DNA of 64,000 nucleotides from Schmidtea nova (lineage: Eukaryota). This document shows, piece by piece, positions 1 through 64,000 of this stretch. The stretch lies in contig CM097882.1 of the NCBI GenBank assembly GCA_044892505.1, positions 216,008,001 through 216,072,000 of the forward strand, written 5' to 3'. The stretch's first letter is position 1; each line of letters starts with the position of its first letter. The position numbers and the translations under genes are program-made. Below the pieces are notes generated by a model. The model worked only from the letters and a program-made list of their open reading frames with translations, searched no databases and had not been told where the DNA came from.

Positions 1-357
1 AAAATAAATAATTAAAAATAAATTTAAATAAATAATTTTAAATAAATAAATATAAATTAATTAATAAAAATAAATAAAAATAAATTAAAAATAAAAAATA
101 AATTAAAATAAATAAATTAAAATAAAAATAAAAACTTCATTTAAACAAAATAATAAAATTAAATTGACTTCATTTAAAAAAAAATTTAAATTTAAAAATT
201 CACTTCATTTTAACAAAATTAAAAATTAAAAATTCATTTCATTTTAACAAAATTAAAAATTAAAAAAAAATTTTTAGGGGGGGTAAAAAAAATTATGGGG
301 GGTAAAAAAAATTAGGGGGGGTCTGTTCCTATTCTTGGGCGCTCCCCATACTCTACT
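1..357. mobile_element. Possible Polinton/Maverick terminus (AT-rich subterminal tract, G-runs, ends ...CTCTACT)
   Basis: A-rich low-complexity DNA, then repeated GGGGGG-TAAAAAAAA blocks ending CATACTCTACT at 357. The reverse complement starts AGTAGAGTATGGGG, similar to AG/AGT-type Polinton termini. No partner end or TSD found in the window. Confidence 0.3.
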
Positions 358-1220
358 TATTTACAATATAATAAAATAATAGACATACTTTGATGGACGG
401 CCTGATCCTGATTGGTCTATCTGAGTAACTGGATCAGTATAAATACCGATCCAAAAATCACAAATTTCAGCACGGTTTAGAGAAGTTTTTGTAGAGCAAC
501 ATTCTTACAGCATTATTTTTACGAGCAAAATTTTTATTGTGAAAATTTAGAGCATCTGTTTAAAGCACTATTTTTATAAAAGTTTATCTGAAACTATCTG
601 GATATCATTGGAAGTAAATATTCTTGATTGTTGTTATAATTTTTACATGTTATTGTTCCTATGATTTTATTTAATATAATTTTTATTGCTTTGTCATGAT
701 TATTTAATTATTTTATTTTGCCTATATATACAATTCTTCTGTAGCTCACGCTGCGAGGGAGTAAGCCATTATTGTGGGACTTGACCATTCCACAGAATGG
801 TGAGCGAAGTTGTAAATTTTATCTCATTGTGTCGAATGGTCAGATTTTTTTTGAAATGTAACTATGAGGCAGAGCTGCACCTTGGATGAAGTTGCACTGG
901 GGGAAAAATGCACAATGGAACGATAAGCGAAATGCGATCCACTTAGCAGATTTTACTATCAAAGTTCTATTGATCTTATTTTTATCCTGCTATGATTAAA
1001 ACGAAAACACGTCACATGTACAAGTAAATACATCGGTCGAATTATGTTATATCGAGAATCAATTTCTCAACACACAGTCCCGATAAAATAGGTAATGATA
1101 TACATCCGGATACCCGGCATTACAGAATACAATTTCGACAAAATGATTAGAGCGAGACAAACAAACAACAACTTAAAATCGATCACAATGATCAATGACT
1201 AAACGTAGATAAATTTTAAC

Positions 1221-1291
1221 CTGATCGCTGTAAATAGCGCAGGTAACTATTAATGGTTAATATTAGATTATTCTGATCGCTGTATATAGCG
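1221..1291 (+). promoter_or_regulatory. Duplicated TATA-like motif upstream of unassigned cassette copy 1
   Basis: CTGATCGCTGTAAATAGCG at 1221 and CTGATCGCTGTATATAGCG at 1273 (18/19 identical, 52 bp apart), about 200 bp upstream of ORF A. Confidence 0.3.
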
Positions 1292-1488
1292 ACAGTGTTA
1301 AATGAACACCATTATATTTTTTTTTCTCCCTTTTCTTCACTTTTGTTTTCATGTCTACCCTCAACCCGGGCAAGGCCAATAAATCATTCGATTTTTACCA
1401 GGAGTAATATGGAAAGTTTGCCTCATCGGATCCCCTACCATACGTACAATCATCATCTTGATTTAAAATTTACTGATAATTAATCCAG

Positions 1489-1872
1489 ATGGAACAACAG
1501 ACAGTGGATGAATTTCTAGTGGCTCAGCGAAATTCGGCAATAACAGCTATCACTCCGATGTTGCCCAAGGGGCGAGAGTTGTAAGTTCTGCCTCACTAAA
1601 TAACGAGGACCCTCAACGCGTTGATGTATAAATGGAGACGAGAACTGGGAAGGAAGTGCCCATTTTCCATTTGGGAGAATGGTCCGGACTGAATCTTGTA
1701 TCGAGAAGGTCCTGGATGGTCAGTCTTCGACAAAAGAGACCCCGCAACTACGGCATCGTTCGTCATAGTTTTGACGGATTCCGAAGGAAATCCAGTGACA
1801 GCGATACAATGGGGATACATCTCGCCCCACGAGTTACTAAAGTTGGGATTAAAGCAGTGCAACTTACCGTAA
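1489..1872 (+). pseudogene. Unassigned cassette gene A, copy 1 (stop-interrupted)
   Basis: Frame from ATG 1489 reads MEQQTVDEFL...RKCPFSIWENGPD*ILYREGPGWSVF...CNLP* with three internal stops. The KCPF..ILYRE..W motif resembles KSPW..FLYRE..W in the ORF at 51389-51730. Confidence 0.4.
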
Positions 1873-2131
1873 CCTGCCCAAGGACGTCCCAGACTAAAGT
1901 TTTCGCTAGCTCAAGTTCGACGAGCTCCCATCAATCGCGGGTTACACATTTTTCCCGTATATGGCTTCAAGATTAAATGCTTACACTAACAATGATATAT
2001 TAATGGATGAATAAAATGATCTGTGAATTTCATATTAAATTGTGTTGAGTTTAATTCTCATTTATTTATTTAATTTATTTATCTAATGGACAAAAAGTAG
2101 TGTCAGTCAATAAAAATGGAATTTCTTCCTA

Positions 2132-2515
2132 ATGAAATTTTATTTACCCTTCAGTATGAATACCGAAACTAGTCAACAGAGTGAACTGGATAAGGCTTGG
2201 AGGATCCGCCGAGCTTTGGAAAAGGAATTGACACAGGAAAAGACACTACGGACTAAGGCCGAAGCTCAAATTCAATACTTGCGGAAAAGCTGGTTCGCAC
2301 CAGCTCGTATGAAGGAGCAGATGAGTCGTGCGGAGCGAACACAGAAAACCGCAGATGACTATCGTACGGAAAGGGAAGCGACCAAGATAGAATTATGCCG
2401 ATGTCTCCATTCCGTGACAACCTCCTTCATAGATCCGGAATTACGGTCGCAAATTCGACCCATTACCTACCAGAAATTGGTAGGGGAACAAAAAATGGCC
2501 TGTTCGACGGCCTAA
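2132..2515 (+). CDS. Unassigned cassette gene B, copy 1 (charged, predicted coiled-coil; likely element-borne)
   Basis: 127-aa ORF in GC-elevated sequence. SWFAPARMKEQMSRAERTQKTADDYRTEREATKIELCRCLH aligns without gaps to TWFHPSVVKEMMKNKDRTQRALDEQSLEFAATKIELNRCLH at 50790-51038. Confidence 0.5.
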   Translation: MKFYLPFSMNTETSQQSELDKAWRIRRALEKELTQEKTLRTKAEAQIQYLRKSWFAPARMKEQMSRAERTQKTADDYRTEREATKIELCRCLHSVTTSFIDPELRSQIRPITYQKLVGEQKMACSTA

Positions 2516-3516
2516 ATGCAATAATTACTCCAAGTCCGATGGAGCCTACAGTCGTACCGAACCCCCTAGAAAAATTAAAGAAGAGAAAAAGGATCGGTTC
2601 CAAGCGCCGATGGCAAAGAAAATTGTTCGCCTAGCAGTTGCAAGTTCAAGTGGATAACATGAAGGAGATGTCGGAAGCAGAATGGTTATCGGAGATATTT
2701 CCTCCCGAGGGAATCTTTGCTGAATTTTGCGACAAATAAAAGAGTTGAATATTATCAGATTTCTGTGTTGTTTTTCTCTGTTTTCTGTTTTTTTTTGGTT
2801 GCGTAATTAATAATAAATAAATTTAAAACCACACGTTCTCATAATAAATGAAATAGCGTAAGTCCTTCTAAGGCAGCCATGAACCCGTAAACATAAATGG
2901 GGAGTAGTTCTAGCAATGGAGCTCACCTGCCCATCATTGTTTAACCACCTTGCGCATCACCAACTTGGTTATTAAGGGAAATAATCAAGGGCGCTCGAGT
3001 GTGAATTAGCAAACATTTATGTATGATCATGGATGGGGAATCCCTAGTCACTATCGGAACTGTTCAATCTAACCCCTCCATGAACCCAGCAGGTGTATGG
3101 TGCAGAAACCCTAAATTTCATATGTACTTTAATGGGCTTGAAATTTTTGCTGAAATTCCTTTGTTTTCGTAACCTTGACCAACTTTTCGACCAATCAGAC
3201 CACAGGAAAATCGATTTTTGATGGATGTTGTCATATGCAAAGATGAGTCATGCATTTTAATGAAAATTTTATTAACTAAGTACCATTAACTGACATTGTC
3301 AATGTGACAATAATTGATTTTTTTTCTTTTTCTTTATACTTGTACTACCTTTATTTTTATTCAGTGCACAAAACTTTGGGAACCACTGAAATAAGTGAAT
3401 AGAAAAAAATAATGCGTATTTACGTTTTCAGTGCATCAGCGCACTTTTTGTTGTAGAGAGAAATCGATACAAATTAAATATAAAGTATTAGAGAAAACGA
3501 AATAATAATTATATTA

Positions 3517-6500
3517 TCACTGGTTAGGTTTCGCTGAAACCGGATGAGAATGTAATCTGTTTTTAAATACGCGAATAACTCCGCTGATATCTGCAGAGAC
3601 AATAACCTCTCCCAAATAATTTTCTGTCTTATTGACATATGAATGCTGATCTGTGGAATAAGGATGAGTTGACATGTTAATACTATGACGGCGTCGAAAT
3701 CTTTTATCCAGAACCAAATGCGGAGTAGGACTGAAGGCTGAAACTGAAACGACAGTTTCGTGGGCTAAATCATAAGGGTAATTGTTAAGATTTAAGATTG
3801 TTTTTATCCACCTTTGATTGCTTCCCAATAATTATTACGATCCTTCCTAGTAGTTGAGAACCTGGTCATTTTATTTACCTCAACATCCTTTTTCCAAATG
3901 TAGAAAAAACTATTTTCTGATCCACTAATAATATATTTACCAGTAGGACTAAAATGAATATTACTTTAATCCAAAATTTTTTGAAGCAATAAGGGAGAAA
4001 AATAAATTAATAATTATTATTAAAATTTTATCGAGTTTTCATCTCGTGATATTAGTTTCAATTTATTGGCCGTTCACATAATTATTAATAAAAATGACTC
4101 TCTGTGGCACTAATGCAAAGTTGAGATATACAGTCGATCGTCGACTTACAACAACAATCGTTTCCAAAAACTGAAAACCTACATTTTACATCATCGTCAT
4201 ACATGTACATATTCAAGCCTTTTCCTTGCCGATTAATTTTCGCATGGATTTAGGTGATAAGCAAAAACGTTTAAATGGTCAGTAATCTAAAGTTTAGATT
4301 CTAAACTATTAAAAATCAGTATTTAAATTTAATTATCAGTAAATAAATTGCCCTATAAGTATAAAAAATATATTATAAATTTAATGCAATAATTATAAGT
4401 AAATTGATTTATTTATCATGTAATTGAATTATAAATCAGTAAAATAATTATATAATATATATACCTATTTTCAGCACGTTAATATGTCCTATATAACCAG
4501 TCAATTCTTCCATTCAACATTACTAGAAAAATTATTTAATTTTCAAAAACATACAGGATGGTCACTAGAAAAGCGTAAAAATTTGTCAAACAGCTATTTA
4601 TTTTTACAAAGAATAACTTTTACAAAGTTTTTTAAGGGCATATGTTATGTTACGCTCATAGATGCTAAAATGTTGTCCCTGCACTTCAAACAGCGTCTTA
4701 ACCTAGAAATCCAAGCTCGTGTAGCGTTTTGAAGGGTAACTTGTGATATATGGTTTTCATTGCGACCACGTTTGAATACACAAAATGATCGCATTTACCG
4801 AGAAGTGCGTGTAAAAACTGACATACCTGAGGAAGATCTGCTTGTGGATTATGACAATTTGCAGCCACTTGTTATTTGTTATGCTGCAGCTTCATGGTAT
4901 GGCAAAACGGAGCTTCGATTTGTTGAAGGATATTATCAAAGTCCTGAAAACATGGATAAAAACCAATAAACCAAGAAGTTTATTGTGGAGATGTGTTAAC
5001 AGATGTTCAGTGATATACGAAATTTAATGGACGACCAAATATAAACATGGCAGCAGGAAGGGGCCAGGCATCTCACAGCAACCGCATCAGTTAAATTTCT
5101 TTAGCAATCTACTCCTGATTTCATTGAACCGGAAAATTGGCCCCCTAAAAGTCCAGACTTAAATGTCATGGATTACTGCGTTTGAAGCTTGTTATTAACC
5201 GAGCTTCCAAGTTGTCGAAGTGATTAAACTCTATTGATGATTTGAAAACGAGCCTCAGAAGAGCTTGGAACGATATTTCACAAGTTACCCTTCAAAACGC
5301 TACACGAGCTTGGATTTCTAGGATAAGACGCTGTTCTGAAGTGCATGGACAACATTTTGAGCATCTATGAGTGTAACATAACATATGCCTTTAAAAAACT
5401 GTAAAAGTTATTCTTTGTAAAAATAAATAGCTGTTTGGCAAATTTTCCGCTTTTCTAGCGAAAACTTATATTAGTAAAAATGGCGATGTTTAAAGTAGAG
5501 GAATATGTTAGCGACAAAGACGAAAGCTTAACAACAGCAACTAATACCATTCAAAAAAGATAGATTGTCAGAAGAACTGGGTAAAAGTAGCAATATTTGA
5601 CAATGCAAAAGAAGCAGATAAATCGTTGGAGAAGATATGGCCCAAATATTACACAAACAAAACTGATGAAGGACAAAGAATATACTTTCGATGCAAAAAA
5701 GTCAAACATCGTGGATCTCATTGAAGTGCAAAATCCAATTATATTATCATGCAGATAATGAAACTGGGGTAGACCAGCAAAGGATAAACGTGCGTTGCTA
5801 ATGCAATAACTTTATTGATAATAATTTTAAATTTACTGATCAAATAAAATATTTAACTGATCAATTTACTGAAAATTTTAATTTCTATTTACCGACCATT
5901 TAATTTTTTTACTGATCATTAAATATTAATATCATAATTATCTTTTTTCACCTTTGATCTTTTTTTATTATTATCAATAATTCTCATAATGATGACTATA
6001 GATCAAAAAAATTTTTTATAAACAATAACACAATATTTGGGCACAGCCTTTATCAAATACACACTTGATAAAGGCTGTGCCGAAATATTGTGTTATTGTT
6101 TATAAAAAAATTTTGATCTATAGTCATCATTATGAGAATTATTGATAATAATATTAAATATTAAGCCATTAATTTTGCTGATATTTCAATGTAATGTTCA
6201 ATTCTTTGATTTGTAGTCTTCAAAAAAAGATTATTTAGTAATTAAAATTAAATTAAAAAAAGTACAGAAATAAAGACTGCCAAAAATTCGTGCGCTAAAT
6301 ATTTTGGTCAAGTCTATAAAAATAAAAATTTCTGAAATAGAAGAGATGAAAGGTGAAAAAATATATAAAATGTTAATAGTATTTGTTTTTAAATAAAATA
6401 AAATCATGCTTTGGGGTACGGAATCATCTTAGATTAAAATTAGCAATCAGTAAACCAAGCAATTAAGAACTTTTGCCTAAACATAATCAATTAAATCGCA

Positions 6501-9500
6501 TTCACTAACAGGTGCAAATATTTATTAAAATTATTTATTTAAAATATAGCTTGTTATTTATCGTTTATTATAATTACTATTTTCATAATTTAAGTGTACT
6601 GGTTCTGGATAAAATGAAAAACCCGAAGTTTTTGAAAGGGTTCGGTTCCCGGTCTTTTTTGACAAAAAATTAAATTGCGACGTCGGTACCAAGGTTCAGT
6701 TTCAATTTTATTCGTTTTGCAATAAACCGGAATGCGAGAATATTATGCAAATAAAATTTGCAACACGAATAATAAACTAATTTTTCATTTTTTTCGTAGC
6801 AGAATACAGTAAACAAAACTTCTATTATATTTTTTGCTTATTTTTCAGCAAAATTTTAAGTAAAACACTATTCAAATCATTAAATATTTAATTTTGATGA
6901 CCTTTGATCATTATTTTCAATTTCAGATATTTTCATTTTTACGACAAAAGATCAAATATTTTTTCATTGGAACAAGAATTTTTGGCATTATTTTTTATTC
7001 TTAAACAATTGAAAAAGACTTATTGAATGAAAAAAAAATTGATCGAGTTTTAAAAAATAAAAAAATATATTAAGTAAAATAATCCAGTCTATATTTACCT
7101 ATTTTCAAGAATGAAAATAATATCCGCAAAAAAAATTTATTTTATATAAAATAAATATTACCGTTATCAATTTTTGTATTTCATAGAATAATGCATAAAT
7201 TTTATTCATAATACTTATGACAACACGAATTAGATTAAAAAACAATCAATTGAAAAATTAAGGAAAATATATTGATTCATTAATAAATATTAATTGAAAA
7301 TCAATATGAAATATACTAAAATCATTTAAAAATCTATTTTTTATAAAAATATGAAAGGTTTTTTAGAACCTCGAGAACCTCGTTTTTTAGAAGGGTTCAG
7401 TTTTCTAATTTAACCCTTAAATGCATTGTGATGGAAATTCGCATCGTGCCAAATATTTAAATATAATTATTTATGATTAATGACAGCGATATATTTTTTA
7501 GTCTGGCAATAAGATAAACAGTCTGTCTATGGATTCAAGTGAAAATAAAAATAAAATATATGTTTTTGGTCAATAATAATTGTGATAGCAATACAAAATT
7601 TTTAATGCAATATACAAAAAATCATGCATTTAAGGGTTAAATGGATTTCTGAGTTTACTTCTTTTTGATTTTCGACTTCTGGCTCCGATCACATTAAAAT
7701 ATATGAATAAAGTTTTAAATAATAAATATTTTTTGATTGTTAATAAAGCTTATATGTGATTTATCCTGATGAAAAGTATTCAGAGATTTTAGAAAAGGTA
7801 AATGTAGGTCGAAGCATTAAAAACAGTGACATGGCGTATGATCTACTTATTTCAATTTGTCTTTCCTAATTGTTCAACTTTTAATAAAAAATGATATGAA
7901 AATAGTGTGAAAATAGTCATAAAACGTTTTATGGGACAAATAACAAAAATATTACCTAAAACTAGCCCTTATCCGACTACTAGAATTAATAAAACCACGA
8001 TATTTACAAATGATATGATAATCTCTGGCATCTATGAGACGGACACGCGAATCGTTTGTTGTTACCAATATCTGAAACGTTATTTTCATATTAAAGAAAA
8101 GGTTTTATTAAAGAACTTTGCAAGAATCAGTAGGATCAACTTCTATGGCAGTAACACGGCAATATTTATTTTTTCTATGCGAACTTTTAATAGCCATTGA
8201 CGTTATATATTCTAACTGAAATTAGAAACCTCATTCACACATGGTACGAAATGCAACTATAATTACTTCGGCTGTATAAAATAATATTCGACCATCATAC
8301 GTTCCAACTGCTACTTTTGTGGCTTCACAAACAAAAACAGCACATGTAATTACAGTTTTTGGAGGTAGTAAAGAATTGCTTGACGACTTCAATGGTGAAA
8401 ACATAGAGGCAACTGGTAAAGAATTTGGTAATAAGGCTTCGACCCAATAGCGAATCTTTTTATCTGGTATATTCCATAGGCGTAACTTTCCATCAAGACT
8501 TCCAGAAAGAAAATATCTATCGTCCTTAAATAGATTTCATGATTTTCATTTCAAATAATTGCTTTTACTTAACTTGATAAAAAAGTATACAATAAAATAA
8601 AAAAATAATAAAGTTAAATCGAAATTTAATTATCATTTACAAATATTATTTTCAATCTTTTGAATTCCAATTTCAAAGCGCACCTAAAAATGCGCTCATC
8701 AAATTAATCACCAATCCTTTGAAAAGTTACCTTAGTTACCTTAGATTGATAAGAGAAAGATATAACCATTTTAGGATCAAAAATGTCTTATGACCATGGT
8801 ATTGTATACTTAATTTTTGAATTATTTTTTTTTTAAATACATAAACGTTATCAATTAAAACAAATTTAAGGCCTAAAAACTTTATTTTTCTCCATATGAA
8901 GAAAAAAAGGAGAAGAAAAAGTTGTCCTGTATGAATAGCATTTTCCTTCGATTGATCAAAGAAGGCTGTTTCTGGATGAGTGTTGGTTATACTCACTGAA
9001 GCTGCATATAAAAGAACAAAGCAGTGATGGTTTGACCCTTTTCCAAAAACTTATAATGGGCAATTCCCGCTTGAGTCCAGCAAACACAATAAAACCTTCA
9101 TTGGTGCTGGATCAATTGGTGACAACCAATAATAAGAACGCTTAGGACTAAAGTACAAGTAAACAACCGATCAAGAAAATGTTCATTTTCATTTCGTGAA
9201 AGCTTTGCGAACAAATGGTAAGACGGTTTGTTTTGTTATCCTTTGACAATTCATGTGGGCCAATTAGAAGTTTTAACAATAATTTAATATTGGTATAATA
9301 TAACGATATTATTCTATATTTTTGAGGATTGTTAGTTGAATAAAAAAATGAGGATTTACACAATCGTTACGTCCTATATTCAATCAAACAATCATTTGTA
9401 CAAACTCAATTAGTTCATCAAACATTCATCATTCAACATACAGAAAAATAAACAATCTTTATTTCATAATAGTTTTCCCTTAACCCTTTGAGGGCTGAAT

Positions 9501-10399
9501 TATTTTTTCTTTCGAAAATTAATGAATAGGGCACGTTTACTGGTTTAATATAAACAAATAAAAATATTGCACGAAACGCATATCATGCATTAAAGTACCA
9601 TATAGACAACACATTTAACGTCGTGGCTAGTTGAGAAAACCAGTAGGAAGGTATAAGTCTTCTCAGATAACCGAAATCCTTGAAAGGGTTAACTCATTTA
9701 ATTTTTGAAAATGTAATGTCAAATGAGTTTTGTGTTTTTTGGAAAGTTTATTGATTTCACGCTATCACCACGAATGTTTATTTTTATATTGTTTATACAT
9801 GAAGTTGAAATATGTAAATGCATTGAATTTTCTCTTTAGATTTGCACAACTTCATCTTGCTCATGTTTTTAATACATACGTGTTTCAATAGAAGGACTGA
9901 AGTATCACCAATAATTATAAGGTCTACTATATTTGTATAGATGAATAATTGCTGACGAAGTTTAGTAATTTTTGGTTGGTTTATTTTTTCAATAGTTTTA
10001 ACAACCATTTAATATTTATTCAATAAAAAAATTTTATTTTGGCTATTTGAAAATAAAAAAATTCGTTACATAACAGTTTTCTACTTATAGGACTTATTTG
10101 CTTAACTTCCACATATTTCATTAAATCTTTCTATAGGCTTTAAGAACTTTGCCTCTAAAGCTTCTTTAATATCTTCGTTTTTAATGATTTCCGCTTACCC
10201 AGAGTACTCTTTATTGACCAAGTGGAAATCTCTAGTAGAAAATTTGCTGAATCACTTCTGTGGTGCTCGATTACTTACATCAGTGTTTCCCAACCTGGGC
10301 GATTTGAAATTTTAGGTGGGGGATTTTTTTGCCATGTTGTTTTTGTATATGTCCACCTTTTTGCCACTGTTTTCCTTAAATTCTAGAATCTAGATACTA

Positions 10400-10464
<65 letters not shown>

Positions 10465-13400
10465 CACAGACACACACAAACAAGTCCTATAAATGACCTA
10501 CATCTGTATACCTCTGCCCTCAATTTGTCAATCTTTATAGTATAACAATATATGACGCACACACATCATCTTACATGTAGTTACATCTACTCTACCCCAG
10601 TTTTAGCAATTGAAAATGGGCGATAATCGTAAAGGGGTTGGGAAACGCTGACTTACAGCATGATCTCCGAAAACGGTACACTGTCTCGGCACCTTTTGAG
10701 TCAAGTTTGTATTTAGAAAGTAAACAATCTTGAATTAAAATGTTATTTGTTGGCATTAAATTATTCTGAAAGGTAACATGTTGATTCCACTAGAACAATT
10801 CCACTAGGCACTATTTTACTCGGATAATTCCACTAGACACAATTCCACTAGGTAACAAGGGTTAGGGTTAGGATTAGGGGGTTAGGGTTGTTACCAATTG
10901 TTACTAGTCTAGTTGAATTGCGCTAGTGGAATTGTGTCTGGTGGAATTGTTTCTAGTGGAATTATGTCTAGTGGAATTATGTCTAGTGGAATTATGCTAG
11001 TGGAATTGTGCTATTGGAATTGTACTATTGGAATTGTGCTAGTGGAATTGTGATATTGGAATTGTGCTATTGGAATTGTGTTTAGTGGAATTGTTTCTAG
11101 TGGAATTGTGTCTAGTGGAATTGTGCTAGTGGAATTGTGCTAGTGGAATTATGCTAGTGGAATTGTGTCTAGTGTAATTGTGCTATTGGAATTGTGCTAT
11201 TGGAATTGTGCTATTGGAATTGTGTTTAGTGGAATTGTTTCTAGTGGAATTGTTTCTAGTGGAATTGTTTCTAGTGGAATTGTTTCTAGTGGAATTGTGT
11301 CTAGTGGAATTGTTTCTAGTGGAATTATGTCTAGTGGAACTGTGTCTAGTGGAATTGTGCTATTGGAATTGTGCTAGTGGAATTGTGCTATTGGAATTGT
11401 GCTATTGGAATTGTGTTTAGTGGAATTGTGCTAGTGGAATTATGCTAGTGGAATTGTGTCTAGTGGAATTATGCTAGTGGAATTGTCTTTAGTGGAATTG
11501 TTTCTAGTGGAATTGTTTCTAGTGGAATTGTGTCTAGTGGAATTGTGCTATTGGAATTGTGCTATTGGAATTGTGTCTAGTGGAATTGTGTCTAGTGGAA
11601 TTATGCTAGTGGAATTGTGTTTAGTGGAATTGTTTCTAGTGGAATTGTTTCTAGTGTAATTGTGCTATTGGAATTATGCTATTGGAATTGTGCTAGTGGA
11701 ATTGTGCTATTGGAATGAGCCTAAAATCTTCTGAAATATCAATTAAACAATTCTCGTCAAATTTGAATGTATCATATAAGAGGAATAAGTAGATAATACA
11801 CGTGGTATCATTAACAACAATCAAAAAATCTTCATGTCTGTTTATATTCAAAAATCACACGAACATTTTATTTGTAAAATTGCAAAGCAACATATATGAC
11901 TATAATTACGAAACTACAACATTGCGGGAAATTTTGTATAGCTTTCAAAATTCTTATAAAATCACTGATTAAAGAGATTTTCGGTCAATAGTAATTAATG
12001 TTGAATATTAAGGATATAGAGACAACTACCAACAAAATTGGGAAATATGCGAACGCTATGAATAGTGTCCATTTTCCAAGGCCCTTGCCCAACATATAAA
12101 CTTATATGCACATTTTTAAATTCAAACTATATTCAAAATAAAAAGAAAGATGTTGCAATAAATCCCAGTTATAAGATAAACCAAAGAAAAAATTTTAAAA
12201 AGCATAATTAGAAAATAATAATGTGCAATTATGTGTAATTTTGTGATAGTATCAAAATTAAATTATTAGATAATTTATTAAATATGTTAAATTTAAATTA
12301 AATTCATCTTACTTTTGGATGAAAGACAACTGTTGGAACTGTATCATTATGATTAAATATACAAAGACATTCTCTACGACTAATATGCCACAATCGAACT
12401 TGTCTGTCCATGCTTGTTACTAATAAGAAAAGATTTTTTGACCAAACTAAATCTGTTATAACTCCTTCATGACCTCGATAAATTATTAGCGGTTTTGATC
12501 GAAATGGAGTTCTTCTTCCTTGCTCAATGTCATCATCGCCAGAACTACATGTACTTCCACAACCCTTTGAAAATGATATCATAGTTAGAATAGAAATAAA
12601 AATGCATAAAAATGAATATATAAAACTATCAATTTAAAACTTCACCAAATAAATCAAGCAAAAGTGCATAAATAAAACTCATTAAAATATTTTGTTTGAA
12701 AATAATGTGATGTAAATTAATTTATTTTAAGTCACGGTTTCTCAAACAAGAAGGAATTTTAACTTTGTTCGTGTTTAACTATTCGTGACAATAGGTTTAG
12801 CAAATGTCCGTTGGATGAAAAAGATAATGTAAAAAGGAGGCTCGTTTGATTTTAGAACCGATGCTAATACAAGAGTATCGGTGTGTAGATGCAATAACAA
12901 CAGTGTAGTAAATCCACGTTCAAATACAATGGGTGTCAAACCTGCTGGTCAGGCGTCACACTGTTTGTCAGTGACTAAAGCTAGAATTCAAATACATCAG
13001 CCAAAAATTGTGAAAGCATATAATGAACACATGAGAGGTAGAACGAAGGGACTAAATTATATAAAAATATAGATATATCAATATATGTGGTATGTCTGTT
13101 TTTTCACTTATCTTATTGATGTTACAGTGAATGATGCATGGTAGTTGCATAGAATATGTGCAGACAAAAGGGCGATGGATCTTTAAATCTTTCGCAGGAG
13201 AATAGTCAGATTTTATTTAGAGCGATATAGCAATTTACTACATCCAGGACAATGAGGGAGGCCTCAACAAAAGTCTGAGAGAAGCTGATTTGATATGTAT
13301 ACACAATGAATAATTCCCCAAGAAAAACAGACTCACTGTACCCTTTGTCATTTGAAAGCCACAAGTAAATGTGAAAATAAGAAACAATGGGCTTCATGTT

Positions 13401-16400
13401 ACGTGTTTTAAAGCTTATAGTGTTAAATACATGCAACTGAAATTTAAACATGTATGTAATGCATTTTCATAGTGTAGTACATATAGTATACTTCATAATT
13501 CATTACTAAATTATGATTTGTTGAATTAAACTGTGTTCTCATGTACATAGGCATTTTTAACCAAATCCTTAGTTATTCTAAAATCGGTTAAAAATAGAAC
13601 CTTCGGCATTTGATTAAAATATCATAATCAAAATACTTTTACAATGTAGAAATATGATCAACAATTTTTTGCATATTTCCCGAAAACGTGTGGAAAACAC
13701 AGAATCATGTATATATTCAATATGATAAATAAAACATGACAAAATAGTTAGTAAATTGCATAATTTGACCAACTTTATATTAAAATAATGTCCGTGAAAA
13801 TCGTGTAAACTTATAAGTTGATTAGCAATACTGCCGTTTTGTTAAGGTTTTATACACTGACATAAAATTTAACAATAATTCGCCATTCAAAGTTAAAGAA
13901 AACAGCAATAGAACTTTTTACTATGCATAAAAAACAGCATCATCTCCATTGTTTTAATATTTTTTTATTCATTTTGTTCGATTGTACCACAAAATTTACA
14001 AAAACTTACAAATTTTACTATAATATTGCTCGGTAGGATAACATATAAAAGTAAACTTTAAAAAGTAAATTTTAACATAAAAGTAAACTTTTATCTCAAT
14101 AACAGTGCGCATACTTCGGCCCTGTGGTTGATTATTGTTTGTAATTAGTGAAAGTATAAGCACTTAAATGTGACATTTAGTTAAAAAATCACTTTTCTGA
14201 CTATTTTTAAGTACTTGAAACAGTGATATGTTATAAAGAGCTCTCCAAGATTCGAATGAACACATTGTTAAAATATTTACAGGTAATGAATATAAATTAC
14301 CAAACAAGTTCACAATTATGTTGTGTTCAATTTAGGAAATAGATATGTATGTGTTTGAATAATATGCATCGATATCGATACAATAAATCATTACGCAATT
14401 TCCAAATCAGATAAGTATTACCACTTCTCGATGTATGCACACATACTTATCAAGTAGCATGCAATCAAAATCACGGGAAATCAACTACGAAATACATATT
14501 AATCTAGCCACTCTCATCTTAGTTGCATCAGAGTAAAAAAACATGTTATTTTCGTTTTACAGTACTTTCTATCAAACGACAAAAAATATCAAGTGTGACC
14601 TACAAATTGTCTGCTTATGGTAGATTCAATATGGAAATGGAGTAATATTATTATTATAGATTATGCAATTGGTAAGCAGAATACCGTTTAAAATCGGTTA
14701 TCCGGAAAAAGTTTTATATACTATTTCCAGCTTAAAGTTCGTATTGTAAAAATCAATGTTATTATTTATAAGTCACATTTTAAATTTTAAAAATTAATTT
14801 TTCAATTTCTAGAATGTAGTTAAATCTGCTTTTTTATTTGTTTTAGTTTTTAATCTGTATATGATGGAGAAACCAAAAAGAAAAATATTATTAAGGAAGA
14901 AGTAGACAAATGGATAAATCAAAATTATTTTTCGAACATTATATTTTGACAGATGATAATAAAACATTACATTAGTAAACAGTGATAATTCATTGAATGA
15001 CAATGAAATTGATCCTAATGAGGTGATTATTGAAGTGTGCGCACTCTAGTTTGGTTCTGGCTTTTATGATCAACTATTATCATTTTGAATGGTCAAGTCA
15101 ATTTTTTATTGTTAATCTCCAATGCAATGTCCCCTTTGTCTATGCTTGCATTTTTATTATTGTTTTTCAATAGTGGTGAAATAATAATAAAATTTTAAAA
15201 AATCAAAACTATAGGAATTGACTTGGAAATAAGAATTTTTAAAAAATAAATAACAAATACAAAAGTATGAAAAGAAAATAGAAACAAATAAGAAAAGTTT
15301 TAAAACCTAAAAAAATAAAGAGACAAAAAGAAAATATTCGGAACTTTAAAGAAACCGGAGTAAAATTATATTATCTACCTTAGGTGTTATGGAATATTAA
15401 TGTGAATAATTTCTATCGTGTTGTTATCCTTTCATAAATAAAAGTTATTACAATAATAGTTTTGTTAGTTTTCAGTTATTTGTTAATATAACAATTCTCA
15501 TCCACTATATTCACACGCACACATCAAGACATACACAACATTCACTCCAACAGTCCCGACACCCTTTTTACAGGAGACTCTGTTGGGCTCTTCAATCTTC
15601 CACAACAACAAACTCTTACATAATCATCATACACAAACACTAATAACATTACAATTATGATAATTAAATAAAACACGAACGGGCAAGATTGGCTTTAAAA
15701 TCAGTTATTTAAGAGCAACAAAATGTTTTGAAAAAATGAATATTTTGCAAGAAAAAATAATGTCAGATCAAGTAAACAAACGAAAATTACTGAATATTTA
15801 ATTAAAAAATAAAATATTTATTTTATTATTTATTTGTTACCTTCGGATTATCCGAAATATTTATTTTTTGCTACCCTGGCCAGTCAGGATAATCACGCAT
15901 TTACTGTTCTTGGCTTTTGATTTGAGTTTGGATTTTATTAAAGGAATAGTTTTTAAAGTAATAAAAGAGGCAATAAAATTATTTCATATCTGTATCTAAG
16001 AAATAAATATAAGAACGAGTTAATGAGAGCAACAAAGTACTTTAAGAATGATATTTTACGGACGTCCGGGATTTAATTCAGTAATTGAAATTTAAAATGA
16101 ATACCGTAAATTCCGGACTATAAGTAAGACATATTTTACAAAATGACATATATAGAGCGGTTCTTTGTTATAAATGCTATAAACTGCTTTTAAACATATT
16201 CGATTTATTTTATTATAGAAATTTTCCTTTAATATTTTCAATCAATTTAATTTATTCTTTATAATCAGTTATTAAATTTAACCCATGTCTCACCAAAAGC
16301 AACACGACAATGATTTAATCAGAAAATACACAATAATATATAAAAAATTCTTTATCGGCTCAATAAGACATTATAGTGTAATATATGTAACACTATTGTG

Positions 16401-19400
16401 GATTTCAAGAAATTTAATGTTGATGCGCACTAGGGTGGTCCTTATTTTTGAAGTTGTTATTTATGATTGTCTGACCCTCTCATGTTGTTTCATATTATAA
16501 GAAACAAAATTGGGCAAAATATGAGCACAATTGAACAATATTTAAAGGATTACTGTTCTTGGCTTTTGATTTGAGTTTGGATTTTATTAAAGGAATAGTT
16601 TTTAAAGTAATAAAAGAGGCAATAAAATTATTTCATATCTGTATCTAAGAAATAAATATAAGAACGAGTTAATGAGAGCAACAAAGTACTTTAAGAATGA
16701 TATTTTACGGACGTCCGGGATTTAATTCAGTAATTGAAATTTAAAATGAATACCGTAAATTCCGGACTATAAGTAAGACATATTTTACAAAATGACATAT
16801 ATAGAGCGGTTCTTTGTTATAAATGCTATAAACTGCTTTTAAACATATTCGATTTATTTTATTATAGAAATTTTCCTTTAATATTTTCAATCAATTTAAT
16901 TTATTCTTTATAATCAGTTATTAAATTTAACCCATGTCTCACCAAAAGCAACACGACAATGATTTAATCAGAAAATACACAATAATATATAAAAAATTCT
17001 TTATCGGCTCAATAAGACATTATAGTGTAATATATGTAACACTATTGTGGATTTCAAGAAATTTAATGTTGATGCGCACTAGGGTGGTCCTTATTTTTGA
17101 AGTTGTTATTTATGATTGTCTGACCCTCTCATGTTGTTTCATATTATAAGAAACAAAATTGGGCAAAATATGAGCACAATTGAACAATATTTAAAGGATT
17201 ACTGTTCTTGGCTTTTGATTTGAGTTTGGATTTTATTAAAGGAATAGTTTTTAAAGTAATAAAAGAGGCAATAAAATTATTTCATATCTGTATCTAAGAA
17301 ATAAATATAAGAACGAGTTAATGAGAGCAACAAAGTACTTTAAGAATGATATTTTACGGACGTCCGGGATTTAATTCAGTAATTGAAATTTAAAATGAAT
17401 ACCGTAAATTCCGGACTATAAGTAAGACATATTTTACAAAATGACATATATAGAGCGGTTCTTTGTTATAAATGCTATAAACTGCTTTTAAACATATTCG
17501 ATTTATTTTATTATAGAAATTTTCCTTTAATATTTTCAATCAATTTAATTTATTCTTTATAATCAGTTATTAAATTTAACCCATGTCTCACCAAAAGCAA
17601 CACGACAATGATTTAATCAGAAAATACACAATAATATATAAAAAATTCTTTATCGGCTCAATAAGACATTATAGTGTAATATATGCAACACTATTGTGGA
17701 TTTCAAGAAATTTAATGTTGATGCGCACTAGGGTGGTCCTTATTTTTGAAGTTGTTATTTATGATTGTCTGACCCTCTCATGTTGTTTCATATTATAAGA
17801 AACAAAATTGGGCAAAATATGAGCACAATTGAACAATATTTAAAGGATTACTGTTCTTGGCTTTTGATTTGAGTTTGGATTTTATTAAAGGAATAGTTTT
17901 TAAAGTAATAAAAGAGGCAATAAAATTATTTCATATCTGTATCTAAGAAATAAATATAAGAACGAGTTAATGAGAGCAACAAAGTACTTTAAGAATGATA
18001 TTTTACGGACGTCCGGGATTTAATTCAGTAATTGAAATTTAAAATGAATACCGTAAATTCCGGACTATAAGTAAGACATATTTTACAAAATGACATATAT
18101 AGAGCGGTTCTTTGTTATAAATGCTATAAACTGCTTTTAAACATATTCGATTTATTTTATTATAGAAATTTTCCTTTAATATTTTCAATCAATTTAATTT
18201 ATTCTTTATAATCAGTTATTAAATTTAACCCATGTCTCACCAAAAGCAACACGACAATGATTTAATCAGAAAATACACAATAATATATAAAAAATTCTTT
18301 ATCGGCTCAATAAGACATTATAGTGTAATATATGTAACACTATTGTGGATTTCAAGAAATTTAATGTTGATGCGCACTAGGGTGGTCCTTATTTTTGAAG
18401 TTGTTATTTATGATTGTCTGACCCTCTCATGTTGTTTCATATTATAAGAAACAAAATTGGGCAAAATATGAGCACAATTGAACAATATTTAAAGGTAGCT
18501 CAATGAAGTTGAAGTTTATATGATAAAGCACTATGTTCGACGTTGTTCTTATTGAACTATTTACGTAAGTATTATATGTATTTCACTGTGTATTTTTTTT
18601 ACCTTACAATAACATTTGTTGAAACGAAACTGCAAAGAAATCTCAGATTTCAATAAAGCTCTAATTATTCTATGAATTTTTTAGTCTTATTTAAATAAAA
18701 AAAATGCAATCTTGAATCAAAAATGGTCAATTTTTTAATAAAAAAATAATAAATTGTTGTTCTTTTATTCGATGTTTTTTAAACGTGGCCCATGCGATTT
18801 TTTTGTGTTTTTATGTGGCCCACCGATAAAGAAATTGCTCATCCCTGTAATAGATAATTTTCTTGCTCATTTGATACATAACTGTTCTATTCACACACGT
18901 GCATCATATGAAAATATTGACAAATTAATTGGAATATTAAAAGCATTGACAATAAAAAACAAAGAAAGGCAAAAGTTATTTTCTGAAATTGGCAGTCTAT
19001 CTTCAGTAATTTAGACCAATCTTTCCAAAGTAAAACTAATTGTATACAATATTAGAGATGATGGTGCACTTGTAAGCAAGGCAAAAGAGGCATTATTAGA
19101 AACTAATTAAACGCATGATTTGGTGGTGGTTAAAAAGTTCTATGAAGATCTTATACGGATAATCTACTTGATAATCTAGAACAATGTTTCTCAACCTTTT
19201 TGACTTTCAGTCCCACATTTTTTGTTCGCAAAAATCCCAGGCCCACTTTCACATTAAAAGACACGATTTTTAAGAAATGTAACTTTATTTAACGTTCAAT
19301 GACTTCCTTGATATTGATGGCGCCCAACCAAAGTGTCCAGTTCAATCTTAAGTGATTGGTTTAGTCTAAGGCGTAGATCTCCTCGAAGCTCAATGTTTAA

Positions 19401-22400
19401 CAAATCTTTTCGTTTTGATAGTACGTCAGAAACGGCAGAAAATCCGGCTTCAACCAACTATGTAGTTGGGAATGCAAGCAAAAAATGCGACACTTCTTTA
19501 TAAAGCAACGGATGCGTGGATTTCACTTGTACCCAGGCAATTAAACCTTGTTTATTTATTTTTTACATTTGCATATGGTTATCCTTCAAATCAATGATTT
19601 CAGACAGTTTTTCTTTCCATACTCCAAAATTTAATAATATTTCAAAAATTAAATTTTTCGGGCCCACCACGGGCCCAATTCATTCTCCAGGCCCACAATA
19701 TTTTTACTCAAGCCCACATGTGGGCCGTGGGGCCCACGTTGAGAAACACTGATTTAGAACAAAGCCAATATAATATTTCGGCCGCTTATGAAGAAATTAA
19801 AAAGATGAATTTAAAACATGATCATCTCGGAATAAAGTTATTTTTTAACACGATTATTAAATCAATATGCGAATTCGACAACGAAATTTTAGATCCAGTC
19901 ATTTATGCTTTTTTGAGAAATTGTCCTCCAACATCGATAGTAGTGGAAAGGAAATTTTCCATTCTGAAGAAAATATTGGAGGTAGGCAGAAAATTCTACG
20001 TTAAAAAAGTGACAAATTATAAAAATGTATATTATAACGTAAAAGTGAATGAGACAAAGGAGGAAAGTTTACAGAAAGAAGATTAATAGTATATTTAAAA
20101 ATAAATAAATATTTTTTACTAAATTAAATGTTAATATTTATTGTTTAAAATGTTCTTTTTCCGAAAGTAAGAGCTATAAATAAACGGTCCTAATTACATA
20201 TTAAATTTTTCAGAAATTAATAATGTTTAAATTAATTTGTCGATGTCGTGTATATATTAATCGATTTCAAAATCAATAATTGCTAAATTAAATATTCAAC
20301 AAAAATAACATTAATTTTGTCTGTCAATATTTTATTAAAAATTAATTAACCTTTTGATTATTAAATTCCTATTCAGTCTGTACCAGAATATTGTCAAGTA
20401 AATTATTTTATCGAAATATCCATCAACAAAGCCGGACAATGTAATATATTGCGACATTGAAATTTCAGGTTTGAGGATTTGCCAAAAATAATGATAACAG
20501 TACAGCAAGTTGACATTTCTCAAATAATGATAGGCAAGTTTGAAATTGAAGAAAAGAAGGATGAAAATTGCATTAAATTATTAACTGTGGATTATATTCA
20601 CTATTTTTATAAAAAAGAGGTGTCTTAACTTTAGGGCAATGTTATATAAATGATTTTGATTTGTTTAGTTTAATAATCAGCGCATAAAAGATCAATGGTT
20701 TCATCAAAAATTATCAATAATGGAAATTTTTTAAATAAAAAATAAAATAAAAAGAAATAAAAAATCAAGGAAAAAATTAACTAAACAAAAAATTAAATAA
20801 CTAATTAACCGAAAATCAACCATTTTACTTGAAATTTTGCAATTTTAATCCTAATAAATTGTAATAAATTAAATTAAATTAAAATTTTTATTCTTCGTCA
20901 CCTTTGATCTTTTTTCTATTTGATTTATTTTCATTTTTATCAAACAATCGATCAAAAATATTTCGCTGCTATTAAACAGTTTTCAGCACTGTCTTTTAAA
21001 AATGTCAATATTAATACGCGAAAAAAGATACCACCGAAACTTTGTTATGATTCGAAGAAAAAAAACTTTTTTTGATATATTATCTGAAAAAAATAAAAAT
21101 AAATCATAATTGAATGTACAAATATAGTCATGTTGATTAATAAGATTTATCTACCGCAAGTGCCAAATATTTCAATATCAAATTCAATTTTAAATTTAAG
21201 AAAGTGCGACAAAATTCAATTTGAAGATTACGTTCTTCAAAAGCCAAATTATCGGCAAATCAATCAACTCTCTAAAAAAATACAAAATAAACTGTGCAAA
21301 AAAAGTTTCACAACGTCAATTCATTATAATATCAAGTAGATCATTTTCACATGCGAGAAACAATATCAGTCGGTTAGTGATAAATTTGCAGCAAAAATAT
21401 TTACGTCTAACAAATTCAACTAAACAAAAAGAGCAATAGTACAATATACGAAGGCGATATAAAAATTATAGAAACATTTCACCTGCAAAGTTTCATAAAA
21501 ACTTACAATTGGAAACTGGAAAATAAATGTTGATATTTTAATGAGAATAATCATGATCAAAATAAAAACTTCAAAAAAATTATTGCTTACGTCGGTTTTC
21601 CCTGTTGATATTGACGTCGATGCTAAACTAACAGAATCAACGCCGATCTCGTCTTCGTTCATCATCGGTTGTTTATTCATGTCGAAATCGGCTTTGTCGC
21701 TGTTGGAGTTTGACACGTCTGGGTGAAATGTTTGATAAAATTAAATATCCTAATCGGTTTACCATTGGTTTTCTGATATTGTTTAAAATACCAATAGTAT
21801 TGCCGCAGAACCCAGACTCTAATCGCTCTATCATAGCCAGCAGTCGCCTGAGAAAAACCAAAAACATTTAATAAATTAAAAATTTCACTTTGTAACCTAA
21901 ATCCATATTTATGTATATTCTAATCAAGTTTTAATTGGGGTTTCTAAGTTTCGATTTTATTTGGCAATTATGGGAACCATATAACAAAATTGGTCTCGGT
22001 CAGCAGTTTTGTTATTAGATCCCAATATCTGAGCACTCCGCCAAAAGACGCGTCTAATGGCACAATAACGAGGGAAATCGAGTTTCTTATGTGAAAGCGA
22101 TGTGAGGAAAATAATTTCAAAACAAATTTTCCGTCAGAAATCACTTCGAATATCTTATTAAAATTTAATTTTAACACTAAATCATTTGAACACAAAAACC
22201 ATTATGAATTTTTATTAAAACCGTGGTGAAAATTATAATAATTCCTTTTACCTTCATTTAATTTAAAAAGTATAGATAAATATAATAAAAATATCTACAG
22301 ACAATGCTCTTACAATCAAGTGCATTCAAAAATCAATTAATGAAGAGAAAAATAGTCCTAAAAAAGGACAAAAATTGTATGATTTTAATTATATTATTTT

Positions 22401-22401
22401 G

Positions 22402-22440
<39 letters not shown>

Positions 22441-25400
22441 TTTTTTTGACCCACGAACAACATTTTACAGGAACTTATCTGGCGTATAAGTAGGTAAAAG
22501 TAAGCTCATGATGACTCATCATTTTTTCAAAATTTTTCTAAGCCCGAAAATACAAATAATGTAAGTCAAAGTCAACTCATGTTACTATGGTTACTTTATA
22601 AAGGGTTTTATAGATGGTCAAAACCTTCAAATTTTAAATTTTGGTATCATTCAATAGAAAATAATGTACTGATTACAATGGTGATGGTCAAACCATCAAG
22701 GGTTGAACCATGGTGAGTCGAAAACCTTCAGAGTCAAAATTTTCAAAAATTATTTCTAGTGTGTATTGGTATAAATTTTTGTAATGTGTGATAATGATAT
22801 TTTCAATGGTTTTCAATGGGTCAAAGCGTCGAAAAATTTATTTTTGACAAACTTATTTCAAAAGACATTTATGACGGAGTCTAAAGGCGTCATGGGTTCT
22901 TAGGTATACAAATGTCCAAGGTCAAAAAAATAAAAAAAATCATATTTCAAATTCTTTCTCAAATTTCTTAACAATGTCCAATTTCAGATATTTATACATA
23001 TATTGCAAGAGAATCAAATTCCCTAAAAATGATATATGATTTATTGCAGTAGTACTTAAGATATTAGAAAATCAAAATTCCTAAATTTTTAAAAAATTTC
23101 AAATCTTAAAAAATTAATTGAAACTTTTCTACAAATCGAATTTTAAAAATTTATATATCGTTTAAAAAGAGGAAAACTTTCTCTATAAAGTGATCTAAAC
23201 TTAAATTTTTAAAAATTTAAATACTGAAAAAAAATTTTTAATTTACTGATTTAAAAAAAAATAAATACTTATCCGATCACAATAATTTATATATTTTTGG
23301 TATAAACAAAAATTTCTCTACAAAATAATATATGAATCAGTGTATTTGCGAATAAAAACTAAAACATTATTATTATTAATATCAATATCAATAATTCCCA
23401 TAATGGATGACTATAGATCAAAATTTCTTTAAACAAGTACACAATATTTCGGCACAGCCTTTATCAAGTGCGTATTTGATAAAGGCTGTGCTGAAATATT
23501 GTGTTATTGTTTAAAGAAATTTAATTCTTACCATTATGGGAATTATTGATATTAATATTAAAAGATCAAAAGTGAAACAAAAAGATAATTATTATATTAT
23601 TATTATTATTATTTTTTTCATTTCGATGTCTTTGTACACCTTTCACTTTTATTACAATGTCTCTATGAGTGTCTCTATGCAGCTGTTTTGAAATGTCTTT
23701 GTACGCTTTGCATTTGTACTACAATATCTTTGTGACTCTTCTACTTGCGTTACCTATGTCGAATAAGTACAAAAAATTTATTGTATTATTTATTTAAATA
23801 TATCTTATTAAAGTTTCTATAATATTGTCCAACCAGTCTCAAAAATTAATGGATGTATCAATGAAAATTCTGATTTAACAAACATCGTCATATTTTCATC
23901 ATTTTCGAAATATCTTTTTCAATGTATATTTATTAAAATCACTGTATTTTTTGTGAAATTTTCAATATGATATTTGTTTATGTATGACAGAAAAATAGGT
24001 AGCAGTTATTTTGTATGCATATTTAATAAAAATAATAGCTTCAATAACCTTTTCAATGAAATATTTGGTTTATATTACCATTAGAAAACATGATTATTTT
24101 TATCTAAAATATAATAATAATTTTGTATATATTCATTTCATTTTTTTTTGTTTCTTTGTATCTGACAGTGAGTTTTGAAAACTTGTTGGAAATATTTTTT
24201 TTTTGTATTTTTTAGTTAATTTTTAAAAACTTTTGCAAAGTCATTTGTGATGTTAGAAATATTTATTTTATTTCTATTTAATAAGAGAGGTTGATGATGT
24301 CACATTTTATATTTTTATTGTAATTTTAAATATATTATTGACATAAAAAAATATTTAAAGTCTCGATGTTATCTGGAAATCTGTTATCAATTGAAGTGTA
24401 ATTTAACAAATATTCACAAGTACATTTTATCAGAATTTAAAAATATAATTTGTAAATACAAGTGCTTTTTATTTCAATAAACAAAGCAACTAAAGTTTCA
24501 TATATCAAAAATTAATTATTATATTGTTCACATCATAACGACAATAAATTTGTATAGTATTAAAAAATAATAATAATATAACCATACCAGTAACTTTCCA
24601 CAGGGAGAAAACCTCATTGCCCAAATGGCGCCCTGAAAAATAATATTTTTTATCATTAGCAATTATAATTCTATAAAGATTTTTCGATCATTTTTATTAT
24701 AATAAATATTATTTCAAAATTTACTGTATGTTCATCTTTCATTTCCTGTACTAACTTAATCTGTAAAAAATCCCGGCGACCTTTCATTCGCCTAGAAGAC
24801 CGTAACTAAGAGATAGAAAAAAGGGAAGTTAACTTAATGAAATGAAACTAGAAATTTGAAAAATTTACTCTAATGCCTCGATTTCCGACAAATTCTTCAT
24901 CTTCACTTGACGATTCTTCGTCTTGATTGAAAACTAATTGCAAATACATAGATTAAATTTAATGTATAATCCAATATAAATTATCTTTGATGTTTACGTA
25001 ATATTTGAATGAAATAATTTTCTATATTTTTTAATAATTACATGCAATATTTTATAGTGGAAAATAATAAATTATTCCCCTTGAAATAATCCCATGTCAA
25101 TGGTAATATAGATCAATAGCAGTAAGATCAAGAATTTATTCATTGACCAAAAGAATCTAATACACATTGAAAATATTTCAACAGATATAAACGTGATAGT
25201 CGAAAAATAAGAAAACAATTCAAAAAAATTGAGTTAAAATTATAAAGAGTTCCATAAAAATTTCATTTTTCTTGAGTTTTATTCAAAAGATTAAAAATTA
25301 ATTTCATCAACGTGCAAAGTTTTATTTTTAACAAAATAATATTACATACCATTCAATACAAATCAGAACATGAAATAAAGTTGGGTGATTATTTAAAGAT

Positions 25401-27305
25401 AGGCAATCACTTTGAGAACTACGAACTTAGTAAATTTCTTAAATTACTCAGGAGTAAAAGTTGCAAAAAAAAACTTGGATTTTTCCTCTATTAAATCTTT
25501 ATTAGACGTCTCCGAACGCCTAAAGTTCATGAAGATGTACCGATCATTTAAATTTAGGTAAGGAGAACAAGGATGCTGTAGGAGTAGGTTGATAACCTTT
25601 TCCTTTCTTTCAATCACCCTTAAACTGTCCTCGTGATATACTAAAGAGAATTATCGTGCATGAGAAAATGGTTCGCGACATGAAAGTGTCTAAACAATTT
25701 TGATAGGAAATCCTCATTATTTTCGGTATTTTCCATGGAGAAGAACCTCAAATTTTGCGGTCATTAATCATTGAGATGTTTTGTGACACAATACTTTTGG
25801 CAACAGCTATTCTGTCATCTCAAGCATTAACCCACACTCTAATGGGTGGCAAAGATGGTAAACATCGTGAATATGTCCACTTCTAGTGTGTAACGAACAA
25901 TGTTATTCCAATATTTACTATTCATCAAAACTCGTCGAATTTCTTGGTATTCTGAAACGCGATTTTGCTTGAGTGTTGCTCAAGTCATATGAAATTTATT
26001 TGTCTTGGACACGGATATGTTGATGTTCTTGGGTCAGAATGCGTTGAATAATAGACTTGGTGATGTAAGTGAGTGTCTTTCATATTTTCTTGAGTTGCAA
26101 ATGTTTGTAGTCCTACAGAATCTTGCCACCTGAATAAATCAGATTTGCCATCATAAAATTTTATTCACGATTTTTTTACACTCTTCTGACAGTAATTGTG
26201 TCTCCCCAGGGGTTTCCTATAAAGCAATAAATGTCGGTAACTCCAAAATAATTGTTTGTTATAATGAAAAACTTCTTTTTATCAAGTGTAATTTTTTACT
26301 CCCAGGATCCTGCTGTTAGTGAAAATTAATAAAGGATAAACTTAAATTCGATAATTTATTCAAATTTCCAATAATTTCGATAAAATTAAATTTCTTCCAA
26401 TTTCAAGCTATCGTTCTATAACAAAAATCAATAAATGAAAAAATTTTAGAACCCTTGAACTTCAATGAACACAATGTGAAATAAAAAAATAAATTGTAAT
26501 TTAGAAAGAAAATAGAGACAGTTATGATAATTATATAGTTAACATTCTTTTGCGGGTATTAGCTGTATTTCAATATGTAGATATATAGTATTAGTATAAT
26601 TTAAATCAGTGTTAAATCGGGAGCTGTAAAATATTGGAAAATTTAACGAGGATCCGTAGTTTATACGAGTAGATGAAAAACAAGAATTAACAAATTATTA
26701 AACAGTATGAAACACTAAATACGACATCATAAAAGCGATAACAAGTGTTAATGTTTTAAAAAAGGAATTATTTATTATTATGAACATGGCAAATTTCAAT
26801 ATATTTTTGCGATCAAAAACTGGTTTACAGACTAGCAACTGAGAAACACTGATCTACTTCAACAGTGGATGTGTGTAAAAATCAGTGATTTTATTATTAA
26901 CGACAACTACTTGGCATATGTTAATAAATTTTGATCACAAATTACTCATAAAAATTTGATTCAAAACATTATATATGGTAAGCAGTGTTCGTTTATATCT
27001 TTTAATATATAATTCACAAGAAAATTGTTGAATGCAATTAAAATTATGCCAAATTATTGTAAGTCGAAATATTTTTTAATATTTATATGACAACGATTTA
27101 ATAATTGAGAAACACCAACTAAATATATTCAACATAAACGCTATATATTTCGATCGAATATCAGTCTTCATGTCAGCAATCAAGTAAACAAATATAATTA
27201 GAAAATAAGAAATATTCGAACAAATTAATCAATAATACTCATCTTAAAATTGTATCAATATTCATTATTTAGAATTTTAATTTTATAATTTAATTTTTAT
27301 ACTAC

Positions 27306-27368
<63 letters not shown>

Positions 27369-30300
27369 TTATTTATTTATGTATGTATATAAAGCATTTC
27401 CACGACAACAGTTACAATAGACATTAGAGACAGTATTCTAGGAAAAGGTGAAATTAAGCAATTCTAATCCGTACAACCGAAGGATGTGTATGCAATAACA
27501 ATAAATAAACACAAAAATACAAAGTAGGCTGTTTATAAAAAGAAAATATTTACAGCTTAGATATATTGTATGCAAATTTGCTTATATGTATTCCAATAGG
27601 AATTTTCTTTAAAAAATTTAAATCTTTAATGCTTGAAAACAACATCAAAATAATTAGTTGATGGAAAACTAAATTCAGCAAAAATATTAACAAACAGATG
27701 CAACAAATTTTACGTCTTATTTCAGAAGATTTGGTCACTTATATTATGCTGTCTGTTTCTCATTTTTAAAAGCTGAAATTTTTTTCATTAAATTTTTTAC
27801 TCAATAAAATTAAATATAAAAAAGTGACAAACAGCACTTTAAAAGAGACATCGCCAAATATTTGTGTTGAATAGTGATTGAAAAAGTTTGATACATTGTC
27901 TAATAAATCAAAATAAACTGACTCAAAAAAAGTTAAAAGGCGAAGAAAATTAATCCGTTTAATGATTAAAGTCGCAATTATAAATATCATCGCAGTTATT
28001 ATTGATTTTTAGATATCAGAAAGAGTGAAGAGTGATTTTTAAAATTAAAATTGGTCATTTGAATTTACACAATGATTTAAAGACAAACTTTAAACTTTAA
28101 ACGTTTTAAAACCAAGTCGAAAAAAAAGAGAAAAAAAGTATGTCAATAAGTAAAATATTTCGTAAGGAAAAAAAGGTTACATGTGAAATTTTGGAAACTA
28201 TAAACCAGCAGGTATCAAAAAACGATTCGATGCACTATCCTAAACGAACAAATGCTAATGGTCCGACTAACTAATTCTTTTGAAGGTTGTTATTGCAAAG
28301 AAACAAGATATAACAGGATCAAACGATGTAAAAAAATATCCAAGAAAAATGCAGCTTACAAGTAGAGATTATTAACGTATAAAATTCTCAGTTAAATCTA
28401 ATAATTTATAAACAAATGAGCCGTTTTTATTGAGGAATTTAAGATTTGCGATTGAACTAAGAAATATTGCCAAGCATTAATAAATGTCTGAAATGCATGT
28501 GGAGATATAGCAATGCATTGACACTGTCTTTATAAATTCGAAAAGAAGACACCACCGATAAACTAAAGTAATAATTTTTAAAGTTGATCTCATATCACTT
28601 TCAATGAAAACCCGATCTAATATACATTCATAACACAGCAAAACTTTATGGGTAACATAATAATATTCAATATATATAAATGATTTTTAAATTACGACAT
28701 ATTTTAAAATAGCTAAATAATTCAAATAAACAAATCTCAAGTCGAAATACAACATGTTAATCAGTCAACATTTCGTATTAGGAATGTGAAAGAAAAACTA
28801 ATTCAAAATTCAAAACAGAGCACTTTTATTGATTGATTTAAATGCAAATAAACGTGAATTCTGTGTGAATTCATTAGAACAGAGCGTTCTCAATAACTAG
28901 AACAATTGTGTAACAATTGTTTTCATTCATCTTCATTGTTTTCAGATTATCGATTAATATTTTGCTTTTTATTTAACAAATATTGATTTATTGTTTAAAA
29001 AGAAATTGAAAATGTATTAATGGTGATATAAATAATTTATTCACCAATTAAAAAAATTACTAATTTTACTAATTTTTAGGTATTTTGTGAGATTTATAAC
29101 GGCCAGGGTTAAAAACCAAGCAACTACTAGTTGTAACTAATTATCTATTAAGCCTGTCAGATGACGGCCACATTTTTAAAAATTAATTTTAAAATTATTA
29201 CATATTAATATCAATTGTAAATAATTATATAATTTATCTTAAAAATAATGCAAAAGTACGGACGGAAAAATATATATTTTAAGTTGTCCGGAATGAAATG
29301 CCCGATAAATGGATTATAATTCAAGTCGTACAAATATATTTAAGCATTTATTATATAATCAAAATATGATCCATCAATATTAATAATCTCTTGCCATCGT
29401 TGCAGGAGCTTTTCTATATATTCTTTAAAATAGATCTCATGTCTGAAGTCCAAGAAAGTGATAACTGACGAATTTATGTCATTCCAAATCTTTGAACGTC
29501 ATGCCCTTGATATAAAGATTTAAATGTCTAAATAAGTGGAAATCAATTGGTGATAGATCGGGTGAGTAAGGTGGATGCGGTAAAACTTCAAATCCTAAGT
29601 CGTCTAATTTTTTTACAGTGACTTTCGATACGTGAGGCCTGGCGTTATCATGCAGGATAATTGGACCTTTTCTATTTCCAATTGCAGGGTGACTAGTGGG
29701 GAGTGTTTCATGCAATTTTTCTAGTTCTACACAGTATCGTTCAGAATTGATTGTTGTACCCATTTTCAGGAAACAATAATATATTACACCATACATAGAC
29801 CACCAGACTGAGAGCATGACTTTCTTTTGGTGAAGTTCCTGTTATAGGAAACTGATTTAAGCATTGATGCTTATCCAATCATTCTCCTGACCGCTTAAGA
29901 TTATCATATTGAATCCATTTTTCATTGAAAGTAATAATATTATTAAGAAAAGAGGACTTTCGATGTAGTGCTTGAGGAGATGAGCAAGTTTTTAATCTGT
30001 TAAATTTCTGCAATTCAGTCAATTCACGTGGGACCCATTTTGGAGCTTTTTGACCTTACCAGTTGTCTTTAAATTGTCATGAAATGTTGTTTTTGAGACA
30101 TACCGATCTATAGCAAGTTCTCAAAAAGATTTTGTTGAATTCTGAACAACAGTTTGACGTAAATCTTCCTCCGTCAGCTTGATATTTGGTCTATCGCAAG
30201 GCATATTTTCGAGATTAATTTCTCCATCGTCAAATTTTTAAACCAACGCTTAATAGGTCTTTCATTAACTGTATCGCTCCCAAAAGCATTATTAATATTC

Positions 30301-30560
30301 CTCTGCGCTTCAATTGAATTTTTCTTCGATTTCCAATCATATAAATAAAGAAGTCTCAAATCATGATTTTCTAACTTGATTTTCTAACTCTATTTGAAAA
30401 TAAATTTCTAGTATTTAAATTATTATAAATTTTACTTAATATTTGAATTTGAAATAAGCGCTTTCTAATGAACTTTAAAATAAAGAAATAAGTTTTATAT
30501 AAAAAAGTTATGATGATTTAAAATTATTATATATTATTCGGACATTTCATTCCGGACAAG

Positions 30561-30634
<74 letters not shown>

Positions 30635-33600
30635 GTGAGCATTTTCAGAATTAGGGAAATATAGCGATTTCAATTGTCTGCATTTTTATAGGTAGGAAAA
30701 GAAAATAAATTGTTTATTTCTAATGATTGATTGACAATGACCAAAATTGGCTGTTTAGAAAATTCTAAAATAACTTTGAAATAACTTTTTAAAAACTCTA
30801 TATAATTTAGGTTAACATTGGAAAATAATTTCCTTAGTTGTTTCAAAAAATCACAAGTTTATGAAAATTTATAATATAATAAAAAATTACTTTTTGCTCG
30901 ACTCATTGCAGTTAATGCACTTTTGACATTTTTGTGAAGCTTTTTCACTTTTCTATTGTTACGTGAGATCAGATAATTATTTTAATGATCACATACCCTT
31001 GGAAATTAAAAATAGTCCTTTGAGAAAAATCTGATTTTTCTTGCAATCTATCGGAATCTTCACTTCTTTGAAGACTAGTGCTGCTAGAAAACATAACGTA
31101 TTTATTATTAAGAACTTAAATAAAATATACGTGACAATAAAATTAATTATGGTCACATTTTCAAATTAGAATTTATTTTCATGAGAACTCAATAGAAATT
31201 TCACCAAAAGGAGTACCTATAGCAAAAATATCAAGTAATTATCAAAGTAAATTGAACCGAAAAAATTGATATTTAAAAATTTTTACAAACAGTTATCCGA
31301 CCAATATTTTTAAAAATATATTTAAAGTTATTGCAATAATAAATAAAACTAAGGCAGTCGGGTGCATTTGCAAACAGTTTCTGTATTAAACTAATTACTA
31401 TTGCGCAGATGCGAATATTATATTCATATGCATGTTTGCAAGTTTACATATTATCTGTAAGAACTTGCATATCCAAGTGATGTGATATCCAGTGCACCGG
31501 GAAATGTATTTAATAAAGTTGTTCCTGGCGTGAAGAGCAATATTCGCGTCTCCCGCATATCACTGATGAGAGCCAAAAGCTCTAAACTGGTATGCTATTG
31601 GGGTTTCTTTACTGGGGATATTTTACTGCTTTACCTTTTATTAAAAATTGAGGTTATTATCTTAAATATTTTGTGGAAAAGAGCAAAGTATGTCATAATT
31701 CTCAACGAGGTGGAGAAAGTAATGAATGAGTCATATTAGAAAGAAATTTTGTTGTCATATAAGTCAACTGGTAATTCTGTCTTTTTAATGCAGAGATGCA
31801 TTTGCCGAAAAGTATGAAAATTTATTTTTGAGGAAACTGATTAAATCTAGTTGTGGCAAATCAACTTGATCCAAAAGTAAATTTGTCATTGAGCGATCAT
31901 AAAAATCACAAAGATACAGCTGAATTATGAAATATAAACAGTTTGTTGGAGATAGTGTGGAACATGAGTTGTCTTTTCTGGTATTTTAAAGATGCGCCTT
32001 GCTGATGATATTGATAACATTATTTTCACTAACTAAGAAATATTTCCGCATACAGAAGTTTTAAAATTTAATGGTTTCATTTATGTTACAACTAATCAAC
32101 GTGTAAGCATATCAATAAAACACTTAATTCTCCAAAGGTTACAACAGCTATTGTTCACAGTCCATCTTTATTGTTTTTATTTGAGATAAAAATATCTAAA
32201 ATGGAGAATTTATATAGGCATGAAAAATTACATTAAAAAACATTAAAATCTTTTATTTTCATCATCTTTTATCTGTTTTCTTTTACAATCTCGTTTATAT
32301 TCATGTGTTTTGTATAATCTGAAAGAAATGAAGAAAATTAAAAATCTGTATGTTTGCGACACTTTTAAAAGTGAGGCGAGTTTTCAGTAAAAATATTTTA
32401 TTCTCATGCAAGATATTGCATCTCCTTTCATCCAAAAATGATAAAGAAATTTTCAGAGAACGAGTGGGAGATTTTTCAACTGGTTTTGGAAACTTCATTT
32501 GGGAGATTTCTGAGACGAATGCTTTTTAGAATGCAATTTATTCGCCGTCACAGAAATTATATGTCAAGAGTGAGGTGAAAATCACATTGATATAGACATT
32601 TTTTATAATTTAGAATGGTATTAACATCGTTAAGTTATGTCGTTAAATAAAAAATTTATTAACTTTGAAGGTTTGCCTGCATTTAAATATCACTTTTTAA
32701 TTTTTAATTGAATGTCACTTTTTTAGACTTCTTTAGATACCATAATAACACTGTTTTGATGACTACAGTAAACTATTGAAAACAATTACATTAATTTCCA
32801 AGCTAATGAAGCTAATTCCCATATCAACTTCTATTAAAAATATTTTTGTTTTTATTTATTTTATCATCATTATCTTTTGGTTTCACTTTAGATTTTTTTA
32901 ATGCAAATATTTTCATAATAATTTTTCTAAGACACGCAAAATGCACGATATTTCAGTAGTTTTTATCAAGTGTGTATTCCACACATATATCGTGTAAATA
33001 ATAAAAAATTTGATCTAGTCTTACAAAAATTAATATGAATGAAAAAAAAAATGATCAAAGGTGAAACCGAAAGATAATAATGAAAATGCAATTGGTACAA
33101 AAATATTATTAACGGAAGTTGATTAGGAAATTAGCGATGAGAATATGTTCTCAAAGTAAATTAATCTTTAACGCCAAGCTCTTTGAGGCGTTGATTTAGC
33201 TAATGCCAAATTGTTTGAGATAGATTATAAAATTTCAATTAGCAAAATATCCAATAATGTTAATCGTTCCTAATTGAACTAGATTATTAATCAATAATCT
33301 AAAATGATCTAATCATTATTCAGTGAACATGACAAACTCGTTTATAATTGCCTTATCGATCCGGAAATGCCATTGACAACACTGCCAATAAATCCAATTA
33401 TTTAAAAAGTGTTTTTTTTAATTCCTTAATTGTTTAATGATCTATTTTTTATTTATTTCATAAATCAATTTCAAAAAGATTCAAAAAATATTCAATATCC
33501 TAATCGACTTTTCGAAGCAAGCAAATCAATAAACATGTCAATAATAAATGAGAAAAAAATTATTAAGCTAAAAATCAATAATATTTTGTGATCGAGTTAT

Positions 33601-34425
33601 AATAGAGGCATTGAATCGTAATGAAATAGTTTGAAATTGAAAAAAAACTCAACTTAATTATTCAACTAACCATGGCTCTTTTAACATGAATTCCATGCTA
33701 AATAATCAAAACACGTGTTAAAATTTGATGGTTTGCATTATGAGAATTGGTATATTGAAAATAAAACTAAGCCACGCAAGTTAGCATACCTTTTTGTTCG
33801 TTCTCTAAATTGCACTTCGATCGGATTCATTTCTGGTGGCAATTCGCTGCTGATAGTATTTGTCAGTGTTTTGGAATTTGCAATCAGCTTTTGATCGTGA
33901 AATAGATTCACTGGGCCTTCTTTCAGAGTTCTTATCGCTTTTAAGGAATCATTTCTGGAGAAGTTTTCAAAATTTTGATTCAACGGTTTACTTTTGTTAC
34001 ATACACATGCGTGGTTATTCTTAATAATAAGAAATTCGAAAATGATATAAATGTGTGTGTAACTAAACAATTTTTGAAATCATTTAAAACGATAGATTCT
34101 TGATAACAGCAATAATTAAATAAGAAATAATTAAAAAAACGATTTGCTAAGTTTTTGTTTAAAATTTCAAGGTTGATTAAAAACAAAAAAAGTGAGATTT
34201 TTCGACTATGAAGAGGACTTTTAATAAATAAAAATAATTGTATTAAATTGTAAAAATAATTGTTTTAGATCTCTTGTCTGGAAAAATGACTAAACTAAAT
34301 CATAAAATTAAGTGTAAAGAAATTTAAAATAGCAAGTTAATGTAATATTGTAATCTTAAAAGACCAAACAAAAATTATTATTTACTAGCTATAAATTCCG
34401 TCAAATAACGGTTTCATTTTTTTGA

Positions 34426-34480
<55 letters not shown>

Positions 34481-37400
34481 CCAATGTATGTTTGTTTGTT
34501 TGTGTGTAACGCAGTTTTTGCTAACTCATAACTTTTTCATTTCTTAAGATAGAAAGGTCAAACCAAGTGTTTTAAAGATCTTTTCAAAAACTTTTCAACA
34601 GTGTATAGTACGTTTTATCTCATTAGCAATTTTGATGAATTTTTTTACGTGACAGTTTTTGTTGACATTTTTTTATTATACATCTGTCATTTGAAATAAT
34701 AGAAAGCTCAAACAAAAAGTATTATAAGCGTCTTTTCAAAAGCTGTCCAGCGATGTATAAAACTACTTTCTACTTTAAAAATTAGATTTGTCTACGTGAA
34801 ATTAAAATGATAGAGAAAATGTAGCTTTTCGAAAAAAAATATTTTTGATTTTATTTCAGCTGAAATATTTATTTCGAAAAATTCCGTCATTTTTGACGGG
34901 TAACACACTAGTGTATATATATATATATATATAAATTATAGAATGATATATATATATCGTTAAATGGAGATATTTTCTAAATTGTTAAATTATATAAATG
35001 AATTTTTATACCCTTTCCTAATTCAATATAATATAATCAGATAGATATTGACGCTTCCCGATAAATATACCTATTTGTGACAGATCTAGTCACATATATT
35101 CAATTTACATATGAGCTTACAATAGTGAGCTAATAACTTGTTGGTGTACTTTTTATTAAAGTACAAAAAATGCATAAAGAATAACTGAATAATGAACATT
35201 TAAGTTGCGAGTTCTGTGATTTCATCATTGATGAAATAAATTCTGAGTTATAAAAATAATTATTACTCGAGTGCCTAGATAATTTTGTAAACAAATTATT
35301 AAATTCTTTTTCTTTATTATTTTCTTTGTACAAATCATCAATTATAACTACATCTCCCTTGAGTACTCGTTTTGACCAATCTTTATCAAAACCTTTGATT
35401 ATTTTCATTTTTTAAAAATTCTTATTGTGTTAAGTTGTGTTCAGTTTCAAAATCCCGATGCCAGTAAATTTTGGTAAACTTTTCAACAAACAGATTAGTT
35501 TGTAGTAACCTACACACAAAAAGTGTTTTGCCACTACCAATAGGTCCAACAATTTGATAGACTACATCATTTCGAAATTACATTTCTAATTTAAAATACA
35601 AAAACAATGTTTATATGTCAAATAAACTCGTTAAATGTTTGTTAGTATAAAATGTCATAGAGATTTTATGCTGAATCTAATGATATAAAATATATTTTGA
35701 TAACTCTATATTTAAATAGGTTGAAAAATATTTTATGTGAGCGATCTAGCCCAAGTCATTTATCCATAAACTGTATATATTATGTAATATTTATAGTTTA
35801 CCCAAAAATACATGATGCTTTATTTATTATGTAATCATTTTGTAATAATGTATATATCACACAAACATTACGTGATACTTTAGATATTGTGTAATAACTT
35901 ATATATTAAGGAATGGTTTAGTTGGTATTATCAAATACTTTATATATTATGTAATACTTCATGAACTGTGTTATTAAAAAACTTATGTAATACTTTATGT
36001 TTTGTGTAATTTTTACGTAACATTTTTTAAAAAATTCATAACACTTTAATTCTTATGTGCTTGATGATATAATACTAAATGTAATAATTTTTTTTCATAA
36101 TTTTTTAAAAAAATATAATTAATTAACTTTTTTTCCAAAAATTAAAAAAATGCTCAGAATTCAATAATTTTTATACCAATCAACTGAGAATTGAATGGCT
36201 AACAAAAAAGTGCCAAAAAGTAAAAACATGAAAAATTGGTCTCCAATCAATTTTACACGAAAAAACCTTACTTGTGTAAAATGGTTAGAATTCAATAATT
36301 TTTACATCAAAATAATCAGAATTTAACGCTCAACAATAAAAATGACATAAACAAAGTATTTTAAAAATAAATCTTTATTTAAATAAATCTTCTTTATCAC
36401 CTAAAAGACTGTAACACTTTGGCCTAAGAAACAACCACTTCTCGTACTTGAATCCTTTATTCTCGTCTTTGAATTTACCAATGACGGAATCTAGGTTTTA
36501 CGAGTACAAGGTATGATTTGGGTCATAAATCCAAGTATCTAATAACCTATCCCTAACCATAGCAGACAAAAGAATATCGAACTTACAATTCTTAACTTCC
36601 ATGAAGAAAGAATCTGTATCACCAGCGACTTTACCAATCTCACAGTTGAATTGTGACATATAAACTATAAAAAACCACAAAAAATAAAAAGTATTTAAAA
36701 AAAAATATTTATTAATATAAATCTTCGGCAATAACTTTGTATTGTAAAGGTCATCATAGTATGCCTTTCGCATTTTAGCAACCAAAATATGTAGAGATTG
36801 TTGTCTTTTGGAATCGTGGCAACAAGCACATCCATTGGTACATGAAATTCGCATTGATTCCTTACAAACAACGCAATTTTCGACGCACTTGACGCCAACC
36901 CCAAGCATTATATTGATCCTCGATATTGATTCTTCGATATTGATCCCCGTGTATTGGTATATTTTGTGTACCATAAAACTCGGGGACACAATAATCGAGA
37001 TTACTTTTAATCTTTGGGTCTTTAATTCTTGGATCTTCTTGAGAATTACTTCAAGCAAAAAACTAAAAGAATAAATCAATATAAAAATTAAAATACTCTT
37101 ACTTTTAAACATTTTCAAATTTGCATAATCAATGAATAACAATTAATACAAACAAAATTTATTTAATTAATTAATGTATTTATTTCATTAGTTATATTTT
37201 CCACATAATTTTTAAAATCGAAAGTTTTTATTCCAAGCATAACAACTTTTTCGCTGCCAAAGAGATTGACACATACTGGATCAAATTTCTGTAGGCGTAA
37301 TGCAGGGAATATTTTGGGTTCAAACCAACAACATTTCTTTTGTAATTCATATAAATTATTACATTTGCCGACATTGACCGTCATTGACCGTCACGGTAAT

Positions 37401-40105
37401 TGATTGAATCTAAATTTTTAATCTTGAAATTCAAATCCCCGGCTTTAACGGTTGCTTGCATCCCATTACCCGAAACTTGCCAGATCTGAGGAAGATGATG
37501 GGGAGTTGCCGCTTCTGTTAACAACTTGTTTCGCTTTGCCACTCGGTAACATCATGCCGGGAACTAAACATTTACCTTTATAATTGATGTTGCTTAACAT
37601 CTTTGATTAATTAAACAAATATAAACGATATAAATAATTAATTTATTAAGAAATGGAATTAAGAAATGATGCCGTTTCAAATAGTAGGACCTAGCGGGAG
37701 TGGGAAAAACTTGTTTGTATGTAAATTATTACTATCAAAAATGTTTAAATCGAAATTCAATAAAATGTATTGGTATCGTGGAGCTGATGAAGAACATGGA
37801 TTGACTCAAGATCAGTTTTGTAAATTAAAAATGACTATCATAAAAGGTTTTGACAAAAATTGATCATGTAGATTACAACAAGGTGATGTTATAATTATCG
37901 ATGATTTGTATCAGAAAGCCAATAAAGAAAAAGATTTCAACAATTTATTTACAAAAATTAGGAGACACTTGGGTGTCACAGTTACCTAAAAGATTAAATA
38001 ATTCAAAGAAAGATACACAGAAATAGTTATCTGATCAATTAGCACATAGTTTAAATAAAACAATGTTGAAAAGATTTCCTACGCGTAGTTAAAAAACAAT
38101 TGGTGTTATTGATTTATGGCAAATGGATTTAATGGAAATGATACCTTTTTCAAAAATAAATAATGAATACAAGTATATTTTGACTTGTATTGATGTGTTT
38201 ATTCGCTATGCACGTGCAGTTCCAGCAAAAACTAAATCTACAAATGAAATGGCTGGAGCTATAAAAACTTTAATTGCAGATGAGCAACCTCGAAATTTAC
38301 AAACTGATTTGGGTAAGATTTTAATTTAATTTAATTTAAAATTTAATTTTAATTTTAATCTAGGTAAAGAATTTTATAATAGTAAAGTTAAAGAAATTAT
38401 CAAGGGTATTAATCATTACTCGGTATTTTCACAATTCAATGCAGCTGTTGTTGAAAGATTCAATCGAATTCTGAGAGATAAATTGAAAAATTACTTTGTT
38501 TTTCAAGAAAATAAAACTTGGATAAATGTTTTGCTTAAATTGATTTAAATTTATAATTATTATCCCTATAAGTGAATACTAGGAAAGCGACCCATTGATG
38601 TTTATTCTACAAATAATATGGATAGTTGGTTATCTGAACAAAGAAAATAAATTTTAAAAAGCCGAAATACAGGGTCGGTGATCATGTTAGAATCAGTAAA
38701 ATCAATGGATCCCCCTTTATCAACAATTTTGACAATAATTGGAGCGATGAAGTTTCGCAAATCTTGAAAATTAATACAAATTAGAACCCGATCATGTACT
38801 TTATTACCGATTCTGAAAATAATGAAATTAGTGGGAAATTCTATGGAGAAAAATTACAAGTCATTAAAGCCCCATCAGTATTCAGAATTCAAAAGATTTT
38901 AAAAACCAGAATGGATTAGGGTAACTTTTTTGCTTTATAGAAATATACTCATCAATACATTTGGCATTAATCGTTTCGACGTTTTCATTTTGTGCATTAA
39001 AATCAAATAATTCTTCCGCAGAGAGAGCATAATTTAACGATTCACGAAATTCAGTTAAATGGTAATAAACCTTAGACGCTAACAATGCTGCTAACTTGTA
39101 TCGGAAATTTATGTCTTTATAAAAAGTTTCAATTTCTGGAATCTCTTTAGATATTTCAGGACAAAAATTTCAACGTATTCATAAGGTTTCTTTAGTGCAA
39201 ACAACCTGACTTGTGTATCTTTATCAACCAAAAAAGATAATATACTGCTTGCTGAATTAGTGACATAAAAATTACTAAAAAATACACAAAATAGTTCCAA
39301 CTTTTATTCAAGAAAATTTCAACAAAGCTCAAAACTTTTTAAAAATCTGAGCAACTTAGCAAAACTAAATTTCAGACAAAAAAACGCTCTGCCCCTCAAA
39401 CTTCAATTGGCCAATAATAACCAAATTCCAACTCACAAAATACACAAATTCCATGAGCACACAACACACATAACAGTCAGTCCACACCGGATGCACATCC
39501 ACTTCACTAACAAAAACCACGAAGACACACACCGAAAAAACAAGGAGGACCACAATAACCTCAATAAAAAAGCTAAAGAAAACGAGGCTCACATGTTGAG
39601 CCATAATTAACCACTATAGTGTAAAAATAAAAAGTGTACTTTAGAACAACCAAAATTGCACGCTGCGCCGAAAAATATATTTTCAAATTTAAAAAGTTTT
39701 CGAGCGAATTTTAAAAAGTGTGTCATATATTATCGCTAGAGGCGGGGTAGGGTCACGATAACTGGTAGTGAATTAGAAAGCTCATATCTACCTACTCACA
39801 AGCATTCAAATAATTATAAATACATCTTATAAGAATCTCAATATTACAATAGTTATAAGTTTCATATACATATATATATATTATTATTATCAATAATTCT
39901 CATAATGACTATAGATCAAAATTTTTTTTTTTATAAACAATAACACAATATTTCGGCACAGCCTTTATCAAGTACACACTTGATAAAGGCTGTGCCGAAA
40001 TATTGTGTTATTGTTTATAAAAAAAAAAATTTTGATCTATAGTCATTATGAGAATTATTGATAATAATAATAAAAAAAGATCAAAGGTGAAAAAAGATAA
40101 TTATG

Positions 40106-40187
<82 letters not shown>

Positions 40188-41853
40188 CATATGTAAGTTG
40201 TAAAGGTATAAATAGATCAGGATATATTTATTATTCGTTTATATAGCTGTCCCATGATTTTAATTGCATGATACAAATGTGTATGCGTGCATGCTTTGAA
40301 TACTCTACACATTTATTCTTCTTATAGCAGAATAAATTTAGAAATCGTGTATTCACTTTAAATTCATAGTAACTTTTAAGTATATGATGATGAATATATA
40401 TAGTAAAAAGTAATTCCAATTTCTCTATTGAAAATTATTAAATAACACGCTTTTTATTAAAAAATCTTAATTTAATTAATTTAATTAATGTCATAATAAT
40501 AAATGAACAGTTTAGTAATTATTTCAAGAAAAAAAACTTTAAAATAACTTGTGATAAATAATGTGTTTACCTTTGGATCGGATAAATGCATTAATTGAAT
40601 ATTGCGTTGAACAGACGAATCGGAATGAAGAGTTTTCAACAATTCATTCGGTTGGCAATTTTGGCATTTATTACTCGAGCCTTCTACAAAAAATTATAAT
40701 GAATATTTTGTAGCATAGCGAATCTTTCGTGTGATAATAGTAACCAATAGTGACAAAAACAGAACTTTAATGCCACGCTGGCAACCTGCATAAATTTATA
40801 ATAATTTATACAGTAAAACTTCAATCTGGAAACAAAATAATAAGATGCGTTCGGAAAACAAAAAAAAATACTAAAACTATAAAAGCAGCGAAATTTTAAA
40901 TCAAGTTTAAAAAAATCAAGGTAACAAAAAAAATAAATTATTTTTATTTAATGTGAATTATCTTTCATTTCTTTGTTAGTTAAATCGCGAAGTTTTCTTA
41001 AATTCATAAGTTTATGATATTCGATTTCATATTATTATAGATTGAGGTGTATAGAAATAATAAATATGGAAAATATAAACAAAAACTGTGTAAATATGTT
41101 CTTTGATTAAATATGACAAATATATATAAATTATAAAATATAAATTATAAACGATAAAATATTGCTTAGCCAAAAGAGTAATATATAATTACATATATAA
41201 TTGTATTTAAAAAAGTACATAAATAAAAATTATTTTGGGATAATTGATAGTTATTGAGATTTAGATAAACGAAGTTTTACAGTATTATTAAAAAAATATA
41301 TAACAAAAAAATAATTTAAATAAACTAGTAGTTTTTCCACAGATTCAAAAAATAAAAGAACATAGCTATGAAGATAGAAGCGATTTTAATTACTCTTCAT
41401 GTTATAAAAAAGAAACTTATCCAAAAAAAGATTAGTGCTAGATAAAGATTAAACGTTAATTACCACTAATTTATTAAATAGACTTTAATTGTGAAAAAGT
41501 ACACAATATAGACCAGAACAAGATTTCAATTATTCTCGGAGCTATAAAGAACAAACTGATTCAAACTAATTTCAAAGCATGCTTTGACACTAGAATATGA
41601 GTAATTACCCTAAGCGATTGTCTTAAATTTAATGGATTAAATTTTTGAAATACCATCACCACGATTCAGAAGGAGATAGCTGTAGCAAAGGTAATGTCAA
41701 ACACTTATGGCGAATTCTCAGAGAAACGTTTGGTGATGAGCACCAATGTTCTGGTGCTCAAGTATCTTTTGAAATTTTACGGCACTTGTTCGAATTTTCT
41801 TTTATTATTATTATTATCTATAAAAAGAACTTTTTATTGAAAAATGATTTTAA

Positions 41854-41927
<74 letters not shown>

Positions 41928-42051
41928 ATCAATAATTCTCATAATGACTATAGATCAAAATTTTTTTTATAAAAAAAATTTTGATCTATAGTCATTATGA
42001 GAATTATTGATAATAATAAAAAAAGATCAAAGGTGAAAAAAGATAATTATG

Positions 42052-42098
<47 letters not shown>

Positions 42099-45000
42099 TA
42101 ATCGGTCTCAAATACCCAATAAATGAAATTGGGAATTTTAAATTTAAATTGGTTAACTTATAAATGATACGATTTTAACAGCATTTTACATCTGTTTTTA
42201 TGTAGAGAAGGGCAAGGACTTCCGCTAAGTTTTTTTTAAAATTAGCTAAAATCTTCTTACAGGTTATAATTTAACGAGAAAACATAACTACCCGATTTTA
42301 ATATGAATATTATATACTGATCTCTTTATAAAGATTCAGACTATATTCGATATCAACAAATACCAGTCAGGTGCACAAGGAGAACTATCCTTTTCACTTT
42401 AAGTTTGATAATATTTGTTTATATCGATGTATTTTCAAATAACTTTTAAGTAAAATAGTACAAAATTCATGCAGCCAATTAATTACTAAATTAATTTTTT
42501 ACATATAATCCAATATTACAACTGTATACAATAAGATCAAACTTCAAAATCCAATAAAATTACAATGATAAAATGATGTACGCCCTTCGGAAGTAACTAA
42601 AATAAGCCTTCGTCACAAAATTGCAATAACTATAAACATAATCATTGAATTTTCTAACGGTATATTTAAATAGATTCAAGTTGACAGAAATTTGCGATAT
42701 AAATATACAAATTAAATAAAAATATTCGCTCTAATATTTTTTTTCGAAAACCAACTTTAAAAGTCACACGATGTAAAATCGACGTTGATTGGTCGTTTCC
42801 ATATTTGAATGACAATGAAGTGCATCGCTGTGTAAATGCTTTTTAATTTATTAAAAATCGATTTTAATTACAATTTCATCTTAAAGCAAAAGCCTATATT
42901 GTTATTTAGTAATTATCATTAAAAGCTTTTGTCTTCTTCACATTTGATTTTTAGCCTTTCAGGCTATAGATCAAAATGTTTCCAATTTAACAAAAATATT
43001 CGACAAGGATGGTGAGAAAACTAAATATTTTTAAGCGTTATTTACTGAAAATTTTTAAAATAACTAGTCACTTCTTATATTCAAGAGTCAAGTGTAATTA
43101 TTGCAATTTTATCACCAAATAAATGACTATAACTAAGATAATTTATTATAGCACTTCTCAACATTTTTCATTTACTTCCCAGAAATTTAAAAAATAAAAA
43201 TCCAAGTTTCTCTAAAAGATTTTAAGGCTTACTCCATAACGTAAATTTCAAAGTCAGTGACAAATCGCATGAAAGTATTGGTAGCATTACCCATTTTATG
43301 TCGATTTAGTCTTGATTGTACGTATTTATATTGAAAAATGATTTATCAGAAAATAAATTTTAATTAATAAATTCTGAAAAACGTCGCGAACCACTGAAGT
43401 AGATCCGTAATTTAAGAAGATTTGATTTAGAATATAGAGACCATTTTAATATATTATAAAAAGGCATAATTGATAAAATTAGGTCCACTTGAGATGTGAG
43501 TAAATATTATATTAGTTTGTATGATTTTGAGATGAAAAATATTCTTTACTAAATTTTGATTACACATAAAAGTGAATCTTCGTTTATTTTTTAAATTATC
43601 GATCAACATTTTGTTTTATTTCTAACACGAATTTTTAGTGTTTTGAAAAGTCTATGATGAATATTAAATATAAAACAAAATATTCATTAGTAATCTAAAA
43701 ATAAATTAAGAAAAAGTAAATTGAAAAAAAAGACTTAATGATGAAAAATAAAAGATTGTTAATAGTGAAGTTAAATACGATATACAGGTCAAATCTCGAT
43801 GTAACGAATACCGAAGTAACGAAATTTCCAGTATAACAAATCTATAATTTGTCCCCGACGAACTTCCATACAATATTGTATAGTACTCACTATAACAAAT
43901 TTTCAGTATAAGGAAACAAGTTACTCAGTCCCGTGAGCTTCGTTACAACGAGATTTGACCTATATTTAGTTTTTAAAATACAGCAATTCCTCAAAAAATT
44001 TTGTGGTTAGACAATTACTACTAAAATTACAGACTGCGGTAAAAGATTTTAGATTTGCTCTGTCGCAAGTGCTTTGAACCTCATGGTGACCAATTAACAC
44101 ATTCAGTGGCACATGCGAGTTAACTCATACTCCATTAAGCGCTAAATCCAGACTATATCACATTCTGTTACATTTTACATTGTTTATTTACTTAATTATA
44201 ACAAATAATTAAAGTTTCCAGAACATTCGGTTTGTTTTCGTGAAGTTCTTTAACCCTTTTCTAACAGTGGTACATGGAGTCTAATATCTCACTTCATTGA
44301 CAGTGAATGCTGATAATTTAAAAACAAGTTTAAACTGAAAAAAATGAATAAAATTGAAATTCATCACAAATTGCTATATGAAAAACTTACAAATCAACTT
44401 CGCTAAAAATAATATGGAAAGTTTAAAATGTCAATGAAGTTTTTCAGCAGCTATAGTTCCATATGATTAAACTACCCTAAAATCATGTGTATAACACGCA
44501 CTTCAAAAAATATGTTTTAATTTCTAAGAGAAAAATATATGATTGAAGACTATCACAAATTCACTAGTGGTGATAAAATTCGGAAAGCATCATTTTCTCT
44601 AATTTGTGAATGTATTGTTGAAGCTTGGTCTTTACTAACAACAAGTTGCGTTAAAAATAGCTTTGTAAAGCAAAATTATAAGCAATGACGACGAAATAAT
44701 TGAAAGCTCTACTGTGCTGGAATTTTACCAAAGCCATTGGGTGTGCGACCAATGGTTATGGAGTTTTGATTTTGCTGACTGTTTTTGATTGGCCTGTGCT
44801 TTGAATCTGTGTGTCATTATTTTTCTGGTTTTGTGAATAAGTGACATGTGGATTAAATGATTTATATTCCTTAAATTTTGAAACTTTGAATTGGCATTTT
44901 GCTTTCTCGAGTTTTGAATTGGATTTTTTCGAATAAAGATTAATTCGTTTTCGAATTCTTTTTCTTTTATTCGATCTATTTATTTTGATGTCATTAAACG

Positions 45001-47411
45001 ATTCTTCAATTATCCAAGGAGCTTCAATGAAATTCAATGAATAATTCACAACATCCAATTATTTATCCATCGTTGTAAATAATGAAATAGATATATTATA
45101 ATTTATTTTTTTCTGCTGTAACTCAATTAAAGAATATAATAGACAAAGAATTACAACGAAGCATCCAATTTACCGATAAAGATAAACACATTATTAGGAC
45201 TCAAATCGTGAATTCTCTTGTTGATTCCGACTTAAAAATGTCCAAATTTAACAATCTTTTAGTTGATACTATTCCAAAAATCTAAAATAGTTTTCTCCTA
45301 TTAAAGCTATTTCTATTCCTTTAATAATTCATGGCGAGAACGTAGTGGCTAGAGCAAACAACGGGGCTGGCAAAACAGTTTTGGTTCCTACAAGAGAGTT
45401 TGCTTTACAGACATCAAATAAATGCATTAAGCTTGCTAAATATTTACTATGTATTAATATAATGGTGTCCAAGTGGAGGTACCGAAGTAACAGATGATAT
45501 TTGTCGACTAAACAACTTTGCACAGTACGTTCAATTGTTAATGGCAGCTCTTAGTGGGGCGCTATTTCATAAGCAACAATCAAATTAAAGCTGAAAATTG
45601 CGAATTTTGAATGAGCCGAAGACAAAAATATAAATGTAAAAATCTCGGAAGATCAGCTTTCTCAATCTTTTCGTGTATTTTTAGATTTTCTTGATATTGA
45701 AACTGAAGAAAATGTTCATTGAAAATTAAATACATGTTTAGGGAATATTTGTATTAATTTTGACTGTATTTTTGAAATTTATTATACCCACCCGTAGACA
45801 GATTTTTCATAGAAAAGTAACTTTTTCCTGTATTATATTTTTTCACGTGTTATACACGGGGTATTAGATAAACAAATGTTTCAAAATAGCGTGTCGAGTG
45901 TGAATTTATGTTAATTCGTTGAGAAAAAAACCGACGACGAAACAATTTACAGCGAGTATAAATAGAGATTTATTTTTGGAATCTTTGTTTGATGAAGCAA
46001 ATCCAGAAAATATTTGTCTGGATATTCCATGCAAAATTTACAACATATCATACAAACTGCGATTGGCCGTACTCGTATTCAGAGTACATGCAACGCTTTT
46101 TTCCGGATCACATCTATATTTAAAATTCATATTTTCAATAGACAAATAAATTATAAAATTTAAATAATGAGAGTAGATTAATTAAAAATTGTTATTTTTT
46201 TATAAATGATAATCAGTGGAATTATTAATCTGATTTTATTTATTCAATATCGATCGACAACGTTTTAATGTGTTCAAAATATCGCAGTTATATTTAATTA
46301 AATTTATTGATGTTATGTTATTGGATGAAAAGATAAATAAATATCATCAACGTCTTTATTTTGGTCACTTTTAGGCTTATTTAATTTCAGATCTTAAAAA
46401 ATGAAAATATCTAAATAAAAATAATCACAAAATAATAAGCACAGTCTTTATCACATGTTGATTTTTAATTTATTAAATTGAATATTAATATATCAATTAA
46501 ACTAAGAATTACATTTAATTAATAATTAAATTAATAATTAAATTACATTAATTAATTAATTAAAAGTTAATTAATTCAATCTAAATTACCTAAAGATTCC
46601 TTGAAGCTGGCTTGCAGCTGCAAAGGTTCCAAATGAGTCATAATTGACTGGGCTGTTTGTGCGGGAAATGTGTAACTATACTCTTTATTTCCATCTCGAT
46701 TTGATAGACGCTTTAAGAAATACGATAGAAAAAAATCAATTCAAAAGAATTAGAGTGAGTTTTTATTCAAACCTTTTCCAGTTCGAGAATTTTTGCTGAA
46801 TCTAATGACCAAGATTTGGTGTTATTGAAAACATTTGATAAGCCCAAAGACGAAGCCAAAGAATAAACAGGCTTGCAGCATTCGGGACAACTTTGTGTCA
46901 TTGTTACATTTGTCGATTTAACTGAATCGAACTTGATTTGTGATGGAGCTTGTTTGATTTCCAAAGGATTTTGAGTCATAACTGTGTTTAGTAATTGTTT
47001 CATACATTGACATAGATTGGGATCTTCTTGCAGCTTCTGAAGAAGTTGCTGTTGGAAAATTACAGTTTGAATAATCGAATGGCTCGAAAGTGAATCATTA
47101 TCCAATGGAATTATTTCTTTGTCTTTCAATAAAATCTGATTGAAATAATTTGGATCCTCTCGACAATCTGAAACAATGATATTATTGCCACTACATGTTC
47201 CAGTTCTTCTCAACGATTCAACTCGATTTCTTCTTTCGGCATTTTTGGAAACATTTTCAAGTGCTGTTAGGTTTATATCTTCATTGCTGAAAGTAATTGA
47301 TTATGTCGCCTATCAAGGAGTAAAATTTAACCTGTCACTCCATTTGGAAGAAAATGTGGATGACATGAAAGCATTTGGTGCATCATAAAATTCATCTTCA
47401 TCAGAACTCAT
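3517..47411 (-). CDS. WDR44: WD repeat-containing protein 44 (Rab11-binding protein), 18 exons, about 906 aa
   Basis: Exons: 47411-47332, 47286-46773, 46710-46590, 40683-40571, 34019-33790, 31083-30997, 30952-30891, 24933-24869, 24805-24725, 24632-24588, 21847-21763, 21718-21591, 12564-12313, 8524-8267, 8215-8117, 8071-7956, 3948-3812, 3764-3517. All introns GT-AG, phases consistent, 2721 nt in total. Motifs: MSSDEDEFYDAP, ELPPEMNPIEVQFRERTK, EHTGAIWAMRFSPCGKLLATAGYD, WHISRRECLC, HPKDDRYFLSGSLDGKLRLWNIPDKK, SGSENSFFYIW. Exon 4 (40683-40571) is supported only by splice signals and phase. Confidence 0.93.
4690..5370 (+). mobile_element. Tc1/mariner superfamily (maT/DD37D-like) transposase remnant
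   Basis: Broken frames read LNTQNDRIY, WQQEGARHLTA, NWPPKSPDLNVMDYCV and GQHFEHL*. Confidence 0.8.
5480..5790 (+). mobile_element. Mutator-like (MULE) transposase N-terminal remnant
   Basis: Reads WPKYYTNKTDEGQRIYFRCKKVKHRGSH*SAK..YYHAD, resembling the Zn-binding N-terminus of invertebrate MULE transposases. Confidence 0.5.
5966..6153. mobile_element. Palindromic (foldback) MITE, family P, copy 1
   Basis: Near-perfect hairpin TATTATTATCAATAATTCTCATAATGATGACTATAGATC...CACAGCCTTTATCAA / inverse, flanked by TTTTTCACCTTTGATCTTTT. Confidence 0.85.
7414..7636. mobile_element. piggyBac-type MITE
   Basis: TIR CCCTTAAATGCAT / ATGCATTTAAGGG with TTAA on both sides (7410-7413, 7637-7640). Confidence 0.85.
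8900..9200 (-). mobile_element. mariner transposase remnant
   Basis: Minus strand reads MKVLLCLLDSS/CWTQAGIAHYKFLEKGQTITA...QKQPSLINRRKMLFIQDN across frameshifts. Confidence 0.7.
9484..9688. mobile_element. piggyBac-type MITE
   Basis: TTAA-CCCTTT ... AAAGGG-TTAA termini. Confidence 0.75.
10281..10650. mobile_element. hAT-type MITE containing an (AT)n tract
   Basis: TIR CAGTGTTTCCCAACC / GGTTGGGAAACGCTG. 8-bp TSD ACTTACAT / ACTTACAG (7/8). Confidence 0.85.
10785..11716. repeat. 14-15-bp minisatellite (TAGTGGAATTGTGY[Y]) with a short inverted arm and a TTAGGG core
   Basis: About 4 inverted units at 10785-10851, GGGTTAGGGTTAGGATTAGGGGGTTAGGGTT at about 10858-10889, then about 800 bp of direct units to 11716. 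Confidence 0.9.
12780..13145 (+). mobile_element. piggyBac transposase C-terminal remnant (PGBD3-like)
   Basis: Reads TIRDNRFSKCPL, FDFRTD, IHQPKIVKAYNEHMRG and FFTYLIDVTVNDAW. Confidence 0.8.
15901..18495. repeat. Tandem array, 4 x 649 bp, near-identical units (WDR44 intron 12)
   Basis: The same ORF recurs at 16285, 16934, 17583 and 18232 (period 649). The one substitution I noticed is GTAACA>GCAACA near 17686. Each unit contains TACCGTAAATTCCGGACTATAAG, resembling a pogo/Tc2-type TIR. Confidence 0.95.
18830..20086 (+). mobile_element. hAT transposase remnant interrupted by a second hAT element
   Basis: LAHLIHNC... upstream and CPPTSIVVERKFSILKKIL (hAT dimerisation-domain motif) downstream of the 19182-19751 insertion. 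Confidence 0.7.
19182..19751 (-). mobile_element. Internally deleted Buster/Charlie-type hAT element
   Basis: TIR CAATGTTTCTCAACC / GTTGAGAAACACTG. TSD ATCTAGAA / ATTTAGAA. The minus strand keeps AFPTT*LVEAGFS...RGDLRLRL...HQYQGSH*. Confidence 0.88.
23370..23556. mobile_element. Palindromic MITE, family P, copy 2 (diverged)
   Basis: Same CACAGCCTTTATCAAG/CTTGATAAAGGCTGTG hairpin, followed by AAAAGATCAAAAGTGAAA. Confidence 0.75.
25500..26150 (-). mobile_element. Heavily decayed TE remnants (mariner-like 25500-25780; LINE 3' end-like 25780-26150)
   Basis: Minus strand reads FLMHDNS and LLQHPCSPYLNL (mariner HDNA and HPPYSPDL motifs), and RVWVNA*DDRIAVAKSIVS (CR1/L2-like C-terminus). Very degraded. 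Confidence 0.4.
29280..30563 (-). mobile_element. Full-length defective mariner element (DD34D; cecropia/Hsmar1-like)
   Basis: About 1.28 kb. TIRs TTGTCCGGAATGAAATGCCCGA / TCGGACATTTCATTCCGGACAA. Transposase pieces AQRNINNAFGSDTVNER, WWSMYGVIY, LHDNARPH and HPPYSPDLSPIDFHLF, with frameshifts. Confidence 0.93.
30564..30631. repeat. (AT)n microsatellite (others at about 10403, 27312, 34430, 40108, 41867, 42054)
   Basis: Direct reading. This tract directly abuts the mariner TIR (TA target). Confidence 0.95.
35130..35565 (-). pseudogene. Polinton/Maverick A32/FtsK-like packaging ATPase, copy 1
   Basis: Walker A YQIVGPIGSGKTLFV, Walker B VVIIDDL, then FTKLSRH..IIFITQNLFHQ..HRTRNLNVHY. Contains stops and frameshifts. 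Confidence 0.88.
36385..36680 (-). pseudogene. Polinton protein-primed DNA polymerase B, C-terminal fragment
   Basis: GDTDSFFMEV, LLDTWIYDPNHTLYS*, VIGKFKDE and FLRPKCYS. Confidence 0.88.
36700..36974 (-). CDS. Small Cys-rich ORF of the Polinton cluster (about 90 aa, function unknown)
   Basis: MVHKIYQ...KCVENCVVCKESMRISCTNGCACCHDSKRQQSLH. It forms part of the 214-aa ORF in the track, which runs in frame into the pPolB fragment. Confidence 0.45.
37163..37600 (-). pseudogene. TBP-like (two-repeat TATA-binding-protein fold) gene within the Polinton cluster
   Basis: Repeat 1: MLSNINY...PIIFLRSGKFRVMGCK. Repeat 2: IQSITVTVNVG..NLYEL..FEPKIFPALRLQKFDPVCVNLFGSEKVVMLGIK, matching TBP YEPELFPGL..LIFVSGKVVLTGAK. 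Disrupted by indels/stops and a 10-bp tandem duplication (CATTGACCGT). Confidence 0.72.
37666..37985 (+). pseudogene. Polinton packaging ATPase, copy 2 (3'-truncated)
   Basis: FQIVGPSGSGKNLFV, then after a stop GDVIIIDDLY...FNNLFTKIRRHLGVT. Confidence 0.88.
37986..38920 (+). pseudogene. Polinton retroviral-like DDE integrase with a 51-nt intron (38313-38363)
   Basis: LWQMDL, YKYILTCIDVF, LQTDLG|KEFYN (spliced), AVVERFNRILRDKL, VGDHVRISK, GKFYGEKLQ, FRIQKILK. Stops and frameshifts in the 3' half. Confidence 0.9.
38925..39266 (-). pseudogene. PSMD1: 26S proteasome regulatory subunit Rpn2/PSMD1 N-terminal fragment, intronless
   Basis: MSL(N)SASSILSFL..QVRLFALKK...FRYKLAALLASKVYYHLTEFRESLNYALSAEELF..ENVETINAKCIDEY matches Rpn2 AALVASKVFYHL..SLNYAL..VETIIAKCID. 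Frameshifted. Confidence 0.88.
39883..40075. mobile_element. Palindromic MITE, family P, copy 3
   Basis: Same hairpin, followed by AAAAGATCAAAGGTGAAAAAAGATAATTATGATAAT and an (AT)n tract. Confidence 0.85.
41922..42018. mobile_element. Palindromic MITE, family P, internally deleted copy 4
   Basis: Only the outer arms remain (...GACTATAGATCAAAA-TTTTGATCTATAGTC...). Same right flank, between two (AT)n tracts. Confidence 0.8.
43785..43962. mobile_element. Tigger/pogo-type MITE
   Basis: TIR CAGGTCAAATCTCGATGTAACGAA / TTCGTTACAACGAGATTTGACCTA with TA flanks. Confidence 0.82.
44520..44700 (+). mobile_element. pogo-like transposase C-terminal remnant
   Basis: HKFTSGDKIRKASFSLICECIVEAWSLLTTSCVKNSFVK. 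Confidence 0.6.
45303..45520 (+). pseudogene. DDX6: DEAD-box helicase DDX6/Me31B-like fragment with internal deletion
   Basis: SIPLIIHGENVVARANNGAGKT fused directly to VLVPTREFALQTS...(frameshift)GGTEVTDDICRL. DDX6-type motifs are ARAKNGTGK, VPTRELALQ and GGTNLRDDIMRL. Confidence 0.75.
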
Positions 47412-47869
47412 GATCAGGAGGCAGCTTATTTTAAATAAAACTTATTATTATATATCTAACATTTAATTCGAATATTTTTTGAAAATAATTCAAATTTTAA
47501 TTTGCACCTGGTAAATTGTATAAAATTCAGATATTAAAACAACTGCGTAAGTTGAATGAATACAAAAGGTTTTATTGTTAAGCAATAAATTATTAATTTT
47601 TTAGAGATAGAGAAATAAAAATAAAATAAGCCTAAAATGATATACACATTATTCAATTAATCGTTATAAAAAGTGTTATGTTATTTTTATTATATTTCTA
47701 AATAAAATTTATGAAAAATAGGATGAATATTTTTAAAAAATTATCAAATTAATGTTGTAGTATAGATTGTTAAAAAATTATTGCCATTATAATCATCATA
47801 ACCGATAAATCACTCATGTTTCCATTGAAAGTCTAGAAAATATATTGGTAATGTTGGGTTGTTCACCGT

Positions 47870-48245
47870 CAATAAACCTTGATGGTTGACCCAGGCCAGT
47901 TACGATTGATTTGCATAGTGTTGAGAAACGAAAGAATTAATACGATTATAGGATTCCATGATTTTCTGTGATTTTCCAATTTCAGAAATTTATCGGCAAC
48001 ATTAAGACAATGTTCCAACGCCAACACGATTTTTCCGGCATAGAACCGAGCGGTGCTATCTAGAAGATATAAATGACTCCTCAACTGGTAATTGGCGACG
48101 ATCTTTTCTTTAGTTAATAGTTTCATCGAATAAAACTTTTTCTCGTTCGACACATAATTTACCAAATAAGCCTTTGCAAATGCTCCACTGCCGAGACATA
48201 GATAAAAAAGGGAATATTTTATTGCTAATGATTTCAAATCCATTA
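47870..48245 (-). pseudogene. AGC/PKA-like protein kinase catalytic fragment with internal deletion
   Basis: LGSGAFAKAYLV..FYSMKLLTKEKIV (subdomains I-II) joined to STARFYAGKIVLALEH (subdomain VIa). No HRD or DFG motif. Confidence 0.75.
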
Positions 48246-48694
48246 TAATTTTATTTTCCAAAAATCACAACAAAGCAAAAATCAAATTGACCAGTTTTAA
48301 ATCAAGTTCCAAAAATTCGATAATTTCAATAAATTAAGCAACTTTTAAAAAACTTCACCAGAAAACTCCATAAAAATATCGCAGTCAAACAACAACTGTC
48401 CCAAAGCCTTTTTTTAAATTTTAATTTAAATCAAAAAACTCCGCTAAAAAACCAATTAAAAAATCAGCCCAGCAAAACAACTGTTTAGGCAAATGTTTTT
48501 AATAATACTCCAATAATTCGATTAATTTTTAACTCCAAAGTTATTTCTTTCGACAGCGATTCGAAGATCCTCGCGTCTGTGTGCGCATACCTACCACAAC
48601 ACCAACATTTCTGTCGCGCACACAGACTGGATGCAGTTTGCCTTTGTGGAGTTGTAAAAAGCTTTTTGGCGCCATTGCGTACAGAGATTTTAAT

Positions 48695-49155
48695 TTATAA
48701 TCGATGTTCCAAATTTTGTAATAAAGTTTCTTTTTGGATTGCTTTTGGATCTTGAGTTTGAACATTTTCAAATTGTTTCAAAACCAAAATTCTATCATCA
48801 AGATCATCAATTTTCACCTTGTAGTCAGTGATTTCTGCATTTAGATATTTAATTAGATTTAAGCTCTTCTTTTCATCAACAAGCACGGTAGAGGAATTGT
48901 TTTCTGGCACCAGAATTTTCTGAATACCAGCTTTATTTTTGTAGCAGACATTTTGTTTGGTTCGGTTTTAATTTTGTTTATTCTCTAAGATTTTAATCAC
49001 TTCTTCTGGAGTTTTATTTGGGTGAATATTATATTTTTCCCTTATTTCGACTAAAGTTGCCATATAAGATTTATATAGATTTCGATAAGACCGTCTAATG
49101 GCTTCAGGTTCCAGGCTCGCCCACCACCCCTCACACCAATCAAGATCCGCTGTTA
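48695..49155 (-). other. Unassigned ORF remnants in GC-elevated, element-like DNA
   Basis: Two consecutive frames: DLDWCEGWWASLEPEAIRRSY...ENKQN* and MSATKNK...LIKYLNAEITDYKVKIDDLDDRILVLK. No recognisable family. Confidence 0.3.
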
Positions 49156-49960
49156 ATTATTTAATTTTTTTTTAATTTTTTTAAAAATATTTTATTAAGA
49201 AGGCGCGACCACTTGAAGTTACTGTGGCTCCTATCAGTATACAAAACATTAGTTTAACTATTTTGTTGTCCATCACTATGTAACGTTGGTAATGCAGCAA
49301 ATGGTTGGATCTCCGCAAACAGCGAGCGTCGAAATATTCGAAACTGTGATTGACCGGACATCACAGTGGGTTCAAGGGCTACCGACCGAAGGTTTAATGT
49401 CTAATTTTGTCCCAAATTTAGCAATAAATATCAAAAGAATTTATTTTTACATCAACATGGGTTTTTCCGAACATTGAAACACTAACTATACAAATTCATG
49501 TAAGGATCCATTTCAAATAAATGTAGCATAACAATAAGCACAACAAAATTATTAAAATCATATGTCACCACCGTATCAGAGTATTCAGTTTAATAATATT
49601 GTCCATTGGATACAAAGAATTTAATATATTAATATAAGAATTAATATAAGAATTTAAAATAAGAATTTAATATAAGAATTTAAAATTGATTTATTTAATT
49701 TGTGATTAGTTATCGTTTTACATATTTACGCGCATTGATTTTTACATTAAAACAAAACGAAAATATAAAATATAGTAACTACAAGAGTTACTTACATTCG
49801 GGTCATGCAAAATTTAATCGTAGTTTTACTTCACGAGCCCCTCGGTCAGATCGGGTGTTAAATCAATCGATTAGCGGCGTTAACAACGAATATTACTCTA
49901 ATTGTAGTCATTAAAACAGTTATTAAAACAATTATTATTGTAGTCATTTAAAACAGTTAT

Positions 49961-50318
49961 TGATCTTTTTTTATTATTACCAATAATTGTATTATCAATA
50001 ATTCTCATAATGATGACTATAGATCAAAATATTTTTATAAACAATAACACAATATTTCGGCACAGCTTTTATCAAGTGTGTATTAAAACAATTTTGATCT
50101 ATAGTCATCATTATGAGAATTATTGATAATAATAATTTTAAAGGTATTATTATCAATAATTCTCATAATGATGACTATAGATCAAAATTGTTTTAATACA
50201 CACTTGATAAAAGCTGTGCCGAAATATTGTGTTATTGTTTATAAAAATATTTTGATCTATAGTCATCATTATGAGAATTATTGATAATACAATTATTGGT
50301 AATAATAAAAAAAGATCA
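49961..50318. repeat. 358-bp near-perfect palindrome made of two head-to-head family-P MITE derivatives
   Basis: Arms symmetric about 50139/50140 with a roughly 10-nt spacer. Each arm carries its own GACTATAGATC inverted repeat. Confidence 0.9.
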
Positions 50319-50789
50319 AAGGTGAAAAAAGATAATTATGATAATTTTAAAGGTCATGTGAAAAAAGAAGGTCGGCACTGCCGGCAAACAAACCTCACAT
50401 GGATCCAAAAAAACATCAAAAAGTTTGGAACTCAATCACATGCCAAATACGACTGTCAATTCAGTTGAACGGTTAATATAATTATCATTTATCTAATCAA
50501 TTTTAATTTTAGAAAATTTCGAAGAGAAATGCGTAGGAATCCGGCGTTGTCAGGGCTGCAAGAAAGTCATTGTTGGAGGTGTCCATACTGATGATATTAA
50601 AATTGATCGTTTGTGATTTTGTATTATCTATTAAAGATTTTTAATTCATATTTTACTTTTTTGTTTGACGGAGAGTATGTTGCAGTTTGGTGTTTATTCA
50701 TAGATTAAAAAATTCAATTTAATTTGCGGGGGTGGTAAATTTGGGCCAGGGTGGATTTCCTTAGGTGCTATGATCGAAATAAGGGCAGT

Positions 50790-51105
50790 TTAGTTGTACA
50801 GTTTGGCCAAAGTTTGGGGTAACTTGAAGATAAACGTAACTGGATGGATTACTACCTTTAATTCCTGGACGTGCAAACACCGGTTCAGCTCAATCTTAGT
50901 GGCTGCAAATTCTAGTGATTGTTCGTCTAGCGCACGCTGAGTTCGATCTTTGTTTTTCATCATCTCTTTCACTACACTCGGATGAAACCAGGTGCATTTC
51001 ATCTCCTCCAGAAGTTTGTCGATTAATCGTCCCTTCAAGCAATCTTATTCGTCTGAGTAATTGGCTCTTTTTATCGGAAGAAATGTTTTTACGGAGGATT
51101 TTCAT
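50790..51105 (-). pseudogene. Unassigned cassette gene B, copy 2 (frameshifted)
   Basis: MKILRKNIS... shifts frame into TWFHPSVVKEMM...ATKIELNRCLH..IHPVT. Homologous to 2132-2515. Confidence 0.55.
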
Positions 51106-51388
51106 TCTACAACCAAGTTATGTTTATAAGTTATATTCGATATGAAAGTCATCAAGACATCTTATTCGGTTTTTCCTTTGGTAAGCACGCTCTACGATAT
51201 TAATATTACGCCACTTCACTTCATTCACTTTAACCTATGATTAGACAATTTCACCCACCACCATCAACACTATCGTCATACATTCAACAGCAACCATACG
51301 AGTTAACGATCAAAGACCTTGTTATACTAAACCAATTCTATTCAAATCAACTACGCACTAAACAATATAACACATCCTTTTCACAAAA

Positions 51389-51730
51389 TCACGCTGTCAG
51401 TTGTTCGGCTTTCTCTGATTCCGGGATCCAATCTTGGACGAAGTCACTATCCTCTTGCAGGGTTTTTTCCTCTCGATAAAACACCATGTTGGGTTTCCAA
51501 CATAACTTTTCTCGGTATAAGAATACCTCATACCATTTGATATGGCTTGCCCACGGAGACTTTGTCTGCCAGGCATCCAAGAATTCACAAGGTAGGTTCG
51601 TGTACCCTATTTGCTCACCTGTACGTAGATTTCGAGGCCTATCAAGGATGATGTATCCCAGCTGCTGTATTTCTCGGACATCGAGTGGCTGTAACAGGAT
51701 TCTCTCAAACGATTTAAGCAAAGTTTTCAC
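51389..51730 (-). CDS. Unassigned cassette gene A, copy 2 (113-aa ORF)
   Basis: Open frame with a non-ATG start in the track. Preceded on the minus strand by TATATATACCGCCATC (about 51816-51832), a TATA plus GCCAT-type motif. Confidence 0.45.
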   Translation of the reverse strand: MKTLLKSFERILLQPLDVREIQQLGYIILDRPRNLRTGEQIGYTNLPCEFLDAWQTKSPWASHIKWYEVFLYREKLCWKPNMVFYREEKTLQEDSDFVQDWIPESEKAEQLTA

Positions 51731-53249
51731 TTAAAATTTTACCGCTAAAAACGTTTTAAAAGTTTTTACAACAAAATTCCAGAAAATTCTGAGCAAATTC
51801 TAATGAAATCTATTTTGATGGCGGTATATATAGTTGCTCAAATTGTTATTTTCATTGATGCATTAGAACAAATTGTTCTAGAAGGAATTTTCCGATTCTT
51901 GAAAATTAATTTTAATAATTTTACGCAAAACTGAATTATTATTTTTGCATAGAATTTTAAATAAACTCTAAATAATTTATTTTTGATCTAAAATTTCATT
52001 TTTAAATCAAAGTTTTTCATAATTTAATAAGTTTATCATAATTTATAACTAACACGATTTTCTTTCTTATTTATTGAATTTTTACATTAAAATTTGAAAT
52101 TTCCTCCCGAAAAAATGCTAATTTTTCCTAGTGTGCTATTCTATTACACAATTGATGTTCTCACGCTATATATGTGTTTTTTTCACGTTTACACTCAATA
52201 CGCTTTTGTTCGTTTCAATTTTAACGTGTTTTAAACAGTTATTTCATGTGTTCTGCTGTTACTGTGCCTACCCTGGTGTTTTGACCCGTAGAATTATAAA
52301 CTTGCTTCTTGCGCGCACTCTACACACTGTATTACCGCGCCATTTAAACAAACCTCAGTTTTTTGCCCAACAGTCCTAATCTACAGTAAGTATGTATATT
52401 TTTGCTATATATAATTTAAATTGTTATTATAGATACTTTAATTGTTGCCTGCCTGACCATTAATTTATGCCCTCTGGTGTATGAAGATATTTCACAACCT
52501 TTGTTGAAATCAACAATGCCATTTATTGGAGAGCATCATTGAGAAATGTAAATTTACAATTATATTAAAAAATGTAAAAAAAAATATTTTTAGAAATACA
52601 GACAATTATTTTATTGTGCCTCACCCAGCTTAATCTGTAGAAGTGAAACATCGAAAAACATAAAATAAATTTTAATTTTTAACTCAAATTTTCATAGATA
52701 TACAGAACATGACAAAATATTACTAATAGAAGTAATGAAACGGAGTGAAAAGGGGTGAAACGGTATAAAATGCTTGTCGCCAAATAGTCTATTTCTAGAC
52801 CCCATAGAAAGTTTATTTAGTTAATTAAAAGGCGCTATCAGAAAATATGTTGCGGCAACCAGAGGATGGAGTACCATTGATTACAAAATTTGAATAGAAT
52901 AAGTCAAAACTTTTGTGGAGGAAGAATAAGTAAAAGGATCTTCCTAAAGTCTTTTTTCAAAGAGGAAATCTTGAGGGATATTAACTTAAAATATTAACTT
53001 AAAATATGTAATTAAATTAAAATATGTTAAAACAGCTTTAAAATATGAATAAAAAGCATAATAAATAATAATTACTCACCAATTGCCTGTAATAAGTGTC
53101 TTTGTGGCCATTAATTACAGACTGTTGGTGTACTATATTTAAATTTAGGTTTTAGATTTCGTTTGAGAAATTTCTTTCGTGCAACCTGATTGGTTGTTTT
53201 ACATAAAGTAAGAAATCTATCTTTGTAATTTGTAGTAAAATTATCGATT

Positions 53250-55800
53250 TATCAATTCATTTTATAAGAAAAGGGATATTTGTTTTCTCTCTCTCTCCTT
53301 CACTTTCGGCTTTCCGATAGTGGGCCAATTTGAATCTCAGATATTTGACTAATTCCTGAGAAATATCGCAGAACTGGTGGAAACGGGAATTTACATTTGG
53401 TAGTTTTTAGTCATTATTTCGTCATTTTCATATTAATTCTATTCAGAAATTTTAGCATTAGAATTCTTCTCCCTTTGATTAAACAAAAATCGTCGAATAC
53501 CTAAATATTTTTCGGGGCTTGTGGCTTTTTGGGCTTGTTCTTAGAAAACTCGTGGCGAAATCTCAATTGGTTTAAGCTGTTGAGGATTCCTAAAGAACAA
53601 TTTACTAATAAATAAATAAAAATCCCTGGGGGAAAATTGTCATGACGAAGGAGGCGCTCAATGGGAAATCGAAAAAGAAAATGGAAATAAAAAGAAATCA
53701 GAAATGAGAAAAAGGAACCAGACAAAAGAAATCAGACAAGAAAACAAAAACAAAGGTCAGCACTAATTAATTAGTGCAAAAGGAAAAGGAATTTAAATCG
53801 GGAAAAACAAAAAACAAAATATTGCACTATCTCGACAGCCTGTCAAAGATAATAAAAAAACAAAAAAAAACAGAGAATATCTTGACGGCTGTCAAAAATA
53901 ACTCCGTTGCAGACAGATTTCGAGGAATTATGTGGAAGGAAAATGATAAATGAAAAACAAACCTAAGTGCCACAAATTGACGAGGTATAAAAAGAGGAAG
54001 CGCATCAGAAATAATCAGAACGATTTTGGAAAAAAACAGAATAGACAGAACGGAAAAACACTGCGACGAATCTTGTTAAAGAGAATCGAGGGGAAAGGAA
54101 AACCGGGAATCAGAGGACGATATATATTGGAGAAAAGTGAAAGGAATAGTGAAGTAATTCAAAGCAGAAGAAGACTGAAAGAGAAGAGTTAAAGAAGAGT
54201 TGAAAGCGAGTTCGGCGTAAAATCAAGTCAAACCCAGAAAACAACCAGTCAGATTACCAATTGTTATACCCCTCAGGGGTGAGTGATCGTTCGAACCAAT
54301 ATTATACAAAGTGCTATTCTTCACCATCGTTTCGTAATAAGCACCGTATAATCAGTTATTGGTCTGTTGATTTTGGTCAATTCAGTGTTAAAGAAAATAT
54401 TTGTGATATTCAATAAAATTTCCCAGTGTTAATTGTTATTGTGGTCAATTAAAAGGCACGCTTGGAGTCAGATATTTGATTGGTAACTTTTACCATTTCA
54501 CCAACAACCCAAGTACCCAACAAAGCTAAAAGGAGATATTGTGTGCACCATATGGGATTTATATAGTTTAATTGGAATTTTTACTTTCCTCTATTCGACT
54601 CGCGTGCGTGAAATGTGGTTTTATCATTCGTGTTATTTTGATTTTTCTTTTTTTGTAATAAAATTTGAGGTAGTTGATATAATTGATTGGGAATTTCCGT
54701 TTGGTTGCTAGTAATTTTGAAAGAAAAAATAATGATAATTCCTTATTTATAATGTCCGATTTTGTCTCGATTAGGGTATTGCATTGAAGTGTGTAAAAAT
54801 TCAACAATTTAATTTATCAAAAAAAATTATGAAAGTGTTATCGTTTCAATCGTTAAATGAATTAGATACATTTACAATGAATGGACAAGCAATCTTAAAC
54901 AATATTTTCAAGCAAAATATCAAAAATGATTAAGTAATTCTGTATTTACGTAAATATTAGAGTGTCGAATAAATTAAATGGACACTCAGAGAAGCGTGGC
55001 AACAGATTGATAAGAAAATAATTGGTAATAATTGTGGAAAGTTAAAAGACGCGCTGGCTGCAAAACTTATTGGAGGAGACATCAAAATGTTAATGAGCCT
55101 AAAGTTCTACAGCAGGGTTCATATTCCAAAAGTAACATTGAGCTAATTCGTGTATCATTTTTCGACTCTTGCAAACAAATACTCTGAAAAAGATTCGAAA
55201 CAACCAGGGTTAGCCCAAAAAATGCAGGTACTAATTCAAGACCAGTTTTTGTCAGAAATAAATAGAGACAAATACGGCATTATGCTGTGTAGATTATGAC
55301 AATTTCGAAGAATTAGTTAAAAAGACAATTTAAATTGAATTAAATTTGAAAGACAAATCTTATACATTTGCGATAATTTCAGTAAGAAAGTCAATCAGAA
55401 AAAGTCAAAGAGAAATGTCAAATAACAGCAAAAGAAAACAGTTGGGAGTTATAAAATAGATTTCAATGATCAAAAAGTCCATCGCCAAAATAGAGAAACG
55501 ATGTCAGTATAAATAAATAGTAAAAACAGATCAACTTCACCATCGCCACGAGACAATGTGAATTTAAATGGCAATTTTAATTTCATTTGTGTAGAAGTTA
55601 GGGACATATTGCTAAATCTTGTCCCAGGAATTCCAATAAATTTCAAAGACTAATATTAATGAGATTCCAGGATGAAAATTCATCAACGAACAATGTAACT
55701 TTTATTCAGAAAGATAACTCTAGAGAAAACATTGAGCGCGATAATAAACAGCTGAATCAGAAATTGAAAAGATTTATGGGAAAATTTGAATCAGATGGAT
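53250..55800 (+). mobile_element. Decayed LTR (Gypsy-like) retrotransposon, 5' region and gag remnant
   Basis: Purine-rich leader followed by gag-like broken frames and a zinc-knuckle remnant (C...GHIAKSCP at about 55588-55625). No second LTR or PBS identified. Confidence 0.5.
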
Positions 55801-55809
55801 GCCCTATGA

Positions 55810-56024
55810 CAAGGGTGGCGAACCTTTTCGTAACAACGTGCCAATTTTCTAAAGAAATGTTTAATAAGGCCATAGACGTGCAATAAAATTGTGAGAATTT
55901 TTGATTATTGAGAAAATAATTATAATACCTACTCCACGCTTTTTTCGTAGTGCATCGTAATGAATTTTGTTATTAGTGACGTGCCTAAAATTTTGTGTCG
56001 CGTGCCATTGATTCGCCATCCCTG
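55810..56024. mobile_element. hAT-type MITE
   Basis: TIR CAAGGGTGGCGAA / TTCGCCATCCCTG. 8-bp TSD CCCTATGA / CACTATGA. Confidence 0.8.
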
Positions 56025-57090
56025 CACTATGATGATGAGACAAGTTTTGTGAAAAAAATAAATCAGAATCAGATAATGTTTCAAGCAACAAAGCTAAAGA
56101 TGATTTGCAAAGTGAGATGAGTATAGAATTATTGGTATGCCACTGGGTGGAAAACTATCATTTGTTGTCCTAGGGGATTTTGTCGTGAACACCTTCATAA
56201 ATACTTCACTAACGAATGAATACACATGGGACATCTCACTTTCCCATGTTGGTGCTGTACATCTCAGCGTAGATTAAGTCAGCACATGAAAAACCCTGGG
56301 TTAACTACTCATGACCTATCTCTACTACAGGTTCACTAGGTCGATAGAAGAACTTCATTATTTCTTTTTCGATTCCTTCGTCGGTCACTCTATCGGGACA
56401 CTCACGATCGACCCGTATCCACAATCAATGTACGAACGGAAGATTTTAATTCTCATATTACTATGACCAAGGAACAAAACACAATTGAAAAAAGTAGAAA
56501 AATTATATTGACATCAATAAATATAGTTCTGATCTAAGTGGGATATTTGGGCAGTCAATTGTCACTTAAATTTCTTCTGATGGCTTGACCCAGGGGTATT
56601 ATTTGCACACGCAAGTTGAAAATTTTAGTGCGACTAACTTCAGTTTGATATCGGTCACAGCATTTAGCGCTCACTCTCGTCTCGCAGCTATTGAGGGGAA
56701 AATAACTCATCTCAAGAAAAGTGATTTGCCGTTTGTGTTTTTCTATTGCATCGAGTAACCCTGATTTATTGTGGTAGTTCAACTCACATTAAAATTATAA
56801 ATCTTATTAAAAGAGTATTAAAACTGTTTTCGTTTCTCTTGATTTATTATAAACCAAATCAAGCTACTTGATTTTCGATTTTTAGTAGAGATACTAATTT
56901 AGTTTCACCGAGCACAATGCAATTATTCATCTCATACACCGTATAACGATGAATACGCCTCCTATAATTTAAAATTAAATTATACTATAGAAATTCCAAA
57001 CACTTACCTGTGTGTTCTAAGTGTGCTAATAATGAATAACAATTTTAGACAGGTAGAAAAAAATTTTAAACCACAAAAAGGCATTTTATA

Positions 57091-57513
57091 CGCCGTGTTT
57101 CAACCAGTAGACTATAATGCACATGAGTGTTACTCGTCGAGGTTTATTTTTATTTTGCATTAGCCATTTTCAAATGGCTTTCAGGTAATTTAAAAGGATA
57201 ACTTTTAAGGCTTTTATTTTGATATCATAATGATATGAGATCACTATAAAAGCTTTAATAGATTATTCTTAATCAATTTTTAAGAAATTTATGAGTTGTA
57301 AAAATAAATTTTTGGATTTATTTACACTAATCTTGCTAACTGTTTTCTATTTTTGTAAGATGGCCATGTTTTTATATTAAGAAAATATTTTTCTTATTGA
57401 ATTTTTTGATAGCCCAATATCTGATATCCTGACTTTCGACAGCTAGGCGTGTATTTTCCTACAGTATAAGCTTATTGATTATTATAGGTGACCCCATTGA
57501 GTGAAACACGGTG
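57091..57513. mobile_element. Tc1/mariner-type MITE
   Basis: TA-CGCCGTGTTTCA ... TGAAACACGGTG-TA. Confidence 0.75.
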
Positions 57514-59073
57514 TAGTAGAAACTTCATGCAAAATGTTAATTAAATAAAATCGTTCAATAATAACCAAAAATAAATATTACACACTCAAAAAGTTTATGT
57601 CTTCTTTATTTTATTCCTCTGATCACTTTGGTAATTGAACGCCACAAGCCTTTTCTTGTTAGTATTTTTTTAAATTTAAAATCGTCAAAAATTTAATTTC
57701 ATCAAAAAAGGTTCGTCAAATAAAAGTGGAAAAAATGCAGTGATTTAGTTAGCAAAATCCTTTTCCGAAAATTTCAGCTGATTTTCTTCTAAAATCAATA
57801 ATGCATAATTTATGAATAACAATTTAAAACTATGTAATATTGATTAATTTCATAGATATGATTTTAAGATTAAATTAAATAGAATGGAAATATTTAATTT
57901 ATTAAATTAGCTATTAGAATGAAAAAATATTGGTCAGAAATGTACGGATATTCTACCTGTTACCTAGCACAAAGAACGAAAATATCTCGACAGGACAATA
58001 GCAAGAAAAAATAGTTTAAATTCTGATTGTTTTTTTAAAAAATATTTTTGACCTGATTTATTGGAACCGGAATTGAAGAAACGAATGTCAACTTATGGGG
58101 TATAATTCAAAAAATTTTATTAATATAAGTCACAATTCACGAGGTATGAATACAACATTGTTGTAACAGAAATTATAAGTAACTATATGATCATACTATA
58201 CTATGACCATGATTCAATAATATTTCTGGCACATGTTGCCATTTAAAAATGATCGATCGAAGCAAGAATTCAAAGCTCTAGTTTTAACGAATATCTAATT
58301 TTGCGTATTTCTGACACATACTTTGTACAGTTCAAAAGGGACCGCTTTAACGGTATGTATTAGTACTAAAAAATGTATATGAAGATTTTCAACATCAAGA
58401 GTTCAAAGGAAGAGTTCCTTGCAATATTTCTATACAGTTCAAAAGAATTTATTGCTCTTTTGTCTTTTAGCAGACAAAAGTCCACTAATTTTGGTTTGCA
58501 TTTGTATCGACATTCAGTATGAAGGAAGCTTTTCCTATTTAAGTCAACATTTTGCATATAATTCAAAAAGATCGATAAGCTCCATTTTTTTCGGTATGTA
58601 TTCGTAATGAAATTAATATCAATGTAGCTTTTATCATTTTAGTCATATATTATTGATGCACGTTAATGCACATGAGTGTTAAATTTAATACTCATATTTC
58701 AAATTATATAATTAACAATTCAAAAAACAGTTTTATATATTTAATCGATTTTAACCAATAGAAATCGCCACTGTGTAAATAACCCAATTAAATTAAGACA
58801 CTTGTTATACGATTTGTACAAGAGTGATTTCAAAAAACGCAATTTGTAAAATGAATTTTGTAAAATGGACATATTCAACGCGCGAGTCTGCCTCAAAGGT
58901 GAATAATACCTTGAGCTGCTATCAAAACAATAACGCAAATTATTTAAAATAATCAATTAGTTGGAAGAAGAAAACTCAAAAATCATTTTTTCTCTATTAT
59001 TTTCAAATGGATTTAAATGCTCATTAAATATAGAAAGACCAATCAATAGAAATAAATCACAATAAATTCATAT

Positions 59074-60519
59074 TTACAACGAATTTATATATTTCTCAAG
59101 TTGATATAAAGTTGTTTTGTTCAATTGCTCTAAGTTAAATTTAGGCTGACTCGTCGCGACATTATCCAATTCATATTTCGAAATGATATCCTTAATTTTT
59201 TTAACGATGTCACCGTTATTCATCAGTGTTTTAATTCGAGTCATCAACTCACGAAGGCGAGATTTGTCATATAAATTCGGTCCAGTTTCACGTGACAAAT
59301 CTGCTTGATTTGTTTTATTCGCTATATATTTCTCAAGTTGATATAAAGTTGTATTGTTCAAATTCTTTAGGTTAAATTTCGGTTGACTCGTTGCGCCGTC
59401 ATCCAATTCATATTTCGAAATAATTTCCTTTATTTTAATAACACTTTCAGGGTTATTCATCATTGTTTTTATTTGAGTCATCAACTCACGAAGACGAGAC
59501 TTGTCAAATGAATTCGGTTCAGTTTCACGTGACAATTCTGTTTGATTTGTTTTATTCGCTATATATTTACACATTATTAATCAATTATAAATCATATTAC
59601 TGGCGACAGGCTTACCCGTTGGAAGTTTAGAATATAAGAAATCAACTAGTTCAGTCAATTCATTTAGCGTTTCATTCGACAATGAAATGAGATCAAAAGT
59701 ACAGATACCGTTTTTATCAACGGAGACAGATTTATCGTTTTTAAGTAAACTATATATGTGCAACATGCTACTTTCAGAAGACAAGAGGAGATCAATCTTC
59801 CTAGTCAATTCTAATAATTCATTTTTACGGCCAGGCTGTGATAATTTCGACGAATAGTTGTCTAGATTTTAAAAAATAAGTTAAATAAACTCAGTATTCA
59901 AATCAGCCGTACTTATAAGATTAAGAATGTCATTTCGGCAATTAGGTTTCAATTTTTGGAAATTAATTTCAATTGAGTGGTTTGAAAGCAAATTCAAATC
60001 GTCGTATTTGAATAGAATTTCACAAAATGATTTTTGAAAAAGCGAATAACTCCAAAAATTAGTAATTTTTTGCTTTAATTCTTGGTATTCAGATGCTATA
60101 TATTCAAATGAAAAAGTAAATTTTATAATTATCGTTTAAAATATTTCTTACCACAACTGGTTGTAGAGGAATTTGAATGAGGCGTGGAATAATCTGACGT
60201 GAGACTATGAGTGTCTGAGGGTTTGGATTTACGATTTTTCCTATTAATATAATCGCGAATCCTATGAATGGTAATTGGCTGAAGATTCTCTAGTAATTGT
60301 AACTTTTCTGCTATTTCATGGTTTTGACAAGTTTCATACTTCTTGACAATCGACTTGAGATTTTCATCGTTAATTACATTGGGAATTTTAGCCTTTAAAA
60401 TCAATAAATTTTTATGATTCAGTGGATTAAATTTCTCTGAAAAAAATTCGAAAATAAAATTTTTCGATTTTTTTAATATTAGACTAACTAATTTTGCGAC
60501 TACTTTCAACCGGTGCCAT
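59074..60519 (-). CDS. Intact 5-exon gene encoding a 409-aa protein of five tandem ET/AHD-like domains
   Basis: Exons 60519-60489, 60436-60152, 60095-59913, 59861-59616, 59558-59074. Four GT-AG phase-1 introns of 51-57 nt; 1230 nt with no internal stop. Repeat ends: LENLQPITIHRIRDYI, INFQKLKPNCRNDILNLI, FDLISLSNETLNELTELV, FNLKNLNNTTLYQLEKYI, FNLEQLNKTTLYQLEKYI (compare BRD4 ET DFETLKPSTLRELERYV and AF9 AHD FDLCSLDKTTVRKLQSYL). Confidence 0.82.
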
Positions 60520-62789
60520 GATTTTTACAACTTAAATGTGCTTTATTGGTTAATATTTAAACAATATTTAAATCGTTTTTTTTAATTTCCGTAAAATTTT
60601 TCTCATAATATTAATTAAGGAAATTTTATTTTTTAGGGAAATTACTATAATTACATTAAAAATTTTTATCTAAATTTTAAAATGTAATTAGTTATTGTAT
60701 TTTTTAAATTTTTATATCTAAGTTAAAAAATTGAAAACTTGTTCTAGAATAAATTGCAAAAGTATAAATTGCAAAATATACTTTTTATCAAAATGAACTT
60801 TTTAAATTAAACTATTTTGTAATAAAAACTAATTAGAATTTAATTAATAAAATAGTAACTAATATGATATATAATATTAAATTATTATTTAAACAAATTA
60901 TTTTTAATTTTTATATCTTAATTACAAATTAATTTTACCTTCAATAACAAAATCCAAAAAATATATAATTTTTCCCTATTTTTGTCTAATCTATCTAAAA
61001 AGGTTTTTAATGTAATAATGTTTTTCGTGGATCTAATTTTAATGTCTTCCTTCTAAAATAGCGAAACCTCGCAATTTTATAAAATTTTGAAGTACCAAAA
61101 GTCAAGAGATACATAACTACCTACTGCAAAACAGTGGAGTTCTAGATAATTTCGATGATATTATGTCCTGGGGTTATTCAGAAACGCACGAAATGCAAAA
61201 GTAATAGAAATTTCAAAAAGGGTAAAAATCAAAAATTTTAACCGGAAATTGGTAATCGGTGATATAAAATGTATGTACATGAACTTTCTCGGGAATATAG
61301 AAATAACCCTGACTGTTGCTTTGGCTCTATTCCTCAACAACCCTACATATAAACCTAGCAAAAACCCTTCTTGTTATCCGTCACCTAGTAACGTTGGAAA
61401 TGGAACAAGTCAGTGGACATCCGTAAAAAAAGAGCTTAGAATGAGTCAAAACTTCTATTGAACGAATGTCTCGAGTGTGTTCAAAGGCAACCGATAGAAG
61501 GTATAATGCCCATTTTCGTCCCGCACTTAATCTCTCTCATATTTTTCACTTAAATTCCTTTGATAATTAAAATAAAATCTATACAAAAGTTGTTAATTAA
61601 TTAATTAATTAATAAATAAATATTATTAATTAATTTGATAAATATTGCACATAAATTTTATTACAAGACCCTTTAAATGAAATATAAATTGAATGTGCCG
61701 TTAGCTAAAATACGTATGAGCTAGATGCACTTAATGATAGTAATATAAGTTATATGAATCAAATCATAATTCATACAACACACATATACGGATATATAAT
61801 TATGCAGTTACATTATTATATGGTGTTGAGTTATTACATTAAAAAAATTGTGTCCGACTAATCATTGTCAGTTATTTATAAAATCGATTTGATTTTTCGA
61901 GTTCTTCTTCAATTGTCCCAGCAATCGCGCTTCTAGTCTACGATGACTTCACGCTCGAACCGATTTACTCAGCTTGAATTTCTTAGGCTTCGCAACAGTA
62001 TCTGTAATTTTTGCCTCTTCCTAGATTCGGTTCGAGGAAATAATTTTATGTTATTACTCGACGTAGAAGGTATCAACACATTAGCCAGATCAAACTTCAC
62101 TCTTTTACGAGCTAATTGAACTTCTCGTTCTCGGATAACCAACTTTAGCGCGCGATTTCGGTCTGTCTTTCACCGTTTACAGTTATAGGAGTTGTATTTG
62201 TTTTTTTACGTTGGCAATTTAGACAGCTTTGTACCATGGTATCTCCATGGTACGACATAGCTACTTAAAATTTTCTAGACGCTCTCCTAATGACTGGTTC
62301 TCGGTCCATGATAATTTCTTTTCTTTCCACTAGTCTCACATCGTTAATCTATAAATCACTGAACATTTACACGGAACCAAATGAAGTAGTTATATTTGTT
62401 TAACTAAACTTGTATGTACAGCATTCATTAATTTTAAATTCATCCGAAGCTCCTCGTAACTCGGAAAATAGAAATTTTAGATACAAAATAAATGTAATAG
62501 TTAGCGAGTATTTTTATGATGTAGTATTGTGTCGCAAAAATGGCTAAATATTAATGGTCTTTCCTATTAATAGGTGTAGATGAAGTGGTTAATTTTATCA
62601 AAATTCAATTGAAATCCCTTATATCAGGATTTATCATAAATAAATTCGTTACATTAATTTCTATGGATGTTTACATAATTAAAATGTTACTTTAAAATGT
62701 CTTATATTAAAATATCATAAAACTTAAACATTTCTATTTCTTGCACCAGTTCAATTCGTTCATCTAAAGTCATAAGTAATGATGTCTAA

Positions 62790-63641
62790 GACAATTTAGG
62801 GATTCCATAAAAGTTCAATGGTTCCTATCGATTATGAGCTATGGCTCGAAATTGCTGGAATAAATCATTCAATAGAAACACGCCAAGTTTCAAATAAATT
62901 AACTGATAATCCATCAATGTTTCACAACCTGATTCTTCCCATATATGTAGGGTCTTTTCATATTATTTTTTTGAAACACAATCTCAGATTGGGTTTAATT
63001 CTGTTGTTGTTCCCAGAACTTCTTGACTAATGGCAAAGTTATATGGAAATATTCCTTTTGATTCTACTATAATTCCATTAAATTCGGATTTCGTAATGGA
63101 TAATTGTTCAGTATTTTCACAGCGTTAGATAAGAAGTAATTTACAAACTGTTAAGAGTCAATAAATTTTATTTATATTCCACCAATGTTTACAATAAGTG
63201 ATAGAAATGTTTCAGTGTTAAGAGGAATGCAGCTTGAATTCCAATCCAGAAAACAATTTAACTAATGTTTAAGTATATAATGTAAATCATAACCCCTCAA
63301 ATTGTGAAACATAATGGGCAATATTTCATTGATTTTCCTTGACATATTGCATTTAATACATGCTAGGCCAATATATTTTCCTGTAAAATGAACGGGATCC
63401 AGACCTTTTCTATTATCGTTTTCTGGCACAAGTAACAAATTGTATATATTTTGAAGGATTAAATTTCATCTGGCGAATGTGGCGACATTAGCTTTTTTCC
63501 TTCATTGATGTAATGTCTTAAAACAATAGAATAAGTGTGGACTGTGGAACACAGGAAATTACATAATTGATGAGTCATAAACAATAAAAATCGAACGACT
63601 TCCTTTTTTTCATTAATTTTATATATGCATGATGATGTCAT
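62790..63641 (-). pseudogene. Polinton protein-primed DNA polymerase B, N-terminal/exonuclease fragment
   Basis: CYLCQK..EKVWD.VHFTGKYIGLACIKCN, PIMFHNLRGYDLHYILK, CIPLNTETFLS, KFIDS, SKGIFPY, WEESGCETLMDYQLIYLK..LLNDLFQQFR. Multiple stops. Confidence 0.88.
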
Positions 63642-64000
63642 AATTTATTTTATTTTTTGCACATACAATGACAAAATAATAAAAATTTATCTAAGGTCAA
63701 TTTAAGGGAAAAGGTTCAGGTCATCTTAAGGTCAATTAAAAAAAATTCAAATGCTTAAAAATTTCAAAAAAACTAATAATCAACATTTATTAAAAAATAC
63801 ATTAAGGGATTCTCGCATTGTTGATTTTGCAAATCCAAGACACTGCTCCTATTAGATCTACTTTATAGCCTTGAATCGATAAATTGAAAGACCAATTTTC
63901 ATAATACATAAATACAACGGATTGAAATGCATCTTGAAAATAAGTTTTTATTTTGTTGATAAATATTGTTTCATTGTAAGAAGATTTCTTGTTAATTTTC

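What the first reader, a model, noticed from the sequence alone, without database searches (positions are those of the whole stretch)
37163..37665. A Polinton/Maverick carrying its own TBP-like gene
Seen: both TBP repeats are recognisable, the N-terminal extension is absent, the sequence is far from canonical TBP, and the gene lies head-to-head with the packaging ATPase across a 65-bp AT-rich spacer, between pPolB and integrase. Known: the canonical Polinton gene set is pPolB, integrase, ATPase, protease and capsids; TBP homologues are known from giant viruses. I am not aware of a described TBP in animal Polintons, but I cannot check the literature here. Inference: an element-encoded basal transcription factor or TBP decoy that could redirect Pol II to the element's TATA promoters.
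Basis: partly seen in the sequence, partly recalled or inferred. Interest (0 to 1): 0.8.

Follow-up and report, generated by a model that had tools for sequence, protein, structure and literature searches.

The report
Polinton mini-TBP with own TATA box
A virus-like Polinton transposon with many copies in this animal genome carries a shrunken TATA-binding protein, and its capsid and packaging genes sit behind an unusual TATAAACA box that this protein likely reads to switch them on with the host's transcription machinery.

Summary
Confirmed and extended. Window 37163-37600 (-) is a broken copy of a 144-residue TBP-fold gene of a Polinton. At least 150 copies lie in this genome, most of those scored with an open frame. 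Pfam, PDB and a pLDDT 92 model agree on TBP. The gene is under purifying selection, forms a clade apart from four host TBP loci, and sits beside Polinton core genes in 18 of 48 metagenome contigs. It is not a retrocopy. It keeps three of four DNA-kinking phenylalanines and the TFIIB-docking glutamates, but has lost the first-lobe helices bound by host regulators. TATAAAC[AG] precedes 16/17 ATPase and 9/9 capsid genes, 0/39 TBP genes and 0/51 starts of a TBP-less Polinton in the same genome. Strand counts are 101 versus 2. Best reading: a one-protein late-gene switch, analogous to herpesvirus vTBP; binding is untested. One paper labels a TBP in non-animal MELD viruses; my searches found no account of this family or box. 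The scan noted the same system on other DNA.

The parts
37163..37600 (-). Broken copy of the Polinton mini-TBP gene (frame changes near 37500 and 37390, in-frame stop 37431-37433); open copies elsewhere in the genome encode 144 aa
37601..37652 (.). 52-bp AT-rich spacer between the divergent TBP and ATPase start codons
   Evidence: 55 bp in open copy L041
37620..37627 (+). TATAAACG box, 33 nt before the ATPase ATG (candidate late promoter)
   Evidence: conserved position
37653..37984 (+). A32-like packaging ATPase, 5' part, broken; about 1 kb of the element is missing after it
37988..39012 (+). rve integrase remnant
36738..37106 (-). Conserved cysteine-rich gene of no Pfam family, co-oriented with and downstream of TBP in all four genomic subfamilies
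36390..36680 (-). 3' end of pPolB carried inside the terminal inverted repeat
35751..36680 (.). Decayed terminal inverted repeat, left end of this copy (approximate bounds)
35177..35615 (-). ATPase remnant of a second, diverged Polinton with its own TATAAACA box at 35608-35615

Best explanation
This is a broken copy of a conserved Polinton gene for a minimal TBP-fold protein that likely binds the TATAAAC[AG] box found before the element's virion genes and likely recruits host TFIIB and RNA polymerase II there, acting as an early-to-late switch. Shown: the fold, selection, linkage, residue pattern and the box. Inferred: the TBP gene has no box and is often behind a canonical TATA, so host TBP would make it first. 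Its intact C-lobe would read the 5' TATA and dock TFIIB. Its rebuilt N-lobe would accept C at position 7, which cellular TBP disfavours. Loss of N-lobe helix H2 would free it from TFIIA, TAF1, Brf and Mot1/BTAF1.
For: Fold: Pfam 50.1 bits; model pLDDT 92.5, with no helix before residue 81; VIA Z 12.2, rmsd 2.7 A over 144 residues to TBP, next unrelated row Z 6.5. Residues over 172 rows, yeast numbering: Phe at F116/F190/F207 in 169, 171 and 172; Glu at the two TFIIB positions in 156 (plus 9 Asp) and 170; no Phe at F99; new near-invariant DNA-face residues V122->Arg (171), T124->Met (171), L205->Asn (172), V71->Asn (128). The H2 segment is 21 residues against 34 in cellular TBPs, and 27 or fewer in 116 of 172. 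PMC7221094 assigns those Glu to TFIIB and H2 basic residues to TFIIA/TAF1/Brf/Mot1. Box: 16/17 ATPase starts (32-48 nt), 9/9 capsid, 8/8 orf135, 3/8 orf348, 0/39 TBP; shuffle maxima 1-3; control Polinton 0/51. 101 sites on the virion strand against 2 in 20 stretches, 122 kb. Tyr-Lys-Gln/His codons spell the box in 25 of 26 cases where about 0.54 is expected. A contig picked by its capsid alone has the TBP and 10/0 sites. Canonical TATA before 15 of 39 TBP genes, shuffle mean 5.1, max 9. PF00382 (TFIIB) gave 6 matches at 4 places in the genome, none multicopy.
Against: No binding, expression or start-site data. No TBP-less member of the same clade was available, so box and gene co-occur but the control is a distant Polinton group, essentially one family. 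In 119 kb of control stretches TATAAACA is also skewed, 13 versus 2, although none lay before the 51 starts tested. Cellular TBP has been crystallised on a 'C(-25)' TATA variant (entry title 1qn3), so host TBP may read the box weakly. The box contains a forkhead-type core (consensus recalled). Some sites lie 75-107 nt from the ATG and the integrase often has C/GATAAACA instead. Longer family members that keep an H2-length segment also exist (56 of 172), and one with context (L095) has the box, so helix loss is not tied to it. The elements compared are related, so counts are not independent.
Confidence: 0.6

Rival explanations
1. The box is read by a host factor (host TBP, one of its divergent paralogues, or a forkhead protein), and the mini-TBP is a decoy that titrates TFIIB or otherwise dampens host transcription.
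For: TFIIB-docking Glu are kept while F99 is lost. The host has four TBP-family loci, two divergent. ATAAACA matches the forkhead core (recalled). Cellular TBP can bind a C(-25) variant (title).
Against: The DNA face is not decayed but carries new near-invariant residues. The box is strand-specific, at fixed distance, needs T at position 1 (88 against 8-12) and A at 2, and GTAAACA is only 24/11. It recurs across contigs of 27-40% GC from different samples.
Confidence: 0.2
2. The mini-TBP reads the box but only within a complex with other element proteins, as herpesvirus vTBP does, for example with the cysteine-rich neighbour gene.
For: The cysteine-rich gene follows TBP on the same strand in all four genomic subfamilies and has no box. 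A PC4-like gene lies beside the TBP in L099.
Against: None of the 48 family contigs from metagenomes matched that neighbour gene, and gene order around TBP varies. The TFIIB Glu, which KSHV ORF24 lacks, are kept.
Confidence: 0.13
3. The protein bends AT-rich DNA for replication, packaging or integration rather than for transcription.
For: TBP folds bend DNA; the gene often neighbours the packaging ATPase.
Against: The conserved box sits before gene starts, not at the termini, and the TFIIB loop is conserved.
Confidence: 0.06
4. A decayed retrocopy of host TBP picked up by chance.
For: The window copy is broken.
Against: Most scored copies are open; dN/dS about 0.1-0.3 between subfamilies; family clade 100/99 apart from host genes; relatives in Polinton context elsewhere.
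Confidence: 0.01

Closest known systems
Cellular TBP (Pfam PF00352)
   Same: Saddle fold over all 144 residues; Phe at F116, F190, F207; P191; the Glu-Pro-Glu TFIIB loop; Asn at N69.
   Different: No N-terminal extension; N-lobe helices H1 and H2 absent in the short form; no F99; V71, V122, T124, N159, V161 and L205 replaced by conserved Asn, Arg, Met, Ser/Thr, Thr/Ser and Asn; 21-27% identity.
Beta/gamma-herpesvirus vTBP (KSHV ORF24; PMC12529657)
   Same: A viral TBP mimic with a more polar DNA face, paired with a variant TATA box (TATTWAA) before late structural genes.
   Different: ORF24 is 752 aa with Pol II-binding and extra DNA-binding domains, needs five other viral factors, keeps all four Phe and lacks the TFIIB Glu. 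This protein is 144 aa, keeps the Glu and varies the 3' end of the box.
Giant-virus (NCLDV) TBP-like proteins (PMC7221094)
   Same: Virus-encoded TBP fold whose N-lobe regulator signature is lost; BFVD hits at 9-20% identity.
   Different: Those mostly lose the TFIIB Glu and come with a viral TFIIB. Here the Glu are kept and no multicopy TFIIB was detected.
Polintons/Mavericks, adintoviruses (PMC8502044)
   Same: pPolB, rve integrase with chromodomain, A32 ATPase, C5 protease, capsid-like gene, protein X-like core gene, terminal inverted repeats.
   Different: TBP is not in the core set. The paper has 'TBP' only as a label in figure legends on MELD viruses from non-animal datasets; I could not see the figures, so whether it is this family is unknown. 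No promoter box is described in the passages read.

Membership tests
TBP family (PF00352) | Two-lobed saddle fold | tested here: met
TBP family (PF00352) | Four intercalating phenylalanines | tested here: not met
   Three kept, none at F99; the N-lobe mapping rests on sequence alignment
TBP family (PF00352) | C-lobe glutamate pair for TFIIB | tested here: met
   156 and 170 of 172 rows; definition from PMC7221094 section 11
Eukaryotic TBP | N-lobe helix H2 with basic patch for TFIIA, TAF1, Brf, Mot1 | tested here: not met
   No helix in model residues 1-80; segment 21 against 34 residues
TBP family (PF00352) | Binds and bends TATA-type DNA; binds TFIIB | not testable with these tools
   No DNA-binding assay or usable complex model
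Polinton/Maverick | pPolB, rve integrase, A32 ATPase, C5 protease | tested here: met
   Pfam hits in natural copies
Polinton/Maverick | Double jelly-roll major capsid protein | tested here: met
   No direct Pfam hit; hhalign 93.9%, E 1.6e-7 over 298 columns to a PF21738 capsid
Polinton/Maverick | Long terminal inverted repeats | tested here: met
   1057-1326 nt at 94-98% in 4 of 8 family A copies compared
Polinton/Maverick | 6-bp target site duplication | not tested
   Ends were not mapped to the base
Adintovirus | OTU-like domain at the pPolB N-terminus | not tested
   Pfam showed none on the pieces scanned; no profile or fold test was run
Herpesvirus vTBP system | Variant TATA box restricted to structural genes | tested here: met
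   (by position; late timing not measured)
Herpesvirus vTBP system | Large multidomain vTBP lacking TFIIB glutamates | tested here: not met
   144 aa, glutamates kept
NCLDV TBP-TFIIB pair | Own TFIIB gene in the same genome | tested here: inconclusive
   PF00382 found 6 matches at 4 places, none multicopy; a very divergent TFIIB among the unnamed genes is not excluded
Host TBP retrocopy | Groups with a host TBP gene and evolves neutrally | tested here: not met

The most novel reading that the evidence does not exclude
A widespread clade of Polintons runs its own early-to-late programme with a single 144-residue protein: the smallest two-lobed TBP, stripped of the host-regulator surface, re-specified for TATAAACA and plugged into host TFIIB and Pol II. 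It would be a natural orthogonal TBP-promoter pair, and a sign that these integrated elements are autonomous viruses that need no helper for late transcription.
Probability: 0.5. Interest if true: 0.85.

Novelty: new variant of a known kind. Interest (0 to 1): 0.72.

Why it matters
How Polintons control their virion genes is an open question, and this gives a testable factor-promoter pair. It would be a third design for viral TBP mimicry, after herpesviruses (multi-protein complex, no TFIIB site) and giant viruses (own TFIIB): keep the host TFIIB site, drop the regulator-binding helix, change the DNA code. The box also gives a ready marker of late genes for annotating these elements, and a minimal TBP is a natural test of which TBP parts Pol II initiation needs.

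Tried and rejected
Viral contig collection: no relatives of the TBP, ATPase or capsid alignments. Sequencing runs: 4 holders from 1 study, no RNA holder listed, so expression is open. TBP-TFIIB complex prediction gave no model, so binding is open. Single-sequence fold of the long form L095 failed, pLDDT 32; whether long forms keep H1/H2 rests on alignment length only. Protein atlas gave no answer. Contexts of the database proteins could not be read; cluster look-up gave no organism names. Paper search was too loose to be useful. Searches found no account of this family or box. Jeong et al. (PMC10748475) and Buck et al. (10.1101/2024.03.25.586562) have no 'TBP', 'TATA' or 'promoter' in their main text. 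The library lacks most subscription papers and Repbase. Supplements: one file of PMC8502044 and the text-held files of PMC7221094 were searched without hits; one scanned file was not searched, figures are not held, and bioRxiv supplements are closed, so genome maps there may show this gene. dN/dS among near-identical copies was uninformative (0.06-1.2 at dS under 0.05).

Full report
Observation. The minus strand from 37600 to 37163 reads as a TBP-like protein in three pieces. The C-terminal 75 residues hit Pfam TBP below the cut-off (19.3 bits). A search of the own genome (1.25 Gb) with that piece scored 150 of 16,009 candidates; by my count 132 of the 150 lie in a 146-codon open frame. These are the best-scoring hits, so they are biased to intact copies. 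A natural open copy gives 144 aa, Pfam TBP 50.1 bits and 35 PDB matches, all TBP-containing chains. The window copy is about 85-93% identical in DNA to such copies and lacks about 1 kb between ATPase and integrase.

Element. Stretches around open copies show TBP and a cysteine-rich neighbour on one strand. On the other strand are the ATPase, protein X-like core genes, integrase with chromodomain, two paralogous 340-348 aa genes, orf135, capsid, C5 protease and pPolB. The capsid call rests on hhalign to a PF21738 capsid (93.9%). Terminal inverted repeats of 1057-1326 nt were seen in 4 of 8 family A copies compared and include the 3' end of pPolB, which explains the pPolB piece beside TBP in the window; the element is about 15 kb. 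A PF00352 search (150 scored of 14,003 candidates) returned four host TBP-family loci and at least three more element subfamilies at 55-65% identity with the same local gene order.

Spread and selection. A metagenome scan gave 57 loci: 48 of the family, 8 more cellular-like TBPs, and L099. 18 of the 48 carry Polinton core genes on the same contig, in at least three gene orders. Of 16 contigs without core genes that I examined, 12 share another gene with linked contigs. Protein searches gave 105 hits with the alignment and 67 clusters at E <= 1e-30 among 50%-identity representatives. Nei-Gojobori dN/dS between genomic subfamilies is 0.08-0.32 (many pairs near saturation, two saturated); it is 0.12 at dS 0.63 for L117/L118. 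11 of 12 metagenome pairs give 0.08-0.38, and the twelfth is near-identical (1.21). ATPase controls give 0.05-0.09. In a 51-row tree the family is one side of a 100/99 branch, apart from host and other cellular TBPs; no giant-virus TBPs were in the tree, so the donor is unknown.

Protein anatomy. The model (pLDDT 92.5) matches TBP over all 144 residues (Z 12.2, rmsd 2.7 A; Foldseek) but has no helix in residues 1-80. Yeast numbering comes from Table 1 of PMC12529657 (section 15 read), anchored for the C-lobe and by alignments to cellular TBPs for the N-lobe. Of 238 stored proteins, 171 covered the profile in one piece; with the reference that makes 172 rows. F116, F190 and F207 are kept in 169, 171 and 172 rows; F99 is absent; the two TFIIB Glu are kept in 156 and 170 rows. 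V122, T124 and L205 are replaced by near-invariant Arg, Met and Asn. PMC7221094 (sections 7, 11, 12 and passages read) ties the Glu pair to TFIIB and three H2 basic residues to TFIIA, TAF1, Brf1/2 and Mot1. It reports that giant-virus TBPs mostly lose the Glu and bring their own TFIIB. Here PF00382 found only 6 matches at 4 places.

The box. Listing sequences upstream of start codons showed TATAAACA before the ATPase. Mapped along elements it occurs about once per gene on the virion strand. Counts in non-redundant upstream regions: ATPase 16/17, capsid 9/9, orf135 8/8, orf348 3/8, TBP 0/39; 0/51 for seven genes of the second, TBP-less Polinton group of this genome. In 20 stretches (122 kb) there are 101 sites on the virion strand and 2 on the other. 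Where the box overlaps coding sequence it is kept at codon level, 25 of 26 against 0.54 expected. Single-base variants are rare except G at position 8. The whole window has 13 sites per strand. One contig fetched by capsid similarity alone has the TBP and 10/0 sites; a second, partial one has 3/0 and no TBP within its 5 kb; a third, 1.5 kb, has neither. Against: control stretches show 13 versus 2, the control is distant and one family, and the compared elements are kin.

Mechanism. The cellular consensus YWTAWADN excludes C at position 7, and the Phe pairs insert at steps 1/2 and 7/8 (PMC1935006, passages). P191 favours T at position 1 (PMC12529657), which puts the C-lobe at the 5' end; that the F99/F116 pair inserts at 7/8 is recalled. 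So the conserved lobe faces the conserved half of the box and the rebuilt lobe faces the deviant base. With a canonical TATA before 15 of 39 TBP genes and no box there, the simplest model is that host TBP makes the mini-TBP, which then nucleates TFIIB and Pol II on virion genes out of reach of H2-binding regulators. Every step after co-occurrence is inference; I put it at 0.6.

What is known. Starrett et al. [quoted passage not shown] PMC10675990 mentions TBP in non-Polinton elements (passages). PMC10748475, 10.1101/2024.03.25.586562 and PMC12220804 have no relevant mention (term searches). PMC2396422 gave one passage, not used. Searches found no description of this family or box; searches supplied the TBP and herpesvirus papers. 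The closest working model is herpesvirus vTBP with TATTWAA, but this is not a member of that system. Three earlier notes of this scan report a Polinton TBP on other DNA, two with a shared box. I saw them after finding the box and do not count them as evidence.

Verdict. A real, conserved and apparently unstudied Polinton gene with a matching candidate promoter: a new variant of viral TBP mimicry. Interest 0.72.

Noticed in passing
L099:1965-2480 and 1464-1760: A full-length two-lobe TBP (Pfam 95 bits, Phe kept at the F99 position) beside an integrase and a PC4-like gene. It branches between cellular TBPs and the mini family, and the 3.5-kb contig has no TATAAAC[AG]: a possible early stage or separate capture.
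   Followed up: partly
L061:222-719; L069:1918-3327: TBP-carrying elements also hold a ubiquitin-conjugating E2 gene (no box) and a leucine-rich-repeat gene (box 36 nt upstream).
   Followed up: partly
L108-L114: Four host TBP-family loci, two of them divergent; L110 is an uninterrupted 199-aa frame; L112 is an inverted partial duplicate near L109. They group with a Schistosoma TBP-like 2 protein (95/89), which fits a flatworm host (inferred).
   Followed up: partly
G000:C1:569597074-569630465 (L047, L048): Tandem array of five 8295-bp units, each holding the TBP-ATPase-integrase part of the element.
   Followed up: no
L158-L192: A second, unrelated Polinton group in this genome with PF21738 capsid and a phospholipase A2-like domain in the integrase frame; no TBP of its own found; TATAAACA recurs inside its post-protease genes.
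   Followed up: partly
L041:5297, L155:4578, L061:7585 and others: The box before orf135 lies 98-107 nt from the ATG, often as TATAAACAATAT, against 32-48 nt for the ATPase: a longer leader or a small intron.
   Followed up: no
upstream of TBP genes, L051-L099: ATCATAA just before the ATG and a GCATCA-type word are enriched upstream of the TBP gene; possible initiator and early element.
   Followed up: no
L193: A 12.7-kb Polinton contig filed inside a bacterial metagenome-assembled genome, probably misbinned.
   Followed up: yes
window 9693-9999 and 62714-63530: Further Polinton fragments (orf340/348-like; pPolB).
   Followed up: no
window 15901-18147; 10894-11720; 6012-6153, 23423-23595, 39870-40110, 49960-50345: A 649-bp exact tandem repeat, a 14-15-bp satellite, and a palindromic MITE-like family.
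   Followed up: no
window 29479-29841 (-); 38882-39169 (-): A mariner-like transposase fragment, and a fragment resembling proteasome subunit Rpn2 right after the integrase remnant (both resemblances recalled, not tested).
   Followed up: no

What the first reader, a model, noticed from the sequence alone, without database searches (positions are those of the whole stretch)
59074..60519. Intact gene for a protein made only of five tandem ET/AHD-like domains
Seen: a clean spliced 409-aa ORF with five ~60-70-aa repeats and short linkers, and no bromodomain or YEATS domain. Repeat 3 (NELLELTRKIDLL...FDLISLSNETLNEL) looks like the AF9/ENL ANC1-homology domain; repeats 4-5 look like BET extraterminal domains. 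Known: these related folds bind short motifs in AF4/AFF, DOT1L, CBX8, BCOR, NSD3 and CHD4, and BET ET binds gammaretroviral integrase tails; they normally occur once, paired with an acetyl-lysine reader. Inference: a reader-less multivalent module could be a scaffold or a dominant-negative sponge for elongation/chromatin complexes, or a decoy/tether for retroelement integrases. I know of no described protein with this architecture.
Basis: partly seen in the sequence, partly recalled or inferred. Interest (0 to 1): 0.82.

Follow-up and report, generated by a model that had tools for sequence, protein, structure and literature searches.

The report
Reader-less protein of five ET-like domains
An intact five-exon gene encodes a 409-residue protein made only of five diverged copies of the small peptide-docking domain (ET/AHD) that normally occurs once next to a histone-mark reader, so it is probably a multivalent adaptor; the layout is rare and undescribed in papers, but not unique in sequence databases.

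Summary
On the minus strand, 60519-59074, five exons joined by four GT..AG introns of 51-57 nt give one open frame of 409 codons plus a stop.

- **Domain identity.** All five ~60-residue repeats belong to the ET/AHD fold group. R4+R5 together pass Pfam's cut-offs for BET and AHD. Each repeat matches an independent ET profile above 200 shuffles. A profile of the repeats finds BRD4/3/2 ET first in the PDB. The AlphaFold models of R2 and R1 superpose best on AF9 AHD (TM 0.84) and BRD4 ET (TM 0.66).
- **No other domain.** No bromodomain, YEATS or other domain was found in the gene or in the 3.5 kb upstream.
- **Real gene.** A metagenome contig carries a 30-40% identical homologue of exons 1-3 with the same three intron positions and phases. 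R4 and R5 are a 237-nt tandem duplication with dN/dS about 0.4.
- **What did not hold.** The AHD-versus-ET split between repeats is not supported. The architecture is not unique: marine plankton contigs encode 4xET-only proteins and Meloidogyne hapla has a 2xET-only protein.

The most likely function is a nuclear adaptor that docks several short motifs at once. That is inferred, not shown. I rate it a new variant of a known kind, of moderate interest.

The parts
59074..60519 (-). Whole gene from ATG to stop: five exons, 409 codons
   Evidence: The splice model was checked; the sequence was read.
60489..60519 (-). Exon 1 (31 nt, ATG, ends in phase 1)
   Evidence: An in-frame stop lies five codons upstream. 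L001 has an equivalent 28-nt ATG exon that also ends in phase 1.
60152..60436 (-). Exon 2: repeat R1 plus a Ser/Thr-rich linker
60237..60425 (-). Repeat R1 (residues 15-77), the most diverged ET-like module, basic (pI 9.5)
   Evidence: ET reference HMM 15.2 bits against a shuffle maximum of 11.8. hhalign against the ET alignment gives probability 65%, P 6e-5, over 63 columns. AF2 pLDDT 85; the best TM matches are BRD4 ET at 0.65-0.66. No Pfam ET/AHD hit.
60222..60242 (-). Basic cluster just after R1, a candidate nuclear localisation signal (inferred)
   Evidence: Read. The L001 homologue also has a basic cluster at this position.
59913..60095 (-). Exon 3: repeat R2 (residues 108-167), near-neutral (pI 6.8)
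   Evidence: ET HMM 15.4 bits against a shuffle maximum of 5.6. hhalign probability 85%, P 6e-6. AF2 pLDDT 93, pTM 0.76. Foldseek TM 0.84 and rmsd 1.4 A to AF9 AHD, 0.73 to Taf14 ET, 0.68 to BRD4 ET. 37-40% identical to the L001 exon.
59616..59861 (-). Exon 4: linker plus repeat R3 (R3 = 59632-59820, residues 181-243), acidic (pI 4.4)
   Evidence: Pfam AHD E 0.0075 and BET E 0.033, both aligned over almost the full model length. ET HMM 20.9 bits. hhalign P 7e-5.
59074..59558 (-). Exon 5: repeats R4 (59320-59505) and R5 (59077-59268) with their linkers, plus the stop at 59074-59076
   Evidence: Pfam BET 33.6 bits (cut-off 24.5) and AHD 33.0 bits (cut-off 27), two stretches each. Per repeat, the better of the two models scores 19.7 bits (R4) and 24.6 bits (R5). 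hhalign probability 93%, P 4e-7.
59086..59568 (-). Tandem duplication of a 237-nt unit (79 codons) that made R4 and R5. It reaches into the last ~10 nt of intron 4
   Evidence: 87% identity with no indels. NG86 gives dN 0.126, dS 0.315, ratio 0.40.

Best explanation
This is a real, lineage-restricted protein-coding gene. Its 47-kDa, basic (pI 9.1) product is a string of five diverged ET/AHD-superfamily modules joined by Ser/Thr/Asn-rich linkers of about 13-30 residues, with no chromatin-reading or catalytic domain.

By analogy with the solved ET and AHD complexes, each module most likely captures a short extended motif of a partner protein, which adds a strand beside the loop between helices 2 and 3 (the alpha2-alpha3 loop). 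The modules differ strongly in charge: R3 is acidic, R2 near neutral, and R1, R4 and R5 basic. They also differ in the residues of that loop. So the protein would dock several different partners at once, and two alike through the young R4/R5 pair.

On this reading it acts as a reader-less hub or adaptor for transcription and chromatin complexes, probably in the nucleus. It would be brought to its site of action by its partners, not by histone marks.

Shown: the gene model, the domain identity, the absence of other domains, conservation, and the duplication history.

Inferred: peptide binding, multivalency, nuclear location and chromatin role.
For: Gene model:
- Intact frame, canonical introns, in-frame stop upstream of the ATG.

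Domain identity:
- Pfam BET and AHD pass their cut-offs on exon 5.
- A profile of the five repeats retrieves BRD4, BRD3 and BRD2 ET as the top seven PDB hits, with AF9 AHD next among real domains.
- An independent ET HMM and hhalign support every repeat.
- The AF2 models of R2 and R1 match AF9 AHD, Taf14 ET and BRD4 ET best by TM-score.
- A library-wide profile search returned bona fide ET proteins as its real hits.

Constraint:
- L001 carries a collinear homologue of exons 1-3 at 30-40% identity, with all three introns at the same position and phase.
- R4/R5 dN/dS is 0.40, and most of the 18 replacements fall in the linker and predicted loop positions.

No other domain.

Different charge per repeat.

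Binding mode of the fold: the matched PDB entries are peptide complexes, namely AF9-CBX8, AF9-DOT1L, Taf14-Yng1 and BRD4 ET-NSD3.
Against: - No repeat alone reaches Pfam's cut-off.
- R1 and R2 have no Pfam hit.
- The Foldseek E-values are not significant, as expected for 60-residue helical domains, so the support rests on TM-scores.
- The AF2 alignments were shallow (7 rows) and included one bona fide ET fragment and the sister repeats.
- The R1 model puts a helix where ET and AHD have the strand-forming loop.
- In the alignment, the acidic loop of BET ET domains is kept only in part in R2, and is replaced by neutral or basic residues in R4 and R5. Binding of classical ET ligands therefore cannot be assumed.
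- There is no transcript evidence, no partner, and the organism is unidentified.
- An upstream exon beyond the window, or one splicing in just before the ATG, cannot be excluded.
Confidence: 0.6

Rival explanations
1. The model is only the 3' part of a longer BET-like or YEATS-like gene. Reader-domain exons would lie upstream, beyond base 64000 or spliced in just 5' of the ATG, so the protein is not reader-less.
For: Only 3.5 kb upstream is in the window. An AG directly after the upstream in-frame stop could in principle serve as an acceptor. A bromodomain plus 2xET protein exists in Pygsuia biforma.
Against: The ATG exon, its length class and its phase are conserved in L001, which also has an in-frame stop upstream and no other gene called in its 640 nt of 5' flank. 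No Pfam domain was found in any ORF of 45 aa or more on either strand between 60520 and 64000. The sequence just upstream is very AT-rich and looks non-coding. The 4xET proteins P0001 and P0012 are complete single-exon reader-less genes.
Confidence: 0.12
2. The array is a decoy or tether for integrases or other proteins of mobile elements. It would soak up the motifs by which such proteins dock on host ET domains.
For: Only general knowledge that ET domains are docking sites for some viral proteins. One matched PDB entry is such a complex. The R4/R5 duplication is young.
Against: Nothing links the locus to mobile elements. There are no long direct or inverted repeats within 52-64 kb. The only transposon relic seen is a mariner-type DNA transposase fragment 30 kb away. 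R4/R5 dN/dS of 0.40 indicates constraint, not an arms race. The acidic loop that meets basic ligands in BET ET is mostly lost.
Confidence: 0.05
3. It is a young, fast-evolving or decaying lineage-specific ORF with no maintained function. The ET likeness would be a relic of duplicated BET exons.
For: The repeats are only 17-28% identical to one another apart from R4/R5. The library of 1.84 billion representatives holds only one recognisable relative, a single exon. There is no transcript evidence.
Against: The frame is intact across five exons with all splice sites canonical. A distant homologue has conserved intron positions and 30-40% identity. dN/dS is below 1. The hydrophobic pattern is kept in all five repeats.
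Confidence: 0.1
4. The repeats are generic small helical bundles, for example PAH-like, and not ET/AHD domains.
For: Pfam PAH_ZNF598 scores 24.2 bits on exon 5, just under its cut-off of 25. The R1 model is a four-helix unit. The Foldseek E-values are not significant.
Against: BET and AHD outscore PAH and are the only families recurring across R3, R4 and R5. The profile-versus-PDB search ranks seven BET ET chains first. The highest TM-scores are all to AHD or ET structures, with none to PAH. The library-wide search recovered ET proteins.
Confidence: 0.06

Closest known systems
BET proteins (BRD2/BRD3/BRD4/BRDT and relatives): the ET (NET) domain, Pfam PF17035
   Same: A module of about 60 residues with three helices and a strand-forming alpha2-alpha3 loop. 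It is the best sequence match of the repeat profile in the PDB, and Pfam BET passes its cut-off on exon 5.
   Different: BET proteins have two bromodomains and one ET. Here there is no bromodomain and there are five modules. The acidic loop is largely not conserved, and four of the five modules are neutral or basic.
AF9/ENL ANC1-homology domain (AHD), Pfam PF17793
   Same: Related fold. The R2 model superposes on AF9 AHD at TM 0.80-0.84 and rmsd 1.4-1.5 A. AHD scores about as well as BET in R3-R5.
   Different: AHD occurs once, C-terminal to a YEATS reader, and no YEATS domain is present here. No repeat alone reaches the AHD cut-off.
Yeast Taf14 ET domain
   Same: A hub module that docks a common motif found in many complexes. 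The R2 model matches at TM 0.73.
   Different: It is a single copy behind a YEATS domain. No sequence-level hit was seen.
Unnamed 4xET proteins of marine plankton (P0001, 287 aa; P0012, 290 aa; Tara and JGI contigs L002-L006)
   Same: Reader-less proteins made only of tandem ET domains. P0001 is the top hit of the library-wide search with the repeat profile.
   Different: They have four canonical ET domains (Pfam 135-148 bits), single-exon genes and very short linkers. There is no evidence of orthology, so they may be an independent invention. Neither has a name or a paper.
Meloidogyne hapla 'NET domain-containing protein' A0A1I8BMA1 (P0007, 242 aa)
   Same: Two ET domains and no bromodomain in the annotated model.
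   Different: Its ET domains are canonical and BET-like. Only an automated annotation exists. Most other 'ET-only' database entries found with it are one-ET fragments of BET genes.
Pygsuia biforma bromodomain + 2xET protein (P0009)
   Same: It shows that ET domains duplicate in tandem.
   Different: It keeps the bromodomain.

Membership tests
ET/AHD domain superfamily (Pfam BET PF17035 / AHD PF17793) | Sequence match to the family model at the curated cut-off | tested here: met
   Exon 5 (R4+R5) scores BET 33.6 bits against 24.5 and AHD 33.0 against 27. Singly, the repeats score 14.7-24.6 bits, which is under the cut-offs, and R1 and R2 have no Pfam hit. The feature is met at protein level, not per repeat.
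ET/AHD domain superfamily (Pfam BET PF17035 / AHD PF17793) | Three-helix fold with a strand-forming alpha2-alpha3 loop | tested here: met
   The R2 model (pLDDT 93) matches AF9 AHD at TM 0.84, Taf14 ET at 0.73 and BRD4 ET at 0.68. The R1 model (pLDDT 85) matches BRD4 ET at TM 0.65-0.66 but has a helix in place of the loop. R3-R5 were not modelled.
ET/AHD domain superfamily (Pfam BET PF17035 / AHD PF17793) | Binding of a short partner motif by strand addition | not testable with these tools
   Inferred only from the peptide complexes among the matched PDB entries.
BET protein family | One or two N-terminal bromodomains | tested here: not met
   No bromodomain hit in any exon or in ORFs up to the window end. 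It is not a BET family member.
BET protein family | Acidic alpha2-alpha3 loop of the ET domain | tested here: not met
   In the alignments only R2 keeps part of it, and R4 and R5 have neutral or basic residues there. pI values are R1 9.5, R2 6.8, R3 4.4, R4 9.0, R5 9.5.
YEATS-AHD proteins (AF9/ENL, Taf14, Yaf9 type) | N-terminal YEATS domain | tested here: not met
   No YEATS hit.
Reader-less tandem-ET proteins (P0001/P0012 type; unnamed) | Two or more ET modules and no other domain | tested here: met
Reader-less tandem-ET proteins (P0001/P0012 type; unnamed) | Common descent of the arrays | tested here: inconclusive
   P0001 is the best library hit (67 bits summed over four repeats). But the repeats are no closer to P0001 than to other ET domains, and the gene structures differ.
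PAH (paired amphipathic helix) domains | Match to a PAH model or fold | tested here: not met
   PAH_ZNF598 scores 24.2 bits, under its cut-off of 25. No PAH structure appears among the Foldseek matches.

The most novel reading that the evidence does not exclude
A natural, reader-less array of ET/AHD modules with different specificities would work as a hub. It would either physically couple several transcription or chromatin complexes, or hold back their docking motifs from the cell's BET and YEATS proteins. Together with the 4xET proteins of marine plankton, it would define an undescribed class of 'ET-array' adaptors that arose more than once.
Probability: 0.3. Interest if true: 0.6.

Novelty: new variant of a known kind. 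Interest (0 to 1): 0.45.

Why it matters
ET and AHD domains are the docking sites through which BET, AF9/ENL and Taf14 recruit elongation and chromatin complexes, and they are drug targets. It would also offer natural variants of the groove for studying motif specificity. It is a domain-architecture novelty, not a new principle.

Tried and rejected
Searches that found nothing useful:
- Word search with exon 5: no hit.
- phmmer of exon 5 against the PDB: only a chance ECT2 match.
- Exact look-up of the exon-5 ORF in public assemblies: not on record.
- Two JGI metagenome scans, with R2 plus its L001 homologue and with R4 plus R5: nothing.
- No paralogue in the window.
- No Pfam domain in ORFs upstream or downstream of the gene.
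- No long repeats around the gene, so there is no sign that it sits in a mobile element.

Hits I rejected:
- Five of the ten library hits (P0002 fn3 array, P0003, P0006, P0008, P0010) are unrelated repeat proteins that add up weak matches.
- A search with the Meloidogyne 2xET protein returned mostly one-ET fragments of BET genes, so 'ET-only' database entries are in general not evidence for this architecture.
- A PAH-like identity.
- The AHD-versus-ET split among the repeats.

Not achieved:
- The organism could not be identified. There are no tRNA or Rfam hits, and the neighbouring ORFs are uninformative.

Full report
**Observation**

The region lies in a window of about 28% GC with no N runs. 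On the minus strand an ATG at 60519 opens a 31-nt exon. It is followed by exons 60436-60152, 60095-59913, 59861-59616 and 59558-59074. The four introns are 52, 56, 51 and 57 nt long, all GT..AG and all in phase 1. The joined frame is 1230 nt, which is 409 codons and one terminal stop. An in-frame stop lies five codons upstream of the ATG. The window has only four ORFs of 130 aa or more, and the last exon is one of them.

**How the searches were run**

The joined 409-residue product was never sent to a search or folding tool, so that step is left out.

I did build the joined product inside scripts, for three purposes:
- to count its length and stops;
- as a local tblastn query against the window and against L001;
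- for composition and pI.

**Domain identity**

Pfam results:
- Exon 5 (R4+R5) scores BET 33.6 bits (cut-off 24.5) and AHD 33.0 bits (cut-off 27), with two stretches each.
- Exon 4 (R3) scores AHD E 0.0075 and BET E 0.033, aligned over nearly the whole models.
- Exons 2 and 3 (R1, R2) give no ET/AHD hit.
- Singly, R4 and R5 score 15.6-24.6 bits, under the cut-offs.

Four further lines of evidence cover all five repeats:
1. A profile of the five aligned repeats (A1) ranks seven BRD4, BRD3 and BRD2 ET chains first in the PDB (E about 0.007), with AF9 AHD next among real domains.
2. The same profile, run against 1.84 billion representative proteins, gave ten hits. The real ones are ET proteins: a 4xET protein, a 2xET protein, a bromodomain plus 2xET protein and an ET fragment. 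One further hit is a homologue of R2.
3. An HMM built only from nine ET domains of those unrelated proteins scores R4 23.5, R5 22.4, R3 20.9, R2 15.4 and R1 15.2 bits. The maxima of 200 shuffles per repeat were 4.8-11.8 bits. hhalign against the same alignment gives P values of 4e-7 (R4/R5), 6e-6 (R2 group), 7e-5 (R3) and 6e-5 (R1 group).
4. AlphaFold2 models:
   - R2 has pLDDT 93 and pTM 0.76, with a helix-helix-hairpin-helix layout. Its best full-length superpositions are AF9 AHD (TM 0.84, rmsd 1.4 A), Taf14 ET (0.73) and BRD4 ET (0.68).
   - R1 has pLDDT 85 and four helices. Its best matches are BRD4 ET at TM 0.65-0.66, and nothing else exceeds 0.51.

Caveats on the models:
- The Foldseek E-values are not significant for such small domains.
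- The AF2 alignments were shallow.
- R1 is the weakest case.

**No other domain**

Pfam at E up to 10 lists nothing credible besides ET/AHD in the exons. ORFs on both strands from 60520 to 64000 and from 54.5 to 59 kb have no family hit. The N-terminus has no hydrophobic signal-like stretch. A basic cluster follows R1, and the homologue in L001 has one at the same place. I read it as a possible nuclear localisation signal, by inference only.

**Evidence that the gene is real and constrained**

- The R2-like hit P0004 lies on a 1567-nt ENA metagenome contig (L001, 23% GC).
- L001 carries a short ATG exon, an R1-like exon (30% identity) and an R2-like exon (40% identity), in the same order.
- Its three introns interrupt the frame at the same places and in the same phase as in the window (read). 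There is an in-frame stop upstream of its ATG.
- The contig ends before an R3 exon could be seen.
- R4 and R5 are a 237-nt tandem duplication, 87% identical and without indels. dN is 0.126 and dS 0.315, a ratio of 0.40.
- The duplicated unit reaches into the last bases of intron 4. The R4/R5 boundary therefore contains a copy of the intron-4 acceptor sequence, in the right phase.

**Mechanism**

The solved structures that the repeats resemble are all peptide complexes: AF9-CBX8, AF9-DOT1L, Taf14-Yng1 and BRD4 ET-NSD3. In these, from established knowledge of the families, a short extended motif adds a strand next to the alpha2-alpha3 loop.

The five repeats keep the alternating hydrophobic pattern of that loop and of the flanking helices. 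They differ in its polar residues and in net charge: pI 9.5, 6.8, 4.4, 9.0 and 9.5.

The most likely reading is a multivalent adaptor that docks several different motifs, with R4 and R5 binding alike. It has no reader of its own, so it would be positioned by its partners. Competition with the cell's own BET and YEATS proteins for the same motifs (a sponge) is a variant of this reading that the data cannot separate. None of this is shown.

**Comparison and novelty**

The protein is not a BET or YEATS-AHD family member, because the reader domains are absent. It is a member of the ET/AHD domain superfamily.

The literature searches found no description of tandem ET-only proteins. The architecture is nevertheless not unique in sequence space:
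- P0001 (287 aa) and P0012 (290 aa, 62% identical) from Tara and JGI marine contigs are complete single-exon genes with four canonical ET domains and nothing else.
- Meloidogyne hapla has an annotated 2xET protein.
- Most other 'ET-only' entries are fragments of BET genes.

The window's own product, or anything 50% identical to it, is absent from the library. The family is therefore very sparsely sampled.

**Limits**

- The organism was not identified. The short introns, the AT richness, a mariner-type transposase relic and WD40 exons suggest an invertebrate animal, but this is a guess.
- There are no expression data.
- Upstream exons beyond the window cannot be excluded.
- R3-R5 and the full-length protein were not modelled.

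All comparisons rest on sequences returned by the tools.

Noticed in passing
window 59319-59331 (minus strand, R4/R5 boundary) compared with 59559-59568 (end of intron 4): The tandem duplication copied the 3' splice-site sequence of intron 4 into the coding R4/R5 junction, in the same phase. Use of this internal acceptor would give an in-frame isoform lacking R4 (79 residues shorter). Whether it is used is unknown.
   Followed up: partly
window 10907-11716: A minisatellite of about 56 copies of a 15-nt unit, 89% matches. It explains the strong GC and AT skew of the 10-12 kb bin.
   Followed up: no
window 29482-29841 (-): A relic of a mariner-type DNA transposase (Pfam Transposase_1, 51.6 bits). 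It is only a fragment of the DDE domain within one ORF.
   Followed up: partly
window 8234-8536 (-) and 12307-12633 (-): ORF pieces with WD40 repeat matches (best to the WDR36/Utp21 and WDR3 propeller models). They are probably exons of one WD40 gene on the minus strand that spans the minisatellite.
   Followed up: no
window 1599-2806: A GC-rich island (40-49% GC against about 28% for the window) with overlapping ORFs of 86-133 aa on both strands and no Pfam hit. Its nature is unknown.
   Followed up: partly
window 50793-51731: A second GC-richer patch (38-45% GC) with ORFs on both strands. The two tested had no Pfam hit.
   Followed up: partly
L002-L006 (marine metagenome contigs): Complete single-exon genes for 287-290-aa proteins made of four canonical ET domains and nothing else, from an unidentified planktonic eukaryote.
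   Followed up: partly
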